DNA from: a virus
Length of the DNA: 64,000 nt
Strand: one strand, 5' to 3'
Virus record (IMG/VR): IMGVR_UViG_3300014565_000223
Under the pieces are notes generated by a model. That model was not told the DNA's origin and did no database searches. It worked only from the letters and a program-made list of their open reading frames with translations. Below are positions 1-64,000 of this stretch, one piece after another. Position 1 is the stretch's first letter. Every line of letters starts with the position of its first letter. The translations under genes were made by a program, and so were the position numbers.

Positions 1-93
1 TAATAGAAATGGATATAATGCTGCAAAGAAATATGTCGAAGAAGCAGAGTTAATTATATTAAAGTAAATGAAACGATGATTTACTGACAGAAA

Positions 94-318
94 GTGAGGA
101 AAAATATTATGAAGACGAATACATTAATGCCTGTTATTAAAGCAATATTAAATGATGAAGAATTTTTATGTGGTGGAATTTTTACTAAAGAAAAACAATA
201 TGCGAAAAAATATGATTTGACAATGGAAGAAATAGGAAATATTCAGACCTGTTTATATTATGCATTACATATCAAAGATGAATGTTATAACGAGAGAATT
301 AATCATCTGTGTGATTGA
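94..318 (+). CDS. hypothetical protein (74 aa)
   Basis: ORF with upstream GAGGAAAAA; no recognisable motifs. Confidence 0.4.
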   Translation: MRKNIMKTNTLMPVIKAILNDEEFLCGGIFTKEKQYAKKYDLTMEEIGNIQTCLYYALHIKDECYNERINHLCD

Positions 319-332
319 GAGGTGGAAATTAA

Positions 333-551
333 ATGAAAATATATGTATTAGAAGAATACAACACAGGGCGCGTTGCTTGCATATCAGAAGATATTAACAT
401 GATAAGAAAGAAAATGTGTGACAAAACTTATTTTGATCCACAATATAATGATTACCCAATTTTAACAATCTGGGAAAATGGAGATAGCATTGAGAAAATA
501 GAAGGCGGTAATGTATTGAAGAAAATTGCAGAAGAAATTAACAAATTATAA
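333..551 (+). CDS. hypothetical protein (72 aa)
   Basis: ORF preceded by GAGAGGTGGAAATTAA RBS. Confidence 0.45.
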   Translation: MKIYVLEEYNTGRVACISEDINMIRKKMCDKTYFDPQYNDYPILTIWENGDSIEKIEGGNVLKKIAEEINKL

Positions 552-576
552 TATAAAAGAAGAATTGGAGGAAATT

Positions 577-738
577 ATGAGAAGTATTTCAAGTGCGATA
601 ATCAGTTTTGTAATTTTTTATATAGGGCTTTGTTTACCAAAAGATGAAAGAAAACAGTGTATGACTAGAGGATGTCTATTCTACTTATCATTTATAATGC
701 TGATAATAGCATTCACATTGATGATTTTAGGACTTTGA
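577..738 (+). CDS. small membrane protein (2 predicted TM helices)
   Basis: ATG at 577 with GGAGG RBS 8 nt upstream; hydrophobic stretches. Track start 526 overlaps the previous gene. Confidence 0.4.
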   Translation: MRSISSAIISFVIFYIGLCLPKDERKQCMTRGCLFYLSFIMLIIAFTLMILGL

Positions 739-774
739 TGAAATGATGATTTCAGATTGAGAAAGGTGAAATAT

Positions 775-1221
775 ATGGAATTTTATCCAACAAATGAATA
801 TAGAGAAGTTACTTTACAAGTAGGTCTTAATTCTGTCCAATTAGGAAATACAGATAAATTATTTTCTGATGGATTAGAAGAAGATGAATATATTTATTTT
901 GATGATAGTAAAGGATTTTGTTACGAAGATGGATGTGTTATTGGTGGAACTTATGATCAGACATTAAAAGTATTATATTCACAATGGGGATTTGATCATA
1001 AGTTTTATGTAAAAAGAACAGAGGCGAAAAAAATTAAATTGGAACTCACACAAGAAGAAATAAGTATTTTATCAAATGGATTGATTTGCTTAATTGATAA
1101 TGCTTACAAAGCAGAAAAATTAACATGTGAAACATCTATAATTAAAGCATTGGATGAATCAGTGAAAATATATCAGAAACTTAATCAGAAAATTTGTAAT
1201 TCAGTATCAAAAATGGAGTGA
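775..1221 (+). CDS. hypothetical protein
   Basis: ATG at 775 preceded by GAAAGGTGA. Track start 757 is TTG. Confidence 0.45.
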   Translation: MEFYPTNEYREVTLQVGLNSVQLGNTDKLFSDGLEEDEYIYFDDSKGFCYEDGCVIGGTYDQTLKVLYSQWGFDHKFYVKRTEAKKIKLELTQEEISILSNGLICLIDNAYKAEKLTCETSIIKALDESVKIYQKLNQKICNSVSKME

Positions 1222-1225
1222 TAAT

Positions 1226-1426
1226 ATGACACATTGTTGGTTATGCGGAGCAAGTGAAATTAAGTCACCTAATTCAAAATATACTTATTATGGCAAGATA
1301 TTAGGGAAAAGAGTACAGAAAACAATTCGAGTTTGTAATTGCTGCAGTGCTATGAGGGCTGATGAAGATATAAGAGAAGAAGTTGCGGAAATATTCGGAT
1401 GGGATTATAACGAGGAGGATGATTAG
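1226..1426 (+). CDS. small Zn-ribbon-like protein (CxxC...CNCC)
   Basis: ATG overlaps the previous stop; two Cys pairs. Confidence 0.4.
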   Translation: MTHCWLCGASEIKSPNSKYTYYGKILGKRVQKTIRVCNCCSAMRADEDIREEVAEIFGWDYNEEDD

Positions 1427-1502
1427 ATGTGGAAAACTGGATGTTTTGGAGTATATATAATGGAATTGAAAGACTGAATTTATTAAAATGGAGGTATGAT
1501 AT

Positions 1503-1724
1503 ATGGGACACGTTAATATTTTTAAAACAAAATCAAAAGAAGAATTAGTAAAATTGTATGGTGAATTTCTTAAAGTAGAAGAAACTGGATTTTTTGATCC
1601 TGAGACAGATTTGGGTGGAATCAGAGAAATTTACAGCTGTGATTTTGGAGCAAATACGACATGGATGTTGCAAATAGAATTAACTCATGCAATTTCTGAT
1701 TTGTGGTACGAAGAAAATAAATAA
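1503..1724 (+). CDS. hypothetical protein (73 aa)
   Basis: ORF with GGAGGTATGATAT upstream. Confidence 0.4.
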   Translation: MGHVNIFKTKSKEELVKLYGEFLKVEETGFFDPETDLGGIREIYSCDFGANTTWMLQIELTHAISDLWYEENK

Positions 1725-1750
1725 ATTTCGACTTTCATTTTGTGAGAAAG

Positions 1751-1948
1751 ATGGTGTTACAAATGGCAAAAGTAAAAGACACAGGGTATAGAATGATTAT
1801 AGAAAATCATGGTGGAAGATGGATGTTTGTTAATGATGATATTTATAGTTTTATGGAATGTTCAGGTTGTAAAGAGCAGGTTTTAATTAAAGATGTTGAA
1901 AAGTATTGTCCTAATTGCGGAGCAAAATTAGAAGGTGTGGGAGATTAA
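1751..1948 (+). CDS. small protein with C-terminal CxxC-x17-CxxC zinc ribbon
   Basis: ATG 1751 (track start 1742 is GTG); motifs CSGC and CPNCG. Confidence 0.4.
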   Translation: MVLQMAKVKDTGYRMIIENHGGRWMFVNDDIYSFMECSGCKEQVLIKDVEKYCPNCGAKLEGVGD

Positions 1949-2018
1949 TATGGAAAAATTAAAGCAAGGTGTGTGAATTTGGAATAACTGTCAATGATTT
2001 GTTGTGAGGAGAAATTTT

Positions 2019-2171
2019 ATGTATGATCGTAACGAAATCAAAGAAATAATTGACGAAATTGTGTTTCTGAAAAAATATACATTATTTGACAAGCAGGAAT
2101 ATGATGAAAAAGCAAAAGTTATAGAAGAATTAAAGTCGGATTTATACAATGCGTTTGGAATAGATGAATAA
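2019..2171 (+). CDS. small acidic protein (50 aa), not in ORF track (<60 aa)
   Basis: ATG 2019 with GAGGAG RBS at 2005-2010. Preferred over the antisense 1991..2188 ORF. Confidence 0.4.
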   Translation: MYDRNEIKEIIDEIVFLKKYTLFDKQEYDEKAKVIEELKSDLYNAFGIDE

Positions 2172-2297
2172 ACAACATATTGATTCATTAGATGACTTTA
2201 TGTATTGTGAGCAAAAAGAAATATGAAGAAAATTTTTCATTTATTATGATGAATTTTATGAACGGTAAATTATAAATTTTTGATTGGATGTGAAAAG

Positions 2298-2630
2298 ATG
2301 ATTAGAGTAACAGGAGAAAAACAGAAATCTGAAATTGCTTATGCAATTCAAAAATATAACAAATCTACTATTTATTCTTATGGTGACTTCTGTCCAAGTT
2401 ATCTGGATACTTATATGACGTATGATACAGAGTGCGATCCTATAAGTTTCTGTAAGTTTGTGATGGAAAATTTAGAAGAAAAAGTAAGAGATAACGAAGG
2501 ATTACCTATTCCAATGATTGTGATTTATACAAATTTAGATGATTTGGTTAAGATTACCGTCATTGAAAATTATATAAAAGAAATGGAAAATGAAAAATTA
2601 GTCGGAAATGTAGTATTTATGACACGATAA
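2298..2630 (+). CDS. hypothetical protein
   Basis: First in-frame ATG at 2298; track start 2280 is TTG. Confidence 0.4.
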   Translation: MIRVTGEKQKSEIAYAIQKYNKSTIYSYGDFCPSYLDTYMTYDTECDPISFCKFVMENLEEKVRDNEGLPIPMIVIYTNLDDLVKITVIENYIKEMENEKLVGNVVFMTR

Positions 2631-2664
2631 AAAAATTGCTTTCATTGTAAAGGATGTAAATAAT

Positions 2665-2892
2665 ATGACGTATGAAGAAACACAAAAAATCAAACATTTA
2701 CGAAAAGTGACTTCTGTTATGGTTGAGGAATCATCAAATGGAATTGAATGTACTAAAAATAGATTTGGAAACAGAACTATGGATGGCTGTAAAAATGTAA
2801 CTTTTGAAAAGATTGAGTTATCGAAAATTGACAATGATATTCATCATATAAGAAAAGAATATTATGGTAGAAATCTATGGGTAGTGTTATGA
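2665..2892 (+). CDS. hypothetical protein (75 aa)
   Basis: AAAGGATG RBS. Confidence 0.4.
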   Translation: MTYEETQKIKHLRKVTSVMVEESSNGIECTKNRFGNRTMDGCKNVTFEKIELSKIDNDIHHIRKEYYGRNLWVVL

Positions 2893-2921
2893 GATTGAAT
2901 TGCTTTTAAGGAGGTAAAAGT

Positions 2922-3155
2922 ATGAACAAGTATTCTTTAAGTATTAAATGGAAATTTAATGAGGAATTTGAATCATGGAACATGATTATTATATCTGACG
3001 ATAGTAAAGAACATGTTACAGAAGTAATTAAAAATTATCAGAAAACAAACAATGTGGAGTTTGAATCACCAGTAGACCTTATGGATGCTATTTGTGATGA
3101 ATACGGATGGCAGTGGGAAGATTTTTATTATGATATCGAGATTGTTTCGGATTAA
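2922..3155 (+). CDS. hypothetical protein (77 aa)
   Basis: Strong AAGGAGGT RBS. Confidence 0.5.
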   Translation: MNKYSLSIKWKFNEEFESWNMIIISDDSKEHVTEVIKNYQKTNNVEFESPVDLMDAICDEYGWQWEDFYYDIEIVSD

Positions 3156-3166
3156 GAAAGAATGAG

Positions 3167-3430
3167 GTGTATGTTATGGAACAATTGCTTAAATATGTAG
3201 AAGAATTGAATACAAACACTCCGGATGGTCAAATTGTTGATGCTGACACTATTTTAAAAGATATAATGGACGAGCAGGATTTTGAAATATCTGGTATGGC
3301 TCAAGACATATTCAATATTTATCATAAAAGTAGTGACAAACAAGCGGTAAAAGAAATGTTCTTTGAATTTACTGGTATGGAATTTGATCAGTATTTGATG
3401 AAATGTAGCAGAGAAATTACACGGAAATAA
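3167..3430 (+). CDS. hypothetical protein (87 aa)
   Basis: GAATGAGGTG RBS. Confidence 0.45.
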   Translation: MYVMEQLLKYVEELNTNTPDGQIVDADTILKDIMDEQDFEISGMAQDIFNIYHKSSDKQAVKEMFFEFTGMEFDQYLMKCSREITRK

Positions 3431-3454
3431 GATTTTTGATTTATAGAGGGACTA

Positions 3455-3487
3455 AAAAGAGGTAGCTAAGAGCTGCCTCTTTTTATT
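3455..3487 (+). terminator. rho-independent terminator
   Basis: AAGAGGTAGCT / AGCTGCCTCTT stem (one G.U pair), 3-nt loop, then TTTTTATT. Confidence 0.7.
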
Positions 3488-3534
3488 GCAAAAATATAAT
3501 ACGATAACAATATAATAACATAGGAGCTGATGAA

Positions 3535-4198
3535 ATGAAAGCAGTAAGAGAAAAATTTTTAACAGTAGTAGAGGCTGAAAAGGTAACTGGAGTTCATTAT
3601 ACTGTAAATCATTCAGGGAAAATGGAAGGAATGCAGAGTTTATCAACTAGCTGCTTGTGTAATGAATATTGCAAGAATCGATCAAGCAATTCTGAACTGG
3701 TGTGTTCACATTGTTATGCACAAAGACAAATGAAAAGGTATAAAAATTTGAATGCATGCCTGGAGCGAAATACAGAGATTTTAACTAGCAGAATATTAAA
3801 GGAAGCAGAGATTCCAATGATCAATGCTTCCTTTTTTAGATTCGAGAGTTTTGGTGATTTAATTAATGTTACACAAGTTATTAATTACTTTAATATTTGT
3901 AAGAGAAACAAGCATGTACACTTTGCTTTATGGACAAAAAATCCTTGGATTATCGAAGAAGCGTTAGAGACCAGCGAAAAAAAAGCCAAGTAACTTACAG
4001 ATTATATATAGTAGCCCTTGTATTAATGATCAAGCAGATCCTGGATATGATTTTATTGATAAGATCTTTACAGTATATGATAAAGATTATATCAACGCGC
4101 GCGATGTAAATATTAATTGTGGAGCAAAGAGTTGCCTTACATGCCATAAATGTTATGTAAAAAGTAAAATAAAATATATCAATGAAAAACTGAAATAA
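3535..4198 (+). pseudogene. Gp37/Gp68 (DUF5131)-like Cys-rich protein, split by a +1 frameshift at an A8 run (3977-3984)
   Basis: N-terminal CxCx3C and CSHCYAQRQ resemble the Gp37/Gp68 family. The ORF stops at 3993, but the +1 frame continues uninterrupted to 4198 with more Cys pairs (CGAKSCLTCHKC). Confidence 0.45.
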
Positions 4199-4258
4199 AA
4201 TTTAATTATACATGATTAATAAAATAAAATATTGAAAACGTAAAAGAGGAGTGGTATA

Positions 4259-4831
4259 ATGAAAACAGCAATTGGTTATAAGCTTTTTAGGGTGTCTAAA
4301 AAATATCCGGGGAAATTATTTCCTCTGTATGTAAATGCAAATACGAATATTCCAATTGGAGAATGGATTAGTGCAGAACCAGGAGAAAGATTAGAAAATG
4401 GAAAAGTAAAAAGTAAACTTGGGCCATTGAGATATCGTCCTGGCTTCCATATTAATGATGTAGCTCCGTATGTCTCACATATAGGGCAAAAGGTAAATGG
4501 CAAGATTACTTATATGCGGCCGGATACTGTATGGGCTATGGTTGAATATTGTATTGATCATGATTACTGTGAAGAAGCAGAAGCAAATGGGATTTCTGAA
4601 TCTGGAAAATTTAATTATATAAAAGCTGACTTAGATTATATTCCAAAACATGGATTTTACCGGTATAAAACGTCTCCTGTAATGACTGGAGAATGGATCA
4701 ATGCCGGAGAAATGAAAGTAATCAAGATATTAAGCGATCAGGAAGTCAAAGAAATTTGTGATTCATGTGGATCAGATTATTTACCTCGAAAAGAAACAAT
4801 TAATTTATCAGAATTTGGATTTGCAGCATAA
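4259..4831 (+). CDS. hypothetical protein (190 aa)
   Basis: AAAGAGGAG RBS. The motif TTTAATTATACA lies upstream at 4201. Confidence 0.5.
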   Translation: MKTAIGYKLFRVSKKYPGKLFPLYVNANTNIPIGEWISAEPGERLENGKVKSKLGPLRYRPGFHINDVAPYVSHIGQKVNGKITYMRPDTVWAMVEYCIDHDYCEEAEANGISESGKFNYIKADLDYIPKHGFYRYKTSPVMTGEWINAGEMKVIKILSDQEVKEICDSCGSDYLPRKETINLSEFGFAA

Positions 4832-4846
4832 GGAGGAAGTATTAAA

Positions 4847-5338
4847 ATGTCTAAAAAGAAACGAAGCACTATATCAAATTTTATATGCCCAGAATGTGGA
4901 CTTGAGTTCCCTATCCCAAGAAAAATTGGACAACAGAGAGAAAAGGGGCATATTAAAGATTTGTATTGTCCGATTTGTAATAAAATACAAAAATTTACAG
5001 AATATACATATAAGCAGTCTTATAAAACATTAGAAGGTGAAATAATAGAGGAAAAACCATTAACTGACTTTAAAATAATTATGGAGGATGGTCACTCAAA
5101 AGAAGAGACCATATCATATTTAAAAAATGGAGTTCTTGTTTTTGATAAAGAAGAATTTATTGAGAACTTTAATTCTTACATGATTGAATGGTGTTTTGAC
5201 AGAAGGCGAATTGAGAAATTGAAGAAGATGATAGATACAGGGGTTCCAATTCGTAATTGGGGAATAGTTACTAAAAATGGTAAAACTTATTATATTAGAT
5301 ATACTTGTTTAGAAAGGGGTAAGGTGATTTTAAAATGA
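4847..5338 (+). CDS. Zn-ribbon protein (CPECG...CPICN)
   Basis: AAGGAGGAAG RBS; two CPxC pairs. Confidence 0.5.
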   Translation: MSKKKRSTISNFICPECGLEFPIPRKIGQQREKGHIKDLYCPICNKIQKFTEYTYKQSYKTLEGEIIEEKPLTDFKIIMEDGHSKEETISYLKNGVLVFDKEEFIENFNSYMIEWCFDRRRIEKLKKMIDTGVPIRNWGIVTKNGKTYYIRYTCLERGKVILK

Positions 5339-6168
5339 GGTTAACAAAAGAAGAAGCCAGAGCATATAAGGGATATGCTCTAACTCCTAAGCAACTCATT
5401 GAGAAAGCAAAGAAATTTTATGATGATTTAACACCCGAAGAAAGAGATGAGGAATACATTGTCTATGGAAATAATATAAAATTTGAAAAAGTGGAGGTAG
5501 AAAGGCTTACTACTGGAGAATTTTATATGCGTTGTGTTAATGACATTGAAAAAAGATATGAAGAATTTAAAAATAGGGAACGTATTTACAATTCTTCAGC
5601 TGTAGCACCATATGATCCAAGATATAAAATGGATGATTTTACAGAATCAGAAAAAATGGTAAGTTTTCTATATTATTTAATGGACAATGGATTTTCTTTA
5701 GCAATATTATATCCTGAATATCCAATCGAAGTAATAGAAATGATTTTTTGGAGTATACCGGAAGTAAGAAAGACACCACAAGAAAGAGCAGCATCAAAAA
5801 TAACAGAAGAATATACTAAGTATATAAAACCAGGAGAAAAAAATGTCGGAGGAGCAGAACTTGTTAAAAGGAGAGCGAAAGCAAACCCACCACAGACTTC
5901 TTTGACTCCAGATGAAATTGCGAGTTTTGATCGTATGAGCGAAAAATGGCTAGTAAGATGGTGCAACTTTTCTACGAATTGGTTATGGGTAGCGCCATGT
6001 TTATTATTATGTATTGTGGTGAACAAAGGACTTATTTCAGCAATTGGATTACTTTTGTTTATGGGAATTGGAGAGTGGTATTCATGGAAAGTCAAGGAAT
6101 ATTGTAGTGTGATATTGCCATGGTATCAACAAGCTGGAATTATGTTAGAGAGGAGAATGAAGTTATGA
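5335..6168 (+). CDS. hypothetical protein with C-terminal transmembrane segments
   Basis: ATGA overlap with the previous gene; hydrophobic C-terminus. Confidence 0.5.
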   Translation: MRLTKEEARAYKGYALTPKQLIEKAKKFYDDLTPEERDEEYIVYGNNIKFEKVEVERLTTGEFYMRCVNDIEKRYEEFKNRERIYNSSAVAPYDPRYKMDDFTESEKMVSFLYYLMDNGFSLAILYPEYPIEVIEMIFWSIPEVRKTPQERAASKITEEYTKYIKPGEKNVGGAELVKRRAKANPPQTSLTPDEIASFDRMSEKWLVRWCNFSTNWLWVAPCLLLCIVVNKGLISAIGLLLFMGIGEWYSWKVKEYCSVILPWYQQAGIMLERRMKL

Positions 6169-7148
6169 ATGGAAGGTTGGAGCATGAATTAAAATTAAAT
6201 AAGAATGTTAAGAAAATTCTTAATGATATGCCACAATGCGTGAGTGATTTTTATATGAGTATTCAGGCTGTTCGCAGCCCGAATACTTGTTTAAATTATG
6301 TCAGAAAACTTCATCATTTCTTAGATTATATAGATGTAGAAGATATAAGCGAAATTGACGCAGATGATATCGCAAGGTATCTGGAGCATATTAAATACGT
6401 AAAAGATGGTAATGGTGAAATTAAAAAGTCGTCTGTGGCATATACTAAATTGGTATGTTGCACATTAAATAGGTTTTTTGATTTTTTGTATCGGAGAGGA
6501 GATATTGAAAGGAATCCGATGGACAATGTAAACCGGCCTATTAGAAAAGACTCGATTAAAAGAGTGTTTTTATCAATGGATGATTTAAATGGAATATTGG
6601 GTGCCGTAAAATATTCTTACATGCCAAAAGAATGGCATTCAAGAGATTATGCTATATTATATTTATTTATGGTTACCGGCATGAGAAAAACTGCATTAAG
6701 CGAAATTAACTTAAGTGATTTAAATTTTGAGACTCACAATTTGACTATTATCGACAAGCGAGATAAAGAACAGGTATATCAATTAAATGATGATTCCATA
6801 CGTGTATTAAGAGATTGGATCCTTGATCGAGATAAAATACTATATAATATGGGGATTAAAGAGGATGCTCTTTTTATATCAAAAAATGGAAAACGTATGG
6901 ATCCACAAACGATCTATTGTATGGTAGTCAAATATGCCGAGAAAGGAATTGGTAAACATGTGTCTCCGCATAAGTTAAGAGCTGCTTTTGCTTCATTATA
7001 TTATAAGGAGACAAAAGATATCGTTGCTACGAAAAATGCTGTAGGGCATGCGGATATACAGACAACCAGTATTTATACAGTTGAAGAAAATAACTCAAGA
7101 AAGGAAGCAACGGAGTTCATGTCGAAAAATTTATCATCAAAAATATAG
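6165..7148 (+). CDS. tyrosine site-specific recombinase / integrase (XerC/D-like)
   Basis: C-terminal HKLRAAFAS and GHADIQTTSIYT fit the R..HxxR..Y catalytic signature. ATG 6165 with GGAG RBS (track start 6120). Confidence 0.75.
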   Translation: MNGRLEHELKLNKNVKKILNDMPQCVSDFYMSIQAVRSPNTCLNYVRKLHHFLDYIDVEDISEIDADDIARYLEHIKYVKDGNGEIKKSSVAYTKLVCCTLNRFFDFLYRRGDIERNPMDNVNRPIRKDSIKRVFLSMDDLNGILGAVKYSYMPKEWHSRDYAILYLFMVTGMRKTALSEINLSDLNFETHNLTIIDKRDKEQVYQLNDDSIRVLRDWILDRDKILYNMGIKEDALFISKNGKRMDPQTIYCMVVKYAEKGIGKHVSPHKLRAAFASLYYKETKDIVATKNAVGHADIQTTSIYTVEENNSRKEATEFMSKNLSSKI

Positions 7149-7174
7149 ACAAAATTAACTTTGCGTGATATAAT
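7145..7174 (+). promoter_or_regulatory. sigma70-like promoter with extended -10 (TAGACA-18 nt-TGATATAAT)
   Basis: TGATATAAT at 7166-7174. Confidence 0.5.
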
Positions 7175-7186
7175 CTGAGGAAAGAG

Positions 7187-8467
7187 GTGAGAAAAATGAA
7201 TGTCGATAGAAGTATTTTAGAAGATTATTTATCCAAAAAGTTTTTTAATATCTTAATTAATAAGAGTGAAGAACTAGAAATTTACAATTATGCATATGAG
7301 AAATATAATTATCCAAAAGGCATTTTTTCAGATTTTCTATCTAGTAGAAAGAGTATTGAAGAAGCAAATGATTATACACTTTTTGTAATTGCAGATAGTA
7401 TTTTAAATGCCACTAAGAAAGATTATCGCAAAAAGTTATCTGACTTTTTTACAGACAGAGAAATAAGTAAATATAGTGGGATGCGATACGAAGAACCAAA
7501 TAAAATTGAATTCCCGTTAGTATTCAATATGATTCAGGTAAGCGATGATCAATGGATAGGATCTTTAAATGTAGATGCATTTTGCGCTCTGCAAGAATCA
7601 GGATTAATTAACTATAATCCTGTCACACAACGTGCTATGACTAAAGTAACACGAGATAATAATGAGCTATATCGTATTACATTGAATAAGAGTGCAGTAA
7701 AAGAAATTACGGCAGATATGTTGGAACATATTTATGTTCCGGATACAATCACTTTGAATATCCCGAAAGATGATATATACGCAGATTTTCATTATGATGA
7801 GCAATCACGTCAGCTTATTATTCATTCTTTAGAGGCATTTGATATAAACGATGGATATCATAGATATGTATCAATGTTCCAGGCCAGAAGTAAAAATCCA
7901 AATTTTAACTATCCAATGGAGCTGAGAATTACAAACTTTGACATTGATAAATCTCGCCGTATGATATATCAGTATGACCAGAAAACTAAAATGAGCAAAC
8001 AGTTAAGCGACACATATAACTCATATGCAGCTCAAAATAAAGTGGTCCAGCGTATTAATGAAAGCAGTATGTGTAATTTGCAAGGGAAAATAAAAATAGG
8101 TGGACTTATTGATTCAACAACCCTGGCAGAATGTATTAAGAGATTATATTTCAGTAAAAGGCAAAGTGATTCTCCTGAGCAACGAAAAGAAATCATTAGA
8201 GTATCAAAGGAATTTATCGAAGATCTTAATATGCTTACAGAAGAAGATGACAAGTATCTTGAAAAAGAATATTCAAAGAAAGAAATTATAATTCTTACGA
8301 TCTTGTTTCATTATTATGATGGAAAAAATAAAATATCAATGATAGAGAACTATAAGCGTTTTCTTATTGATGATGCGGAACGTGAGGAAAAAATAATATA
8401 TGATTTTTCGAGAAACTTTAATAGGATAAGGAAAAGATTAATTCCTTTTTTAGAGGAGAGAATGTAA
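7187..8467 (+). CDS. hypothetical protein with a DGxHR motif (DGYHRY), ParB-like / DndB-like
   Basis: FDINDGYHRY resembles the DGQHR / ParB-nuclease signature. Otherwise unrecognised. Confidence 0.3.
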   Translation: MRKMNVDRSILEDYLSKKFFNILINKSEELEIYNYAYEKYNYPKGIFSDFLSSRKSIEEANDYTLFVIADSILNATKKDYRKKLSDFFTDREISKYSGMRYEEPNKIEFPLVFNMIQVSDDQWIGSLNVDAFCALQESGLINYNPVTQRAMTKVTRDNNELYRITLNKSAVKEITADMLEHIYVPDTITLNIPKDDIYADFHYDEQSRQLIIHSLEAFDINDGYHRYVSMFQARSKNPNFNYPMELRITNFDIDKSRRMIYQYDQKTKMSKQLSDTYNSYAAQNKVVQRINESSMCNLQGKIKIGGLIDSTTLAECIKRLYFSKRQSDSPEQRKEIIRVSKEFIEDLNMLTEEDDKYLEKEYSKKEIIILTILFHYYDGKNKISMIENYKRFLIDDAEREEKIIYDFSRNFNRIRKRLIPFLEERM

Positions 8468-9379
8468 ATGTATAACGAAGATAGAAAACAAAGGTTTTAC
8501 GAATTTAAGTTAAAAACTGTTGCAAGCGTTACTCCTCTTGTGCCTAGATTTAAGAGAGTTGCGCCGTTTGAACATATGTATCAAAAGGATTTATGTGACT
8601 TTAATTTAAATGAGATTACAGAAATGTATAAGTTGTTCAAATTTACAACATTAGAGTCCATTATTGTAGTAAATAATACTCTTACACAATATACGGACTG
8701 GTGTGTTAATGAGAATTTAGTGTTAAATGGACAAAATATCTATGCAACTATCACACCTGATATGCTGGCAGCACTATTAAATAAGACATTGTTAAATCAT
8801 CAGATTGTATCAAGAGACACGATTTTAACATGGATCGAAGCATTAAAGAATCCTAGAGATCGATTCATGATTCTGAGCATTTTTGAATATGGCAAGTCTA
8901 AAGATTTTGAAGACACGATTAGAGCAAAACTTGATGATATCGACGTAGAAAATCATACAATGAAATTGTATTCCGGAAGAGTTGTAAATGTAAGTGAAGC
9001 ATTAATTTTAACTGCACAAAAGAGTAATATGACAATGGAATTAACATATCCATATGGAACTAAATCCAAACTCATGGATGATGGAACCATTATAAAAAGA
9101 TCTCATATTGTAAAAGATGATCCGCATTGTCTTGGAAGGCAAATGTATAATTCATTAGCAGCAGCATTGAAGTCTATAGATGTATCATATATGACTGCTG
9201 AAAAAATTAACATTTCCGGACAAATTCATATGACAAATGAATTAATCCGGAAGTATAATTCAAATAAAAACAAGATTTTATATGATGTTGAAACTCGGTC
9301 TATGATTGAACACCAATATGGAATTAAGATTAATAGACCTTCATATTTTCTTAAAAAATATGGTGACTATTTAATATAG
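8468..9379 (+). CDS. hypothetical protein (303 aa)
   Basis: TAAATG junction with the upstream gene. Confidence 0.5.
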   Translation: MYNEDRKQRFYEFKLKTVASVTPLVPRFKRVAPFEHMYQKDLCDFNLNEITEMYKLFKFTTLESIIVVNNTLTQYTDWCVNENLVLNGQNIYATITPDMLAALLNKTLLNHQIVSRDTILTWIEALKNPRDRFMILSIFEYGKSKDFEDTIRAKLDDIDVENHTMKLYSGRVVNVSEALILTAQKSNMTMELTYPYGTKSKLMDDGTIIKRSHIVKDDPHCLGRQMYNSLAAALKSIDVSYMTAEKINISGQIHMTNELIRKYNSNKNKILYDVETRSMIEHQYGIKINRPSYFLKKYGDYLI

Positions 9380-9452
9380 TCGCCATGTTTAAATAAAGTA
9401 ACAAGTTAAATTAACTTTCATTAAAATCAAATTTATTACGAGGAACAAAAAA

Positions 9453-9788
9453 ATGGTTAGAGAATTTGTAAAGAATGCAAGTAAAGTAGCTCAGAAAATC
9501 GATATTATGTTTGAAAAAGCAGCATATGACAATAAAACTGTTGCGGTACATTTCTCTGTAGGAGAAAAAGAATCTGCAATAATATCTCATATGCAGTTGA
9601 ATCCAGTTAATATTACAGTAAATGATAATATTATTACTTTTGAAGAGGGAACAGCAGAGCATTATATTGATATTTCTCAGTTTGATTCAGTCAAATGTGA
9701 TGACGAGTGCGTTAACGATATCGCGGATGCAACAATTGATATGATGTGTGATCATTGGTCAGTACATTTTGATATTTTGACGATTTAA
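9453..9788 (+). CDS. hypothetical protein (111 aa)
   Basis: ORF with RBS. Confidence 0.45.
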   Translation: MVREFVKNASKVAQKIDIMFEKAAYDNKTVAVHFSVGEKESAIISHMQLNPVNITVNDNIITFEEGTAEHYIDISQFDSVKCDDECVNDIADATIDMMCDHWSVHFDILTI

Positions 9789-9812
9789 TTATACATAATA
9801 CAGGAGGAAAAA

Positions 9813-11813
9813 ATGAACAAGATTGAAGAAATGAAAGCATTGGTTGAAAAACTTAATCAGTACCGAGATGCTTATTATAATAATGCAGAAAGTATTGTTA
9901 CGGATCATCAGTATGATGATCTGTGTGATCAGTTGGAAAAAATGGAAAAAGAAACAGGAGTTATTTTAAGTAATTCTCCAGTCCATAGTGTTGGATATGA
10001 AGTAAAAAGTAAATTAGAGAAAATTGAGCATTCACATTTAATGATGTCTCTTGATAAAACTAAAGATGTGAATATACTTCGAAAATTTATTGGTGATAAA
10101 GATTCTTTGCTAATGTGTAAGATGGATGGATTGACAATTCTTTTGACGTATGAAGATGGAGAGCTGATCCAGGCTGAAACTCGCGGAAACGGCGTCACAG
10201 GAGAAATTATTACTCACAATGCAAAGGCGTTCGAAAATATTCCTATGCATATTAATCAGAAAGGCCACGTTGAAATTGAAGGAGAAGCTATTATTACATA
10301 TACAGATTTTGAGAAAATTAATAATTTAATTAAACACGAAGAAGATAGATATAAGAACCCGCGAAATCTTGCTTCAGGATCAGTCAGACAGCTAGATAGT
10401 AAGATAGCAGCCAAACGTCATGTTCGTTTTATAGTATGGAAGGTACCTGCCGGTATGGATGAACTACCTTTAATGTCAGCAAGATTTGAAAAAGCAAGAG
10501 AACTTGGATTTGATATTGTACCCTATATTCGTGTATATAAAGAAAATCAGAATCTTGAAGAGCTTATTAATCTGTTAAAGGAAAAGGCAGCATACTTATC
10601 TTATCCAATTGATGGGCTTGTTGCTGCATATAATGATATCGCTTATGGATTATCACTTGGAGTCACAGATAAGTATCCACGTCATTCTCTGGCATACAAG
10701 TTCTATGATGATGAATTTGAGACAGTTTTGACTGATATTGAATGGACTATGGGTAAATCTGGACAATTAACGCCTACAGCAGTTTTTGAACCGGTCGATA
10801 TTGATGGAACATCTGTAAGCAGAGCGAGTCTACACAATGTGAGTATATTCAAAGGATTTTATCTCCATAAATATGATACCGTATCTGTGTATAAGGCAAA
10901 CCAGATAATTCCGCAGATTTCTCAAAACATAACAAGAGGTTATAATACCGGTGAAAAGTTTATAATTCCTAAAATATGTCCAATCTGTGGAGAACCAGTG
11001 TCTGTCGTAAAAGAGAACGATTCTGAAGTATTGATGTGCATGAATGCTGGATGCAAAGGCAAACTTTTGGGTGAGATGAATGCTTTTGTAGGGAAAAAGG
11101 CCCATGATATTAATGGATTATCTGAGGCCACATTGCAGCTATTGATTGATACTGGGCTTGTGACATCACCAATTGATCTGTATTATTTGAAGGATCATTC
11201 TACAGAATTGTCCAGATTACCTAGAATGGGAGCAAAGAAAATTGCGAATATTTTAGATTCTATTGAGTCTAGCAGGAATACTACCATAGAAAAATTTATT
11301 GTAGGATTAAATATTCCGTTAATTGGTGGTAGAGCTGCAAAGGATATTGCTAGATATGAAGAAATAAGAACCAGGGAATTAGGAATGCTATATCCATTTG
11401 AAACTTTTATTAAAGATGCTGCTTCTGATTTTAATTTTACCTGTATTGAAGGATTAGGGACGGAGCGAAATATTTCTATCCATAGATATTTTAAGGAAAA
11501 TTATGATTACGTTGTTGCTTTGGCAGAACAGTTCATATTTTCGAAACTTAATAATGATAAAATATCTTCTGAAAGCGATTCATTGTCCGGAAAGAAATTC
11601 TGTATCACTGGGAAGTTACATATTTTTGCTAACCGGGATGAACTTGTGGCGGATATAGAATCAAAAGGAGGGAAAGTTGTGTCCGGAGTTACAAAGGCAA
11701 CTGATTATCTAATTACCAATGATAAAAACAGTGGATCTAGTAAAAATAAGAAAGCTTCTGAGTTGAATATTCCTATTATCAGTGAAGAAGAATACAAAAA
11801 CAAATTAAATTAA
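9813..11813 (+). CDS. ligA: NAD+-dependent DNA ligase
   Basis: KMDGL adenylation motif, CPICGEP...C..C zinc finger, HhH region and C-terminal BRCT (GKKFCITGKL). N-terminus typical of LigA. Confidence 0.9.
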   Translation: MNKIEEMKALVEKLNQYRDAYYNNAESIVTDHQYDDLCDQLEKMEKETGVILSNSPVHSVGYEVKSKLEKIEHSHLMMSLDKTKDVNILRKFIGDKDSLLMCKMDGLTILLTYEDGELIQAETRGNGVTGEIITHNAKAFENIPMHINQKGHVEIEGEAIITYTDFEKINNLIKHEEDRYKNPRNLASGSVRQLDSKIAAKRHVRFIVWKVPAGMDELPLMSARFEKARELGFDIVPYIRVYKENQNLEELINLLKEKAAYLSYPIDGLVAAYNDIAYGLSLGVTDKYPRHSLAYKFYDDEFETVLTDIEWTMGKSGQLTPTAVFEPVDIDGTSVSRASLHNVSIFKGFYLHKYDTVSVYKANQIIPQISQNITRGYNTGEKFIIPKICPICGEPVSVVKENDSEVLMCMNAGCKGKLLGEMNAFVGKKAHDINGLSEATLQLLIDTGLVTSPIDLYYLKDHSTELSRLPRMGAKKIANILDSIESSRNTTIEKFIVGLNIPLIGGRAAKDIARYEEIRTRELGMLYPFETFIKDAASDFNFTCIEGLGTERNISIHRYFKENYDYVVALAEQFIFSKLNNDKISSESDSLSGKKFCITGKLHIFANRDELVADIESKGGKVVSGVTKATDYLITNDKNSGSSKNKKASELNIPIISEEEYKNKLN

Positions 11814-11822
11814 CTTTTACTA

Positions 11823-11851
11823 TTGACAAATGCAAATAATGGTGATATAGT
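11823..11851 (+). promoter_or_regulatory. sigma70-like promoter TTGACA-17-TATAGT
   Basis: Consensus -35, 17-nt spacer. Embedded in the repeat AAATTAAATTAACTTTTACTATTGACA. Confidence 0.6.
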
Positions 11852-11899
11852 TGACCTATCAAAACGAATTAGATTAACTCAATCAGAAAGGCATGAACA

Positions 11900-12532
11900 A
11901 TGATATGTTACTATTTAAAAGGAAAAAATGGAGAGTACATCGCAAGAGATCCAACAGGAAGAATCAAATTAGTATCTGATCTTGGTGATGCACTCTTGGT
12001 TCCTGAAATTGAAAAGAAAAAGATTAAGGCAATTCAAGCAAATAATATTCCAGACGTATTAAAAAAATTTGGACCATATGAAATTTGTGAAACCGATTAT
12101 AATGGAGTTGAAGCAATTACGACAGATGATATAGTTGGTGAAATTATCGGTAGTATAAATGAATTTTCAAGTAAGATGAATGAAATTACTGATTATTCAA
12201 AAGAACTTAATTCTATTATTTCATATACTGATTTACAAATTTCAGACATTTTGCATTATATTGAATTTCATAAGTTTTCTGCGGCAGAAGGATATAAATT
12301 ATGCAAAAAGTTGCAAGAGATTTGTGATAGACGAAGAGAAGCCAAAAATAAAATACAAATTATAAACACGATAAAACATCAATCGTGTGCAAGTGTTTTA
12401 TCTGGAAATGCTACTAAAATAATAGAAAAAATTGTACCAGATAAAAAATATACTCCAAGAGTATTTGATGAATTGTTCAAAAAGAATCAGTCACGAATAA
12501 GAAAAGAAAAATCAGTGAAAATAAAAATTTAA
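11900..12532 (+). CDS. hypothetical protein (210 aa)
   Basis: ORF. Confidence 0.45.
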   Translation: MICYYLKGKNGEYIARDPTGRIKLVSDLGDALLVPEIEKKKIKAIQANNIPDVLKKFGPYEICETDYNGVEAITTDDIVGEIIGSINEFSSKMNEITDYSKELNSIISYTDLQISDILHYIEFHKFSAAEGYKLCKKLQEICDRRREAKNKIQIINTIKHQSCASVLSGNATKIIEKIVPDKKYTPRVFDELFKKNQSRIRKEKSVKIKI

Positions 12533-12555
12533 TTAAACAATAAGGAGATAAAAAT

Positions 12556-14622
12556 ATGTTTAAAGATTTTGTAAAGGCAATCCAGAAAAATTTACAGCAG
12601 ATGTCTAAAGATTCTTCAAGATTATTCACAGTAAATGTGGATACCGAGGAGCTTTATAATTTATATCTGGATTCGTTTCCGGCAGGTACAAATGAAATTT
12701 ACAGAGAAAGAAGAGAATATGACTGTAGTTGCTGTAGACATTTTATCAGAGACGTTGGTAACGTTGTATCTATTAAAAATGGTGAGTTACATACCATTTG
12801 GGGAATTAATCCAGTATCAGATGATAAATATAATGTAGTCGCAGCTGCGCTTGATGCCTATGTAAAACAGAAAGCGGTATTAGGGGTATTCCTCAAAAAA
12901 GAGAAACGAATTGGTACTCCTGAAAATAGAGAAATGCTCCCGACAGGAAAAATTAATAAATACGAGCATTTCTTCGTAGATCTGCCAGAAATTTGTATCT
13001 TTAAGGAATGTTATGGACATACACTTGAAGGTGATTTAAGTCAATTCAGAGATGTCCGTAATGTATTTAAACGTTCTCTTGATGAAATTAGTAAAGAAGC
13101 TGTAGATACTGTACTTGAACTGATTGCTCAAAATTCTTTATATAAAGGTGCCGAATGGAAAAAGCAACTTACTGAATTTAAGAATTATCAGAAAGAATAT
13201 GGAAAGCTTACGGATGAACAGAAAGAACTTTGGATCTGGGAAAAGTCAATTGCTGCAGGTGCCGTTATCGGTAAGATTCGTAACCATAGTATTGGAACAT
13301 TGCTGGTAAATATTTCCGAAGGAATGGATCTTGACCTTGCCGTTAGAAAATATGAGCAGATTGTAGCCCCTGTAAATTATAAACGTCCAAAGGCAATTTT
13401 TACAAAGAAGATGCTTGAAGATGCAAAGAAGACTATTACAGAACTTGGTTATATGGATTCATTACAGAGAAGATTTGCTACCTTGGATGATATCACAGTG
13501 AACAATATACTTTTCTCTAATAAAGACGCAGCAAAGAGAATTACCGGCGCTATGGATTTGTTTGATGAAATGGAACAGGATGTTGCAATTGATCCAAAAC
13601 GATTCTCTAAGGTAGAGGAAATAAGTGCAGAAGATTTCATTAAGAATGTTCTGCCTGTAGCGAAAGAATTGGAAGTATATTTGGAGAATAAACATATTCA
13701 GAATATGGTATCTTTGATTGCTCCAGAAGTTGCTGATGCGAAAACAATGTTCAAATGGAACAATGGAATGTCTTGGGCGTATACCGGTAATATTACAGAT
13801 TCAGATATCAAAGAAAATGTAAAAGCTGCTGGTGGTTCAGTCACAGGCATTGTAAGATTTTCTATTCAATGGAATGATAAAGATGGAAAGGATAATTCTG
13901 ACCTTGATGCACATTGTATTGAACCAAAAGGTGGAGAGCATATTTATTTTGGTCACAAAAAAGCACGATCCGGTGGAGAATTGGATATTGATATTACTCA
14001 GCCAGTTGATCAGTGCTGGAATAGTAATGGAGTTGCCGTTGAAAATATTACATTTCCATCTAAAGAACGCATGATTCCTGGTACATATAAGTTTTTTGTA
14101 AATCAGTTCGCATACAGAGGATCTCAGGGATTTAAAGCCGAAATCGAAGTAAATGGAGAAATTCATTCTTATGAATATAATACTCCAGTACGTGGCGATG
14201 TAGATGTTGCAGAAGTAATTCTTGATCAGGCAGGTAATTTTAAAATTGTGGACAAACTTCCAGGAAATTGTTCTATGATCAGTAAAGATGTATGGGGAAT
14301 TAAAACTCTGCAGTTTACACCGGTATCTGTTGTATGCTACTCACCAAATTACTGGGATGAACAGAAGGGAATTGGTCATCAGCACTTATTCTTTATGCTG
14401 AAGGACTGCATCAATCCAGAAGAGCCGAATGGATATTATAATGAATTCTTGAAACCGGAACTTGAGCAGCACCGAAGAGTATTTGAAGCGCTTGGAGCAA
14501 AAGCACATGTAAAAGATGTTGATGATCAGCTTTCAGGAGTAGGATTTTCACTTACAAAGAGAAATGATCTAATTATTAAAGTAAAAGGCGCTACAGAGCG
14601 AGTATTAAAAATCAAATTCTAA
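12556..14622 (+). CDS. large hypothetical protein (688 aa) with N-terminal CSCCRHF motif
   Basis: AAGGAGATAAAAATATG RBS. Confidence 0.55.
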   Translation: MFKDFVKAIQKNLQQMSKDSSRLFTVNVDTEELYNLYLDSFPAGTNEIYRERREYDCSCCRHFIRDVGNVVSIKNGELHTIWGINPVSDDKYNVVAAALDAYVKQKAVLGVFLKKEKRIGTPENREMLPTGKINKYEHFFVDLPEICIFKECYGHTLEGDLSQFRDVRNVFKRSLDEISKEAVDTVLELIAQNSLYKGAEWKKQLTEFKNYQKEYGKLTDEQKELWIWEKSIAAGAVIGKIRNHSIGTLLVNISEGMDLDLAVRKYEQIVAPVNYKRPKAIFTKKMLEDAKKTITELGYMDSLQRRFATLDDITVNNILFSNKDAAKRITGAMDLFDEMEQDVAIDPKRFSKVEEISAEDFIKNVLPVAKELEVYLENKHIQNMVSLIAPEVADAKTMFKWNNGMSWAYTGNITDSDIKENVKAAGGSVTGIVRFSIQWNDKDGKDNSDLDAHCIEPKGGEHIYFGHKKARSGGELDIDITQPVDQCWNSNGVAVENITFPSKERMIPGTYKFFVNQFAYRGSQGFKAEIEVNGEIHSYEYNTPVRGDVDVAEVILDQAGNFKIVDKLPGNCSMISKDVWGIKTLQFTPVSVVCYSPNYWDEQKGIGHQHLFFMLKDCINPEEPNGYYNEFLKPELEQHRRVFEALGAKAHVKDVDDQLSGVGFSLTKRNDLIIKVKGATERVLKIKF

Positions 14623-14655
14623 TACAATTTAATTAAACAAAGAAGGGAGAAAGTT

Positions 14656-15150
14656 ATGAAATTTAAAGAAGCATTTGAAGAAATGAAATCTGGAATTCCA
14701 GTAAAACTTCCGTCATGGGCGGGTTATTGGTGGTGGGATGAAGAATCCCAGACAATCCTTATGTACACAAAAGATGGCGGCTGTCTGGATATAAGAGAAA
14801 CACAGAATGTGGAGTATACGCTTCAGAATATTCTTTCCGATGAGTGGGTTTATGCGGATAGTCGGAACTGTCCAATACTTGGTGGAGAAGCAACATTCTC
14901 ATTCGGAGAAGCGATTAAGTACCTGAAAAGAGGTATGAAAGTAGCGAGAAAAGGATGGAATGGAAAGAAACAGTACATTCAGCTTGCTACTGGGATTTCA
15001 TATAAGACTACTGACGACGAGATTGTAAATTGTGAGCATGATGCAATCGGAAATAAAGCCATCGCTTTTGTTGGAACATCTGGCGTACAGATGGGATGGC
15101 TTGCTACCCAGTCTGATATGCTCGCAGAAGACTGGATGTTTGTTAAATAA
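14656..15150 (+). CDS. DUF2829-like protein, tandem duplicated module
   Basis: MKFKEAFEEMKSG...WAGYWW and FGEAIKYLKRGMKVARKGWNGK both match the DUF2829 (Gp49-like) signature. Confidence 0.5.
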   Translation: MKFKEAFEEMKSGIPVKLPSWAGYWWWDEESQTILMYTKDGGCLDIRETQNVEYTLQNILSDEWVYADSRNCPILGGEATFSFGEAIKYLKRGMKVARKGWNGKKQYIQLATGISYKTTDDEIVNCEHDAIGNKAIAFVGTSGVQMGWLATQSDMLAEDWMFVK

Positions 15151-15177
15151 AATTATATGTATTGGAGGAATAAAAAC

Positions 15178-15558
15178 ATGGAACTTACAAAAATTTTTGA
15201 GGCGGCAACAAGATATAAATACAGATTCCCGTTCAAAGGAATGATTTCAGTAGAGGATTTATGGGATCTGAAATTGCAGGATTTGGATTCAGTATTTAAA
15301 CTGCTGAATAAAGAGAAAAAACAGAGTGATGAAGAAAGTCTGTTACAGGTTAAATCTGAAGCAGACCAGGCGCTGGAAAATAAAATTCAGATTGTAAAAT
15401 TCATCGTACAGGTAAAACAGGCAGAAACTGCAGAGAGATTAGCTGCAAAAGATAAGAAAGAGCGCAATCAGAAGATTATGAGAATCATTGAGAGAAAGCA
15501 GAACGAAGCTCTGGAAGGCAAGAGTCTTGAAGAACTGACAGCTATGTTAGAGGAGTAA
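15178..15558 (+). CDS. coiled-coil protein
   Basis: ATG 15178 with GGAGG RBS; charged heptad-like sequence. Confidence 0.5.
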   Translation: MELTKIFEAATRYKYRFPFKGMISVEDLWDLKLQDLDSVFKLLNKEKKQSDEESLLQVKSEADQALENKIQIVKFIVQVKQAETAERLAAKDKKERNQKIMRIIERKQNEALEGKSLEELTAMLEE

Positions 15559-15561
15559 TAT

Positions 15562-15735
15562 ATGGGAATACTCGGAGATATTGCGGCATTTCTGTTTATG
15601 GTGATTGTGATATTGATTTTACTACTAATTTTGTGTTTTATATGTGCTGCGGTATTAGCTGTAATTGTAGAAGCTATATACGAGGAAACCGGAAAATTAG
15701 AAGCTTTGTATAATATTTTACGTCATCTTCTTTAA
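15562..15735 (+). CDS. small single-pass membrane peptide (57 aa), C-terminal TGKLEALYNIL
   Basis: ATG 15562 directly after the upstream stop; hydrophobic core. Paralog of 15916..16107. Confidence 0.4.
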   Translation: MGILGDIAAFLFMVIVILILLLILCFICAAVLAVIVEAIYEETGKLEALYNILRHLL

Positions 15736-15739
15736 GGGA

Positions 15740-15919
15740 AATAAAATTCAGATTGTAAAATATATTGTTAAGTTTAAGCAGGAAGAGATTGAAGAGCGTC
15801 TTCAGGCAAAAGACAAAAAAGAATACAATCAGAAGCTGCTTGAACTGATCGAACGCAAACAGAATGAGGAGCTTGCCGGAAAGTCTATTGAGGAACTGCA
15901 GGCAATGCTTAAGGCATGA
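15740..15919 (+). pseudogene. start-less duplicated copy of the C-terminal ~60 aa of the 15178..15558 gene
   Basis: Reads NKIQIVKYIVKFKQEEIEERLQAKDKKEYNQKLLELIERKQNEELAGKSIEELQAMLKA, against ...NKIQIVKFIVQVKQAETAERLAAKDKKERNQKIMRIIERKQNEALEGKSLEELTAMLEE upstream. 23-nt identical core at 15378-15400 and 15739-15761. No in-frame ATG. Confidence 0.4.
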
Positions 15920-16107
15920 TGTTGATTACAGAATTGTTAAATATTACATTACTTACTGTGTACTTTGTATTGGTATCAATGGGAATATTAGTCTTTATAG
16001 TGTTTCTTACAACCTTTATGTACGCAGTAGTAATGATAATATATAGATTCACTGGAAAGCTGGGAAAGCTTTACAGAATACTAGAAGAAATAGAAAGGAA
16101 ATTTTAA
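15916..16107 (+). CDS. small membrane peptide (63 aa), C-terminal TGKLGKLYRIL
   Basis: ATGA overlap with the preceding frame; stop abuts the ATPase ATG. Paralog of 15562..15735. Confidence 0.45.
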   Translation: MMLITELLNITLLTVYFVLVSMGILVFIVFLTTFMYAVVMIIYRFTGKLGKLYRILEEIERKF

Positions 16108-18729
16108 ATGAAGAACGGCTTATCAAATGAACAGGTCGAAGAGAGTCGAAGATTACATGGAAGTAACAAGCTTCCTGAACCTGAATTGAAAAAATGGTAT
16201 CATTTTGCTAAGGAAGCATTAACTGAACCAATTACTATGATTCTAATAATAATTGCTTTATTCCAGTTAGTTTTAGGAGCTATGGGAGTAATGTCTCTTT
16301 CTGAACCTGTAATGATTATAGTAGTTTTAGCTATTGTTACTGAAATTGCTGTTAAGACAGGTCTAGGCATACAGAAATCTGCAGCAGAGTTAAGAGCAAA
16401 AACGGCAGTTAGATATTGTGATGTTGTCCGAGATGGAAGCGTACAGACAATTAATAAAGATGATCTGGTAGTAGGTGATTTAGTTCTATTGAGAACTGGA
16501 CAAGAGATTTTCGCAGATGGTTTTATTGTTGAAGGAGAAATTTCTGTTAATAATGCCGCTATCAATGGAGAGACAAAAGAATGTAGAAAAATTCCTAGTG
16601 CTAATTATAAACATGTTAAAACAACATCTACTGCTGCATATACGGATCAGTGTTCTCTCTTTGCAGGAACAGTTATTATGTCTGGTGAAGGAAAAATGAT
16701 TGTTACAGATGTTGGTGTTAATACAGTTAACGGTGATACTCTTGTCAAAATGCAGACTTTAGAGCCTCCTAAGACAGCTCTTGATATTGCTCTGGATCAT
16801 TTGTGTGATTTTATTTCAAAATGGGGAACAATTGCGGCAGCATTAGCATTTGTAATTATGACAATTGCAGGTATCTTAAATGCTGGAAGTTTAAGTCAGT
16901 ATTTCTCAGGAAACATTCTTGAAAATATTCAGAAAGTAGCACAGAATACCTCAAATGCATTAACAATTATTGTTGCGGCTGTACCGGAAGGTCTGCCACT
17001 CATTGTAAAACTTGTAACTAAACAGAATGTATCGACAATGGAAAAATTTAATATTCTTGCGAAGAATACTGGTAAAATTCCTGAATTGGCGTATGTTAAT
17101 TTAATTTGTACGGATAAGACAGGAACTCTCACAACAGGTGAAATGACTCCGGTAGCTATGATCAGTGGAGATTGTCATGATATTCTTAACGAGAAAAATG
17201 CGCTCAGACAAATGATTGATGTAAATATCTGTATGAATAATAGTGCAGTATTTGATTCCAATGGAAATATTACTGGTGGAAACTCTATTGACAGAGCAGT
17301 TCTTGGTATGATTACTCCAGAAGAAGTAAATGATATCAGCAATAGATTTAATATTAAAGAAAAACTTCCATTTAGCAGTAAAAATAAATATTCTTCTATT
17401 ACGTTAAACGATGAAGAAAATAATATTCTGAAATTTTATAAAGGTGCTCCAGAGAAAATCATTGCTAAATGTACACACATTGTTGATGCAGACGCACATT
17501 TAAGGGAATTTAAAGAAGAAGATAAAAATGAACTAAAATCATATATAAAAGGTATGACAGAAAAAGCAATGAGGTGTATTGCTTTAGCGGTATCAAATGA
17601 ATCAAATGATAGTGAATTGCCAGATATGGGATTGCTTGGTGTGATTGGTGTTGTGGATCCGGTTAGAAATGAGGTGCCAGAAGCTGTGAGTATAGCACAT
17701 AAAGCCGGTATACAAGTAATTGAAATCACCGGAGACTGCATGGAAACAGCAAAAGCAGTTGCAGCAGAAGCAGGTATTTATAAACCTGGAGATCTTGCAA
17801 TTACAAATGATGAATTTGAAGCAATAACAGATGAAAAAGCGAAAGAAATTATTCCGGATTTAAGAGTAATCTCCAGATGTTCACCAAATACAAAGCTTCG
17901 TCTTGTAACATTAGCACAAGAAATTGGAATGTCTGTTGCTATGACCGGTGACGGTGTAAATGATGCGCCTGCACTAAAGAAAGCAGATGTAGGCTTTGGA
18001 ATGCAGGATGGGTCTGATGTGGCAAAAGAAGCAGCAGATATTGTTTTGACAGACAATAATTTTGCAAGTGTGGTAAAGGCAGTCGAACTTGGTAGAACAT
18101 TTATGCATAACATTATGATGTTCCTTGAATTCCAGCTGCCTATCAATATTTCGTTGTTGATCTTAAGTATGGTATTTCCAATTATTTCTGGTGGCTCTGC
18201 TCTATTAGCAGCAGTTCAGATCCTTATTGTAAATATCATCATGGATTCACTTAACTCATTAAGCTTTGGTGGAGAACCGCCAAAAGAGGAATATATGAAT
18301 GAAGAACCTATCATGAAAGGATCCGGATTATTTATCCGTGGAGCGAAAGGGAGAATTGCATTAAGTTCAATTGTATTTATTGCTTTATTTGGTGTAATTA
18401 CATTTGGTCCAGTTGGAAATATGTTTGCAACAAAACTTTCGGCTATGACAGCGAGATTCGCTTTATTGTGTTTAATGGCAGTATTTAATGGATTCACTAT
18501 TAGAACAGATAGTATGAATCTTTTCAAAGGAATTAAAAATAACAAATTATTTGTGTATATCGCATTGGGTATTTTTGCAATGACTGTAGTTTTGTGTAAC
18601 TTTGTAGGAAATCTAGTACAGACAACTCCAATGGATGTTAAACAGTGGATTATAGTCTTAGTGACAGCATTTATGGTTGTGCCTGTAGATTGGATTAGAA
18701 AAGCAATTTGTAAGAAAGGAAGTAACTAA
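16108..18729 (+). CDS. P-type cation-transporting ATPase (type II, Ca2+-ATPase-like)
   Basis: DKTGTLT phosphorylation site, PEGLP in M4, TGDxxxTA, GDGVNDAPALKKADVG hinge. ~10 TM segments; 873 aa. Confidence 0.9.
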   Translation: MKNGLSNEQVEESRRLHGSNKLPEPELKKWYHFAKEALTEPITMILIIIALFQLVLGAMGVMSLSEPVMIIVVLAIVTEIAVKTGLGIQKSAAELRAKTAVRYCDVVRDGSVQTINKDDLVVGDLVLLRTGQEIFADGFIVEGEISVNNAAINGETKECRKIPSANYKHVKTTSTAAYTDQCSLFAGTVIMSGEGKMIVTDVGVNTVNGDTLVKMQTLEPPKTALDIALDHLCDFISKWGTIAAALAFVIMTIAGILNAGSLSQYFSGNILENIQKVAQNTSNALTIIVAAVPEGLPLIVKLVTKQNVSTMEKFNILAKNTGKIPELAYVNLICTDKTGTLTTGEMTPVAMISGDCHDILNEKNALRQMIDVNICMNNSAVFDSNGNITGGNSIDRAVLGMITPEEVNDISNRFNIKEKLPFSSKNKYSSITLNDEENNILKFYKGAPEKIIAKCTHIVDADAHLREFKEEDKNELKSYIKGMTEKAMRCIALAVSNESNDSELPDMGLLGVIGVVDPVRNEVPEAVSIAHKAGIQVIEITGDCMETAKAVAAEAGIYKPGDLAITNDEFEAITDEKAKEIIPDLRVISRCSPNTKLRLVTLAQEIGMSVAMTGDGVNDAPALKKADVGFGMQDGSDVAKEAADIVLTDNNFASVVKAVELGRTFMHNIMMFLEFQLPINISLLILSMVFPIISGGSALLAAVQILIVNIIMDSLNSLSFGGEPPKEEYMNEEPIMKGSGLFIRGAKGRIALSSIVFIALFGVITFGPVGNMFATKLSAMTARFALLCLMAVFNGFTIRTDSMNLFKGIKNNKLFVYIALGIFAMTVVLCNFVGNLVQTTPMDVKQWIIVLVTAFMVVPVDWIRKAICKKGSN

Positions 18730-18730
18730 A

Positions 18731-19498
18731 ATGGGATTTTTGGGAAAATTATTCGGAAAAAAAGATGAGGAAACAGCAGTAGAGTTATCTTCTGCTGTAA
18801 CTCAGCAACCTGTATATGAAGAAAAATTACAGACAATTGATATGTCTAAGCACAATGAAAATCTTGGCAAAGTACTTATTGATATGTCTAAGGGAAGCAA
18901 GATTGATATGACAAAACATACGGCTAGAGTAGCTCTTGCAATGGATTATTCAGGAAGTATGGATTGGCTGTATGATAATGGATCTGTACAGGAAACCATT
19001 TCTCGTTTGTTGCCTATTGCTCTAAGATTTGACGATAATGGAGAACTTGAGAGTTGGCTGTTCTCAAATGGAGCAGAGCGCTTAAAAGCTGCTAACGCTG
19101 ATAATTATAGTAGTTATGTTAAAAATGTTATGAAAAAAGCTCATATGTATATGGGTGGTACTAATTATGCTCCTGTATTGAAAGAAATGGTTACATATTA
19201 TAAAGATATCGAGCCAAGTGAGATTCCAGCATTTATCATCTTTATTACAGATGGTGAGAACAGTGATACTTTTGCCACCAATGCAGTTATTAAAGAGCTT
19301 TCAGAGTACAACATCTTCGTGCAGTTCATAGGAATTGGAGATGAAGATTTTGACTATTTAAAATCTCTTGATGGTATGAAAGGTAGAAAACATGACAACA
19401 CCGGTTTTACAGCAGTAAAAGACATGAATAAAATGTCTGATGAGCAGCTGTATACAGAGATTCTTCGTCAGTATAAAGATTGGCTCAATAAAAAATAA
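18731..19498 (+). CDS. von Willebrand factor A domain protein (TerY-like)
   Basis: MIDAS-like DYSGSM; sits beside a TerD-domain gene. Confidence 0.6.
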   Translation: MGFLGKLFGKKDEETAVELSSAVTQQPVYEEKLQTIDMSKHNENLGKVLIDMSKGSKIDMTKHTARVALAMDYSGSMDWLYDNGSVQETISRLLPIALRFDDNGELESWLFSNGAERLKAANADNYSSYVKNVMKKAHMYMGGTNYAPVLKEMVTYYKDIEPSEIPAFIIFITDGENSDTFATNAVIKELSEYNIFVQFIGIGDEDFDYLKSLDGMKGRKHDNTGFTAVKDMNKMSDEQLYTEILRQYKDWLNKK

Positions 19499-19557
19499 TT
19501 CTATACTGTAAATAATAAATTATATATAAATAACGTAAATTAAAGGAGATTAAGATT

Positions 19558-20196
19558 ATGGCAACAATTAATATGAGCAAAAAACAGAAAATCAGTATGA
19601 CAAAGGAAGATGGATCTGCAGTAAAGAATTTTTTTATTGGTGTGAACTGGGAGCAAAATAGATATGCCGGAGAAGCCGATATTGATTTTGACATCAATGG
19701 AATGCTTACTAATGGAGATCGGAAGGTGACATATCCGGGAGATTTGGTAAATTATAATACATATGGAGATGGATCTGCTTATCCGTGGATTGATTATTCC
19801 GGAGATAATCTCACTGGAAATGATTCTCAGGGCATGATGTTTAATGGAAAACATTACGATGAATATTTTATTGTCCACGCAGATCAGTTTCCGGAGAATA
19901 AAACAGACTTTACCATTTGTCTTACTATTTTTAGAGCGGTACAGCGCCTTCAGAATTTTGGTATGGTAAGTAATGCAACTATAATGATCTGTGATTATGA
20001 TAATCCAGACGGAGATAAGTACGAATATAATCTGTCTGAGAATGAGAATTTTGAAAATCTGAACGCTGTAGAGATGGGAAGGCTTTATAAATACGGAGAT
20101 GGATTTAAATTCCAGGCACTTGGATCAGGATATACCGGAGGAATGACAGAATTGTTTAAGAATTTCGGTCTTGACATTGATGAGGGAAGGGATTAA
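19558..20196 (+). CDS. TerD-domain protein
   Basis: ISMTKEDGSAVKNFFIGVNWE...DIDFDINGML matches the TerD/CAPAB signature (GLgWD...DLD). Confidence 0.6.
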   Translation: MATINMSKKQKISMTKEDGSAVKNFFIGVNWEQNRYAGEADIDFDINGMLTNGDRKVTYPGDLVNYNTYGDGSAYPWIDYSGDNLTGNDSQGMMFNGKHYDEYFIVHADQFPENKTDFTICLTIFRAVQRLQNFGMVSNATIMICDYDNPDGDKYEYNLSENENFENLNAVEMGRLYKYGDGFKFQALGSGYTGGMTELFKNFGLDIDEGRD

Positions 20197-20198
20197 TC

Positions 20199-20942
20199 AT
20201 GAAAATTACATTTGGAGCAGTATTATTAATTGCTATTATTGTTGCAGCGTTTTTCTTTTTCAGAAGTAAAACAGGGAAACGAGTAAAAACAAGAGCAACG
20301 GGTACAGCAACGGAGGCTATCATTAAAGATGCCTCCACCCCGGAAGGGGCAAAAGCTTATTATAACGAAGCTATTGATGCTAAAAAGGATCAGTATAATA
20401 AGGCAAATCAGATCTATACACAGATGCTTGGCAAGATCACTTCTTATGAGGAGCAGCTTCGAGCATTACAAAAAGAAAATATGCAGCTTAATTTAAACAT
20501 TAACGCTTGTATCGATAAAGGCGATGATGAAGGGGCTAAAGTATATTTGAAGAAACAGCAGGATGCAGAAGATAAGATTGCTGTTTTAAAAGATACACTT
20601 AAAGAACTTAGATCTAATGCAACCGCTCAAAAGGAAATGCTTGACAGTGCGCTTCAGGCGGTAAATGATCTTAAGTCTGAAAAGGATAAGGCAATTCTTA
20701 CTCTTGAAACGGCGCAGGTTACAAAATCCTTACAGGTTACTCCTGGCGCTTCAGACAAGGAAGAAGACAAAATGCTTGAAGTTGTTCGTGAAGGTATCAA
20801 AAAGCAAAAAGAAGCTGCAGACGGTACAAAGGCTGCATTTGATGCATCTGCAGATGTACAGCAGAAGCGCCTTGATAAGAAGATGAAAGACGAGGCCATT
20901 GATAAGAAACTGCAGGAGTTAAAAGCAAGGAAAGGAAAATAA
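20199..20942 (+). CDS. PspA/IM30-family protein with N-terminal TM helix
   Basis: N-terminal hydrophobic helix, then a long amphipathic coiled coil with PspA-like KGDDEGAKVYLKKQQDAEDKI. Confidence 0.55.
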   Translation: MKITFGAVLLIAIIVAAFFFFRSKTGKRVKTRATGTATEAIIKDASTPEGAKAYYNEAIDAKKDQYNKANQIYTQMLGKITSYEEQLRALQKENMQLNLNINACIDKGDDEGAKVYLKKQQDAEDKIAVLKDTLKELRSNATAQKEMLDSALQAVNDLKSEKDKAILTLETAQVTKSLQVTPGASDKEEDKMLEVVREGIKKQKEAADGTKAAFDASADVQQKRLDKKMKDEAIDKKLQELKARKGK

Positions 20943-20943
20943 A

Positions 20944-21036
20944 ATGGTCGCATTAAATATGGGAACATTTGTTGTATGCCTCGCGCTTGCCTTTCTGGCA
21001 GGTATTCTGGTTACAAAAATTAAATTAAAGAAATAA
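20944..21036 (+). CDS. 30-aa hydrophobic peptide (MVALNMGTFVVCLALAFLAGILVTKIKLKK)
   Basis: ATG 2 nt after the PspA-like stop; single TM. Not in track (<60 aa). Confidence 0.3.
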   Translation: MVALNMGTFVVCLALAFLAGILVTKIKLKK

Positions 21037-21048
21037 AGGAGAAAAATT

Positions 21049-21570
21049 ATGGGATTTACATTATTTGGAGAAAAATATAAATATGAAGTAGACAGTATTA
21101 ATATTGGGATTTTTTGTCCAGATGGGACATTATTAATAGTTTTAAAACTTAAAGATGGTACATATAAATCAATTGATGTTAATCTTGGAGCAGAAAAATA
21201 TAAGTCATTATGCAAAGAGAATAACATTACAAACAATGTGCCGGTTCTTGTTACACAAGAACATGTTAATAAATTAGATAAAGAAATAAAACCTAAGTAC
21301 AAATGGGGAGACTGGAAAGAAGGTTACACTTTTTTTATGGATCCATTTTCTCGTAGAGAAAAACTATTAGTATATAATGTTAGAACTAATGGTAAGAGAG
21401 TGCAGGTAGAATTCGACGGTGTAAAAGCTATGGCTTCTTGTAATATTGAAGCAGGAGATCAATTTGATTATAAGTTTGGTAGGGAACTGGCAGAGCGAAG
21501 ATTGATTGCGAAATTGATTGAGAAACGTGCAAATTCATATTATATAAGCAAAATCAACAAAACAAATTAA
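21049..21570 (+). CDS. hypothetical protein (173 aa)
   Basis: AAGGAGAAAAATTATG RBS. Confidence 0.5.
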   Translation: MGFTLFGEKYKYEVDSINIGIFCPDGTLLIVLKLKDGTYKSIDVNLGAEKYKSLCKENNITNNVPVLVTQEHVNKLDKEIKPKYKWGDWKEGYTFFMDPFSRREKLLVYNVRTNGKRVQVEFDGVKAMASCNIEAGDQFDYKFGRELAERRLIAKLIEKRANSYYISKINKTN

Positions 21571-21584
21571 ATTAACTTTGCATA

Positions 21585-21613
21585 TTGACAAACGAAACTT
21601 GATATGCTATACT
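21585..21613 (+). promoter_or_regulatory. sigma70-like promoter TTGACA-17-TATACT
   Basis: Consensus hexamers. Part of the repeat AAATTAAATTAACTTTGCATATTGACA, upstream of the tRNA. Confidence 0.6.
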
Positions 21614-21710
21614 AAATACATAGTCAAGGATGACAACAGCACAGAGGAGTGAAAGCTCCCTGTGCTAAATAAAAAGAAGAAAGAAATTTAATTATACAAA
21701 CAATGAATGT

Positions 21711-21795
21711 AGCGGTATGATGAAATTGGCTAGACATAATAGACTTTGACTCTATTGAGCAGTAGCTCGTGTGGGTTCGAATCCCACTACCGCCG
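21711..21795 (+). tRNA. tRNA, type II (long variable arm), anticodon UUG by manual fold; atypical
   Basis: T-arm GTGGG-TTCGAAT-CCCAC. Acceptor AGCGGTA/TACCGCC with an A1.C72 mismatch. 3-bp D-stem ATG/CAT. Anticodon stem ATAGA/TCTAT with loop CTTTGAC. Variable stem-loop GAGC-AGTA-GCTC. Confidence 0.6.
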
Positions 21796-21874
21796 TTTGG
21801 CAAGTATTTTATACAAATATACTCCAGCCGAATTGCAGAGAAATATAATTTAATTATACAAAAAGGAGATAAAA

Positions 21875-22993
21875 ATGAGTAAAATTATTAGTACAGGTTC
21901 CACTTTTAGAATCTACGGAGATGATCTTGTAACACATAATCAACTTCCGGCACAAATTTATTCTATCAGATGTTCACAGATGACAGGATTTTATTTAGAG
22001 AAACATGCTGATATTGAGATCAATGAAGATAAAATATACGGTGTGCACATGGAAAAAGTAAATAAAGTATTAAATGCTTTTCCAAATTTCAATAAAAATC
22101 TTGGCGTGATCTTATCTGGAGCCAAAGGAATTGGCAAATCTTTATTTTCTAAGATTCTTGCTGTAGAAGCTGTAAAAAAAGGATTACCAGTAATTATTGT
22201 TGATACATATATCCCTGGAATTGCTAATTTTATTGAAGAAATTGAACAGGAAGTATTAGTAATGTTTGATGAGTTTGATAAAACATTTGGTAATATTAAA
22301 GCTGCTGATGGTATGGCTAATCCACAAACAGAGCTGCTTACATTATTTGATGGATTAGCTCAAGGGAAAAAGTTATATGTTATTACTTGTAATAATCTTA
22401 ATACTCTGAGTGATTATTTGGTAAATAGACCTGGAAGATTTCATTATCATTTTAGATTTGATTATCCGACAGATTCTGAAATTACAGAATATATGAGAGA
22501 CAAGTTACACGAAGAATACTATGGCGAAATTAGTAAGGTAATTGCATTCTCTAAAAGAGTCAGCTTGAATTATGATTGTTTAAGAGCTATTGCATTTGAA
22601 CTTAATACAGGCTTACAATTTCAAGAAGCAATTAAAGATATGAATATCCTTCATATAAATAATACTGTTTATATAACTACTTTGTATACTAAAGATGGTA
22701 AAAAAGATACAGAAGAAAAAACTCTTGACTTGTTTGATAAGACTTCTAATCATAGTTTATATTTTACAATAGATGGAAAATGGTTCTATACAAAATTTTC
22801 TGGTGTTGATGTAAGATATGATTTTGACAGACACATTGATTTTGTTGATGGAAAAGATGTTGAAATTATTCCGGATGAAGACTATGCGGATCTTACAAAA
22901 GAAGAAAAGAAAAAATACGAAAATATTAAAATTGATCGTATCGTTTTTGCAAGAAAAGAAGAAAAGGGACTTCATTATAATCTTTCTGTATAA
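21875..22993 (+). CDS. AAA+ family ATPase
   Basis: Walker A GAKGIGKS, Walker B IIVDTY...FDEFD. Confidence 0.6.
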   Translation: MSKIISTGSTFRIYGDDLVTHNQLPAQIYSIRCSQMTGFYLEKHADIEINEDKIYGVHMEKVNKVLNAFPNFNKNLGVILSGAKGIGKSLFSKILAVEAVKKGLPVIIVDTYIPGIANFIEEIEQEVLVMFDEFDKTFGNIKAADGMANPQTELLTLFDGLAQGKKLYVITCNNLNTLSDYLVNRPGRFHYHFRFDYPTDSEITEYMRDKLHEEYYGEISKVIAFSKRVSLNYDCLRAIAFELNTGLQFQEAIKDMNILHINNTVYITTLYTKDGKKDTEEKTLDLFDKTSNHSLYFTIDGKWFYTKFSGVDVRYDFDRHIDFVDGKDVEIIPDEDYADLTKEEKKKYENIKIDRIVFARKEEKGLHYNLSV

Positions 22994-23160
22994 AAATTTA
23001 ATTAAACATTCCGATGAATAAAAACTTTAGATATGTGGAAGTTCGGTTATAAGCATGTGGCTTTCATTTTACTTTTTACCTCTTATAACTCGTTTGAAGC
23101 AGGTCTTACGAGTATAAATAAACTGTATAAGGGTAAGCCGGTAGTAACCTTATACAATAA

Positions 23161-23240
23161 GCGGATATGACGGAACTGGCAGACGTAGAAGGCTCAAACC
23201 CTTCGGAGAAATCGTGTGGGTTCGAATCCCACTATCCGTA
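23161..23240 (+). tRNA. tRNA-Leu (anticodon CAA), type II
   Basis: Acceptor GCGGATA/TATCCGT (G1.U72). D-arm ACG-11 nt loop with GG-CGT. Anticodon stem GAAGG/CCTTC, loop CTCAAAC. T-arm GTGGG-TTCGAAT-CCCAC. Confidence 0.75.
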
Positions 23241-23592
23241 TTCGGACTATTCTTACGGATTTACTTGATGGCCTAAATAGTAATGAGGAGAAATAAGTCC
23301 GAGAGGTTAACCTGTATATTATATAGCGTCTATAGGACATTAAAGAAGATTGAAAAGTTGGTGGAATACTGGAACCCAGTGATGAGGAAGCTGCGAATGT
23401 GTTGGTTGTATGGTTTGGACGCATTGAAAGGAAACATTTATATAGATGTGCTTTGTGCTAATGAGGTTGTGAGTTGGCGTTGGAGGATGATCTGGTAGCA
23501 GATGTGTAATTAGTTATGAAGCAAAAAAGTAATTGAGTCAGCGAGGTAGAGGTGAGTGATGGGGCAACGGAATGGTGACGACTGTTCGTGTA

Positions 23593-23622
23593 GCTGATGC
23601 GATTGCATAAGCAAGTTTTTTT
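23593..23622 (+). terminator. terminator-like hairpin followed by T7
   Basis: GCTGATGC-gatt-GCATAAGC (one mismatch), then AAGTTTTTTT. Confidence 0.45.
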
Positions 23623-23675
23623 ACAGATATTGTTACATTTCTATATTGTGGGTGTAATTATAACGCCCACTACAT

Positions 23676-23749
23676 GGAAACTTAGCTCAGTTGGTTAGAG
23701 CAACCGGCTCATAACCGGTCGGTCCTGGGTTCGAGTCCCAGAGTTTCCA
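23676..23749 (+). tRNA. tRNA-Met or Ile2 (anticodon CAT), elongator-like
   Basis: Acceptor GGAAACT/AGTTTCC. D-arm GCTC-AGTTGGTTA-GAGC. Anticodon stem ACCGG/CCGGT, loop CTCATAA. T-arm CTGGG-TTCGAGT-CCCAG. G1-C72 paired. Confidence 0.85.
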
Positions 23750-23833
23750 TTAAAAGAAAAATGAAAGGAGAGATATAAAATTCTTATAAATAATCCCGTA
23801 AAAATAATAATTTAAAATAAAGGAGATTAAATT

Positions 23834-24613
23834 ATGGCTATCGTTGGTGCAATCTTAGGTGATATTGCAGGTTCACAATATGAATTTGGTAGACCAATTG
23901 ATTTAGATTGGAAGAATTGTAAGTTATTTACTGATAGATGTTATTTTACAGATGATACTGTAATGACACTTGCTGCTAAATTAGCAATTATTAATAATAA
24001 ATCTTTCTCAGATTCATATAGAGAATGGGGAAGAAAATATCCAAATGCAGGATATGGAAATAATTTTGAAACGTGGTTAAGATACGATGATGAAACTGCA
24101 TATGGAAGTTGCGGTAATGGATCTGCAATGAGATGTTCTTATATTGGAGAACATTTTAATACAGAAAAAGAAGTTATCGAATGGGCTACAAAGTCTGCTG
24201 AGTGTACACATAATCATCCAGAAGGAATTAAAGGGGCGGTTGCAACGGCAATGTGCATTTATATGGCAAGAACAGGTGTTACAAAAGCAGAAATCTATGA
24301 ATATGTGAAGAAATACTATCCAAAAGATGATTACAAATATAGTGTTGAATATAAAATTGAAGACTATAGAAAGACATATCAGTGGAATGAAATTTGTCAA
24401 GGAAGTGTACCTGTTGCAATAAGATGTTTTCTGGAAAGTGATGATTATGAAAGTTTCTTGCGAAATGTATTCTCATTAAAGTGTGATATGGATACGTTAT
24501 GTGCTATAGGTGGTGGAATTGCGGAAGAATTTTATCACGGAACTGGATTAGACAATGATTACTTACTTGGACATTACCTGAATAGACAATTGTACAGGAT
24601 TGTAGAAATGTGA
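23834..24613 (+). CDS. ADP-ribosylglycohydrolase (DraG/ARH family)
   Basis: N-terminal GAILGDIAGSQYEFG plus YFTDDTVMTLA, typical of ADP-ribosyl-[protein] hydrolases. Confidence 0.75.
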   Translation: MAIVGAILGDIAGSQYEFGRPIDLDWKNCKLFTDRCYFTDDTVMTLAAKLAIINNKSFSDSYREWGRKYPNAGYGNNFETWLRYDDETAYGSCGNGSAMRCSYIGEHFNTEKEVIEWATKSAECTHNHPEGIKGAVATAMCIYMARTGVTKAEIYEYVKKYYPKDDYKYSVEYKIEDYRKTYQWNEICQGSVPVAIRCFLESDDYESFLRNVFSLKCDMDTLCAIGGGIAEEFYHGTGLDNDYLLGHYLNRQLYRIVEM

Positions 24614-24621
24614 GGTTAGAT

Positions 24622-24807
24622 ATGAAATCTTATATAGGATCATTATTGATAGGAATACTATTATCATTAATTTTTACAATTGGTATGTCTTTTTCAAGAC
24701 TCGATATTCTTGATGATAGAAAGAGACTTGTTTTGGCTATCGGTGATTTTATTATTATGTGTATATTATTTTCGTTGTTTATTACGGGAATGTTTTTAAT
24801 AGGATAA
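24622..24807 (+). CDS. small membrane protein (2 TM)
   Basis: ATG 24622 with GAGGTTAG RBS (track start 24610 is GTG); hydrophobic. Confidence 0.4.
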   Translation: MKSYIGSLLIGILLSLIFTIGMSFSRLDILDDRKRLVLAIGDFIIMCILFSLFITGMFLIG

Positions 24808-24847
24808 TAAGTGATTTGATAGAATGTGAGATTCGAGAGGTGACAAA

Positions 24848-25162
24848 ATGAAAGTTAAGAAACTATTAATTGGATTGCTTGTATCAGGATTGGCACTTTC
24901 GTTTATTGGATGTGGTGACAAAGTTATAAATGATAAAGATGAAAAAGTTCAGTCATTCGGTCAATTTATTGGAATTAAGAAAACAAGAATCGAACTATAT
25001 GGTGTGCATATACTCAGTCAATATTTTGTATATGATAAAACCACTAAAATTGTATATGTAGTACAAAGTTCAGACCGCTATAGTGGCATTACACCATATT
25101 ACGTATTAGATGAAAATGGCAAACCAGAAATCGCAATCTATGGAGAAAATTATAATGGATAA
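24848..25162 (+). CDS. putative lipoprotein
   Basis: Signal peptide with lipobox LSFIGC; GAGAGGTGACAAAATG RBS. Confidence 0.5.
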   Translation: MKVKKLLIGLLVSGLALSFIGCGDKVINDKDEKVQSFGQFIGIKKTRIELYGVHILSQYFVYDKTTKIVYVVQSSDRYSGITPYYVLDENGKPEIAIYGENYNG

Positions 25163-25233
25163 GGAGAAAGAATAAGTACACATAATTCTGTTGTGACTGC
25201 AGTACGACAGGTCATGCATGTAAAAAAAAAAGA

Positions 25234-25303
25234 TGACATATAGTCTAACGGAAAGAACGTGGCTTTTTAAGCTGAAATATTGGTTCGAATCCAATTGTGT
25301 CAT
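25234..25303 (+). tRNA. tRNA-like element (possible tRNA-Lys UUU or degenerate tRNA)
   Basis: Clean T-arm ATTGG-TTCGAAT-CCAAT and acceptor TGACATA/TGTGTCA (one G.U), but only a weak anticodon stem (2 G-C plus 2 G.U) around loop TTTTTAA. Preceded by an A10 run. Confidence 0.35.
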
Positions 25304-25380
25304 ATTTGTAATGATGTCGCGCGGATCATTACAGAAGAAAATAGTAACTACTGAAATGTATATTTAAGGAGGCAGTAAAC

Positions 25381-25734
25381 ATGACAAAATATGATTTATG
25401 TACGGGTGATATCGTTCTTTCTACAAAGGGAAGCTACGGTATTGTGCTAATCGGAACTAATGGAGATGATCAAATCAAATGGTACAGTAATAATAAAGGA
25501 CAGGTTATTAACAGATTTAGATCTTTTTCTATGATTAACGAAGATCTTACATTTAAATATGATTTAGGTAATCGTATTATTAAGGTATGGAGAACGAAAG
25601 ACAAACATTATCTTGGTGATAAAGCAATTACAGAATATAATGCAGCAGAATGTCATGGATTTGAATGCATCTATGAAGAGTTAATTAAGGAAGTACTATG
25701 GCTGAAGTTGAAGAAAAGTTTGGCTGCAAAGTAA
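25381..25734 (+). CDS. hypothetical protein (117 aa)
   Basis: AAGGAGGCAGTAAACATG RBS. Confidence 0.5.
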   Translation: MTKYDLCTGDIVLSTKGSYGIVLIGTNGDDQIKWYSNNKGQVINRFRSFSMINEDLTFKYDLGNRIIKVWRTKDKHYLGDKAITEYNAAECHGFECIYEELIKEVLWLKLKKSLAAK

Positions 25735-25886
25735 AAATTGTAAAGTAATAAAATTTAATTATACAGGCACGTATAAATGAGGAATAGGAAATAATATTTG
25801 AAGCACTATCTTAAAAGATCAGTGCATAGATGTCAGTGTGACAATAAACTGCAAAGTTATTCCACTTCGGAAAGCGAGGTGAAATA

Positions 25887-26807
25887 ATGGAGCAGAAGAA
25901 ATTTATGGATATTCAACGTCTGAAAGAAGGATATGCAGATGGATTTGTACCGGGTGACTTAATTGTTATCCAGGAAAAATTTGATGGATCTAATGCAGCA
26001 GCTAGATATGATGCAGAGACTGGCAAAATGGTAGCTTTTTCCAGAAGACATACGTTGAATCAGAACAATACATTAAATGGTTTTTATAATTATGTGCAGG
26101 AGTTAAATCCTGAAGATTATAAAGACGTTCCGGACTATGTAATATTTGGAGAATGGTCTGGAGCAAGAAATGCGATTATTTATTATCCAGAAAATACTAA
26201 GAAATGGTACGTATTTGATATTTATGATGTAAGGGAAGAAAAATATCTTCCTCAGTCAGAAGTAAAGGCATTTGCAGAAACGCATGGACTTACATATATC
26301 AATACATTTTATGTTGGACCATTTATTAGTTGGGAACATGTGCAAAGCTTTATGGATCATCCGGGGTATGGAGAGATTCAGGAAGGAATTGTAATTAAAA
26401 ATCAAACAAGATTAAACGATCCGAATAGCAGATTACCATTTGTAGTGAAAATCGTTGGAGATAAATTTCATGAAGTTGCAAAAATGAATCATGTTAAAAA
26501 GATTCAGGATCCGCAAAAGTTGCAAGAACGAACAGAAGCACAGGAACTTGTAAAATCTGTCGTGACGCGGCGTAGAGTTGAAAAAGAGTTATATAAAATG
26601 CGTGATGAAGGAATCATCCCAACAGAGTGGTGTGAACAGGATATGAAAACTGTTGCAAGGAATCTTCCAAACAGAATTTATACAGATTGTGTAAAAGAAG
26701 AACCGGAAGTAGTTCGAGCAGCAGGACAATATTTTGGAAAATTCTGTTCCGTTATTTCGATGAATTACGCACGAGAGATTATTCTCGGTCCGACTGGAGC
26801 AAAGTAA
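25887..26807 (+). CDS. ATP-dependent RNA ligase (Rnl2-like) or small nucleic-acid ligase
   Basis: Covalent nucleotidyltransferase motifs: I KFDGSN (lysine motif), IV EGIVIK, V FVVKIVGDKF. Size and layout fit Rnl2. Confidence 0.55.
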   Translation: MEQKKFMDIQRLKEGYADGFVPGDLIVIQEKFDGSNAAARYDAETGKMVAFSRRHTLNQNNTLNGFYNYVQELNPEDYKDVPDYVIFGEWSGARNAIIYYPENTKKWYVFDIYDVREEKYLPQSEVKAFAETHGLTYINTFYVGPFISWEHVQSFMDHPGYGEIQEGIVIKNQTRLNDPNSRLPFVVKIVGDKFHEVAKMNHVKKIQDPQKLQERTEAQELVKSVVTRRRVEKELYKMRDEGIIPTEWCEQDMKTVARNLPNRIYTDCVKEEPEVVRAAGQYFGKFCSVISMNYAREIILGPTGAK

Positions 26808-26825
26808 GGCGAAAGGAGGACACGA

Positions 26826-27041
26826 ATGGTGGCAACAGCATTTAGTAGATTATGTACTTCTTGTAAAAAAAGATTTGCATACAAACAAACAGACGCCATC
26901 TTTGATGAGAATGGATATGGATATTCAACCAAGCTTGTGAAATGCAAACATTGTGGGCGATTAAATGTGATTCGATATTTTGAAGATGACTCGATGAAAT
27001 TAAACAATGATAGAAAATATTATGATTATGACATGGTATAG
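26826..27041 (+). CDS. small zinc-ribbon protein (CTSC...CKHCG)
   Basis: Two Cys pairs; GAAAGGAGGACACGAATG RBS. Confidence 0.45.
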   Translation: MVATAFSRLCTSCKKRFAYKQTDAIFDENGYGYSTKLVKCKHCGRLNVIRYFEDDSMKLNNDRKYYDYDMV

Positions 27042-27060
27042 AATAGGAGAATAATAAATA

Positions 27061-28278
27061 ATGGCAAAACAGAAAGAAAAAAAACCGTTAGATAAAAAAG
27101 GCTGGGTTCAGACATTTGAATTGATTGGAAAGGCATGTATTAAAGATTACACATTCAAAATTGATGAACATTCTAAGAAAAGTGACTGGATTTACAATTC
27201 TATTAACCTGAATGTTGACTGCGGCGATAAATACGGAAAAGTTGGCTGCGAATTAATGGGTGGTTATGGAGCTGGCAGAAACAATGTTATTTATGTTCAT
27301 GGCAAAGATGAGAATGGTGGAGATGATTTTGATAACAGATACCAGATTGATTTTGATGATCGATTTGACGAGGATATTCTAAAAGATATCGGAGATCTTT
27401 GCTTTATCAAAATTGGTATTGAGAAGGATACAAAAGGTGAAGTTGTTATCAATAAATTCTTACATGCATATGATGCAATTAAATATCTGTCTGAAGCATT
27501 GCAGGATGGTATGGAGATTAAGGTAAGAGGGCAGTTAAAATATACTGTATATGACAAACATATACAAGTAAGAAAAGAAATTAACAGTATTTATCTTCCA
27601 AGAGAGAAAGAATTGAATACTTATGAAGCAGCATTTACTCAGTCGATGCTTCTTGACAAGTATTCAATCGGAAAAGCAGATAAAGATAAATGTGCGTTCC
27701 CGATAACGGCATACATTCTGGAGAAATTCAAAGAATATAATGGTAATGACTTGACTGAAGGTGGCGCTGTAAAAGGCGGAAAGTTTGTACCTTTGAGAAA
27801 GACATTTGAATATGTTTATGATCCGGAAGATGAAAAATCTATTGAACGCGCAGGAAAACTTTTCAAAGTTAAGAAAAACGTGACATTGATTACTTGTCAA
27901 GGAGTATTTGTTGAAGGCGGTGCAGTGATCCAGACAACTGAAGACGATTTACCAGATGATATTAAAGAACTGGTAGAAATGGGAGCTTACAGTTTGGAAG
28001 AAGCATTAGCACTTTGTACAGAAAATGCTAGTAAAGAACGCAGGATGTTACTTACTAGACCAGTTATTAAGTTAGTTGGAGAAGACGGATCTAAGATTCC
28101 ACAGATTCAGAAATTCGATTCTATGTATTCAGAAGATGATCTTGTATTAGATTATCTGATTGAAGCAGATGATGACGAAGAAGTGGATGAAGTAGAAGAA
28201 GATTCAGAAACTGATACAACGGATCAGGATGAAGAAATTGATTATGATTCAATGTTAGATTCGCTGCTTGATGATTAA
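27061..28278 (+). CDS. hypothetical protein with strongly acidic C-terminal tail (SSB-like or recombination mediator?)
   Basis: C-terminus DDDEEVDEVEEDSETDTTDQDEEIDYDSMLDSLLDD recalls SSB/gp2.5 acidic tails. Upstream of a RecA-fold ATPase. Confidence 0.35.
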   Translation: MAKQKEKKPLDKKGWVQTFELIGKACIKDYTFKIDEHSKKSDWIYNSINLNVDCGDKYGKVGCELMGGYGAGRNNVIYVHGKDENGGDDFDNRYQIDFDDRFDEDILKDIGDLCFIKIGIEKDTKGEVVINKFLHAYDAIKYLSEALQDGMEIKVRGQLKYTVYDKHIQVRKEINSIYLPREKELNTYEAAFTQSMLLDKYSIGKADKDKCAFPITAYILEKFKEYNGNDLTEGGAVKGGKFVPLRKTFEYVYDPEDEKSIERAGKLFKVKKNVTLITCQGVFVEGGAVIQTTEDDLPDDIKELVEMGAYSLEEALALCTENASKERRMLLTRPVIKLVGEDGSKIPQIQKFDSMYSEDDLVLDYLIEADDDEEVDEVEEDSETDTTDQDEEIDYDSMLDSLLDD

Positions 28279-28323
28279 CTATAATAATTAAATTATACAA
28301 AGTACAGAAAGGAAACAAATACT

Positions 28324-29472
28324 ATGGGATACGGAAAAAAGAATACAATTAAAATTGATCCTTTATCATATAATATTGGACTTATTGGGGAAAGTGGTAT
28401 CGGAAAAACAACAATTATTAAAGAGATGTGCGAGAAACTTGTAGGTGAAGATGGATATCGTTTTCTTGAGTGTGGTAAAGAAGATGGCGCTGACGGTATT
28501 AATGGAATCAACTATTTGAATTGTCCGGAATGGTCAATGGATTATGATGAAGAAACAAACAGTATTGGATTTGAAGATTTTGTGGATGATGTCGTTGAGA
28601 ATAAATCCACAGAATATCCTGATCTAAAGACAGTTGTTATTGATACATATGATCAGCTTGTAGAAATTGCAAAGCCAGAAGTTATTCGTATGCATAATGC
28701 GGAGAATCCTGAGAAACCGGTAAAATCTATTAAAGCAGCTTTTGGTGGTTATATGGCCGGAGAGGATAAGGCAACAGAAATTGTTCTGAATAAGTTATGG
28801 GAACTGAAATCGGTTGGTGTTCATTTCATTATTATTGGACACGTTAAGCAGCGTACACAAGACGATGTAACAACAGGACAGACATATACTTCTCTAACAA
28901 CTAATATGTCAATGAGAGATTTTAATGCAATTAAAACAAAATTACATTTTCTTGGTGTTGCTTCTATTGATAGAGAAATCGTGCAGGAAAAGACTGGCAA
29001 GACTAAAAAGGAAGGTAAAAAAGATGTAGATATTATGAAAGGTGTAATTACAAGCGAAAGCCGTAAAATTACATTCCGTGATGATTCTTATTCTATCGAT
29101 TCTAAATCAAGATTTGCTGACATTGTTCCGGAAATTGAATTTAGTTCAGATGCATTAATCAAGGCTCTTACAGATGCTATCAAAGCCGAAGCATCTAAAG
29201 GGAGTAAATCTGTTGATGAATTAAAGAAAGAACAGGATTCAGCTGCAGAAAAAAGAGCTGAAAAGATTGCGGAAGCTGAGGCAGAAGCTAAAATACAGAA
29301 AGAACTTAGTGAAATCACAGAAAAGATTAAGGCGTTCTGTATTGCTAATAAAGGTAAAACAGCAAAATTAAAACCACTTGTAGCTGCAGCTAAAGAAATG
29401 GGTTATGACAATCCGATGAAAGTAACAAATATTGATGACGCAAAAAAGATTCTTGAACTTACTGTTGCGTAA
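28324..29472 (+). CDS. RecA-fold P-loop ATPase (Sak4-like / AAA family)
   Basis: Walker A GESGIGKTT, Walker B VVIDTYD. Confidence 0.5.
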   Translation: MGYGKKNTIKIDPLSYNIGLIGESGIGKTTIIKEMCEKLVGEDGYRFLECGKEDGADGINGINYLNCPEWSMDYDEETNSIGFEDFVDDVVENKSTEYPDLKTVVIDTYDQLVEIAKPEVIRMHNAENPEKPVKSIKAAFGGYMAGEDKATEIVLNKLWELKSVGVHFIIIGHVKQRTQDDVTTGQTYTSLTTNMSMRDFNAIKTKLHFLGVASIDREIVQEKTGKTKKEGKKDVDIMKGVITSESRKITFRDDSYSIDSKSRFADIVPEIEFSSDALIKALTDAIKAEASKGSKSVDELKKEQDSAAEKRAEKIAEAEAEAKIQKELSEITEKIKAFCIANKGKTAKLKPLVAAAKEMGYDNPMKVTNIDDAKKILELTVA

Positions 29473-29482
29473 ATAAATATTG

Positions 29483-29510
29483 ATCCCAGGGCTTTTGCCT
29501 TGGGATTTCT
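29483..29510 (+). terminator. rho-independent terminator candidate
   Basis: 9-bp stem ATCCCAGGG / CCTTGGGAT with loop CTTTTG, then TTCT. Confidence 0.5.
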
Positions 29511-29523
29511 AAGGAGAATAACA

Positions 29524-29994
29524 TTGAGTAAGGAAAATAAAAAGGACACAACTGGTTGGAAAAATGAAGACTTCTTACAAATGTGTAATTGGGTTGAAAG
29601 AGAATTGATGGGGTATTCTGGGACGCAGCGTTTGCATAAGAACGCATGTCTAAGATTGCAGGGGCTAAGAAAAGGACAAAGTATGGCAAATAATTCTCAT
29701 GAAATGTATGGAGAATATCCTATTGATGTTATTTTTAATACTTTTAAAGCGAACAAATATGTCATTTTAAAAGCAATAAAAGGGAAAACATTTAACAGCG
29801 AAGATCAGAAAATGGCTTACATTTGTGCTATTGTAAGCAGTCGAATTAATGATATGTACACCAGAATGAAAAATGCAAAGAAAAGCGAAGAGAAATCTGA
29901 AAAGATTGATATAGGAGCGCAAAATAGTGAAGCCGCTAAATATCAACGTCAGACGGAAGAGGTCGTAAATTCTACATTCGAGGGGATTTGGTAA
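29524..29994 (+). CDS. hypothetical protein
   Basis: Start uncertain: TTG 29524 after the AAGGAGAAT RBS, or an ATG further downstream. Track start 29500 lies inside the terminator hairpin. Confidence 0.35.
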   Translation: MSKENKKDTTGWKNEDFLQMCNWVERELMGYSGTQRLHKNACLRLQGLRKGQSMANNSHEMYGEYPIDVIFNTFKANKYVILKAIKGKTFNSEDQKMAYICAIVSSRINDMYTRMKNAKKSEEKSEKIDIGAQNSEAAKYQRQTEEVVNSTFEGIW

Positions 29995-31518
29995 TTGACA
30001 TCTATCACTACTAAGACGAAAGATCGCAGTAGTGCGAAAACAATGTCCCCTTTTGAAAAGGAATGTATTGAGACTATTAAAAAGGTAAATGAATATAAGT
30101 TAATTGCAGAAGCAAATGCAGTATCTTCTATTTACAAGAACCCGGATTTAGTCAGAGACACTTCTTTGAAACTGGAAGATATAACAAATAATGCTTGGAG
30201 AGTATATTTTTCAATTGCGAACGATATCATCAATGTAGAACAAAAAAATACATTAGATGAAATTACAATCAATATGTATCTATCGAAACATTCAAAATTA
30301 AGTAAGAAATACGATGAATATGGTGGATATGGGAAGATTGAAAGTTCATTTACATACATCGAAGAGGCTAATTTCGATTCTTATGTGAATGAGGTAAAAA
30401 AGTGGAATGCTGTAATGAAATTAGCCCGAATGGGCTTTCCTGTAAAAGAAAAGTTAAGTAAATATGTCGATGCTAAAGCTGAAGATATATATAACGAACT
30501 TGAGGCACTTTTGAATCACACATTTATTAATGTGGAATCTGAAGTTAAAACTTATAATGCCTGCGACGGATTATTTGATTTGATTGATAAATTAAATGCT
30601 GGAAGTCAGGTAGGAATGCCACTTAAACATTGTGATATTTTGAACAGAGAAATTGGCGGCATTAATTTTAATGGAAACATTTATGGTCTAGGTGCCAATT
30701 CAGGTGTTGGAAAATCAACAACAGCAATCAACTATTTAATGCCTTCAGTGTTAGAACATAATGAAAAAATGGTCATTATGATTAATGAAGAAGATCAGGA
30801 CAAAGTAAAGAAAGAGTTACTTGTCTGGGTTGCAAATAATTTATATAGTGCTGGACTACATAAATATATTTTACGTGATGGCCATTTTAGTAAAGATGTT
30901 TTAGATAAGCTTCGTAAGGCAGCAAAATATCTTGAAGAGTTAAAAGAACGCAGAAATATTACAATCGTTCCTTTTGAAAAATATACCGTCAAAGCAGCAA
31001 TCAAAGTAATAAAAAAATACTCTAGCATGGGAGTAAGGCTATTTGTTCTGGATACATTAAAAGAATCATCTGATTCAAGAGACACAGAAACATGGAAATC
31101 TATGGAACGAGATATGGTTGATCTTTACGATGTTGTGAAACCAGCTGCTAAAAATGTAGCATTATTTGTTACATATCAGTTAGGGAAAGCTTCAGTAAAG
31201 ATGAGGTATCTTACAAATAATGAAATTGGACAAGCAAAGAATATATTGGATGTATTTAGTGTGAATTTAATGATGCGTAAACCATTTGAAGATGAGTTTC
31301 CTGGTGGTTCACATGAGATTAAAGCTTATAAGTTGGCTGGGAAAAATAATTCCTCAAAGATTCCATATCATTTGGATCCGGATAAACATTATATGATCAC
31401 ATTTATTACTAAAAATAGATTTGGGGCTACAGACCAATTCCAGATAATCTCAGAGTATGATTTGAGTACAAATATGCACAAAGATGTTGCTATTTGTAAT
31501 ATAGCACAAGATTTTTAA
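29995..31518 (+). CDS. replicative DNA helicase (DnaB / gp4-like)
   Basis: C-terminal RecA-like domain: Walker A GANSGVGKST, Walker B LFVLDTL. N-terminal helical domain. The start codon is TTG. Confidence 0.7.
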   Translation: MTSITTKTKDRSSAKTMSPFEKECIETIKKVNEYKLIAEANAVSSIYKNPDLVRDTSLKLEDITNNAWRVYFSIANDIINVEQKNTLDEITINMYLSKHSKLSKKYDEYGGYGKIESSFTYIEEANFDSYVNEVKKWNAVMKLARMGFPVKEKLSKYVDAKAEDIYNELEALLNHTFINVESEVKTYNACDGLFDLIDKLNAGSQVGMPLKHCDILNREIGGINFNGNIYGLGANSGVGKSTTAINYLMPSVLEHNEKMVIMINEEDQDKVKKELLVWVANNLYSAGLHKYILRDGHFSKDVLDKLRKAAKYLEELKERRNITIVPFEKYTVKAAIKVIKKYSSMGVRLFVLDTLKESSDSRDTETWKSMERDMVDLYDVVKPAAKNVALFVTYQLGKASVKMRYLTNNEIGQAKNILDVFSVNLMMRKPFEDEFPGGSHEIKAYKLAGKNNSSKIPYHLDPDKHYMITFITKNRFGATDQFQIISEYDLSTNMHKDVAICNIAQDF

Positions 31519-31531
31519 GCGGAGAGTAAAT

Positions 31532-32611
31532 ATGACTGCATTAGAGATTAAGGAATACATTCAAAAAAATGGAAAAATACCTTATGTTTTAGAAAGCATT
31601 GGGTGTAGCAATATAGTATATCATGATAACAAGGATTATTATAGCTGCTCTAATGCGGTGGGTGGTGACTGTAACAATCCAGCCGCCATCAATATAAGAA
31701 ATAATAAATATCTGAATTATCGAAATTATACCAGAGGAGTTGAATATGACGATGGTGAGGATTTAATTTCTTTAGTTCAGTATAATAAAAATATTGATTT
31801 TGCAAATGCAATGAAATATCTTCATAAACTTTTAGGATTGAAAAATTTATACAAAGGAAAAGAGGAGAAGAAAAAGCCGGATGATTCCTGGTTCGTGTTC
31901 TCAAGATTTGTGGTTAAGCGTAGGAAATGTATCGTAAATGACTTTGATCCTATGAGTGAAGATATTTTAAATGATTTTGTTCCATATATTCATATTGATT
32001 TATTTCGCGAAGGGATTGTAAAACGAACAATTAAAAAATTTGGACTTGGATATTCGTATAGATGGAGGAGAACAATATTTCCAATTAGATATTGGCTAGA
32101 TGGAACTCTGATGGGATATAATGCCAGAAGTTCCATCGAAAATTGTTCTGAATTTGGAATATCAAAGTACTTTATAACACCTGGGATGCGAAAAGAAATT
32201 AATATATATGGATTGTGGGAAAATTATAAAGATATTCAGAAAGCAGGATATATTGTTATATTCGAGGCCGAGAAATCTGTTCTTAAAAGAGATAGCAGAA
32301 TGGATCCAACCGGCGGTGCAATTGAAGGCCATGTACTTTCAGATGAGCAGGTGCGAATTATACTTGGTACCGGAGTAGAAGAAGTTATTATCGCGATGGA
32401 TAATGATGTTCCAATAGAAGAGGTCTGGAATATGTGTGAGAAGTTTTACGGATTACGTAAAGTCAGCTACATTCGTGATAAATGGAAACTGCTTGGCCCA
32501 AAGGACTCACCTGCAGATGCGCCAAATAAAATATACAATTTTCTGTTTAAATGGAGAATTCCTTATGATGAAAGTAAACACAGAGAATATTTAAAGAGTT
32601 TGAAAAAATAG
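31532..32611 (+). CDS. DNA primase (TOPRIM domain)
   Basis: TOPRIM Glu IVIFEAEKS and DxD IAMDNDVP; N-terminal Cys cluster. Confidence 0.6.
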   Translation: MTALEIKEYIQKNGKIPYVLESIGCSNIVYHDNKDYYSCSNAVGGDCNNPAAINIRNNKYLNYRNYTRGVEYDDGEDLISLVQYNKNIDFANAMKYLHKLLGLKNLYKGKEEKKKPDDSWFVFSRFVVKRRKCIVNDFDPMSEDILNDFVPYIHIDLFREGIVKRTIKKFGLGYSYRWRRTIFPIRYWLDGTLMGYNARSSIENCSEFGISKYFITPGMRKEINIYGLWENYKDIQKAGYIVIFEAEKSVLKRDSRMDPTGGAIEGHVLSDEQVRIILGTGVEEVIIAMDNDVPIEEVWNMCEKFYGLRKVSYIRDKWKLLGPKDSPADAPNKIYNFLFKWRIPYDESKHREYLKSLKK

Positions 32612-33793
32612 TTGAGATTAAGCTATGAAGAACTGCAGAAGATGTGCGAGGCACTTGGAGTCGATAGACTCAATTCATGGAGCCGTGTAAACTGCGTACA
32701 CAATGGTCTCTATGAGTATTTTTTGAAGTATGTATTACATAAAAAAGAGGATCGTGATGATTCTATTTATAAAGTAACTGGCGGTATTAGTCATGATATT
32801 ATAGAGCGATTTTATACTGAAGAATTAGCTTATGAAAAAATGGCTGAAGAGTTTGATGAAGGATGGATGATGGCATTTGATATTGCTGATCTAAAATTTG
32901 TTCGTGGAGATGGTGCCAGAAACAATAGTATTGCAACTAAGTATTATTATGATTTGAAAAATTTCTTTGAGACACACGAGAAGATTACTGATCATATTGA
33001 TATTGAAAAGTTTGTAACCGTAAAAGTTGGTGATGAATATTACCAGGGGTATATTGACGCTCTGGTGACAGATGAAAATGGTAATTATACTATATTAGAT
33101 TGGAAGACAAGCAGCATATATAAGGGAGATAAAGCGAAAAATGAATGTGGGCAGTTGGTAATGTACTCTTTGGCTTTACATCAGATGGGAATTCCGTTTG
33201 AAAAAATCAAAATTGCATGGAATTTCCTTAAATATCAGTGTGTAACTGTTCAATCTAAAAAAGGTGTAAAGAAAGTAAGAGAAATCGAACGCTTTGAGCT
33301 TGGGGAGAAGCTACAGGCAAATGCAAAGATGTGGTTAAAAGAATTCGGATATGAAGAAAACATGTTGGAGTATCTGGATAAATTAGCTCAAACAAATGAT
33401 ATTACCTGTCTTCCACCGGAAGTACAGGAGAAATATGAATTGCATGATTGTTATGTATATGTTGACTTGACTCCGGAGTTGATTCAGTATTGGGAAAATT
33501 TTATTATCAATACTATGAAAATGATTCGTGATAAAGAAGCTACATATGCGGAACTAAAGGCAGCAGGAAAATATGATGAAGCAGATAAACTTTGGTGGGA
33601 AGATGAAGAGAGTCTAAAAAAGCAAAGTTATTATCTTACGAATTTGTGTGGTTATTCCACTAAACTTTATAAACCGTTAAAAGCTTATCTTGATGCTCAA
33701 GATGCAAAGAAAAATGGAGATATTTTGGGTACGAAAAATAAGCAGGATGAAGAATACGACATTGACAATTTAGATTGGCTTAACGATTTATAA
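32612..33793 (+). CDS. PD-(D/E)XK family nuclease (RecB/Cas4-like fold)
   Basis: GYIDAL...ILDWKTS fits the D-x(n)-(D/E)xK motif. The start codon is TTG. Confidence 0.55.
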   Translation: MRLSYEELQKMCEALGVDRLNSWSRVNCVHNGLYEYFLKYVLHKKEDRDDSIYKVTGGISHDIIERFYTEELAYEKMAEEFDEGWMMAFDIADLKFVRGDGARNNSIATKYYYDLKNFFETHEKITDHIDIEKFVTVKVGDEYYQGYIDALVTDENGNYTILDWKTSSIYKGDKAKNECGQLVMYSLALHQMGIPFEKIKIAWNFLKYQCVTVQSKKGVKKVREIERFELGEKLQANAKMWLKEFGYEENMLEYLDKLAQTNDITCLPPEVQEKYELHDCYVYVDLTPELIQYWENFIINTMKMIRDKEATYAELKAAGKYDEADKLWWEDEESLKKQSYYLTNLCGYSTKLYKPLKAYLDAQDAKKNGDILGTKNKQDEEYDIDNLDWLNDL

Positions 33794-33802
33794 GGAGATA
33801 AA

Positions 33803-36800
33803 ATGGGACAGTATACTATTTATCATTGCCACTCAAACCGTTCTCTTCTTGATAGTTGTACTGGTTATAAAGAATATGCAGACCGTGTATCGGAGCTAGG
33901 GTATAAAGCCTTAGCTCTGACGGAACATGGTAATGCCTACAATTGGGTTGAAAAAAAGATGTATATCAATTCAAAAGGATTAAAATACATACACGGAGTT
34001 GAGTGTTATTTAACAGCTTCACTAGGAGAGAAGGTAAGGGACAATTATCATACAATTCTTTTGGCTAAGAACTATGAAGGTGTAAAAGAAATCAATCTTT
34101 TGATTGATAAATCTACACAACCGGATCATAGATATTATAAACCACGTATTACATTTGAAGAATTTTTTAATATTTCAGATAATGTAATCAAGATTTCTGC
34201 TTGTTTGGCATCACCTTTGAATAAATACCCAAAGGATGTCCAAAAGCAAATAGCGGAAAAGTCTGCAGTATTAAAGCAGGAACTGGCAAATAAAGTAGCT
34301 GAACTTGAAAAGCAAAAAAGTGATCAAAAAGCCATGATAAAGTGGTTCAAACAGTTTGATGACTTTGAAGAAGAGGAGTTACCGTGGGTAATAAACGGAT
34401 GTATTCCGGGGGATTCATATTTGCATTATATCGAAGCTCAAATTGATAAGTTGAAGCAATATTATGATAATCTGCTTGAAGAAGTTCAGCTTATGAATGT
34501 GACAGCGAGAGAGACTTTTTATAAGTTACTGGAAACATATGATTACTATGAAATTCAGCCGCATGATTTTCCAGAGCAGAAACGATATAACGAATTTTTA
34601 TATGCTGCATCAAAACAAACAGGGAAACCTTTAATCGCCGGAACAGATACACATAGCATTGATTATTATAAAGCTGAATGCAGAAGCATTTTACAGAAAG
34701 CAAAACGTATCGAATATGCTGATGAAGATAAATTTGATCTGACATTAAAGACTTACGAAGAGTTGGTTGAAATGTTTCGTGTTCAGAATTGCGATATTCC
34801 ATTTGATGTGATTCTGCAAGCAATAGAAAATACAAATGTGATGGCCGATTCTGTTACTGATTTCAAACTTGATACTTCTGTAAAATATCCAAAATTATAC
34901 GATAATGAAGAGGAAGTATTAAAGAAAAGAATTTTTGATAAATTGCATGAGAAAATTGATGCAGGAATTATCAAAAAGAAAAAAATTCCAGAATACGTGA
35001 AGCGTATCAAAGAGGAAATGCGTGTATTTAAAAAGATTAATATGATTGGATTTATGCTCTTTATGTCCGAACTGGTATGTTGGTGTTGGGAAAATGGTAT
35101 ACCAGTTGGGCCATGTAGAGGATCTGTAGGTGGTTCTACTGTTGCATACATAACAGATATCATTGATGTTGATCCAGTTATATGGAATACAATTTTCTCA
35201 CGATTTGCAAATGAAGATCGTGAAGAGGTTGGAGATATTGATCTTGATATTTCACCAGATCAGCGAGAATTAGTTTACAATCACATCATTGAGTCATTTG
35301 GATATGATAAGACAGCATATATTCTTGCTATCGGAACTGTGTCTGATAAAGGCACTATTGATGAAATCGGGCGCGCTTTAGATATTCCACTTGATGAGGT
35401 TGCACATATTAAGGAAATGTATAGTGCCTATAAAGATACAATTGAATCAACCGGAAAAAGAATTAAAGAAATCGAAGATATGATTCATTTCGATGAAATT
35501 AAACAGGCAGATAAAGAATCAGAATATTATGGCCTACGTCGTGATTATGAAAATAAAATAACTGAGCGTGACAAGGCTATAAAGCAAATGAATGATCTGA
35601 AAGATAATCAGTACAGGAAATTGTTCTATTATTTTGATGGAATTAATGGCACTCCGGTTTCTCAGTCAATTCATCCGGCAGGCATTGTAGTTTCTCCGGT
35701 AACACTTCCAGACAACTATGGAACGTTTTGGAATGATGGAAAACGTATTATGTGTATTAATATGGAAGAAATTCATGACGGAGCCGGTCTTGTTAAATAC
35801 GATTTACTTGGCCTAAAGAATCTGGAAATTATTCGAAAGTGCTATGAATATGCCGGACTTCCATATCCAAAATCACATCAGATTAACTGGAATGATAAGA
35901 AGGTATGGAATGATATTGTTCTTTGTCCTGCTGGTGTATTTCAGTTCGAATCGCCATACGCATATGAAATGCTCAAGAATTACGGCCCACAATGTATCAA
36001 CGATTTATCAATGATAAATGCGTCACTAAGACCATCTGGGGCTTCATATCGAGATAGGCTGCTGGCAGGTGAGACAAATAAAAATCCATCACCACTTATT
36101 GATGAATTGCTGAAAGATAATAGAGGATTTCTTATTTTTCAGGAGGACACCATTAAGTTTCTTCAAAATATATGCGGGTTAAGTGGGTCTGCTGCTGATA
36201 ACGTTCGACGAGCAATCGGACGTAAACAGATGGATCGACTGCAGAAAGCTTTGCCTGATATTTTGAATGGGTATTGTAAAATGTCTTCTCAGCCAAGAGA
36301 AATAGCAGAGAAGGAAGCAAGGGCGTTCTTACAGATTATTGAGGATAGTGCAAATTATCAATTTGGGTATAACCATTCAACAGGATATTCTATGATTGGT
36401 TATATGTGTGCATTCTGCCGGTATTATTATCCAGAAGAATTTATCGCTGCATATCTAAACTGTGCAAACAATACAGACGATATTCTGATGGGGACTGAAT
36501 TGGCGAAGATAAAGAACATTGAAATAAAAAATATCAAGTTCCGAAAATCCGGTGCCGAATATACCGTAGATAAAGCGAATCATGCATTATATAAGGGTAT
36601 TGCATCAATTAAATTCTGTAATGCTCAAATAGCAGATGATCTTCTTGAATTAGCAACGAATCGATATAACAATTTTACAGAAGTTCTGGCAGATGTAAAT
36701 ACAAAAACATCTGTAAATTCCAGACAGCTAACGATTCTTATTGGATTAAATTATTTCGAGGAGTTTGGAAAAAATCAGTATTTGATGCAAGTATCCGAGA

Positions 36801-37312
36801 TCTACGACAAATTTGCTTTATGTAAGATTATCAGTAAAAAAAAGATGGAAAGTCTTGGCTTGACAGAGTATCTGATGAAGAAATATGCCGGGAAAGAGAC
36901 TGCTTCTCAATATAGGGATTTGGATAATACAGGGCTTATAGCTGAGTTATCTAGTCGTTTAGAAAATAAAGCAATGTCTGTCATTGATCAGGTAAAATTC
37001 GAAAAGGAATATCTTCAGTATGTTGTATATGTAAATCCAAAAGTAAATCAATGTTTTTACGTCGTGACAGATTATAAAACATTCAAGGAAGTCAGAAAAC
37101 CATATTGTGTATTACATAATATTAAAACCGGAGAGGATGTAAAAGCAAGAGTAACCAGTATAAAAGTATATCAGGATAATCCATTTGGTGAATTTTCTAT
37201 TTTGAAAGTTCCACACTTTACAAAGAAAAAGAAGAAAAAATGTGTGAATGGAACATGGCAGGAAACAGATGAACTTGAAAATATACTTGATGAATATGAA
37301 GTAATTAAATAG
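33803..37312 (+). CDS. dnaE: DNA polymerase III alpha subunit (DnaE-type, N-terminal PHP domain)
   Basis: N-terminal PHP (HCHSNRSLLDS, LTEHGN), palm-region GDIDLD, HhH and OB regions. 1169 aa; TAAGGAGATAAAATG RBS. Confidence 0.85.
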   Translation: MGQYTIYHCHSNRSLLDSCTGYKEYADRVSELGYKALALTEHGNAYNWVEKKMYINSKGLKYIHGVECYLTASLGEKVRDNYHTILLAKNYEGVKEINLLIDKSTQPDHRYYKPRITFEEFFNISDNVIKISACLASPLNKYPKDVQKQIAEKSAVLKQELANKVAELEKQKSDQKAMIKWFKQFDDFEEEELPWVINGCIPGDSYLHYIEAQIDKLKQYYDNLLEEVQLMNVTARETFYKLLETYDYYEIQPHDFPEQKRYNEFLYAASKQTGKPLIAGTDTHSIDYYKAECRSILQKAKRIEYADEDKFDLTLKTYEELVEMFRVQNCDIPFDVILQAIENTNVMADSVTDFKLDTSVKYPKLYDNEEEVLKKRIFDKLHEKIDAGIIKKKKIPEYVKRIKEEMRVFKKINMIGFMLFMSELVCWCWENGIPVGPCRGSVGGSTVAYITDIIDVDPVIWNTIFSRFANEDREEVGDIDLDISPDQRELVYNHIIESFGYDKTAYILAIGTVSDKGTIDEIGRALDIPLDEVAHIKEMYSAYKDTIESTGKRIKEIEDMIHFDEIKQADKESEYYGLRRDYENKITERDKAIKQMNDLKDNQYRKLFYYFDGINGTPVSQSIHPAGIVVSPVTLPDNYGTFWNDGKRIMCINMEEIHDGAGLVKYDLLGLKNLEIIRKCYEYAGLPYPKSHQINWNDKKVWNDIVLCPAGVFQFESPYAYEMLKNYGPQCINDLSMINASLRPSGASYRDRLLAGETNKNPSPLIDELLKDNRGFLIFQEDTIKFLQNICGLSGSAADNVRRAIGRKQMDRLQKALPDILNGYCKMSSQPREIAEKEARAFLQIIEDSANYQFGYNHSTGYSMIGYMCAFCRYYYPEEFIAAYLNCANNTDDILMGTELAKIKNIEIKNIKFRKSGAEYTVDKANHALYKGIASIKFCNAQIADDLLELATNRYNNFTEVLADVNTKTSVNSRQLTILIGLNYFEEFGKNQYLMQVSEIYDKFALCKIISKKKMESLGLTEYLMKKYAGKETASQYRDLDNTGLIAELSSRLENKAMSVIDQVKFEKEYLQYVVYVNPKVNQCFYVVTDYKTFKEVRKPYCVLHNIKTGEDVKARVTSIKVYQDNPFGEFSILKVPHFTKKKKKKCVNGTWQETDELENILDEYEVIK

Positions 37313-37320
37313 GTGTGAAT

Positions 37321-39618
37321 ATGAGTAAAAAAGAAGTGAAATTTAATTGTAAAATCGTAAAGTGTATGTATAATTCGGAGAATTACAAGATTTATGCTAC
37401 AGATGTAGATAAAAAAGAGTTCCCCAATATTAAACATAACAAATATGATAATGTCACCATTTATGGAGATGTACATAATTTAGTAGTTTCACAGTCGTAT
37501 GAAATTACGGCTGTGGAACAGCTCGATAAATATGGTTTTGGATATGATATTGTAAATGTGAGAATGGATAAGCCTAAAAATGAAGAAGAAGTTTATATGT
37601 TCTTAAGAGAAATTTTAACTGAGAACCAGGCAGGAGTACTTTGGCAGCATTATCCAGATATTATTGATATTGTGTTAAGGGGAGAAGCTGACACTGTTGA
37701 TCTTGATAAATTAAAAGGTATCGGAGAAAAAACATTTGAAACTATTAAAACAAAAATAGTTGAGAATTATTGTATCTATGATTTAGTAATTGAATTTGGT
37801 GGAATTCTCACAATGTCAATGTTAAAGAAATTATATGATGAATTTAAATCAATCCATAAAATGAAACAAGAATTAAGGAAGCAACCATATAAATCTTTGA
37901 CAAAAATATCTGGGGTAGGTTTTATTAAGGCAGATAGTATTCTCTTAGAATTGCAGAGACTCGGCAAGATCAATTTTCCGTTTGAATTAAAATCATCTGC
38001 GCAAAGATGTGCAGCATGTATGGAATATTATTTGGAAGAGAATCAAAAAGAGGGAAATACTAAAATGGATCTCCGCGATCTCAGAAAACAGGTTGTAAGA
38101 CTTGTTCCTGCTTGTTCATCACATTATGTTGAATGTTTAAAGGATCCAGATATTTATTATAACAAAGATACTTTTGAAGTATCTTTAAAAGCCACACATG
38201 ATACTGAAACTGCTATAGCTGCTATATTATTTGTAGCAAACTTAAAACCTAAAATATGGGATTTTGACTGGAAGAGTTATCAGACGTCGGGAGAGTATCA
38301 TTTAACTGACGAACAAACCAGTGCATTGGAATGTATATGTAACAATAATATTATGATACTGAATGGTTTTGCAGGATCAGGTAAAAGTGCCACTTCCGCA
38401 ATGATCATTAAAATGTTGGAGGATAACAATATTTCATATACTTTAATGGCTCCAACAGGACGCGCTGCAAAAGTGTTGAGTGATTATACCGGTAAGCCAG
38501 CGGCTACAATTCATCGTGGCTTAGGTTATATGCCGAAGAATAGGTGGGGATATGATAGTGAATGCAAACTCCCATTTGATGTTGTTCTTGTAGATGAATT
38601 CTCTATGACAGATATATTTCTGTTCTTACATTTGTGTGACGCAATTGATTTTAGCAGAACGAAACTTATTGTTGTAGGTGATTCAGCGCAGCTTCCATCT
38701 GTTGGACCGGGAAATCTACTTTATGATGTGATCAATTCATTTGTTATACCTACAGTGACTTTGAATCAAATTTTCAGGTATGCTGAGGGTGGGTTAATGA
38801 AAGTTGCTACTGATGTTAGAAATATGAAACCATATTTATATGATTTGAGTAATGGTATGGTAAAATTTGGCAAGGATTATACTTTTATTAATGCTAATAA
38901 TGAACAAGCAGTAAAATGTGCAATTGGATTATATCAGAAGCTTCTTTCTCAATATGTTCCTGAAGATATTCTTGTTCTATCTGCTTTCAATAAAGGTGAT
39001 TGTGGTACTATTGCAATTAATAATGCAGTCCAGAAAATTGCTAATCCAAACTATGGATCAGAAAAATGTATCAAATCTGGAGATACGACATATTACGTGG
39101 GTGATATAGTAATTCAGATCAAAAATAATTATGAAGCAGAAGTAGATATGGGGGATATGGAAATAGAAAATGCTTCTCAAAATGATGAACCTTCTATAGA
39201 TAAAACATTTATTCCTAATGGTATGTTAGGAAAGATTATTGATATTTATGACGAAATTGTTCCATATACAAATGAACATAAGACAGGCGCTATTATTGAT
39301 TTTGATGGTGTCAGAGTAAAATATGAAAAATCAGAAATGTCAATGTTGCTGCTTGGATATGCAATTTCTATTCATAAAAGCCAAGGAGGAAGTGCTAAGG
39401 TGACGATTACACTTACACCATCTTGTCATGCTTATATGATGAATTCTAATTTATTATATGTGGCATTAACACGTACAAAAGAAAAATGCTTTCATATTGG
39501 AGATAAAGACACTGTAAACAGATCCATTAAAAAGAAAGAGAATTTTAAGAGGAACACTTTTTTATTAGATATATTAAAGAAGTTAAAAATTAAATTAAAC
39601 AAAAAGGAGAGCAAATGA
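37321..39618 (+). CDS. RecD-like / SF1 5'-3' DNA helicase
   Basis: Walker A GFAGSGKS, Walker B VLVDEFSM, C-terminal SF1 motifs (SIHKSQGGS). ATG 37321 (track start 37315 is GTG). Confidence 0.8.
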   Translation: MSKKEVKFNCKIVKCMYNSENYKIYATDVDKKEFPNIKHNKYDNVTIYGDVHNLVVSQSYEITAVEQLDKYGFGYDIVNVRMDKPKNEEEVYMFLREILTENQAGVLWQHYPDIIDIVLRGEADTVDLDKLKGIGEKTFETIKTKIVENYCIYDLVIEFGGILTMSMLKKLYDEFKSIHKMKQELRKQPYKSLTKISGVGFIKADSILLELQRLGKINFPFELKSSAQRCAACMEYYLEENQKEGNTKMDLRDLRKQVVRLVPACSSHYVECLKDPDIYYNKDTFEVSLKATHDTETAIAAILFVANLKPKIWDFDWKSYQTSGEYHLTDEQTSALECICNNNIMILNGFAGSGKSATSAMIIKMLEDNNISYTLMAPTGRAAKVLSDYTGKPAATIHRGLGYMPKNRWGYDSECKLPFDVVLVDEFSMTDIFLFLHLCDAIDFSRTKLIVVGDSAQLPSVGPGNLLYDVINSFVIPTVTLNQIFRYAEGGLMKVATDVRNMKPYLYDLSNGMVKFGKDYTFINANNEQAVKCAIGLYQKLLSQYVPEDILVLSAFNKGDCGTIAINNAVQKIANPNYGSEKCIKSGDTTYYVGDIVIQIKNNYEAEVDMGDMEIENASQNDEPSIDKTFIPNGMLGKIIDIYDEIVPYTNEHKTGAIIDFDGVRVKYEKSEMSMLLLGYAISIHKSQGGSAKVTITLTPSCHAYMMNSNLLYVALTRTKEKCFHIGDKDTVNRSIKKKENFKRNTFLLDILKKLKIKLNKKESK

Positions 39619-40388
39619 AGTCAGAATTATTTAAAAACGAATTAAAAACAATTACTTCAGATGATATTCGTGATTTTGCAAAAGTTGTTTTGGACGATGC
39701 CCCAGACTATTTTTTCAAAGTTGCGGCAAGTTCTACAGGTAAATATCACCCGGCATACGCGCTGGGTGATGGCGGTTTAATGCGTCATACAAAAGCAGTA
39801 TTAAGGATTTACAATTATATCATCGGATTAGAACAGTACCAGAATCAGTTTGATGAGAGATGGATAGATCTTGGACGTGTTGCTTGTTTGGCACATGATA
39901 TTCAAAAGTCTGGTACTGCAGAAATATATGAAGAAAAGGCAAAGGATGGAAAAAAGGTGTTTACTGTATTTAATCATCCGTTGTTGGCAGCAGAATATAT
40001 TCGTAATTATAAAGGATTATATCTCGAAGATGATGAACTTGAGATTATTGCTGATGCTGTTTCGTCTCATATGGGACAATGGAACACAAGTGATAGAGAA
40101 AGTATTGTATTACCAAAGCCAAAATCACAGTTAGGGAAAATTGTACATGTAGCAGATTATTTGGCTTCCAGAAAAGACATTGATATTTCTTTTAAAGATG
40201 ATACTGATGCATATGATTTACCGGATATTGAGACATACAAATGTCCATACAAAAAGCATAAGGATGAATTACTGACAGATGTTGCAAAGACAGATCCTGA
40301 GTATCTGGAGTGGCTACATGAAAATGTTAATATGAGAGAACCTATGAAAACATTCGTAAATGAACTTTTAAAAAATAAAACAAATTAA
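39615..40388 (+). CDS. HD-domain phosphohydrolase
   Basis: H...HD metal-binding signature (KYHPAY...LAHDIQK). Confidence 0.65.
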   Translation: MKSELFKNELKTITSDDIRDFAKVVLDDAPDYFFKVAASSTGKYHPAYALGDGGLMRHTKAVLRIYNYIIGLEQYQNQFDERWIDLGRVACLAHDIQKSGTAEIYEEKAKDGKKVFTVFNHPLLAAEYIRNYKGLYLEDDELEIIADAVSSHMGQWNTSDRESIVLPKPKSQLGKIVHVADYLASRKDIDISFKDDTDAYDLPDIETYKCPYKKHKDELLTDVAKTDPEYLEWLHENVNMREPMKTFVNELLKNKTN

Positions 40389-40402
40389 ATTAACTTTTAC
40401 TA

Positions 40403-40431
40403 TTGACATCAGAAACCTATAGTGCTATTAT
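40403..40431 (+). promoter_or_regulatory. sigma70-like promoter TTGACA-17-TATTAT
   Basis: Consensus -35. Within the repeat CAAATTAAATTAACTTTTACTATTGACA. Confidence 0.55.
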
Positions 40432-40479
40432 AATGGCACAGGGAAAACAAATTAAATTAACTCAAGGAGATATGTAGAC

Positions 40480-41232
40480 ATGAAAGTAACCCTTACAGAA
40501 ATGCACTCAATAAGAGATGCAATCAGAACAATGTACATGAGCAAAAGAACATGGAATATGGAGATAGAGCAGCAGCTCAAAGAAATGGTAGATTATTGCA
40601 CAGATCGTTATGGAAGGCCATTAGATCTGCCAGAGGATGATGAATTAAAAATTAAATTCGACAAAGAAGTAGCAAAACTTCTTAAATGGGGACAAAAGCA
40701 TATCACAATGCTGCGATTTGAAGATATTTCAGTTGTTGTAGAAGGTCTTCATAGAGGAGCAACCGACGATCTTGACTCCCACGCAAAGAGAATGGATAAC
40801 AGAATTATTCGTAGCAGTACAAGGCTTGCAGATTACCATGAAGGAGAAGTTTCTGAATGGTACGAAGATAAAATTATCACATGGGATGAAGTATTAAAAT
40901 ATCTTGGTACGAAAATTCCTGGTGAGATTAGTTATTATGGTGATACTTATGTAAGGTCAAATAATGGTTTCATTAAAAAAGGATTAGAAAATAATAAAGA
41001 TGTAAAACGTGGTTTATATCCACTGGCAATTCCCATGAATTTTACTTTCAAAATAAATATTACTGAATTAGCGCATATTTATGTTGAGAGAGGATCAAAA
41101 GATGGTGGCGCTCATGGAACAGCTGCACCGGAGCTTCAGATCATGATTGAAGATTTAATTAATCAGATTGAGTCTTGGTATCCGGGAATTAATAGAGAAT
41201 TACTTTTAAAGATTGCGAGTAATAATGTATGA
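40480..41232 (+). CDS. hypothetical protein; weak ThyX-like motifs (LDSHAKR, RIIRSSTR)
   Basis: Sits among nucleotide-metabolism genes. The Arg/Ser/His pieces recall flavin-dependent thymidylate synthase but in non-canonical order. Confidence 0.3.
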   Translation: MKVTLTEMHSIRDAIRTMYMSKRTWNMEIEQQLKEMVDYCTDRYGRPLDLPEDDELKIKFDKEVAKLLKWGQKHITMLRFEDISVVVEGLHRGATDDLDSHAKRMDNRIIRSSTRLADYHEGEVSEWYEDKIITWDEVLKYLGTKIPGEISYYGDTYVRSNNGFIKKGLENNKDVKRGLYPLAIPMNFTFKINITELAHIYVERGSKDGGAHGTAAPELQIMIEDLINQIESWYPGINRELLLKIASNNV

Positions 41233-41459
41233 ATGTATATTTTGCAAACGGAACTAATATTGTAGTTGGATGCGATAATGAAAAAGATAGTTATTATTTT
41301 TGCCAGAAAGATGGTAATGAGTGCTGCAAGAAAGATACTTGCAAAAGATTTCTTGATTCAGATGGCAATGTAAGCACAAGACTTTTTAAGATTATGTGTA
41401 ATGATGAAAATCATCACATCTTATATATACCGGAAAGGAATGAAACAAATAATGCATAA
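41229..41459 (+). CDS. small Cys-rich protein (76 aa)
   Basis: Seven Cys; ATGA overlap with the upstream gene. Confidence 0.35.
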   Translation: MNVYFANGTNIVVGCDNEKDSYYFCQKDGNECCKKDTCKRFLDSDGNVSTRLFKIMCNDENHHILYIPERNETNNA

Positions 41460-42024
41460 AAAGTTAGTATTTTTATTTATTGGAAGAACCGCTTCTGGTA
41501 AATCATCGCTTGCAAGATATATATGCGAGACATTAGGACTTCGACAGGTAAAAAGCATTACAACAAGACTGCCGCGCAAAGATGAAATAACAGGATATGA
41601 AGATCATTACTTTGTATCTGAGAGTGAATTCGATGAAATTAAATTTAAAGAAGGCTTTGTAGCGTATACTGAAATTAACGGAATTAAATATGGCACTACA
41701 TATAATGAAATTGTGAACTCAGATATTTATGTAATTGATCCGAACGGAGCAAAGTATTTGAAAGAACATTGCAAAGATGAATTTAAATTTATCGAGATTT
41801 ATTTTTCTTCACCATTTGAATTAGCAAAAGACAGGTTCCTTAAAAGAGATGGATCAGAAGAAGAATTTTACTCCAGATATAACAGTGAAGATGAACAATT
41901 CACTAAATATGAAGAAGCTGAAGGGTATGACCACTTATTTGTGAATGATATGAGCTTTTCGAAAGCTTCAGAAGCATTACGTGACTTACTTAAGAGTGAA
42001 ATGGAAAAGGAGAAATCGTTATGA
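41440..42024 (+). CDS. (deoxy)nucleoside monophosphate kinase (P-loop kinase)
   Basis: P-loop GRTASGKSS. ATG 41440 with GGAAAGGA RBS (track start 41401). Confidence 0.55.
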   Translation: MKQIMHKKLVFLFIGRTASGKSSLARYICETLGLRQVKSITTRLPRKDEITGYEDHYFVSESEFDEIKFKEGFVAYTEINGIKYGTTYNEIVNSDIYVIDPNGAKYLKEHCKDEFKFIEIYFSSPFELAKDRFLKRDGSEEEFYSRYNSEDEQFTKYEEAEGYDHLFVNDMSFSKASEALRDLLKSEMEKEKSL

Positions 42025-44198
42025 ATGTAGTTAAAAAGGATTTAACAGTTGAACCTTTTGACGATCAGAAAATTGTTGATGCTGTAAATAAGTCAGCATC
42101 ACGAGTAATGGTCGAGTTAACAAATGATGATTATAAAAGAATCATAGATCTTGTTTGGGACGAGCTTATTGCTGATGATATAGATGAAAATACCACATGT
42201 ACAGTAGAAGAATTACATAATGCAGTAGAATCCGCATTGGATGAATTTAATCCAAAGATTGCAAAATCTTATAAAGATTATCGTAATTATAAGAAAGAAT
42301 TTGTTCATATGATGGATGACGTTTTCACCAAGAGTCAGGCTATCCGCTATATTGGTGATAAGAGTAATGCCAATACAGACAGTGCGCTTGTAGCTACAAA
42401 GCGAAGCCTGATCTTTAATGAACTGAACAAAAACTTGTATAGAAAATTCTTCATGACAAGAGATGAATTACAGGCATGCAAGGACGGATATATTTATATT
42501 CATGATCAGTCTGCCAGACTTGATACTATTAACTGTTGCTTATTTAGAGTTGGAGAAGTTATGAAAGGCGGATTCGAAATGGGAAATGTCTGGTATAACG
42601 AACCAAATTCTCTTGATACTGCGTTTGATGTTATGGGTGATATTATCCTGAGCACTGCTGCACAGCAGTATGGCGGATTCACAGTACCGGAAGTAGACAA
42701 GATTTTGGAACCATATGCAGAAAAAAGTTATCAGAAATATTATAAAGAATTTTTGGAAATCTTTTATTCTGATATTGATGGTGTATATATTGATGTGCTT
42801 TCAACATCTGAATATAAAATTGCAGAAAAAGCATGTGAATATGCAACTGAAAAAGTTAAAAGAGATTTTGAACAGGGATGGCAAGGAATTGAGTATAAGT
42901 TAAATACCGTAGGATCATCAAGAGGCGATTATCCATTTGTAACAATGACATTCGGTCTCTCAACCACAAAATTTGGTAAAATGGCTTCTATTACATTCTT
43001 AAATGTTCATAAAGAAGGCCAAGGTAAAGCCGGTAATAAGAAACCTGTGTTATTCCCCAAATTGGTATTTTTATATGATGAGAAGTTACATGGACCAGGA
43101 AAGGTTAATGAAGATGTATTTAATGCAGGTATTGAATGTAGTATGAAGACAATGTATCCAGACTGGTTATCTCTAACAGGTGAAGGATATGTACCAAGTA
43201 TGTACAAAAAATATGGTACGGTTGTTAGTCCAATGGGGTGTCGCGCATTCTTAAGTCCTTGGTATGAAAAAGGTGGAATAGAACCGGAGGATGAGAACGA
43301 TAAAGCAATTTTTGAAGGACGTTTCAATCTTGGTGTTGTAAGCCTTCATCTTCCAATGATTTTGGCAAAAGCGCAGCGTGAAAGTAGAGATTTCTATGAA
43401 GTATTGGATTATTATCTTGAGATGATACGTAGCATTCATAAGAGAACATATGACTATATTGGTGAAATGAAAGCTAGTACGAATCCATTGGCATATTGTG
43501 AAGGTGGCTTCCTTAATGGTTATTTAAAACCAGATGAAAAAATACGTTCAATTCTTAAACCTATGACTTTATCATTTGGAATTACTGCTTTGAATGAATT
43601 GCAGGAACTTTATAATAAGAAGTCATTAGTTGAGGATGGTAAGTTTGCTGTAGATGTAATGAAATACATTAATAAAAAGATTACTCAATTTAAACATGAG
43701 GACGGATTATTATATGCGATTTATGGAACACCAGCAGAGAGTTTATGTGGACTGCAGGTGGAACAGTTCCGTAAGATGTATGGCATTGTGAAAGGAGTTT
43801 CTGATAGAGAATATGTAAGCAATAGTTTCCACTGCCATGTAACTGAAGATATTACACCAATTCAGAAACAAGATCTGGAAAATAGATTTTGGAATCTGTT
43901 TAATGGCGGCAAAATCCAGTATGTACGTTATCCGATCAATTACAATCGTGAAGCTGTTGTTACTTTAATCAGAAGAGCAATGAAGATGGGATATTACGAA
44001 GGTGTCAATTTGGCGTTATCTTATTGTGAACATTGTGGCTATGAAGAATTAAATATGGATATGTGTCCTAAATGTGGCAGCGAAGACATTACAAAGATAG
44101 ATCGCATGAACGGATATATTGGTTATACTCGTGTTCACGGTGATACAAGATATAATAAAGCGAAAATGGCTGAAATTGCAGAGAGGAGATCGATGTAA
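42021..44198 (+). CDS. nrdD: anaerobic ribonucleoside-triphosphate reductase (class III)
   Basis: N-terminal ATP-cone-like region; C-terminal Zn site CEHCGY...CPKCGS; glycyl-radical-like RMNGYIGY, then a conserved basic tail. 725 aa. Confidence 0.85.
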   Translation: MNVVKKDLTVEPFDDQKIVDAVNKSASRVMVELTNDDYKRIIDLVWDELIADDIDENTTCTVEELHNAVESALDEFNPKIAKSYKDYRNYKKEFVHMMDDVFTKSQAIRYIGDKSNANTDSALVATKRSLIFNELNKNLYRKFFMTRDELQACKDGYIYIHDQSARLDTINCCLFRVGEVMKGGFEMGNVWYNEPNSLDTAFDVMGDIILSTAAQQYGGFTVPEVDKILEPYAEKSYQKYYKEFLEIFYSDIDGVYIDVLSTSEYKIAEKACEYATEKVKRDFEQGWQGIEYKLNTVGSSRGDYPFVTMTFGLSTTKFGKMASITFLNVHKEGQGKAGNKKPVLFPKLVFLYDEKLHGPGKVNEDVFNAGIECSMKTMYPDWLSLTGEGYVPSMYKKYGTVVSPMGCRAFLSPWYEKGGIEPEDENDKAIFEGRFNLGVVSLHLPMILAKAQRESRDFYEVLDYYLEMIRSIHKRTYDYIGEMKASTNPLAYCEGGFLNGYLKPDEKIRSILKPMTLSFGITALNELQELYNKKSLVEDGKFAVDVMKYINKKITQFKHEDGLLYAIYGTPAESLCGLQVEQFRKMYGIVKGVSDREYVSNSFHCHVTEDITPIQKQDLENRFWNLFNGGKIQYVRYPINYNREAVVTLIRRAMKMGYYEGVNLALSYCEHCGYEELNMDMCPKCGSEDITKIDRMNGYIGYTRVHGDTRYNKAKMAEIAERRSM

Positions 44199-44835
44199 TA
44201 TAACAAAAGATTTTCGAGAATATATTGGACGAGAATATACTACTAACGAAGGATATAAAATTACCATTTTAGATTATATTGGAAGACATGAAATTTTAAT
44301 AAAATTTAATGATAATCCAGATGTTACTATTTGGACAACTTTACAAAATATCAAAAATGGTCAGATAAAAAATCCATATAAAAGGTCTGTATATAATATA
44401 GGATATTATGGAGTTGGTAATTATACCGCTAGAAATAATAATATAAAAACAGAAGAATATATCAAATGGATTAGCATGTTTGTTCGTTGTTATGATGATA
44501 AATATCATGAAAGACAACCCTCATATATAGGATGTACTGTAGCAGAACCATTTCAAAATTTTCAAATTTTTGCTGAATGGTATAACCATAATATATATGA
44601 ATGTAATTATCCATTAGAACTTGATAAAGATTTCTTATATGAAGGTAATAAAATATATTCGCCTGCAACGTGCTGTTTTCTACCTAAAGAAATAAATACT
44701 GCAATTAATTATAAAAGACATGATGTTGAATATATGCAAAAATTATATTTGAAATATAAAATGGAATTACCTTATAGACTACGTATGGAATTATATTATG
44801 TTTCTCATCCTAAAGAAATTAAGAAAGCGAGTTAA
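44119..44835 (+). CDS. freestanding ORF inserted between nrdD and nrdG, possibly homing-endonuclease-like
   Basis: 640-nt insertion between genes that are usually adjacent. Overlaps the nrdD 3' end in another frame; no obvious ATG or RBS (TTG/GTG candidates only). YIGREYTTNEGYKITILDYIG reminiscent of phage HNH-type endonuclease N-termini. Confidence 0.3.
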   Translation: MVILVFTVIQDIIKRKWLKLQRGDRCNITKDFREYIGREYTTNEGYKITILDYIGRHEILIKFNDNPDVTIWTTLQNIKNGQIKNPYKRSVYNIGYYGVGNYTARNNNIKTEEYIKWISMFVRCYDDKYHERQPSYIGCTVAEPFQNFQIFAEWYNHNIYECNYPLELDKDFLYEGNKIYSPATCCFLPKEINTAINYKRHDVEYMQKLYLKYKMELPYRLRMELYYVSHPKEIKKAS

Positions 44836-44841
44836 AATGTA

Positions 44842-45357
44842 ATGAATTATCACGATATTAAACATGACGACATGAACAATGGGCCAGGATTAAGAGTCAC
44901 CCTTTTTGTTTCCGGTTGTGATCATTATTGCAATGGCTGTCAAAACCCGGAAACATGGGACACCAAATCTGGAATTCCATTTGATAATACAGCAATAGAA
45001 GAGATTTTTAAACAGCTTGATAATGATTATATTTCTGGGATTACTTTTTCCGGCGGAGATCCGCTAAATGCAAACAACAGAGTTGAAGTTTGTAGTTTAA
45101 TTCATCAGATTCGATTGAAATATGGTAAAAGTAAATCTATTTGGATTTATACCGGATATACTTGGGAGGAAATTGTAAATACTTTAACACCCGTATTATT
45201 AGGAGTCGATGTTCTTATTGATGGTATGTTTGACAAAGATCTTGCAGATGTAAATTATCATTGGGCTGGATCGACTAATCAAAGAGTAATTGATGTACAG
45301 AGATCGCTTGAAGAGAAAAAGGTTATTCTGTATAAAGATAATATTGGCAATGATTGA
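44842..45357 (+). CDS. nrdG: anaerobic RNR activating protein (radical SAM)
   Basis: CDHYCNGC CxxxCxxC cluster, GGDPL motif; 171 aa. Confidence 0.8.
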   Translation: MNYHDIKHDDMNNGPGLRVTLFVSGCDHYCNGCQNPETWDTKSGIPFDNTAIEEIFKQLDNDYISGITFSGGDPLNANNRVEVCSLIHQIRLKYGKSKSIWIYTGYTWEEIVNTLTPVLLGVDVLIDGMFDKDLADVNYHWAGSTNQRVIDVQRSLEEKKVILYKDNIGND

Positions 45358-45425
45358 TAAGCTATTATAGCTTTGATATAAAAATTTAATTAAACAAAAC
45401 ACAGAGAAAAAGGAGAACTAAAAAC

Positions 45426-46406
45426 ATGGCAGAAATTACAATGAAATCAACAAAGGCAGAAATTATGGAAGCGTATAAGGCAGCAGTGGAGAAACTTGAT
45501 ACAAGAGACCGAATGATTGATGATCCTGCAAAAGAAGCAGCGAAGGCTAAAAAGGTAGAAGTTATCGAATCTGCAGATAAAACAGCTAAAGAAGATATTT
45601 TTAATCCGGAGATTATCAAGAAGTACAATGATCTTACAGAAGCAATTACAATGAAGCAGATTGAACTGGATGATCTTTATGGAATTGAAGCAAAAGCCAA
45701 TGCTATGGCAGCTATGATCAATGCTTATAAAGAGAAAAATGAAGAGTTAAAAGAGGCTCAGGCAGCGAAAGAAGCAGAGATTGAAGCTGAATTAGGAGAG
45801 AAAAAAGACACACTGAGAGCTGAAATTGAGTCGCTGAAGCAGCAGAAACAGGAAATTATTGATTCTATCAATGCAGAAGCTAAAGCAAGAGAAAATGAAA
45901 TTAAATTAACTCGTAGTCGTGAGGAAGATGAATACACCTATAATCTGAAACGCAGTCGTAAAGCTGAAAATGATAAATGGGAAGATGAGAAAGCTGCTAG
46001 AGAAAAGATTTTGGAACTTAGAGAAACAGCGGCTCTTGAGAAAGAAACAGAACTGAATGCAAAAGCTGATCATGTAAAGGAATTAGAAGCAAAAGTAGAA
46101 GAGATTCCGACATTGATTGCAGCAGCAACAGAGGAAGGTATTAAAAAAGGTAAAGCCGATGCTGATAAATCAAATGCTTTTGAAGTTAGAGCACTTAAGA
46201 AAGATGCTGAATATCAGAAACAGCTTCTGGAAGATAAAAATGAAAGACTTGCAGAGGATCTGGCTAATGCGAGAGCAGAAAAAGTTGAATTACAGCAGAA
46301 ACTTGACGATGCATATGCTCAGATGAGAGAACTTGCTGCTAAGACTGTAGAATCTACCGGTGGAGTTAAAATTCTGAACGGACAGACTCAGCAGAATAAT
46401 AAATGA
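45426..46406 (+). CDS. long coiled-coil protein (326 aa), Lys/Glu/Ala-rich
   Basis: GAAAAAGGAGAACTAAAAACATG RBS; heptad character throughout. Confidence 0.5.
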   Translation: MAEITMKSTKAEIMEAYKAAVEKLDTRDRMIDDPAKEAAKAKKVEVIESADKTAKEDIFNPEIIKKYNDLTEAITMKQIELDDLYGIEAKANAMAAMINAYKEKNEELKEAQAAKEAEIEAELGEKKDTLRAEIESLKQQKQEIIDSINAEAKARENEIKLTRSREEDEYTYNLKRSRKAENDKWEDEKAAREKILELRETAALEKETELNAKADHVKELEAKVEEIPTLIAAATEEGIKKGKADADKSNAFEVRALKKDAEYQKQLLEDKNERLAEDLANARAEKVELQQKLDDAYAQMRELAAKTVESTGGVKILNGQTQQNNK

Positions 46407-46420
46407 TAATTTAATTATAC

Positions 46421-46445
46421 GGTATGCGTGAGAAAACGCATACCG
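46421..46445. other. 9-bp perfect hairpin GGTATGCGT-GAGAAAA-ACGCATACC without U-tract
   Basis: Sits immediately after an AATTTAATTATAC motif. Confidence 0.4.
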
Positions 46446-46461
46446 TAGCAAGGAGAATTAT

Positions 46462-46623
46462 ATGAATCCGGTATTTATATTTTTGGTATTAGTTGGAGCA
46501 GTAATTTTATGGTTTCTATTATCTGCACTGTTTTATCCATTTGGGAGATTCTTACATAGAATCTGGAAAGATGCAGCAGATGAAATAAATAGAGAAGATC
46601 AAAACAAGGAGAAAAAAGATTAA
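46462..46623 (+). CDS. small membrane protein (53 aa), NfeD-like partner of the SPFH gene?
   Basis: AAGGAGAATTATATG RBS; TAATG overlap with the SPFH gene. Confidence 0.4.
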   Translation: MNPVFIFLVLVGAVILWFLLSALFYPFGRFLHRIWKDAADEINREDQNKEKKD

Positions 46624-47585
46624 TGAAAAAAGGATTTTTAGGTAGTATTGGATTAGCAGTGATTATTGTAGCAGGATTAATTTGTGTAGCAAAGTGTACG
46701 GTAAGAGTACCTGCCGGTTACGTGGCGGTACAATATGAGATGAATGGAGGAATTTCTGATGATACGCTTACTCAGGGATGGCATTTAGTTTCTCCAACGA
46801 TCAAAACATCTTTATATTCAGTGGGTATCGAGCAGTCATATCTTACATCTGAAGATAAGGGTGATTCTCCAAAGGATGAAAGCTTTAAAACTCCTACTGC
46901 AGATGGTAAGCAACTTCTTGTAGATCTTGAGTTTTCATATAAATTTGATCAGGAACATGTTGCTGATGTATTTACAAGATTTAAAGGTCAGTCCGGAGAA
47001 AGTGTAAAAAATACTTTCATTAAACCTAAAATGAAAGCATGGACACAGGAAGTGACTGCTAAGTATCCAGTAACAGATGTATTTGGTGATAAACGTCAAG
47101 AACTGAACGAGGCTCTTGACACATATCTGAAAAAGAAATTTGAGCCATATGGAATTATCATTGACACTGTAAACTTTACTTCAATTTCTACAGATGATGA
47201 AACTCAAGCAGCTATTCAGAAGAAAGTAAATGCACAGCAGGAACTGGAACTTGCAAATATTGAAGCCAAGACTGCAAAAGTACAGGCAGATAAAGATAAA
47301 GAAGTTGCTCTTATTGCAGCTGAACAGGATAAAGAGAAAGCTGCTATTGAAGCTGAACAGGCAAAAATCACTGCGGAAGGTAAGGCGGAAGCTACAAAAA
47401 TTAAAGCGGATGCTGAAGCAGAAGCAAATAAAAAGATCGCTGAGTCACTTACTCCAGAACTTATTGAGAAACAGAAGATTGATAAGTGGAATGGTGATGT
47501 GCCGAAGGTACAAGGTGGAAATGCTGCAACAATTGTTGATGCAGGTGATTTAACATCAGGAACAGCAAGTGTAAAAGGAGAATAA
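46623..47585 (+). CDS. SPFH / band-7 (prohibitin/flotillin-like) domain protein
   Basis: N-terminal TM, then an SPFH-like core and a long Ala/Glu/Lys coiled-coil tail (EAEQAKITAEGKAEA), typical of flotillin/HflK-like proteins. Confidence 0.6.
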   Translation: MKKGFLGSIGLAVIIVAGLICVAKCTVRVPAGYVAVQYEMNGGISDDTLTQGWHLVSPTIKTSLYSVGIEQSYLTSEDKGDSPKDESFKTPTADGKQLLVDLEFSYKFDQEHVADVFTRFKGQSGESVKNTFIKPKMKAWTQEVTAKYPVTDVFGDKRQELNEALDTYLKKKFEPYGIIIDTVNFTSISTDDETQAAIQKKVNAQQELELANIEAKTAKVQADKDKEVALIAAEQDKEKAAIEAEQAKITAEGKAEATKIKADAEAEANKKIAESLTPELIEKQKIDKWNGDVPKVQGGNAATIVDAGDLTSGTASVKGE

Positions 47586-47586
47586 T

Positions 47587-47760
47587 ATGAGGGGAATGTT
47601 ACTTATTATTATGTCATTATTGGCATTAGCTTTCAGTTGGATCGTAACATGTGGAATTATAAAATTAATCACATTATGTTTCGGGGTCGCTTTCAGCTGG
47701 TTGATTGCTACAGGAATTTGGCTTGTAATCTTATTACTGAAATCAGTATTTGGGAAATAA
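47587..47760 (+). CDS. small 2-TM membrane peptide (57 aa)
   Basis: ATG 2 nt after the SPFH stop. Internal duplication (LAFSW / VAFSW). Confidence 0.35.
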   Translation: MRGMLLIIMSLLALAFSWIVTCGIIKLITLCFGVAFSWLIATGIWLVILLLKSVFGK

Positions 47761-47763
47761 ACT

Positions 47764-48390
47764 ATGATTAGATGGAAAATAGAAAAATTTATTGTTGGCG
47801 ATTATGTAAAATTAACCAATCTCCCTCAAGGTTACGAACGCCTTGAGGGAACTGAGGGAATCATCACGAACATTAATTGCGAATTATATACAGTACATAA
47901 TTCTGATTCTATGATTTTTGAAGTAGAAAAACAATATTTGACGCATTTATATAAATCAGAAGAGGAGAATGGACAAATGGCAAAATTAACAGGATATTAT
48001 GCAGTAGCAGTAATTGAAGAAGTAACTTGTTGTTGTAAGAAAGACTATTATTATGCAGTCTTTGACGATGGCAATACATATAAAGCCGGAGACCAGGTTT
48101 TAGTAAGTGGTTGTAATAAAGATGTTCTGACAATTAAAGAAATTTTAACTGTGTCGGAAGCAGAAGCAAAATGCACCAAGAATATTACTGCAGAAATTAT
48201 CTGTAGAGTTGATACATCTGCATATGACCAGCGTGTTGAAAATAGAAAGAAAGCTGAGAAGCTTAAAAAAGATATGGATGCAGTTATTAAGCAGATGGAT
48301 GTAACAAAGAAATATGAAATGTATGCGGCTGAGAATCCGGAGTTAGCGGCCTTACTTGATCAGTATAAAGAACTTGGAGGAAACATTTGA
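47764..48390 (+). CDS. hypothetical protein (208 aa)
   Basis: ORF. Confidence 0.45.
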   Translation: MIRWKIEKFIVGDYVKLTNLPQGYERLEGTEGIITNINCELYTVHNSDSMIFEVEKQYLTHLYKSEEENGQMAKLTGYYAVAVIEEVTCCCKKDYYYAVFDDGNTYKAGDQVLVSGCNKDVLTIKEILTVSEAEAKCTKNITAEIICRVDTSAYDQRVENRKKAEKLKKDMDAVIKQMDVTKKYEMYAAENPELAALLDQYKELGGNI

Positions 48391-48641
48391 TGAGTAATCA
48401 TCGTAATCTTATTGATGTAATTGATAAAATTATAGCAATCACTCCAGAATCTGAAACAAAGTTTCTTTATGATTTAGAAGAATGTAGAAAAAAAATATGG
48501 TACCTCCCACCAGAACTTCTTGAAAATTATTGGATAAATGTATTTGATATATTATATTGCAATGTTTTTGATGAAAATTTCTTTGATAAGGATTCATGGA
48601 TGGAAGATGTACGTAAAGTTTGGATAGGAGAACATTTATGA
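48387..48641 (+). CDS. hypothetical protein (84 aa)
   Basis: ATGA overlaps on both sides. Confidence 0.4.
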   Translation: MMSNHRNLIDVIDKIIAITPESETKFLYDLEECRKKIWYLPPELLENYWINVFDILYCNVFDENFFDKDSWMEDVRKVWIGEHL

Positions 48642-49375
48642 TCTGGGTAACCGGAGATACGCATGGGGATTGGATCCATAGAGTTAATATGGATTCTTTT
48701 CCCGAACAGCGTGAGATGTCAAAGGACGATTATGTGATAATTCTTGGAGATTTTGGGATATGGAGAGATTCACCGCAGCAAAGGTGGTATCTGAATTGGC
48801 TTGAAGAGAAGCATTTCACAACACTCTTTATTGACGGAAATCATGAGAATTACGATATATTAGATTCTTATCCGGTAGAAGAATGGCATGGTGGTAAGGT
48901 GCATTTTATTAAACCATCGATAATTCATCTTATGAGAGGACAGGTATTTGATATAGACGGATTAAAATTCATTACCTTTGGAGGGGCTTCAAGTCATGAT
49001 ATTTCAGATGGAGTATTAGAGATTGACGATCCAAGAGTAAAGGAATGGAGAGATGATCCAGATAAAATGTACCGAATCAATCATATTTCATGGTGGGAAC
49101 GAGAAATGCCAAATCAAGAAGAGATGGATGAGGGTATAAAGAATCTGGCAGAACATAATAATAAGGTAGATTTTATCTTAACACATTGTACAGCTTCTTC
49201 TACAGCAGCATTATTATCACATGGACTATATAAGCCGGATAAGTTAACAAATTATCTGGAAGAAATAAGGCGCAATGTTGATTATAAGCGTTGGTTGTGT
49301 GGGCATTACCACGACAATAAAGCAATAACAATAAAAGATATAGTTATATATGAACAGATTGTGAGGATCGCATAA
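48638..49375 (+). CDS. calcineurin-like metallophosphoesterase
   Basis: GDTHGD, GDFG and GNHE motifs. ATG 48638 with AGGAG RBS. Confidence 0.7.
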   Translation: MIWVTGDTHGDWIHRVNMDSFPEQREMSKDDYVIILGDFGIWRDSPQQRWYLNWLEEKHFTTLFIDGNHENYDILDSYPVEEWHGGKVHFIKPSIIHLMRGQVFDIDGLKFITFGGASSHDISDGVLEIDDPRVKEWRDDPDKMYRINHISWWEREMPNQEEMDEGIKNLAEHNNKVDFILTHCTASSTAALLSHGLYKPDKLTNYLEEIRRNVDYKRWLCGHYHDNKAITIKDIVIYEQIVRIA

Positions 49376-49833
49376 TGGTAGATATATCAGAACTTACAGA
49401 AAGTGTTAAGGGTTACATTGAAGGATTGCAAGCTGTATTACAAAGAAAATATCAAATTTCAGAAGAGAAGGCTTTAAATATGATTACTTCTTCTTATATT
49501 ATGGATTCTCTTATAGATTACCCAGAAGAGACGTTACATGATGATATTGAAGCACATGCAGATAATATATATGAAGACCAAGTATCAAAAACAGAACGGT
49601 TATTGTTAGAGGCCGGATACGAGGGAACGATATTTTTTACAAATCCATCTTATGAAGATGCATTTCTTGGTATTTCTTCTGATGATAGAGCAATATATGA
49701 TTACGAAAAAATGGTTGAATCTTTAGTTAACCATGAGGATATGACAGAAGATGAAGCTAGAGAATTTATAGATTACAATGCGACGTTCTATATTGAAGGT
49801 GGACCAATTATTTTGTATAGACTGGAGGAATAG
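49375..49833 (+). CDS. acidic hypothetical protein (152 aa)
   Basis: ORF. Confidence 0.45.
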   Translation: MVDISELTESVKGYIEGLQAVLQRKYQISEEKALNMITSSYIMDSLIDYPEETLHDDIEAHADNIYEDQVSKTERLLLEAGYEGTIFFTNPSYEDAFLGISSDDRAIYDYEKMVESLVNHEDMTEDEAREFIDYNATFYIEGGPIILYRLEE

Positions 49834-49835
49834 TA

Positions 49836-50192
49836 ATGCCGGAACGTAACAGAGGGTATTTGAGAAAGCAAAGACTACGAAATATTGAACGTAGAAAAAA
49901 ATTAATAAGTCAACGAGAACTTATGTATCATGGATATAAAACTTTGAACGATCCTGATTTTAAAGAGGGGATGTTACATAAAGGACACAGTGGACGACTT
50001 GGCATGGGTGGAACTGCAGTAAAAACTAATACTCGTAAAGGACATGCTTCATATCGACATAAAGGTGCTTATGGTCAAGCTGATAATTATTCAAGACATG
50101 ATAAGCAGCAAGTTGAAGATGGAGCACAGCAAATTAAAGAATGGGAGAACGAAGATGGAAGAAGAGAAAAAGAAGGTTCTGATTGTAGTTGA
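49836..50192 (+). CDS. small basic protein (118 aa)
   Basis: Arg/Lys-rich N-terminus. Confidence 0.4.
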   Translation: MPERNRGYLRKQRLRNIERRKKLISQRELMYHGYKTLNDPDFKEGMLHKGHSGRLGMGGTAVKTNTRKGHASYRHKGAYGQADNYSRHDKQQVEDGAQQIKEWENEDGRREKEGSDCS

Positions 50193-50706
50193 TGTACAGA
50201 ATGATTTTGTAACCGGTTCACTTGGTACGCCGGAAGCCCAAGCTATTATTCCGAATGTAAAAGAGAAATTTGATGAATATAAGAATAATAAGAACTATGT
50301 AATTCTTACAAAGGATACTCATCATTCAGATTACGCAGATACTTCAGAGGGCAGAAAACTTCCTGAACATTGTATGTATGGTACTAAAGGTTGGGAAATT
50401 GTTGATGAACTTGATTATAAAAATCTCGATAGTTTTATGGTATGTTGTAAATCTACTTTTGGATTTGATGACTGGAATTGGGAAGAAATATTTAATACTA
50501 CAGATGGTTCTTTATTAGATATTGAAATTATTGGCATATGCACAGATATCTGTGTTATTACGAACGCTCTTTTGATTAAAACTTATTATCCAGAGGCAAA
50601 AATCACAGTTGATGCGTCATGTTGTGCCGGAACTACACCGGAGAAGCATAAAGCAGCACTTGATGTCATGGAAAGCTGTCAAATTAATGTGATAAATAAA
50701 AATTAA
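50155..50706 (+). CDS. isochorismatase-family hydrolase, nicotinamidase (PncA)-like
   Basis: LIVVDVQNDF N-terminal signature; catalytic Cys context IGICTDICV. ATG 50155. Confidence 0.65.
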   Translation: MEEEKKKVLIVVDVQNDFVTGSLGTPEAQAIIPNVKEKFDEYKNNKNYVILTKDTHHSDYADTSEGRKLPEHCMYGTKGWEIVDELDYKNLDSFMVCCKSTFGFDDWNWEEIFNTTDGSLLDIEIIGICTDICVITNALLIKTYYPEAKITVDASCCAGTTPEKHKAALDVMESCQINVINKN

Positions 50707-50714
50707 ATTAAACA

Positions 50715-51347
50715 ATGGAGGAAATCAAAATGATGAACAATTTTATGAATGGAATGTTTGGAAAAATCGGTAGTGGAATGTGCAAGTTATCCATGAGCGG
50801 TAATATTGCGGTAAAAACTTCTAATGGATATAAGAGTTACAATGTTAAATCCGGCAAGCTCACAAACTGTGGCAATTTCGTGTTTCCTGGAGTAGATGAA
50901 AACTTTTTCTTCGTCATTCCTACAAATAAGGTAACTAAAGGAGATATTATCCTTGTAAATGGCAAACCTAAGTGCGTCATCGAAGCAGATAAAACAAAGA
51001 TCACTGTAATCAATTATGAAGATTCTACAGTTGAAACAATTCTGCCGGAGCGCCATGTATTTATGGGAAATACTTATTTCTATGGAAAAATTGTATCTAT
51101 GTTCGGAAGTAATCTTGGAAAAGATAAGAATAGTGCAAATAAAATCTTTAAATATATGATGATGTCCCAGATGATGAATGGAGCGGCCGGTACCGGAACT
51201 GGAACAGACAGTAATCCAATGAGTGCTATGATGCCATTTATGATGATGAATGGTGGTATTGGTGATGTATTTGACGGTATGTTTGATTTTAGCATGGATG
51301 ATACAGACACAGAAGATAGTGAAGATGATTTAGAGGAGGATGAATAA
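50715..51347 (+). CDS. Met/Gly-rich protein with acidic C-terminal tail
   Basis: ATGGAGGAAATCAAAATG RBS. Confidence 0.45.
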   Translation: MEEIKMMNNFMNGMFGKIGSGMCKLSMSGNIAVKTSNGYKSYNVKSGKLTNCGNFVFPGVDENFFFVIPTNKVTKGDIILVNGKPKCVIEADKTKITVINYEDSTVETILPERHVFMGNTYFYGKIVSMFGSNLGKDKNSANKIFKYMMMSQMMNGAAGTGTGTDSNPMSAMMPFMMMNGGIGDVFDGMFDFSMDDTDTEDSEDDLEEDE

Positions 51348-51349
51348 TT

Positions 51350-52249
51350 ATGGGAAGCGGAAGTTGGGATACTAGAAGTTTTGTAAGTTATTCAACATCA
51401 AAAGGATATGGCACTGATTCACGAGGAGTAGTTACAGGAAGTTATTCTAATCAGGAAATGTTTAAAGCAAAAAATATTGATGCAGCACTCGATCCTAAAG
51501 GTGTTATTAGAGAATGTTGTGATAATGAAGAGCATCCGAATACTTTACCAGTCATTTTAGCTTTGGATGTCACAGGATCTATGGGACAGACCGCAGTAGA
51601 AATTGCAAAAAGACTTAATGAAATCATGACAAAATTATATGGTCAGATTAAAGATGTAGAATTTATGATTATGGGTATTGGTGATTTAGCATATGATAAT
51701 TATCCAATTCAGGCATCACAGTTTGAATCCGATATTAGAATTGCGGAGCAGCTTGATAAAATCTATTTTGAATTTGGCGGCGGAGGTAATTGTTTCGAGT
51801 CATATACTGCTGCTTGGTATTTTGGATCTCGTCATACAAAACTTGATTGTTGGAATAGGGGTAAAAAAGGCGTAATTATCACAATTGGGGACGAACGTCT
51901 TAATCCGTACTTACCAGTATCAGGACGACGCTCTGGATTAGGAATTACAACTGGCGATACGCTTCAGGCCGATGTAGAAACTAAAGATTTATATATGGAA
52001 ACATCTGAGAAATTTGATATTTATCACATTAATGTAAATCATCGTGATGGATATGACCAGAGAGGAATAGTTGAGTCTTTTTCAGAGTATCTTGATGATA
52101 ATCATTTTAGGACCATTAATCGTCTTGATGATATTGCAGATGAAATTGTAAAGATTGTAGTTGCGGCTGCAGAAAATAATGAACCTGTAGTAGTCTCATC
52201 CACTGTAATTTCTGCAGAGACAGATGAATCAGGAGCTATTGTTTGGTAA
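51350..52249 (+). CDS. von Willebrand factor A domain protein
   Basis: MIDAS motif LDVTGSMG. Confidence 0.6.
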   Translation: MGSGSWDTRSFVSYSTSKGYGTDSRGVVTGSYSNQEMFKAKNIDAALDPKGVIRECCDNEEHPNTLPVILALDVTGSMGQTAVEIAKRLNEIMTKLYGQIKDVEFMIMGIGDLAYDNYPIQASQFESDIRIAEQLDKIYFEFGGGGNCFESYTAAWYFGSRHTKLDCWNRGKKGVIITIGDERLNPYLPVSGRRSGLGITTGDTLQADVETKDLYMETSEKFDIYHINVNHRDGYDQRGIVESFSEYLDDNHFRTINRLDDIADEIVKIVVAAAENNEPVVVSSTVISAETDESGAIVW

Positions 52250-52261
52250 GGAGAATAACTT

Positions 52262-53371
52262 ATGAAAGATATAAAAATTGTCATCGGAGCAAACTTTGGT
52301 GACGAGGGCAAGGGTAAATTAACAGATTATTATACTAAAAATGCAGATAACTGTATCGTTGTGTGTTCAAATGGCGGTGCTCAAAGAGGACACACAGTAT
52401 TAAAATCAGACGGAACCCGGCATGTCTTTCATCATTTCGGCTCTGGAACATTAAACGGAGCAGATACTTATTTACCGGAGGATTTTATTTTAAATCCTCT
52501 GGTATTTAGGGAAGAATGGGAAGAGTTGAAGAAATTAGGATGGGAACCTTATGTGTACGTTCATGAACAATGTATGATTACGAATCCTCTTGATATGATG
52601 GCAAATCAAATTATTGAGCGAAGTCGCGGTAATAATAAACACGGAAGTTGTGGAATGGGTATTTATAATACCATTCAACGATATAAAAAGCATATTGATT
52701 CATATTCATTATCATGGACATATTATATGAACATGTTCAAAAACATGGGAATTACGTTATCTGAGCAGGAAGAAGAATTATTTCATCCCGTAAAAAATCC
52801 TGGGCTTCGAGACCATTACAATGAAGATCTTGATTTTATGATGTCTCATGTACATGTTGTAAATAATATTCAATTACTACTTAATGGATACGACACCATT
52901 GTGTTTGAAAATGGTCAGGGGCTTCTTTTGGATCAAAATAATACTGAATATTACCCACATCTTACACCATCAAATACTGGTATTAAGAATCCTGCCAGAA
53001 TTATAAAGGCTATAAGATGGACTGATGAAATTAATATAGAAGCTTGTTATGTGACACGTACATATATGACGCGGCATGGAGCCGGTGCGTTCCCAACTGA
53101 ATGTAATAAGGAAGAGATTAATCCGGACATCAAAGATTTAACCAATGTTCCAAATCCACATCAGGATACTTTGAGATATGGGAAGTTAAATGTGGAAGAA
53201 TTACATGAAAGATGTCAAGCAGACATAAAAACCTCTGGAATCCCATGTCGGAAGACATTGGCTATGACTCATATGAATGAATATTGCGAGTCTAATATAT
53301 CTCTTTATGAAATACATAAAATATTCAAAGATAACTGGAAATTAAAATTGTTTGAACGTGAGGAGAACTAA
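52262..53371 (+). CDS. adenylosuccinate synthetase-like protein, short form (PurA/PurZ family)
   Basis: N-terminal P-loop GANFGDEGKGKLTDYY matches the PurA signature GxQWGDEGKGK. At 369 aa it is shorter than bacterial PurA (~430), like archaeal PurA / phage PurZ. Confidence 0.6.
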   Translation: MKDIKIVIGANFGDEGKGKLTDYYTKNADNCIVVCSNGGAQRGHTVLKSDGTRHVFHHFGSGTLNGADTYLPEDFILNPLVFREEWEELKKLGWEPYVYVHEQCMITNPLDMMANQIIERSRGNNKHGSCGMGIYNTIQRYKKHIDSYSLSWTYYMNMFKNMGITLSEQEEELFHPVKNPGLRDHYNEDLDFMMSHVHVVNNIQLLLNGYDTIVFENGQGLLLDQNNTEYYPHLTPSNTGIKNPARIIKAIRWTDEINIEACYVTRTYMTRHGAGAFPTECNKEEINPDIKDLTNVPNPHQDTLRYGKLNVEELHERCQADIKTSGIPCRKTLAMTHMNEYCESNISLYEIHKIFKDNWKLKLFEREEN

Positions 53372-54169
53372 ATGATTAAATTAAACGACGTAGAAATCAA
53401 ACTTGATAAATATCCGGATGGAACATTCTTATTTAAGGATATTCCTCCTATTGGACCAAAAAACCTTATTGAATGGTTTTTTGAGTCAATGGAAGAAATG
53501 TCAGCAATTATTTATCTTACTCAATATTGTAAAGATCAGGGTACTGAAATTTATTTAGATATGCCATATATTCCTGATGCACGTATGGATAGAGTAAAAA
53601 AAAGAAAAGAAATCTTTACACTGAAATATTTTGCTCAAATTATTAACTTGTTGAATTTTAAACAGGTAGAAGTTTTAGATCCTCACTCTGATGTATCTGC
53701 CGCATTATTTAATAAAGTACATGTAGGAACCCCGAATCGAATGATTGAAACTGCTGTCAAGAAGATTGCTAGTAATAATCTCATGATGTTTTATCCAGAT
53801 GCGGGATCTATGAAAAGATATTCTTCAGCAGTACATCTTCCATATGCTTTCGGTATTAAGAATAGAGATTGGAAAACTGGAGAGATTAAAGGCTTAGATT
53901 TATCAGGTGAAATTGATCAGTTACCAGGTAAAGATATCCTTATTGTAGATGATATTTGTAGCAGAGGTGGTACTTTTTATTATAGTGCTAAAAAGCTGAA
54001 AGAGGCCGGTGTAGGTAAGATTTATCTTTATGTAACTCATTGTGAAAACACTATTTATGAAGGAGAACTTCTGAAAAATAATGGATTAATTGAGAAGATT
54101 TATACGACAGATACGATTTTGACAAATCTGGAAAGTCCTAAGATTGAATTGGTTGAGAGGTTTAGATAA
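53372..54169 (+). CDS. ribose-phosphate pyrophosphokinase-like protein (PRPP synthetase / Adps-like)
   Basis: PRPP-binding loop ILIVDDICSRGGT. 265 aa, shorter than canonical Prs. Confidence 0.6.
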   Translation: MIKLNDVEIKLDKYPDGTFLFKDIPPIGPKNLIEWFFESMEEMSAIIYLTQYCKDQGTEIYLDMPYIPDARMDRVKKRKEIFTLKYFAQIINLLNFKQVEVLDPHSDVSAALFNKVHVGTPNRMIETAVKKIASNNLMMFYPDAGSMKRYSSAVHLPYAFGIKNRDWKTGEIKGLDLSGEIDQLPGKDILIVDDICSRGGTFYYSAKKLKEAGVGKIYLYVTHCENTIYEGELLKNNGLIEKIYTTDTILTNLESPKIELVERFR

Positions 54170-54217
54170 GGAGGAATATTATGAAACAAATTATTATTCC
54201 TTTAGGGTGGTGAGAAA

Positions 54218-54688
54218 ATGAAAGAAATTTTAGGAAATAATCTTGAACAATTCTTTTTTGTATTATTAGATTTATTAGATTACCAAAAAGAATGTGGAGC
54301 GATATGCACATACAAGAGTAATAGATATGAAGTTTGGTTAATGTATGATGAAACATTTAATAGGATCTCAGATATGTCAGAAGAAGAATTTGTTAAATTC
54401 GCAGGTGAAGATGCTTGGTGGAGAAGTAGCAATGGTAGTGTATTATATTCACTTGATAAAGGAGAAATAACAATTAATCATAAGAAAATGATTGGATGGA
54501 TTAGAAAACCTGGGGATGAAGAAATATCAACAGATATTGAATATTCATCATTAACAGAATATTTATGTGAATTTATTGGGGCTTCTACACCTCATAATGT
54601 TGTTGCTTGTGCAATGGATTTGGGTAAATTTAATCATTTGACAATGGGTAGATTGTTTAAAAAATATGAACCAGTGGAGGATGAATGA
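54218..54688 (+). CDS. hypothetical protein (156 aa)
   Basis: GGGTGGTGAGAAAATG RBS. Confidence 0.45.
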   Translation: MKEILGNNLEQFFFVLLDLLDYQKECGAICTYKSNRYEVWLMYDETFNRISDMSEEEFVKFAGEDAWWRSSNGSVLYSLDKGEITINHKKMIGWIRKPGDEEISTDIEYSSLTEYLCEFIGASTPHNVVACAMDLGKFNHLTMGRLFKKYEPVEDE

Positions 54689-54983
54689 AGAAATGATGTT
54701 TACAGTTTGTAATGTTCCAAAGTTTTTAGAGGAACAGATGAATAAAATGAAAGACACTATTACGAGTGATATGAATGAAGATAATCTTAAAGGTTATGAG
54801 TATGCAGTTGAAACTATGTTAAGTATTATTAGACAGACAATTCATGCTGCCGAGATGGATGATGAAATTCTTGTGCATAGCGATAAGATTGCTGATGAGA
54901 ACGATATTGAAGAGTTTGATTTACATGATTTGTTAGGACTTTATGGTTGTAGAGTTGTGGCACAGAAAGAATTTGAAGAATAA
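54681..54983 (+). CDS. hypothetical acidic protein
   Basis: ATG 54681 with GTGGAGG RBS. Confidence 0.4.
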   Translation: MNEEMMFTVCNVPKFLEEQMNKMKDTITSDMNEDNLKGYEYAVETMLSIIRQTIHAAEMDDEILVHSDKIADENDIEEFDLHDLLGLYGCRVVAQKEFEE

Positions 54984-55061
54984 TACATGCAAAAAAGCAA
55001 TCTTTTTTCGGAGAATCAATGTGAAATATGAAAGAATGCAAGAGGAATGGAGAAATAGTAT

Positions 55062-55403
55062 ATGAAAGCACAGATTTGCGAAACGTGTGTACATAAACAT
55101 GATAGATGTTATTGCAGTCCGAATAGTACATGTGATAAGTATAAGAAAATTCAAATGGTAGAAAAGAAATCATGGGAAGAATTTAAGAATAACGGATTTC
55201 TCTGGTGGATTAATATGATTTTACATACATTCGGATGGGCGATTTGTGTAGATATCGAAGAAGACGGATCAGTTTCAAATGCTTATCCTGCCAGAGTAAA
55301 ATTCAGAGGATTTGCAGAGAAGAATAATACAGATGGTTATATTAAAGTCAGTCAATATTTGAAAGACAATGTGGACGAGCTTGTAAAAGAAGCGAATGAT
55401 TAA
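55062..55403 (+). CDS. Cys-rich protein (CETCVHKHDRCYCSPNSTC) with TM segment
   Basis: ORF. Confidence 0.4.
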   Translation: MKAQICETCVHKHDRCYCSPNSTCDKYKKIQMVEKKSWEEFKNNGFLWWINMILHTFGWAICVDIEEDGSVSNAYPARVKFRGFAEKNNTDGYIKVSQYLKDNVDELVKEAND

Positions 55404-55412
55404 GGAGGAGTT

Positions 55413-56888
55413 ATGAATAATACTTTAGCAATTTTACTTTCAGATACATATAAACAAATTCATAATAAAATCTATCCAAAAGGATTAACAAAACTTGTTT
55501 CCTACTGGACTCCACGACGATCAATGCTTAAGAATCAGAACAAAATGGTATTCTTTGGTCTACAGGCATTTATTGAAGAATATCTGATTGATTATTTTAA
55601 TAAAAACTTTTTTGAATTAACAGCAGCAGAAGTTGAGCATACATATAAATACAGTATGGATATACAGTTAGGAAATAGTTATGACCTAGAGCCTATTATA
55701 AAACTTCATAAATTAGGCTATCTTCCAATTCGGATTCGTGCTATTCCGGAAGGAACATTGGTACCAATGGGTATTCCATGTATTGAAATTACAAATACAC
55801 ATCCAGATTTTGCTTGGGTAGTACAGTGGATCGAATGTATCCTGCAGGTTGAACTCTGGAAACCATGTGCTCATGCAACAATTGGTCATATGTATAGAGA
55901 ACTTGCAAATGACTACTATAAAATGACCTGTGATGACTTTTTAAGACCTGAAATGGCCTGCTCAGACTTTGGTATGAGAGGAATGTCTTGTATGGAAGAG
56001 GCCGTGAGATGCTCGTCTGCTTGGTTATTATCATTTGATAAGACAAGCACAATTCCTGCTATTGATTATATAGATACATATTATGATGCTTGCTGTTGGA
56101 CTGAAAGAATCGGAATTGGTGCTGTATCAACAGAACATTCAGTTATGGCTTCAAATTATGCAGTAGACGGTGATGAAATCACATTTGTAAAAAGACTACT
56201 TACGGAACTATATCCTAATGCATCTTTTAGTATGGTATCTGACACTTATGATTACTGGAACATGATTGATAATATTCTTCCGGCTTGTAAAAAAGAAATC
56301 ATGCAGCATAATGGCAAACTTCTGGTCCGTCCAGATTCCGGAGATATGGTAGAAATTGCTGTAGAGACAATTGAAAAGCTTTGGAATACATTCGGCGGAA
56401 CAGTAAATAGCAAAGGATATAAAGTACTTGATTCTCACATTGGAATTATCTATGGAGACGGATGTACTCTTAATAATGTAAAGCAGGTATGGGAAGAACT
56501 GAAGAAAAAAGGATTTGCTGCAAACAATATCGTATTCGGAGTCGGAGCATTTTGCTTCTCAGCAGTTATAGAACCTGATGGATACATGGTTGTTGTAACT
56601 AGAGATATGTTTGGCATTGCTATGAAAGCTACATATGGAATCGTCAACGGTGAACCAATTATGATTTATAAAGATCCCAAAACCGATACGAGTCATTTGA
56701 AAAAATCTCATAAAGGGTGTTGTTGTATATATTACGATGACAATGGAGAATTACAGTGTGAAGACGGGTATAATGATGTATTTCGTGACGGAGCGTTAAG
56801 TACCGTATTTGTAGATGGGAAAGCTTGCAATAAAGAAACATTTGAAGACATTAGAGAAAGATTAAACGGAGGAAACAAAGATGAGTAA
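55413..56888 (+). CDS. nicotinamide phosphoribosyltransferase family (Nampt / NadV; could be the Namat variant)
   Basis: Collinear with Nampt: DTYK (DSYK), FFGLQ, IRAIPEGTLVP...WIECILQ, DFGMRG, SDTYD, VRPDSGD, NSKGYKVL...YGDG. Confidence 0.85.
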   Translation: MNNTLAILLSDTYKQIHNKIYPKGLTKLVSYWTPRRSMLKNQNKMVFFGLQAFIEEYLIDYFNKNFFELTAAEVEHTYKYSMDIQLGNSYDLEPIIKLHKLGYLPIRIRAIPEGTLVPMGIPCIEITNTHPDFAWVVQWIECILQVELWKPCAHATIGHMYRELANDYYKMTCDDFLRPEMACSDFGMRGMSCMEEAVRCSSAWLLSFDKTSTIPAIDYIDTYYDACCWTERIGIGAVSTEHSVMASNYAVDGDEITFVKRLLTELYPNASFSMVSDTYDYWNMIDNILPACKKEIMQHNGKLLVRPDSGDMVEIAVETIEKLWNTFGGTVNSKGYKVLDSHIGIIYGDGCTLNNVKQVWEELKKKGFAANNIVFGVGAFCFSAVIEPDGYMVVVTRDMFGIAMKATYGIVNGEPIMIYKDPKTDTSHLKKSHKGCCCIYYDDNGELQCEDGYNDVFRDGALSTVFVDGKACNKETFEDIRERLNGGNKDE

Positions 56889-57354
56889 AATTACAGATTA
56901 TTTATTAAAAGATGATGTAATTGTAGTAATGGATGTGGACGGTGTGCTTGCTCCATATGAATTTTCAGAACTGAGTCACAGTATGACTGATGATGAATGG
57001 GATAGACTTGTAGCTTCCGGTGAGAATCCGTATAAAGATGTACGTCCGATTAAATTAATGCAAGAGTTTATTCAGAAGAAAGGTATTGATAAAGTATATA
57101 CCTGTTCAAAGAGTCCTTTCAGTGAGATCCCCGGCAAAAGAGCTTTTATCAAAGATAATTACGGCCTTCCGGATGATAATATCTATTTTACTTTAGAAAA
57201 GACAGAAAAACTTACTGTGCTTCAGACGCTGCAACAAAAGCTTGGGCTTAAGCCGTCTCAGATTGCAATTGTAGAGGATACAGTAAAAACTTTGGATTAT
57301 ATTCGTGCACATAGTGATTTTGTAACTGTACACGTTTCATCATTTATGGAGTAA
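56881..57354 (+). CDS. HAD-superfamily 5'(3')-deoxyribonucleotidase-like (NT5C family)
   Basis: N-terminal VVMDVDGVLAPYEF matches the NT5C DMDGVLADFE motif. Confidence 0.5.
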   Translation: MSKITDYLLKDDVIVVMDVDGVLAPYEFSELSHSMTDDEWDRLVASGENPYKDVRPIKLMQEFIQKKGIDKVYTCSKSPFSEIPGKRAFIKDNYGLPDDNIYFTLEKTEKLTVLQTLQQKLGLKPSQIAIVEDTVKTLDYIRAHSDFVTVHVSSFME

Positions 57355-57369
57355 AGAGGAGTAAAGAGA

Positions 57370-57909
57370 ATGAATTTACAAAGTATTAGTAGATATATAA
57401 GTCTTATATTAAGACATAAGCCTGAAGTTATTGGTATTACTATAGATGAACATGGTTGGGCGAATGTAGAAGAACTGATTCAGGGTATCGCTAAAAACAA
57501 TCCCGGATTCAACAAAGAATTTTTAGAGGAAATTGTACGGACTGACAATAAGCAGCGATATTCTTTCAATGATGACAAGACATTGATCAGAGCGAATCAG
57601 GGACATTCAATTCCGGTAGATGTAGAACTGGAAGAGAAAGAGCCACCTAAAATTCTTTATCATGGAACTGGCGAGAAATATATAGCGTCTATTGATCAGA
57701 ATGGACTGATTCCTAAAAGTCGTTTATATGTTCATTTGTCAAAAGATGTTGAAACCGCCAAAGCTGTCGGCAAGAGACATGGTAAAGAAGTTGTTTATTC
57801 TATCAATAGTGAACAGATGTACAAAGATGGATACAAATTTTACTTATCTAAAAATGGAGTTTGGCTGACTAAAAGGGTTCCAGTGAAATATTTAATGAAG
57901 GAGGTATAA
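57370..57909 (+). CDS. RNA 2'-phosphotransferase Tpt1/KptA family
   Basis: N-terminal [13 protein letters not shown] signature of Tpt1; HGT and R-rich catalytic region; 179 aa. Confidence 0.7.
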
Positions 57910-57911
57910 AA

Positions 57912-58319
57912 ATGAGTAGTACATATTTTACGGATTCAGTTTCAGATCTTTGTCAGGGGATTGTTGATAAAGCAGATACTTATGAAAAACGAATTAAATA
58001 CTTAGAAGAAGAAAACAAGAAGCTCAAAGATGAGCATTATAAAGATTCTGAAATGCAGAGAATGGAAGCAGAATTGAAAAAAGCGAAAGAGGATCTGTAT
58101 AGAGGATTTCCAATTTCAGAAAAAGAACAAGAGAAAATCAGAGAGTGGGAATTAAAACATGATGCTGAGAAACATGGTTTGAAAACTATGGAACAGAGAG
58201 CAATGGGACATGGTTGCATAGGCGGCTCTCTTACATGGTGCTTTACACCAACATCAATCGGAACTATTGGAGAAGTGATTTGCTCCTGTGGTGAGAAGTT
58301 TACATTTCAGGATTTATAG
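57912..58319 (+). CDS. coiled-coil protein with C-terminal Cys cluster
   Basis: ORF; HGCIGG...CSCGE. Confidence 0.4.
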   Translation: MSSTYFTDSVSDLCQGIVDKADTYEKRIKYLEEENKKLKDEHYKDSEMQRMEAELKKAKEDLYRGFPISEKEQEKIREWELKHDAEKHGLKTMEQRAMGHGCIGGSLTWCFTPTSIGTIGEVICSCGEKFTFQDL

Positions 58320-58329
58320 GAAAAGATTT

Positions 58330-58830
58330 ATGATTAAAATTATTGAAGGTAATATCGTTAATGCAAAGACAGATTTTATAATTCATCAGGTTAACTGCCA
58401 AGGAGAAATGAACACTGGAGTTGCTAAAGCATTAAGAGATTATGATGAAGGTATTTATAAACACTATAGAAAGTTTTGTGAATTTTGTAAGTTCGAGTCG
58501 GAAAAACTACTCGGAACGTGTGATACATATTTCTTGAAAGATAGATGTCAAATTGTATTGTCTTTATTCGCACAAAATAAATATGGATATGATGGTAAAC
58601 AGTATACAGATCTTGAAGCTTTTAGAGAAGGTTTAAGATATATTTCGCAACATTTTGGAGTATGGTGTGAAATAAATGGACCAGAGGGAAAAGATCTTCG
58701 TAGAATCTCAGTAGCGCTTCCGTATAAGATTGGTTGTGGAAGAGGGGGAGCAGACTGGGAAATGGTTTATAAAATCATTGAAGAGGAACTTAAAGATTAT
58801 GATGTGGAATTATGGAGGCTGGATGAATGA
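58330..58830 (+). CDS. macro domain protein (ADP-ribose / Appr-1''-p processing)
   Basis: IIHQVNCQGEMNTGVAKAL matches the macro-domain N-terminal motif. ATG 58330. Confidence 0.6.
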   Translation: MIKIIEGNIVNAKTDFIIHQVNCQGEMNTGVAKALRDYDEGIYKHYRKFCEFCKFESEKLLGTCDTYFLKDRCQIVLSLFAQNKYGYDGKQYTDLEAFREGLRYISQHFGVWCEINGPEGKDLRRISVALPYKIGCGRGGADWEMVYKIIEEELKDYDVELWRLDE

Positions 58831-59252
58831 GCGAGGCGATGAATATTATTATAGCCGGTTCACGAGATTTTGATGATTATCGTTTGCTTAAGAAAACTGT
58901 GTCAGATTATATCGAAGAGAATCAAGTTAATAACACTCAGCAAATTAGAGTTATCAGTGGTGGTGCAAAAGGTGCAGATAGGCTTGGTGAATGTTATGCG
59001 TTTGATAATGGTTACTCCGTTATAAGATTTCAAGCGTTATGGGGAGTTTATGGAAAGTCTGCTGGCCCTAGACGTAATAATGAAATGGCAAAATTTGCAT
59101 CAGAATCAGGCTCTGGTACGTTGATCGCATTTTGGGATGGTGAATCGCGAGGTACAAAAAATATGATTGATACTGCAAGAAGATATGGATTACATGTAAT
59201 TGTAGTTGAATATGAAAAAGATTCGGAGGAATTAAATGAACAGAAAAGATAA
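58827..59252 (+). CDS. SLOG-superfamily protein (DUF2493 / Smf-DprA-LOG like)
   Basis: Rossmann-like AGSRDF, GGAKGADRLGE and WDGESRGT motifs. Confidence 0.45.
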   Translation: MSEAMNIIIAGSRDFDDYRLLKKTVSDYIEENQVNNTQQIRVISGGAKGADRLGECYAFDNGYSVIRFQALWGVYGKSAGPRRNNEMAKFASESGSGTLIAFWDGESRGTKNMIDTARRYGLHVIVVEYEKDSEELNEQKR

Positions 59253-59520
59253 TACATTAGAAGGAATAGGTGCGTTTACAGTAATCATCCTTGCGATTTT
59301 CACTCTTGTTATTAGTCCGGCATTATCATTTATGTTTGCTTACATAGGTGGATGTATACTGAAATTTTTTGTAGGGGACGCATTGGTTAATGGATTAAAT
59401 ATCATATTTAATACAACTAGATTTACGAAACCAATGATCCCTGTTATTTGTGCAACAATTGCAACAATTGGTAAATATTTTAAAACAACAGTCGATATGT
59501 CAAGACATAAAGGACAGTAG
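59236..59520 (+). CDS. small membrane protein (94 aa)
   Basis: Two hydrophobic helices. Confidence 0.4.
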   Translation: MNRKDNTLEGIGAFTVIILAIFTLVISPALSFMFAYIGGCILKFFVGDALVNGLNIIFNTTRFTKPMIPVICATIATIGKYFKTTVDMSRHKGQ

Positions 59521-59574
59521 GAGTTACATATAAATTCTTATGAAAGTAAGAAAGGAACTGCAGGAGGAATCAAA

Positions 59575-59934
59575 ATGAAAAAGGTAACTACTATATTAAT
59601 TCTTCTGCTTATCAGTGCATTTATGTTGACTGGTTGCGCTAAATGTATTGATAAGAAAGAAGAAAGTGTAAAAGTCAAAATTGTTAATGAATACTATAAA
59701 CCGAAAGAAACTCGTTTCATAGGTATAATTAATCATGTTCCACAATTTCGGACAGATTATGCCGAGTATGAAATTACGGTAGACTATAACGGAGTGGAAT
59801 ATTCACTTAGTGATGAAAGTACATATCGTAAATATCATGGAAGAATAGGACAAACAGTGTCTGCCGTATTGATTACAAAGACATATGATAATGGCAATGT
59901 TAAACAATATATTAATTGTTTAGGAGGATTATAA
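59575..59934 (+). CDS. putative lipoprotein
   Basis: Signal peptide plus lipobox LTGC; GGAGGAATCAAAATG RBS. Confidence 0.5.
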   Translation: MKKVTTILILLLISAFMLTGCAKCIDKKEESVKVKIVNEYYKPKETRFIGIINHVPQFRTDYAEYEITVDYNGVEYSLSDESTYRKYHGRIGQTVSAVLITKTYDNGNVKQYINCLGGL

Positions 59935-59935
59935 G

Positions 59936-60697
59936 ATGAAATATTACGATGGATATTTTAAAGAACTCAAGAATGAAATTGTACAGTGGATCAGAGACTG
60001 GTTCGATCAGAATGGTCCCGGCTGCAATGCAATTGTAGGAATCTCTGGTGGAAAAGATTCTTCTGTAGTAGCAGCGCTTTGTGCAGAAGCTCTTGGAAAA
60101 GATCGTGTAATTGGTGTACTGATGCCACAGGGTCAGCAGAAAGATATTTATGCTGCGTATAAGCTTTGTGAATTTCTTGATATTAAATCATACGAAATCA
60201 ACATTGGCGACACAGTTCGAAGTGTATTGTCAAGACTCGAAAGCTCAGGAATCGAGATCAGCGAACAGACAAAAATAAATCTTCCGGCACGTATTAGAAT
60301 GTCTACATTATATGCTGTCTCTCAGTCTTGTAATGGAAGAGTAGCAAATACATGTAATCTTTCAGAATCATATGTCGGTTATGAAACCAGGTATGGTGAT
60401 TCGGCAGGGGATTTTAGTCCGTTAGGAAAATTAACTGTATATGAAGTTAAAAAACTTGGATATGAATTATTGCTTCCTACAGAACTTATTGAAAAGATTC
60501 CAATTGATGGATTATGTGGAAAGACAGATGAGGACAATTTAGGATTCCCATATGAAGTTCTGGACAGATATCTTCGTACAGGAGAGATTGACGATCTGGC
60601 TGTAAAAGCTAAGATTGATTTAATGCATAAACGATGTCTCTTCAAATCAGAGAAGATTCCGGTATTTAATCCTGAATTAAAAGTGGAGGCAGAATAA
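59936..60697 (+). CDS. nadE: NH3-dependent NAD+ synthetase
   Basis: PP-loop GISGGKDSS; 253 aa. Confidence 0.8.
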   Translation: MKYYDGYFKELKNEIVQWIRDWFDQNGPGCNAIVGISGGKDSSVVAALCAEALGKDRVIGVLMPQGQQKDIYAAYKLCEFLDIKSYEINIGDTVRSVLSRLESSGIEISEQTKINLPARIRMSTLYAVSQSCNGRVANTCNLSESYVGYETRYGDSAGDFSPLGKLTVYEVKKLGYELLLPTELIEKIPIDGLCGKTDEDNLGFPYEVLDRYLRTGEIDDLAVKAKIDLMHKRCLFKSEKIPVFNPELKVEAE

Positions 60698-60957
60698 TGG
60701 AGAACATATTTATATCATTCTTGTTAATCGAAATTCTTTTCACAACAATTTTAATAATTAATTGTGCAATTGATGAATTATTACCAATAAAAGAATATAA
60801 AAAGTGGTCCCAAAATAAAAATTGGTTCGGTAAGATATATATATTTCTTACAGTTATATTTACTATTCCTGCAGCAATTATTATATATATCGCTTTTTCC
60901 ATTGTGTTCTTAGTAACATTTATTTATACACTTGGAATTAAAGAGGAGAAGAAATAA
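60697..60957 (+). CDS. small membrane protein (86 aa)
   Basis: Two TM helices. Confidence 0.4.
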   Translation: MENIFISFLLIEILFTTILIINCAIDELLPIKEYKKWSQNKNWFGKIYIFLTVIFTIPAAIIIYIAFSIVFLVTFIYTLGIKEEKK

Positions 60958-60958
60958 C

Positions 60959-61507
60959 ATGAAACCATATGATGTTGGGCTTGTTTGTGGGCGTTTTCAA
61001 ACGTTCCACAAAGGCCATGAAAAACTTATTGATACTGGTTTGTTGATTTGTGATCGGATGCTCATTCTTGTTGGTAGTGCTCAAGAATGCGGGACAGAAC
61101 GTAATCCTTTGAATGTCAATACTAGAATCAAGATGATACGTGAAGTGTATGGTGATAATCCGAATATTATGATTTATGCATTATCAGACCTTACTGATGA
61201 AAATGATATCACACCAGATTGGGGTAGATATCTTCTTCAAAATGCAGATCGATATATTTATAAAAATCCAGATGTAATGATTTATGGTAATGATGATAGC
61301 CGGAGTGGATGGTTCGACAAGAAAGATTTAAAGAACACAACCGAATTAATAATTAATCGTGAAGAATTACCCATCTCTGGGACCATGTTGAGAGCACTTA
61401 TGATACAGGATAAACGGCGAGAATGGATGACTTTTGTTAATCCTAAGTTACATAAAATGTATGATGAAATTCGTAGTGAACTTATGGAAAGCATAAAGGA
61501 GAATTAA
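60959..61507 (+). CDS. nicotinamide/nicotinate mononucleotide adenylyltransferase (archaeal/NadM-type NMNAT)
   Basis: VGLVCGRFQTFHKGHEKLI, the (H/T)xGH nucleotidyltransferase motif. ATG 60959 after AAGAGGAGAAGAAATAAC. Confidence 0.75.
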   Translation: MKPYDVGLVCGRFQTFHKGHEKLIDTGLLICDRMLILVGSAQECGTERNPLNVNTRIKMIREVYGDNPNIMIYALSDLTDENDITPDWGRYLLQNADRYIYKNPDVMIYGNDDSRSGWFDKKDLKNTTELIINREELPISGTMLRALMIQDKRREWMTFVNPKLHKMYDEIRSELMESIKEN

Positions 61508-61545
61508 AATTATGATAAAAACATTAAAGGAATTATATTAAATTA

Positions 61546-61788
61546 ATGGAGGAAGCAGATATGACACCAGGAAGGCCGCAACAATTGCCTTACGTATCAC
61601 CACCAGATAAAAAAACGTCTCAGGAAAAATCCGGTAGTAACATTGTTGTTGAATGGATGTCTGAAATAAAAGAGCTTGCGAAAAATGGATATGAGATATC
61701 TAGCGTAAATGCTTGTATGAAGGATGAAAAATTTCAAAGAATTATTGGTATCTGTGATGCAGTAATTATGGTATTGAAGGAGAATTAG
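61546..61788 (+). CDS. hypothetical protein (80 aa)
   Basis: AATGGAGGAAGCAGATATG RBS. Confidence 0.4.
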   Translation: MEEADMTPGRPQQLPYVSPPDKKTSQEKSGSNIVVEWMSEIKELAKNGYEISSVNACMKDEKFQRIIGICDAVIMVLKEN

Positions 61789-61791
61789 GAT

Positions 61792-61911
61792 ATGGAATTT
61801 GCAAAAGCAGCAGCATGGATTTCAACTGCATTAGCAGTAATTGTAGGCATTGAAGTCACGCATTCAGCATGGTGCTTATGGGCGTTTTTGTTACCATTGT
61901 TAATGAGTTAA
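61792..61911 (+). CDS. 39-aa hydrophobic peptide
   Basis: Strong AGGAGAATTAGGATATG RBS. Not in track (<60 aa). Confidence 0.35.
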   Translation: MEFAKAAAWISTALAVIVGIEVTHSAWCLWAFLLPLLMS

Positions 61912-61929
61912 AGGGAGTAAAAAACTAAA

Positions 61930-62136
61930 ATGAATTGTCTCAATTGTGATTATTATAGAGAAAATTATTTATTTAACTGTTGTGAGTTAACGCAAGAGGA
62001 ATGCTTCTTTATAAAGACAAAAAAGCATCCATGTTACTATATTAATGATGATTATACTTTTAAAGAAGATGTTCCGTTCTTTGGATTTAAGAAAGGAACT
62101 GATTCTAAAGAGGTTTTTAAATGGCAAAATATCTAA
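61930..62136 (+). CDS. small Cys-rich protein (CLNCDYY...CC...C)
   Basis: AAGGGAGTAAAAAACTAAAATG RBS. Confidence 0.4.
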   Translation: MNCLNCDYYRENYLFNCCELTQEECFFIKTKKHPCYYINDDYTFKEDVPFFGFKKGTDSKEVFKWQNI

Positions 62137-62813
62137 TGAAATATAAAGGTACTTACAGACTAAAAGCTGCAATAGATCAAAGTACCAATGATTATCCCAG
62201 AGATGATTCTGGAGGAATAGATCCAAGCTTTGATGATATTTATATTAAGTGTTATGGTGGTGCTCAAATATATCATTATGGTTTTTCTACTCTTGTAGCT
62301 TATATCCCATCTATAGGAAGAGGACACAATATTTTAAAAGCTATAGCTAATGATATTGGGTTACCGGAATATGAAACTTATGAAGAATTATATAAGGCAC
62401 TTGAAGATGAAGGAACTGTACGAAGTATCATGGAAAACGACAAAGAAATAGAGTTTAAGTTCCATGCTCGTAAGTTAGAATACATAGCACTTTTTCTTAA
62501 ACCTGCGATTGCAGGAGCTGATATTAGTCCTTTCTCGACTAAGAACTTACCCAAATGTAATTACCCTATTCCTGAGGAAGATTTAGCAGAATACAACGCT
62601 ATTTTGGATTCTATGGACAGTAAGGATTACTTGTTAGTCTCTAGGGTAACCGATGCTTTTTTGACCAATAAACTTCAAAAAAGTAAGCAGTATAGGACAA
62701 TTGATTTGAAAAAAGATATGAAGAAAAAATGTTTAAAAACTAAAGAATATATCCATTCATTAGGCGAATGGAATGAATATATTGAATATTTAAAAAAGGA
62801 GATTTGTAAATGA
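62121..62813 (+). CDS. hypothetical protein (230 aa)
   Basis: ORF. Confidence 0.5.
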   Translation: MAKYLMKYKGTYRLKAAIDQSTNDYPRDDSGGIDPSFDDIYIKCYGGAQIYHYGFSTLVAYIPSIGRGHNILKAIANDIGLPEYETYEELYKALEDEGTVRSIMENDKEIEFKFHARKLEYIALFLKPAIAGADISPFSTKNLPKCNYPIPEEDLAEYNAILDSMDSKDYLLVSRVTDAFLTNKLQKSKQYRTIDLKKDMKKKCLKTKEYIHSLGEWNEYIEYLKKEICK

Positions 62814-63346
62814 AAAGAATAGCAAAGTTTGAAAAAGTGAGCTTAGAAGAATTCATGAAAGATTGGTGTGATACATTCGAATTAGACGCCTCTGATGCTG
62901 ACACGAGACGTGAAATAGAAGGCATTTATGGTAGTATTGAACTTCCTAAAAGAGCAACAGTAGGAAGTGCCGGTTATGACTTCTTCACACCGCTTACACT
63001 TAATATGAAACCAGGTGAAACAGTAAAAGTGCCAACTGGAATTAGATGTAAGATTGATGAAGGATGGGTACTGAAATGCTATCCAAGAAGCGGCCTTGGA
63101 TTCAAATACCGTCTGCAGCTTGATAATACAGTAGGTATCATCGACAGTGATTACTATGATTCTGATAATGAAGGTCATATCTTTATTAAAGTTACTAATG
63201 ATAGTAAAAGACCATGGAAAACTCTTAATGTACTTCGCGGAGAAGGATTCGCTCAGGGTATTTTTGTTGAATATGGTATTACTATTGATGATGAAGCAAC
63301 AGGCATAAGAAATGGCGGATTTGGAAGTACAACAGAGAATAAATAG
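62810..63346 (+). CDS. dut: dUTP diphosphatase
   Basis: dUTPase motifs GSAGYDF, GIIDSDYY and RNGGFGSTT. Confidence 0.85.
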   Translation: MKRIAKFEKVSLEEFMKDWCDTFELDASDADTRREIEGIYGSIELPKRATVGSAGYDFFTPLTLNMKPGETVKVPTGIRCKIDEGWVLKCYPRSGLGFKYRLQLDNTVGIIDSDYYDSDNEGHIFIKVTNDSKRPWKTLNVLRGEGFAQGIFVEYGITIDDEATGIRNGGFGSTTENK

Positions 63347-63355
63347 GAGGGTTTT

Positions 63356-63661
63356 ATGTGGATCAGAAGTCAAAATCAAGAAAATTATTTAGATGCATCT
63401 GGAAAGACATTTTCTATATATAATGGAAATCAGATTCGTATGAAATATGCAAATAGTTCTGTATTACTTGGAGAATATTCTTCTTCTAAAAAAGCACATA
63501 ATGTATTGAATAAATTAAGAAAACAAAATGATAAATGGCATTCTATGAATGTATTTTATTCAAGTAATAATATGGGTTTAACTATTTCATCTATGAATAA
63601 TGTACTTGCTGCACTAGAAGAAACCAATACATTTGAAATGCCACAGGATGAAGACGTGTAA
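63356..63661 (+). CDS. hypothetical protein (101 aa)
   Basis: AGGAGGGTTTTATG RBS. Confidence 0.45.
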   Translation: MWIRSQNQENYLDASGKTFSIYNGNQIRMKYANSSVLLGEYSSSKKAHNVLNKLRKQNDKWHSMNVFYSSNNMGLTISSMNNVLAALEETNTFEMPQDEDV

Positions 63662-63663
63662 CT

Positions 63664-63843
63664 ATGCTTACAACAGACAAAGAAAAGGCTATATGCGAAA
63701 AATATAGCGCATATGATAAAAATAATCGTGTCCATTGTAATGAGTGTCCACTTATTAAAGGGGATCCTGCTCAACATGACTTCCGGTGCAAAGCGAATAG
63801 TCATTATAATAGACACACTCGTGAATGGGAATATGATGATTAA
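63664..63843 (+). CDS. small Cys/His-rich protein (59 aa)
   Basis: ATG 63664 overlapping the upstream stop; motifs CNECP and CKANSH. Not in track (<60 aa). Confidence 0.35.
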   Translation: MLTTDKEKAICEKYSAYDKNNRVHCNECPLIKGDPAQHDFRCKANSHYNRHTREWEYDD

Positions 63844-63853
63844 AAGTAAAAAA

Positions 63854-63887
63854 AGAGGCACTCCGTATATGGTTAGTGCCTCTTTAA
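63854..63887 (+). terminator. terminator-like 9-bp hairpin AGAGGCACT...AGTGCCTCT followed by TTTAAAG
   Basis: Perfect stem with weak U-tract. The flanks are A-rich upstream and T-rich downstream, so possibly bidirectional. Confidence 0.45.
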
Positions 63888-64000
63888 AGAAAAATGTGTA
63901 TGGTTATATGTATGAATGCTATACATCAAATACAACCATGCATAGTATATCATTTTATTTGATAAAAAGAAAGGATAACTATGAAAATTCGACTAAATAA

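Follow-up and report, generated by a model that had tools for sequence, protein, structure and literature searches.

A viral NAD+ gene module with nicotinamidase, Adps-clade, Namat-clade and NadE genes: a candidate deamidated form of NAD+ reconstitution pathway 1

The SPbeta-like prophage of gut Clostridia analysed here carries an NAD+ gene cluster that is probably, with a chance of roughly 55%, a “deamidated” form of the NAD+ reconstitution pathway 1 of phages (NARP1) to which a phosphatase has been added. The window, meaning the whole 64,000-nucleotide stretch of IMG/VR record IMGVR_UViG_3300014565_000223, encodes a nicotinamidase (PncA-like), an Adps-clade enzyme, a Namat-clade transferase and an NAD+ synthetase (NadE), which form a conserved module, usually together with a macro-domain protein. 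Across related loci, substitutions in the pyridine pocket of the transferase co-occur strictly with PncA and NadE. No paper describing a NARP1 variant with PncA and NadE was found in the literature searched, and this version is widespread and apparently not previously described. If the nicotinic-acid version is true, it would represent a new route in the fight between phages and bacteria over NAD+.

Gene content of the NAD+ island

An earlier note on this DNA had listed six clustered NAD-related open reading frames, all of which were found where it placed them, on the plus strand (Table 1). The clustering is non-random; numerous metagenome contigs, independent of one another, repeat this gene order. 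The nature of the element had been missed, as had three genes inside the interval, namely those for the macro-domain, YspA/SLOG and short PurA-like proteins. The island adjoins the integrase end of this temperate phage. Besides LigA (at 9813) and Tpt1, both named before and both confirmed, the window encodes an ADP-ribosylglycohydrolase and an RNA ligase.

Table 1. Features of the NAD+ island (positions in the window).
Position	Strand	Assignment	Match or remark
50155–50706	+	Nicotinamidase (PncA-like), core module gene	Pfam Isochorismatase, 81 bits
50715–52249	+	p210 (50715–51347) and vWA-like p299 (51350–52249), lineage-specific cassette	No significant Pfam match
52262–53371	+	Short PurA-like enzyme, 369 aa, accessory	Pfam Adenylsucc_synt, 132 bits; PHROG 1211, 296 bits
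53372–54169	+	Adps-clade Prs-like enzyme (predicted ADPR to ADPR-PP), core gene	PHROG 619, 231 bits
54218–55403	+	Three small ORFs (156, 105, 113 aa), polymorphic insertion between Adps and Namat	No family assignment
55413–56888	+	Namat-clade transferase with altered pyridine pocket, predicted nicotinate ADP-ribose transferase making NaAD, core gene	NAMPT_N and NAPRTase
56881–57354	+	HAD-superfamily phosphatase, translationally coupled to Namat	DxDG motif
57370–57909	+	Tpt1/KptA RNA 2'-phosphotransferase, accessory	Pfam PTS_2-RNA, 165 bits; NF002014, 261 bits (cut-off 239)
57912–58319	+	135-aa protein	No family match; directly upstream of macro gene in 29/82 loci
58330–58830	+	Macro domain, Poa1p/DarG type, predicted ADPR-1''-phosphate phosphatase (Adpp-like), near-core gene	
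58827–59252	+	YspA/SLOG-family protein, accessory	Pfam YAcAr, 50 bits
59236–59934	+	Two small ORFs (94 aa, hydrophobic; 119 aa, lipoprotein-like signal)	No family matches; lineage-specific
59936–60697	+	NH3-dependent NAD+ synthetase NadE (predicted NaAD to NAD+), core gene	Pfam NAD_synthase, 178 bits
60697–60957	+	86-aa hydrophobic ORF between NadE and NMNAT	No family match; accompanies NMNAT in 8 loci
60959–61507	+	NMN/NaMN adenylyltransferase, archaeal/NadM type, no Nudix domain, accessory	

The nicotinamidase-like protein has the catalytic triad and metal site of nicotinamidases intact; among solved structures it matches the P. horikoshii pyrazinamidase/nicotinamidase (1ilw) best, then Mtb PncA and yeast Pnc1. 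Its catalytic residues (D13/K99/C133) and metal ligands (D54/H56/H72) are invariant among 68 unique homologs from variant modules. NadE scores 177.6 against TIGR00552 (cut-off 63.65), and all of 66 unique homologs keep its SGGxDS PP-loop unchanged. This family-wide invariance of active-site residues suggests that PncA and NadE have been selected as active enzymes.

Clade membership and the altered pyridine pocket

The earlier note left open whether the Prs-like gene belongs with Prs or Adps, and the Nampt-family gene with Nampt or Namat; the trees place both with NARP1, which bears out the resemblance to that pathway it had suggested. The Prs-like protein stays under the Prs family cut-off (TIGR01251 95.9, cut-off 113), matches the best solved Prs with only 57 bits, and is 42% identical to the Adps of SPbetaL1 and 35% to that of FADO. 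An NJ tree places it inside the group of verified Adps proteins from SPbetaL1, FADO and ICP1, with 94% support for the enclosing clade, and this phylogeny points to an Adps-clade product. The Prs N-terminal ~20 aa and C-terminal alpha11-12 are absent, while R87, H121, D161, K185, D212 and D213 are kept and F18 is replaced by Y.

The only Nampt-family gene of the window (NF006629, 469 bits) encodes a protein with a score of 395 bits against the solved Namat structure 9w5x but 200 bits against human Nampt. Tree and alignments group it with Namat and not with the Nampt clade of KVP40, nt-1, RB43 and phiCbK, so that phylogeny indicates a Namat-clade product. The catalytic His (TEHSVM), R306 and D308 are retained. 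In the Namat crystal structure the nicotinamide pocket is lined by D215, which forms a hydrogen bond to nicotinamide, and by A242; in contrast to this canonical pocket, the window protein has S215 (A in sister clades) and S242 (SPbetaL1 numbering). Exchanging D215 for Ala costs Namat 8-fold activity with nicotinamide. S215 corresponds to Asp219 of human Nampt, the residue that defines substrate specificity there; the D219S mutation reportedly switches affinity for the substrate, and the D219A enzyme shows no activity (Khan et al. 2006, cited by PMC4919578 and PMC7096376). Unlike that mutant, the Ser of the window is natural, is conserved across a phage ADPR-transferase clade, and comes with A242S and with enzymes that would provide nicotinic acid and use up the deamido product. 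Nicotinic acid is the pyridine substrate predicted for the window enzyme.

About 105 loci, with Namat identities of 33-99%, share the change of D215 to S/A and of A242 to S, and all of them have PncA and/or NadE wherever the contig permits. In 82 related viral loci, S/A215 with S242 is found in 82/82, PncA in 80, Adps in 81, NadE in 74 and the macro gene in 71, counts that are not independent events since the loci are related by descent. The variant loci fall into at least four sequence-distinct lineages. The genes are mostly contiguous or overlapping in these 82 loci, and where NadE is missing this is mostly at contig ends. Seven loci from GTDB genomes combine the variant pocket with the same PncA/NadE pattern, and further variant-pocket loci from mixed IMG/VR and metagenome scans show the same co-occurrence. 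By contrast, loci with the canonical D/E215 and A242 pocket have PncA in 0/161 and NadE in 0/161 cases; the ATEHSVM pattern that retrieved the IMG/VR controls had in part fixed A242 beforehand, but not D215. INPHARED has 1540 records with Adps-like genes, against 49 with NadE and just 15 with PncA-like genes.

The adenine selectivity clamp is remodelled in the window lineage (R40 to M, Y396 to V, S391 to A), and its helix carries an insertion of 9-10 aa relative to canonical NARP1. A preference for ADPR-PP is therefore not assured, and PRPP, which Namat can use in vitro, is a possible donor. Phass-1 (GAYTYQYVTRD) keeps the aromatic adenine-clamp positions and the loci L207-L211 (GSYTYQYNTRD; gene order Adps-PncA-Namat-NadE) keep the whole clamp motif, yet both have A215/S242 together with PncA/NadE. 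The unaltered clamp in these lineages argues that ADPR-PP is still the donor while the pyridine substrate has changed.

Predicted route and competing explanations

In the proposed route, nicotinamide set free by NAD+-cleaving defence enzymes would be converted to nicotinic acid by the nicotinamidase, while ADP-ribose (ADPR) would be pyrophosphorylated to ADPR-PP by the Adps-clade enzyme. The Namat variant, with Ser in place of the nicotinamide-recognising Asp, would then join nicotinic acid and ADPR-PP into NaAD, which NadE would amidate to NAD+. The macro domain may feed the pathway by turning ADPR-1''-phosphate into ADPR; the phosphate could stem from RES-type NAD+ phosphorolysis or, after ring opening, from the phage's own Tpt1. 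Tpt1/KptA enzymes consume NAD+ and release nicotinamide and ADPR-1'',2''-cyclic phosphate. The NMNAT (possibly able to re-ligate NMN or NaMN), the Namat-coupled HAD phosphatase, Tpt1, the SLOG protein and the PurA-like gene are extras that the module has gained in this prophage lineage. For the macro protein, the PDB matches are the DarG macro domain (5m31, E 2e-6) and yeast Poa1p (6lfu, E 2e-3). It matches PHROG 335, annotated “phosphatase”, a phage family found within Adps-phosphatase-Namat operons, and is homologous (E 1e-17) to the “phosphatase” of Vibrio phage K470 located between Adps and Namat.

The same genes could instead form a self-contained Preiss-Handler pathway, with the Prs-like enzyme making PRPP, the Nampt-family enzyme, its pocket altered to take nicotinic acid, acting as a nicotinate phosphoribosyltransferase that yields NaMN, the phage NMNAT or host NadD producing NaAD and NadE finishing; a Francisella-like order, in which NadE turns NaMN into NMN and the NadM-type NMNAT makes NAD+, would fit as well. 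The NMNAT gene two genes after NadE, the degraded clamp of this lineage, the PRPP-dependent activity retained by Namat clamp mutants, the observation of the D219S switch in a PRPP-using enzyme and the pncB-nadD-nadE clusters of gut jumbo phages all favour such a PRPP route. It is nevertheless unlikely, as the Prs-like protein groups within the clade of verified Adps enzymes and scores below the Prs cut-off, 74/82 modules have no NMNAT, the macro phosphatase for ADPR-1''-phosphate (71/82) would have no role, and lineages with a fully canonical ADPR-PP clamp share the pocket change and PncA/NadE. Far less credible is the hybrid envisaged in the earlier note, in which canonical NARP1 and NARP2 still run on nicotinamide and PncA and NadE, unconnected with them, lend Preiss-Handler support that depends on host PncB and NadD. 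Adps/Namat-like genes and Nmnat are indeed both in the window, and Namat has residual Nampt activity in vitro; however, there is no NARP2-clade Nampt, and the nicotinamide-binding Asp is gone from every variant member. Large subclades have Ala215, and Ala at this position inactivates Nampt and lowers Namat activity 8-fold. A phage nicotinamidase would moreover destroy the substrate of a nicotinamide-dependent Namat, and PncA and NadE never accompany a canonical Namat (0/161). The two belong to the co-inherited core of a NARP1 variant with a changed pyridine pocket in its Namat, and are no separate Preiss-Handler addition.

The deamidated chemistry might also serve housekeeping, that is, topping up or recycling NAD+ for LigA, Tpt1 and ADP-ribosyl-processing enzymes, or benefiting the lysogen. 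The LigA, Tpt1, ADP-ribosylglycohydrolase and RNA ligase genes are in keeping with this purpose, as are the position by the integrase end, a typical site of lysogen-benefit genes in temperate phages, and the ADPR that Tpt1 plus the macro domain would provide for recycling. It is rather improbable in view of the core modules without Tpt1 (68/82) and the products of defence NADases, which are exactly ADPR and nicotinamide. Furthermore, NARP1 and NARP1-AP, from which the module originates, are experimentally counter-defence systems (bioRxiv 10.1101/2024.02.11.579819; bioRxiv 10.64898/2026.01.28.702374), and a counter-defence role would likewise be expected of the deamidated module.

Known pathways and accessory genes

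The general idea of a phage NAD+ module related to the reconstitution pathways described in 2024 has held, along with the kinship to pathway 1; the NARP2 part, of which only Nmnat is present, the Preiss-Handler add-on and the NT5C label have not. Like NARP1 (Adps plus Namat; Bas63, SPbetaL1, FADO; Osterman et al. 2024, bioRxiv 10.1101/2024.02.11.579819), the window has an Adps-clade gene near a Namat-clade gene, and as in SPbetaL1 the module of an SPbeta-like temperate phage lies near the genome end. It differs in having nicotinamidase and NadE and in the predicted transferase product, NaAD instead of NAD+. With NARP1-AP (Adps, macro phosphatase Adpp and Namat; Vibrio phage Gary; Osterman et al. 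2026, bioRxiv 10.64898/2026.01.28.702374) it shares a homologous Poa1p/DarG-type macro protein, whereas PncA, NadE and the altered pocket are additions. The macro gene lies four genes downstream of Namat in the window, beyond that paper's “within two genes” rule, and directly after Namat in many relatives.

Since the single Nampt-family gene belongs to the Namat clade, NARP2 (Nampt clade plus Nmnat; Vibrio phage KVP40) is absent: the GGGLLQ motif of the NARP2 clade is missing and a long branch lies between, even though the window shares an Nmnat with that pathway and NAD+ could in principle be made via the mononucleotide. The window Nmnat differs in lacking a Nudix domain and in being a rare, lineage-specific accessory. 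The pncB-nadD-nadE clusters of gut jumbo phages (PMC11662467) resemble the module in their deamidated intermediates, in NadE as the last step and in the gut ecosystem. They differ in that no PncB-family gene and no NadD are present in the window module, its PRTase is of the Namat clade and paired with Adps and a macro phosphatase, and the predicted entry point is ADPR, not PRPP.

The NMNAT, correctly recognised before, is of archaeal type (NF002243 62 bits, below the cut-off), with MJ0541, the M. thermoautotrophicum NMNAT and NadM as best solved relatives and the motifs GRFQTFHKGH and ISGT..R. It occurs in 8/82 variant loci and in one of them (L054) is inserted between Adps and Namat. Two points running against the deamidated route are that it does not need this NMNAT and that passing through NaAD spends extra ATP.

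The gene at 56881, labelled an NT5C-type nucleotidase in the earlier note, has no Pfam NT5C match and encodes a HAD-fold phosphatase whose AF2 model (pLDDT 92.9) best matches KdsC and MDP-1; a deoxyribonucleotidase-like protein appears only at rank 25 among the fold matches, and the NT5C identity is not supported. D18/D20/K86/E132-D133 are invariant. The gene overlaps Namat by 8 nt, is present in 22/82 variant loci, and in two of them (L028 and L035) is fused with Namat into one 650-aa ORF. Tpt1 is found in 14/82 variant loci and the SLOG gene in 7/82, with NADAR and a 190-aa ORF in its place or alongside it in sibling phages. Of the >95% identical relatives, just 4-5 have the three-ORF insertion; in the rest Adps and Namat are near neighbours. 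The PurA-like protein scores far under the NCBIfam cut-offs (PurA 107 versus 402, PurZ 45 versus 300), and its stop codon abuts the Adps ATG. Its gene is found in 13/82 loci and a Ruminococcus prophage, and the p210/p299 cassette, in which p299 has a MIDAS-like motif (DVTGSMG), occurs in 13/82 variant loci, every time with the PurA-like gene.

The NAD+ gene island and its NARP1-type pair

Between 48 and 64 kb of the window every gene lies on the plus strand, with close packing and a GC content of about 33%. All six NAD-related ORFs named in the earlier note were recovered in place by family searches, and LigA at 9813 was confirmed as well; the observation holds, and its interpretation is partly supported.

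Features of the NAD+ island and its immediate surroundings
Feature	Coordinates	Strand	Basis and remarks
Isochorismatase-family nicotinamidase (PncA)	50155-50706	+	family searches
Two ORFs, no assignment	50715-52249	+	family searches; one vWA-like
Short PurA-like enzyme	52262-53371	+	family searches; 369 aa
Prs-like enzyme	53372-54169	+	family searches
Three small ORFs (156, 105, 113 aa), no assignment	54218-55403	+	family searches
Nampt-family enzyme	55413-56888	+	family searches
HAD-like protein	56881-57354	+	family searches
Tpt1/KptA	57370-57909	+	NF002014, 261.1 against a curated cut-off of 239
ORF, no assignment	57912-58319	+	family searches
Macro-like protein	58330-58830	+	family searches
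YspA/SLOG	58827-59252	+	family searches
Two small ORFs	59236-59934	+	family searches
NadE	59936-60697	+	family searches
Small ORF	60697-60957	+	family searches
NMNAT, archaeal/NadM-type	60959-61507	+	family searches
dUTPase	62810-63346	+	family searches

The Prs-like protein, for which a comparison of Prs with Adps had been proposed, branches within the verified Adps (phages SPbetaL1, FADO and ICP1) in a neighbour-joining (NJ) tree whose outgroup is Prs from E. coli and human. The protein shares 42% identity with SPbetaL1 Adps, reaches only 57 bits to the best solved Prs and scores below the Prs family cut-off (TIGR01251, 95.9 against 113). Like the verified Adps it is devoid of the Prs N-terminal segment and of the C-terminal alpha11-12, and it keeps R87, H121, D161, K185, D212 and D213. 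As a PDB sequence search detected no solved Adps, this membership rests on the phage reference sequences and the published residue list. On the same strand, the Nampt-family gene follows after a gap of 1.2 kb. The three ORFs in between occur in only 4-5 of the relatives that are >95% identical, and their absence from most of these points to a recent insertion that split the operon; one of them has a faint match to a PspA-associated protein.

The Nampt-family protein scores 395 bits to the solved 9w5x/9w5w, a sequence with the Namat motif GSFTYQYNTRD, versus 200 bits to human Nampt, and its best phage relatives by tblastn include the characterised NARP1 phages SPbetaL1 and FADO. Alignments and an NJ tree, computed on Kimura distances with numpy, group it with Namat, well away from the Nampts that represent NARP2 (phages nt-1, RB43 and phiCbK), while PncB models reach about 23 bits on it. 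The clade membership of both proteins makes the pair NARP1-type and implies that NARP2 as defined, a KVP40-clade Nampt plus Nmnat, is absent. The suggested resemblance to pathway 1 is thus borne out by trees and bit scores, whereas the reading of Nampt plus Nmnat as NARP2 falls, since the sole Nampt-family gene groups with Namat. As for a phage with parts of both pathways, the NARP1-type pair and the Nmnat shared with NARP2 stand, but the PRPP-preferring KVP40-clade Nampt is missing from the window. The window therefore does not contradict Osterman et al., who found NARP1 and NARP2 together in no phage.

A similar division applies to the proposed Preiss-Handler enzymes. The D13/K99/C133 triad and the D54/H56/H72 metal site of PncA match P. 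horikoshii PncA in the alignment and do not vary in any of 68 homologs, and NadE scores 177.6 on TIGR00552 (cut-off 63.65) with a SGGxDS PP-loop that is invariant across the family. On the other hand, the PncB-family nicotinate phosphoribosyltransferase of that pathway was not found in the window, nor was any other NAPRTase-family gene in the Pfam annotation of sibling contigs, which span nearly the whole window with a gap at about 21.8-23.8 kb.

A variant Namat pocket and the company of PncA and NadE

The window shares with NARP1 an Adps-clade enzyme and a nearby Namat homolog, but differs from it in the selectivity clamp and in the nicotinamide pocket, for both of which the Namat structure paper (PMC12774641) defines the residues (SPbetaL1 numbering). 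The clamp helix reads GAFCFS-AVIEPDGYM-VVTRD in place of the canonical GSFTYQ-YNTRD: the first adenine-stacking aromatic (position 3) is kept as F, the second (position 7) has become V, and A stands in for S391 and M for the SCL residue R40. In the pocket (F189, R192, D215, A242, R306, D13', Y15') all residues are kept except D215 and A242, which are both S; the flanking motifs SF..T.TIPA and TEHSVM make this alignment to the solved Namat unambiguous. D215 hydrogen-bonds the nicotinamide amide, and its change to alanine costs Namat 8-fold in activity with nicotinamide (PMC12774641). The equivalent Asp219 of human Nampt defines substrate specificity (PMC7096376), and a listing in PMC4919578 assigns a switch of substrate affinity to D219S and loss of activity to D219A.

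Among the 149 nearest clusters, drawn exhaustively from 1.84 billion cluster representatives, 95 have D215/A242 and about 44, or roughly 30%, have [A/S/V]215/S242, counts which imply that the two positions co-vary almost perfectly. The D219S switch of human Nampt, attributed to Khan et al. 2006, is reportedly one toward nicotinic acid.

The variant pocket keeps distinctive company. MT835544, from human faeces, encodes Adps, Namat, macro, NadE and PncA in about 5 kb, and in phage Phass-1 the genes overlap in a PncA-Adps-Namat-x-NadE operon. These two and the loci of an IMG/VR scan seeded on the variant make up 82 loci (33-99% Namat identity), all with S/A215 and S242; Adps is encoded in 81, PncA in 80, NadE in 74 and the macro protein in 71, usually contiguously and with absences mostly at contig ends. 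Seven loci from GTDB genomes have the same pocket, with PncA and/or NadE wherever the contig extends. A related-locus search seeded on P0138 gave distant relatives only, used as a mixed test set, and one seeded on P0216 found none; the variant pocket accompanies PncA and/or NadE in 4 of 18 loci of the mixed IMG/VR scan and in 12 of 80 of the mixed metagenome scan. By contrast, neither PncA nor NadE occurs in 80 IMG/VR loci seeded on canonical Namat (Adps in 75), all of which are D215/A242 with A242 partly pre-selected by the search pattern, nor in the 13 and 68 canonical loci of the mixed IMG/VR and metagenome scans, the latter by profile-HMM detection. About 105 variant-pocket loci with PncA and/or NadE thus stand against 161 canonical loci with neither. 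Since the variant-pocket loci are related by descent, each of them is not a separate event; the variant spans at least four lineages distinct in sequence: an insertion-bearing gut clade (100% bootstrap), Phass-1, a GSFSMQ.. group and the loci L207-L211. In INPHARED, Adps-like proteins occur in 1540 records, PncA-like proteins in 15 and NadE in 49.

The variant module is widespread in the gut, among phages and prophages whose hosts are anaerobic bacteria. A Methanomassiliicoccaceae MAG contig of 6.9 kb (JAIRJQ010000079.1) also encodes PncA, Adps and a Namat with the variant pocket (50% identical), and is either mis-binned or an archaeal virus bearing the module.

The pyridine, the donor and a candidate deamidated route

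The described phage systems are NARP1, NARP2, NARP3 and NARP1-AP, besides PncB-NadD-NadE clusters in gut jumbo phages (PMC11662467). For NARP1-AP an Adps-phosphatase-Namat architecture has been shown, and its operon search required a macro gene within two genes. The macro protein of the window is of the Poa1p/DarG type, from the same phage "phosphatase" family as the protein whose gene separates Adps from Namat in Vibrio phage K470, and is a predicted ADPR-1''-P phosphatase. While homologous to that of NARP1-AP, it is encoded farther from Namat, as the fourth gene after it; in relatives such as L053, L059 and L064 it lies within two genes. The module is best filed as a putative derivative of NARP1-AP in which the transferase has turned to nicotinic acid and PncA and NadE complete the route.

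At a probability of roughly one half, the module represents a fourth, undescribed route of phage NAD+ reconstitution, "deamido-NARP1", in which nicotinamide is deamidated, a re-specified Namat makes NaAD and the phage NadE re-amidates it. PncA would convert nicotinamide to nicotinic acid and NH3, Adps would form ADPR-PP and AMP from ADPR and ATP, the Namat variant would join nicotinic acid and ADPR-PP to NaAD with release of PPi, and NadE would produce NAD+ from NaAD, ATP and NH3. The macro protein may supply ADPR from ADPR-1''-P, derived from RES-type NAD+ phosphorolysis or from the product of the phage Tpt1 after ring opening. The latter conversion is established tRNA-splicing chemistry. NMNAT could re-ligate the NMN left by defences that split NAD+ into AMP and NMN (Metis), or alternatively mop up mononucleotides from PRPP side reactions.

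As to the donor, in the window's phage a route from PRPP through NaMN is a live rival to ADPR-PP, as the clamp is degraded in this lineage and an NMNAT is encoded. Four observations favour ADPR-PP and count against that rival. The Prs-like enzyme belongs to the Adps clade; the macro protein, which makes sense only with ADPR as a substrate, is present in 71 of the 82 modules; and NMNAT is missing from 74 of them. Finally, adenine-clamp features are retained elsewhere among the variants: L207-L211 have a fully canonical clamp (GSYTYQYNTRD) and Phass-1 keeps both stacking aromatics (GAYTYQYVTRD), yet all have A215/S242 together with PncA and NadE.

Gut bacteria deamidate nicotinamide efficiently through microbial PncA, and nicotinic acid as the available pyridine in the gut is a plausible, if speculative, rationale for the deamidated route. 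The route may have evolved where a strong host nicotinamidase, or defences that remove nicotinamide, starve canonical NARP1 of its substrate. The aRES paper goes no further than noting that NARP1 operons sometimes have extra genes and following up the macro domain; in the literature searched, with incomplete coverage, no paper connects NARP1 or ADPR-PP to nicotinic acid, nicotinamidase, NadE or a deamido variant.

NAD+ depletion is among the commonest bacterial anti-phage strategies, to which the four named systems are the known phage answers. If correct, the proposal would add a new activity, a nicotinate:ADPR-PP ADP-ribosyltransferase, and a new pathway logic in which phage enzymes alone rebuild NAD+ via the deamidated branch. 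A two-residue rule, D215/A242 versus S|A215/S242, would then tell both kinds of Namat apart in annotation. The proposal would further imply an ecological split, with the NAD+ arms race running differently in gut anaerobes, which deamidate nicotinamide rapidly, than in other hosts, and some defence or host trait withholding nicotinamide would have to be looked for. Four small soluble enzymes suffice for a direct test of the prediction.

Accessory genes and the surrounding prophage

The gene after Namat had been taken for an NT5C-type nucleotidase, an identity that is rejected: there is no Pfam NT5C match, the HAD-IA match is weak and the deoxyribonucleotidase-like 3bwv ranks 25th. The AF2 model (pLDDT 92.9) has a capless HAD-phosphatase fold with KdsC and MDP-1 as best matches, and no named homologs were found. 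The gene overlaps that of the Namat variant by 8 nt (ATGAGTAA) at 56881-56888, and in two relatives both form one ORF of 650-651 aa (L028 8676-10625, L035 9992-11944), which is either a natural fusion or an A-run frameshift. In both cases this suggests that the HAD phosphatase works together with the transferase.

Near-identical phages differ in whether they have Tpt1, SLOG or NADAR, the PurA-like cassette and the three ORFs that separate Adps from Namat, all of which are patchily distributed. The stop codon of the PurA-like gene abuts the Adps start; in 13 of the 82 loci and in a Ruminococcus prophage, the gene and the two ORFs before it travel as a cassette that lies between PncA and Adps. 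The gene's 296-bit match to PHROG 1211 (PurZ-like) raised a PurZ (Z-genome) identity, which is unsupported, as the protein stays far under the NCBIfam cut-offs for PurA and PurZ (PurZ 45 against 300). At a site corresponding to about 59520-59575 of the window, two relatives (L007 13709-14711, L008 14121-15123) encode a NADAR-domain protein and a 190-aa ORF, which sometimes replace the SLOG gene. ADP-ribose-related genes have a hot spot of exchange at this slot. An NMNAT 79% identical to that of the window is inserted between Adps and Namat in a distant relative (L054 9368-9955), which implies that NMNAT moves between modules as a cassette.

A near-identity DNA search of INPHARED with the window gave no match; metagenomes and IMG/VR are the only sources in which the element is known. 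The exact Namat protein was found in 172 blocks of a metagenome collection, mostly human gut assemblies, on contigs where Xis, an integrase and NuoE/F-like genes of the host come after dUTPase. In sibling contigs (compared with L003) Xis and a tyrosine integrase lie about 200 bp past the window end (~64200-65700), followed by host NuoE/NuoF-like genes, which places the NAD island at the attachment-site end of a prophage. Together with the SPbeta-type genes in the rest of the window (YorH-like, PolIII alpha, RecD-like helicase, NrdD/G, LigA, RNA ligase, ADP-ribosylglycohydrolase), this flank indicates a large SPbeta-like prophage. Its nearest genome-resolved relatives are a prophage of Ruminococcus sp. 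AM36-2AA (Namat variant 77% identical) and Lachnospiraceae MAGs. A promoter and terminator scan found sites no commoner than in shuffled sequence and therefore does not inform the operon limits.

Thirty kilobases upstream of the island lie an ADP-ribosylglycohydrolase (PF03747, 23834-24613) and an RNA ligase (PF09414, 25887-26807), which with Tpt1 and LigA show that the phage holds several further NAD+/ADP-ribose-handling and RNA-repair enzymes. The same prophage encodes a DndB-like protein with a MrpR-type recombinase (7187-9379), and a P-type cation ATPase, a vWA-TerF-like protein and TerD (16108-20196).

Follow-up and report, generated by a model that had tools for sequence, protein, structure and literature searches.

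Three genes on the plus strand of a large human-gut phage, predicted to encode a Tpt1/KptA RNA 2′-phosphotransferase (57370-57909), a macro-domain protein (58330-58830) and a SLOG-domain protein (58827-59252), are located inside a co-directional cluster of NAD genes, and the question raised by this locus is whether they act together as one module for the processing of ADP-ribose (ADPR) or RNA 2′-phosphates, as proposed in the original prediction. The window analysed here is a stretch of 64,000 nt from a phage genome of roughly 125-175 kb, ~100 kb of which lies outside it. The positions of the three ORFs, their domains and the co-directional NAD cluster around them were all confirmed. The ORFs at 57370-59252 are tightly packed, with ribosome-binding sites mostly of the GGAGG type. 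A megablast search with 12 kb of the locus gave no match, and so no close relative, among cultured phages. The same gene order was found in dozens of independent metagenomic contigs, which shows that the Tpt1-macro-SLOG arrangement is not due to chance. Besides the SLOG protein, the NAD cluster encodes PncA-like, NadE and NMNAT proteins and two small membrane proteins; other genes in the window related to NAD or ADPR encode a Tad2-like protein, an ADP-ribosylglycohydrolase and an NAD-dependent DNA ligase. An Rfam scan detected four tRNAs and no riboswitch or further family, and promoter and terminator scans gave results at chance level.

The product of the first gene (179 aa) matched Pfam PF01885 with E=3e-48 and 164.6 bits (cutoff 26) over profile positions 5-176 of 177, and it also matched the NCBIfam equivalog NF002014 (261 bits, cutoff 239) and PHROG 5470 (E=2e-84), in full agreement with its earlier assignment to Tpt1. 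The alignment with PDB 7KW8, a tRNA 2′-phosphotransferase which we take to be Tpt1 of Runella slithyformis, was gap-free (E=2e-48) with an offset of +1. The catalytic R-H-R-R tetrad, which had been singled out for checking, was found to be intact: R15, H16, R63 and R118 match R16-H17-R64-R119 of 7KW8, presumably the tetrad numbering of the Runella enzyme. The protein is probably an intact NAD+-dependent remover of RNA 2′-phosphates, as judged from family matches and active-site residues. Phage-encoded Tpt1 had been described as essentially uncharacterised, and no experimental characterisation was found in the literature searched.

The macro-domain protein (166 aa, plus strand) showed no direct match in Pfam. 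Its homologues at about 45% identity contain PF01661, and the protein itself matched PHROG 335 'phosphatase' (E=3e-37). The top PDB matches of its AlphaFold2 model (pLDDT 87.5) in Foldseek were the macro domains of DarG, BT1257, Poa1p and TARG1 (TM about 0.7), and the macro domain predicted at 58330 was borne out by these results. An HMM for Adpp, the ADPR-1″-phosphate phosphatase of NARP1-AP, was built from 11 NARP1-associated Adpp sequences of Table S1 of a recent preprint (bioRxiv 10.64898/2026.01.28.702374). On this HMM the macro-domain protein scored 111 bits, compared to 55 bits for DarG of Thermus aquaticus and 36 bits for Poa1p. It showed about 25-33% identity to the 11 listed Adpps, and about 25-28% to the tested enzyme of Vibrio phage Gary (pairwise E=2e-9). 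The motifs H-x-x-N-C, [FY]-x-Q and GCG-x-GG-x-W are common to the protein and the Adpps, including the Gary enzyme, and its H19 aligned to H23 of Poa1p. These comparisons indicate that the protein is homologous to Adpp and Poa1p rather than to other macro classes; within this macro class, phosphatase and glycohydrolase activities cannot be told apart by sequence alone. The Poa1-like ADPR-1″-phosphate phosphatase that had been proposed here is probably right, its activity being predicted, and NARP1-associated phosphatase is the appropriate annotation for the gene in place of membership in an RNA-repair trio.

The third product (141 aa) matched the YAcAr family of SLOG proteins, PF10686, above the gathering score (E=2e-13, 50.4 bits, cutoff 28.2), as anticipated for 58827. 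It was also matched by PHROG 289 and weakly by DprA PF02481 (5e-4), and a PDB search found no sequence relative. PF10686 was present in almost all of the best 120 of 3252 SLOG homologues.

Which of these genes travel together was examined in 53 related phage loci whose upstream sequence was long enough. The macro gene was located downstream of homologues of Adps and Namat, the two enzymes of NARP1, in every locus (53/53), and NadE and a PncA-like gene were near it in most. This linkage of macro, Adps and Namat genes was found to hold down to about 40% macro identity, also in phages lacking Tpt1, SLOG and the orphan gene h135 described below, and compact PncA-Adps-Namat-macro-NadE operons were present in lineages with only 39-44% macro identity. 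In loci L055-L068 the Namat reading frame runs into the macro gene (in L055, Namat 6508-8004 and macro 8001-8492), whereas in the present window the macro gene is the fourth gene after Namat, with a HAD-like gene, Tpt1 and h135 in between. Tpt1 was carried by 22 of the 53 loci and lacking from 31. It was absent from 16 of 18 group-2 loci, leaving a clean HAD-to-h135 junction, and an allele of 76% identity was found at the same position in L111-L114; Tpt1 is a clean one-gene cassette, present or absent among near-identical phages. At ten other phage Tpt1 loci, no macro gene of the 58330 family was found within 7-9 kb. The SLOG gene was carried by 14 of the 53 loci and was missing from about 10 near-identical contigs, where the junction lies at the microhomology AATGA. 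In other phages, SLOG homologues of 51-58% identity were found either within a module for replication and recombination or surrounded by small genes without annotation; the 51%-identical homologue of L105, for example, is situated between replication and recombination genes. The contiguous Tpt1-macro-SLOG module of the original prediction was not upheld by this distribution: the macro gene is tied to Adps and Namat, the two others vary independently of each other, SLOG homologues occur in unrelated contexts, and Tpt1 occurs elsewhere with no such macro gene nearby. Tpt1 and SLOG are each an optional addition of one gene and do not belong to a fixed module for RNA repair.

The Adps homologue (53372..54169, plus strand), a Prs-like predicted ADPR pyrophosphokinase, shared 42% identity (E=2e-44) with the product of the SPbetaL1 gene that immediately precedes Namat and matched PHROG 619 (E=3e-68). 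It scored below every NCBIfam Prs cutoff, with a best PDB Prs match of 57 bits, and the catalytic K162 of SPbetaL1 Adps aligned to the Lys of 'GIKNRDW'. The Namat homologue (55413..56888, plus strand), a predicted nicotinamide ADP-ribose transferase of the NAMPT fold, is located 1.2 kb downstream of Adps here and adjacent to it in relatives. It scored 395 bits against PDB 9W5X/9W5W (SPbetaL1 Namat) compared to about 199 bits for human NAMPT, and the arginine of 'VRPDSGD' (SPbetaL1 R306) is conserved. By these alignments, the experimentally characterised Adps and Namat of SPbetaL1 (NARP1) are the closest to the two proteins. In Namat, the SCH motif GS-x-Phi-x-Phi-x-Phi-TRD clamps the adenine (PMC12774641). 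The corresponding region here consists of GAFCFS, a lineage-specific insertion of 10 aa and VVTRD, with the first aromatics kept and the rest displaced. The position of PncA and NadE on either side of the operon raised the idea of a 'deamido-NARP1' route, in which nicotinate and ADPR-PP are joined before NadE acts; we disfavour this route, as the Namat-like protein keeps the Asp of 'SDFGMRG', which we take to be NAMPT D219, the nicotinamide-specificity residue. A PurA-like gene at 52262 was rejected as PurZ, for which it scored 45 bits (cutoff 300); the listed PDB matches, with E up to 1e-5, had all been deposited as adenylosuccinate synthetases.

The upstream edge of the NAD island is formed by an isochorismatase-family gene for a putative PncA-like nicotinamidase (50044..50706, plus strand; PF00857, E=2e-22); most of the listed divergent lineages have a homologue of it beside the Adps-Namat-macro-NadE genes. 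Directly after Namat, a divergent HAD-like protein with a DVDGV motif (56881..57354, plus strand) matched NCBIfam HAD-IA below cutoff (E=4e-6) and gave no match in Pfam, PHROG or PDB; its gene follows Namat in the closer lineages and is present in most group-1 and group-2 loci. Between the Tpt1 and macro genes lies the orphan h135 (57912..58319, plus strand), which was absent from the original prediction. Its product of 135 aa is composed of a long coiled coil and a small beta domain, and its invariant residues H83, H88, C124 and C126 make up a possible zinc site. No family was found for it in Pfam, PHROG or PADLOC, none of its 420 homologues in gut metagenomes is annotated, and its AlphaFold2 model (pLDDT 82.6) had no significant structural match in either PDB or BFVD. 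In groups 1 and 2, Tpt1-less loci included, the gene immediately precedes the macro gene, and in L111-L114 its allele is only 53% identical between flanks of 94-100% identity. On the other side of the macro gene, NadE NAD+ synthetase (59936..60697, plus strand; PF02540, E=2e-52; TIGR00552) is encoded directly 3′ of it in groups 2 and 3 and is a neighbour in most lineages. The NadE gene is followed here by one for an NMN/NaMN adenylyltransferase of the archaeal NadM type without a Nudix domain (60959..61507, plus strand; PF01467, E=1e-10; NF002243 and TIGR01527 below cutoff).

NAD+ depletion is among the commonest bacterial anti-phage strategies. Our main reading, which we hold to have about a two-in-three chance of being correct, is that the locus is an expanded NAD+ reconstitution island with a NARP1-AP core, into which Tpt1 and SLOG were inserted as optional cassettes. 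NARP1-AP has been described as the Adps-Adpp-Namat operon of Vibrio phage Gary; such an operon overcomes aRES defence, and its Adpp dephosphorylates ADPR-1P (Osterman et al., bioRxiv 10.64898/2026.01.28.702374). In the present phage, Adps would pyrophosphorylate ADPR to ADPR-PP, which Namat would join with nicotinamide to form NAD+. Defence NADases with a RES domain (aRES) produce ADPR-1″-phosphate, which NARP1 is unable to use directly, and the macro-domain protein, as a Poa1p-like phosphatase, would convert it to ADPR; NadE, NMNAT and the PncA-like enzyme may add conventional salvage capacity. Tpt1 would most likely clean 2′-phosphate RNA ends or junctions during infection, in a phage that also has an RNA ligase next to a group of tRNA genes, and its predicted by-products, nicotinamide and ADPR-1″,2″-cyclic phosphate, could be coupled to NAD recycling: after ring opening they would be inputs of Adpp and NARP1, so that Tpt1 placed here would be NAD-neutral. 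As neither a cyclic phosphodiesterase nor a polynucleotide kinase was found among the roughly 65 window proteins searched against Pfam, the link from Tpt1 to Adpp is without its middle step. Other observations that weigh against the NARP1-AP reading are the identity of only about 25-33% between the macro-domain protein and the tested or listed Adpps and the interruption of the Namat SCH motif by the insertion. Besides, the preprint uses as its operational rule a macro-domain gene within two genes of Adps or Namat (bioRxiv 10.64898/2026.01.28.702374), whereas the macro gene here is four genes downstream of Namat; L055-L068 are consistent with the rule. For the part of the reading that concerns Tpt1, the distance of 31 kb to the RNA ligase is a further difficulty.

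An RNA-repair module of Tpt1, macro and SLOG was one of the options of the original prediction; in such a module Tpt1 would remove the 2′-phosphate after tRNA healing and ligation and the macro-domain protein, with SLOG, would mainly dispose of the ADPR cyclic phosphate, like yeast Cpd1 and Poa1. We regard this as unlikely. It draws on the contiguous and co-directional genes, the Poa1p-like macro-domain protein, the Tpt1-h135-macro order kept with divergent alleles in L111-L114, and the other RNA-related genes of the phage: calcineurin-like and HD phosphoesterases and four tRNA genes are present in the window, and tRNA genes including tRNA-Lys(UUU) adjoin the RNA ligase at 25887. The KptA-2H-Macro repair idea is not new, since such a scheme has already been proposed computationally for jumbo phages (PMC7824862). 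Against it, the macro gene stays with Adps and Namat in the 31 of 53 loci that lack Tpt1, among them every one of the most distant lineages; near-identical phages are without SLOG, and other phages have it elsewhere; and the ten other phage Tpt1 loci lack a 58330-family macro gene within 7-9 kb. A search of roughly 65 window proteins against Pfam found neither a polynucleotide kinase nor a 2H/LigT or other cyclic phosphodiesterase. The ligase itself is real (PF09414, E=1e-26) and not clearly Rnl2-like as had been suggested, its weak PDB matches being archaeal RNA-ligase entries that we take to be of the Rnl3 family, and we know of no requirement for 2′-PO4 in the PF09414 family. Co-occurrence of Tpt1 and ligase gave no independent contrasts, because the group-2 phages without Tpt1, in which neither the ligase nor the AAA_24 replication gene gave a match, are apparently other phages with only the NAD island in common.

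An even less probable alternative is that the macro-domain protein is a glycohydrolase of DarG/TARG1 type, which would strip ADPR placed on phage DNA or RNA by DarT-like or other defence ADP-ribosyltransferases of the host, or would reverse the 5′-phosphate ADPR capping of Tpt1. Its best PDB matches in both sequence and structure were DarG macro domains, and a separate ADP-ribosylglycohydrolase, correctly predicted at 23834 (PF03747, E=2e-28), is also encoded by the phage. The DarG models of NCBIfam (NF048014; E=2e-12, 47 bits, cutoff 250; N-terminal residues 1-51) and PADLOC (E=5e-15, N-terminal ~55 residues only) were matched as well, although only partially and far below cutoff. The position of K80 of Thermus aquaticus DarG, which we take to be the catalytic lysine equivalent to TARG1 K84, is occupied by Q82, a Gln invariant in 32 homologues and all 11 Adpps, and the suggested removal of ADP-ribose marks is weakened by this replacement. 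The protein also scored twice as high as DarG on the Adpp HMM, the obligate neighbours of its gene are NAD-synthesis genes, and family profile searches found no DarT-type or other ADP-ribosyltransferase besides Tpt1 among the neighbouring genes. For SLOG, and possibly h135, an anti-signalling role can be put forward tentatively: SLOG might bind or cleave cyclic-ADPR-type signals of Thoeris/TIR systems and deliver ADPR to NARP1, or, unrelated to NAD, be a DprA-like ssDNA-binding recombination mediator. The former would fit predictions that viral SLOG domains process ADPr-derived signals (PMC9503650) and that YAcAr-family SLOG domains use NAD+ to make them (PMC7824862), as well as the accessory enzymes, reported in a 2026 preprint, that degrade ADPR-based signals and fuel NAD+ synthesis (PMC13232231); a parallel is seen in RyR-domain proteins, which have recently been reported to degrade such signals. 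The weak PF02481 match and the context in L105 point to the latter. The proposal is weakened by the lack of a conserved link to NAD genes beyond the present phage group, by the absence of a PDB sequence relative and of a known biochemical precedent for YAcAr proteins, and by the presence or absence of the gene among near-identical phages, which marks it as dispensable.

Within the preferred NAD+ reconstitution island, Tpt1 might go further and be a deliberate extension that runs an NAD-neutral dephosphorylation cycle on RNA 2′-phosphate or another phosphorylated ribose product of host defence, its by-products being recycled via a putative ring-opening enzyme, Adpp, Adps and Namat. This is a speculative proposal that we consider improbable; if true, a bacterial-type Tpt1 would for the first time be given a physiological context. 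Candidates for the ring opening are h135, the HAD-like protein and the calcineurin-like phosphoesterase encoded at 48620. ADPR-PP has been reported to decay spontaneously to ADPR-cyclic phosphate. Alternatively, h135, which evolves fast, might directly inhibit a defence NADase. In any case, a Tpt1 cassette two genes away from a predicted ADPR-1″-P phosphatase, together with an RNA ligase and tRNA-Lys, offers a concrete and testable setting for work on what bacterial and phage Tpt1 acts on in the cell.

In the preprint and the part of its Table S1 considered here, NARP1-AP is reported for phages of Vibrio, Pseudomonas, Acinetobacter and Pseudoalteromonas (bioRxiv 10.64898/2026.01.28.702374). 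The present results suggest a wide distribution of a divergent version among abundant phages of the human gut, with more than 1,000 member sequences in one allele cluster alone, embedded in a larger gene set of PncA-like, Adps, Namat and Adpp proteins, NadE and optional add-ons. This would mean that NAD-targeting defences, of the RES type and others, exert an important selection in the gut.

Compared to the yeast pathway from Tpt1 via Cpd1, a 2H cyclic phosphodiesterase, to Poa1p, the phage encodes an intact Tpt1 and a Poa1p-like macro phosphatase two genes apart, whose chemistry would connect. It differs in that the Pfam search of roughly 65 window proteins gave no cyclic phosphodiesterase, none of the ligases identified is known to make 2′-PO4 junctions, and the macro gene is conserved independently of Tpt1. 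The kptA genes of cultured phages (Clostridioides phage phiCD211, Erwinia Agricanvirus and Dickeya AD1) are homologous to the present Tpt1 (46-59% identity, about 180 aa); unlike it, they have unrelated or hypothetical genes around them, and NAD, macro and SLOG genes are absent from their neighbourhood. The macro-domain protein belongs to the DarG/TARG1 subclass by fold, with a very similar N-terminal ADPR-binding loop, but it is without the catalytic lysine, a DarT partner and, at 166 aa, the C-terminal DarT-binding domain. Differences were also seen in comparison to NARP1-AP of phage Gary: the macro-domain protein is only about 25-28% identical to the tested enzyme, three genes separate Namat from the macro gene, PncA-like, NadE, NMNAT, SLOG and two small membrane proteins are added, and Namat carries the 10-aa insertion in its adenine-clamp motif. 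Besides, the present phage is a human-gut metagenomic one with GGAGG-type ribosome-binding sites, whereas the phages in the part of Table S1 considered here infect the four genera named above. In both systems, Adps (Prs-like), Namat (NAMPT-like) and a Poa1p-like macro-domain protein are encoded in one co-directional cluster; the family motifs are present in the macro-domain protein, which has a score of 111 bits on the Adpp profile, and its gene directly abuts Namat in sister lineages of the present phage.

An unbroken run of close-set or overlapping genes, most of them with GGAGG-type ribosome-binding sites, was found at 50044-61507 on the + strand, which carries all genes examined in the window (G+C about 33%, uniform). 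According to Pfam, NCBIfam and PHROG family matches, the run starts with a PncA-like isochorismatase (50044-50706), followed by a 210-aa protein with no assignment, a vWA-like protein (51350), a divergent PurA-like protein of 369 aa (52262-53371), directly downstream of this a Prs-like protein (53372), three small ORFs, a NAMPT-like protein (55413), a HAD-like protein (56881), Tpt1 (57370), a 135-aa orphan here called h135 (57912-58319), a macro-domain protein (58330-58830), a SLOG protein (58827), two small membrane or lipoprotein-like ORFs, NadE (59936-60697), a small membrane ORF and finally NMNAT (60959-61507). All PDB matches listed for the PurA-like protein were deposited as adenylosuccinate synthetases; assignment as PurZ was rejected (45 bits compared to an NCBIfam cutoff of 300). 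Promoter and terminator consensus scans of the window gave chance-level results, and an Rfam scan of the window detected four tRNAs and no other family.

The original prediction read the Tpt1, macro and SLOG genes as one module for processing ADP-ribose (ADPR) or RNA 2'-phosphates. Tpt1 matched PF01885 (E=3e-48), exceeded the cutoff of its NCBIfam equivalog, aligned without gaps to PDB 7KW8 (Runella slithyformis Tpt1; E=2e-48), and contained the complete catalytic R-H-R-R tetrad (R15-H16-R63-R118). A direct Pfam search of the macro protein gave no match; the domain was identified by PF01661 in homologues about 45% identical to it, by PHROG 335 (E=3e-37) and by an AlphaFold2 model (pLDDT 87.5) with the macro domains of DarG, BT1257, Poa1p and TARG1 as best PDB matches. 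The SLOG protein exceeded the gathering score of PF10686 (YAcAr). With the tetrad and both domain assignments in place, the observation stands, and the annotation of the three genes is correct at the domain level. The literature search likewise found no experimental characterisation of any phage Tpt1, as had been claimed.

Synteny was analyzed in 103 fetched loci, onto which 23 proteins of the window were mapped; the mapping was run again with a PncA query. All 53 macro loci whose upstream sequence extended for 3.5 kb or more contained genes similar to the Prs-like and NAMPT-like genes upstream, whereas Tpt1 was present in only 22 and SLOG in only 14. Thus, the conserved link is that between macro and the NAD genes, and a dedicated Tpt1-macro-SLOG module is not upheld; Tpt1 and SLOG are cassettes gained and lost separately. 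Tpt1 was absent from 16 of 18 loci of group 2 (macro about 68% identical to that of the window), with a clean junction at which the HAD-like gene is directly followed by h135. About 10 contigs without SLOG were otherwise 97–100% identical, and the junction fell in the microhomology AATGA, at which a stop codon overlaps a start codon. NadE was usually located just downstream of macro, and the PncA-like gene at the flank of the set. The linkage of macro to the NAD genes persisted down to 39–44% macro identity, where the operon is compact, as in the related phage locus L055 (PncA 5087-5704, Adps 5694-6542, Namat 6508-8004, macro 8001-8492, NadE 8547-9305). This suggests that PncA-like, Adps, Namat, macro and NadE genes form a conserved five-gene set in most of the divergent lineages listed.

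Group 2 contigs from IMG/VR (e.g., L035-L048) shared the NAD island at 83–97% protein identity, although they gave no match to the window RNA ligase or AAA_24 replication gene, suggesting that the island is exchanged among phage lineages as a mosaic module. A search against cultured phages gave no close relative of the window phage. Related contigs of 125–175 kb were numerous in IMG/VR and in public metagenome assemblies, among them samples of the Human Microbiome Project, and the nearest INPHARED records were from human faeces or gut.

In the related loci L111-L114, the order HAD-Tpt1-h135-macro-(SLOG) was kept with divergent alleles (76% identity to the window for Tpt1, 86% for macro and 94–100% for the flanks). 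Within the block, h135 diverged most between these otherwise nearly identical phages, with 53% identity compared to 76–100% for its neighbours, a pattern compatible with a protein contacting a host factor. In its AlphaFold2 model, a small beta domain follows a long coiled coil, and the invariant residues H83, H88, C124 and C126 possibly form a His2-Cys2 metal site. No family was found for h135 in Pfam, PHROG or PADLOC, and no significant fold match in PDB or BFVD. Besides, L111-L114 carried an additional 182-aa gene and a NADAR gene (L111 7601-8579), the position of which is empty in the window (59520-59575), as did many IMG/VR loci with an additional region of about 1.3 kb between the homologues of the two small ORFs downstream of SLOG. 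A crAss001_48-family gene followed NMNAT in L111 and L113.

The Prs-like protein fell below every NCBIfam Prs cutoff (best PDB Prs match 57 bits). It showed 42% identity to the SPbetaL1 protein encoded directly upstream of Namat, which is the characterised Adps, and the alignment showed that the catalytic lysine of the latter was kept (K162 in bioRxiv 10.1101/2024.02.11.579819). The NAMPT-like protein matched the crystal structures of SPbetaL1 Namat (9W5X/9W5W) with 395 bits and human NAMPT with about 199 bits. It is likely to be a Namat with only part of the signature GS-x-Phi-x-Phi-x-Phi-TRD (PMC12774641), which reads GAFCFS, a 10-residue insertion and VVTRD; the insertion was found in all close relatives. 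The PncA-like and NadE genes flanking Adps-Namat-macro raise the idea of a deamidated route of NARP1, the NAD+ rebuilding pathway of Adps and Namat. The Namat-like protein, however, keeps the Asp that corresponds to NAMPT D219, which argues for nicotinamide use. PncA-like and NadE partners are not described in the text examined of two Sorek-laboratory NARP1 papers.

According to a Sorek laboratory preprint (2026; 10.64898/2026.01.28.702374), the RES-domain defence proteins aRES convert NAD+ into nicotinamide and ADPR-1''-phosphate, which is unusable by NARP1; a Poa1p-like macro gene, Adpp, which dephosphorylates this product, is present in 15% of NARP1 operons, and aRES is overcome by the three-gene operon NARP1-AP. 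In a profile built from 11 diverse Adpp sequences in Table S1 of that preprint, the window macro scored 111 bits, compared to 55 and 36 bits for DarG of Thermus aquaticus and Poa1p of yeast, respectively. The window macro and the Adpps had the motifs H-x-x-N-C, [FY]-x-Q and GCG-x-GG-x-W in common, and H19 within the first of these aligned with Poa1p H23. At the position of the catalytic lysine of DarG and TARG1, a glutamine was invariant in 32 homologues and all 11 Adpps. Pairwise identity to the biochemically tested Adpp of Vibrio phage Gary was only 25–28%, so the Adpp activity of the window macro is regarded as putative. The window allele had no IMG/VR match above 94%, and the flanking Tpt1, h135 and SLOG were 100% identical in the same contigs. 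Compared to the related locus L006, 17 nt differences gave 10 aa changes, all confined to residues 59–125 and distant from the residues of the conserved motifs.

For RNA repair in jumbo phages, a scheme leading from KptA via 2H to Macro was already put forward on computational grounds (PMC7824862; PMC9503650). A repair role of Tpt1 is favoured by the window genes for tRNA-Gln(UUG), tRNA-Leu(CAA), tRNA-Met(CAU) and tRNA-Lys(UUU) (21710-25304), which are interleaved with an ADP-ribosylglycohydrolase (23834), confirmed by family search, and lie just upstream of an RNA ligase (25887). Anticodon nucleases classically target tRNA-Lys(UUU). The ligase itself was confirmed, but it is not clearly Rnl2-like as predicted; its weak PDB matches were archaeal RNA ligases of the Rnl3 family. 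Calcineurin-like (48620-49375) and HD-domain (39615-40388) phosphoesterases, which also favour repair, and a guanylate-kinase-like P-loop protein (41401-42024) are possible candidates for RNA-end healing. Speaking against completeness of the pathway, a scan of about 65 window proteins detected neither a 2H cyclic phosphodiesterase nor a polynucleotide kinase, with about 100 kb of the genome lying outside the window. Ten other phage Tpt1 loci examined (three cultured, seven IMG/VR) contained no macro gene of the window's family within 7–9 kb; their neighbours included Thg1, NADAR, an NMNAT-like gene and GmrSD_N. The Tpt1 reaction would release nicotinamide and ADPR-1'',2''-cyclic phosphate, the latter also observed by the Sorek group as the decay product of ADPR-PP. 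After ring opening, these by-products would be the exact inputs of Adpp plus NARP1, which would make placement of Tpt1 in the NAD island metabolically sensible. SLOG could process ADPR-derived signals, as predicted for viral SLOG domains (PMC9503650), or could be a DprA-like DNA-binding protein, given a weak PF02481 match and the replication-module context of a homologue (locus L105). In other phages, its homologues (51–58% identity) occupied quite different positions, either within a replication/recombination module or surrounded by small unannotated genes.

A Tad2-like (Thoeris anti-defence 2) protein (14656-15150; PF11195, E=1.4e-23) is probably a second NAD/ADPR-centred counter-defence gene of the same phage. 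The DNA ligase (9813-11813) is LigA-type with a BRCT domain and NAD+-dependent, and therefore the phage's own ligase consumes NAD+. Together with the ADP-ribosylglycohydrolase, these genes fit a phage heavily invested in NAD/ADPR conflicts. A P-type cation-transporting ATPase of 873 aa (16108-18729), unusual for a phage, is followed by vWA-TerF-like, TerD and PspA-like genes (18731-20942).

Based on gene content and sequence similarity, the locus is best classified as a gut-phage version of NARP1-AP, the NAD+ reconstitution system, in expanded form, with Tpt1 and SLOG as optional add-ons. The main system, NARP1-AP, is already known; its divergent form and wide distribution in gut phages, its association with PncA and NadE and the Tpt1 cassette embedded in it are new.
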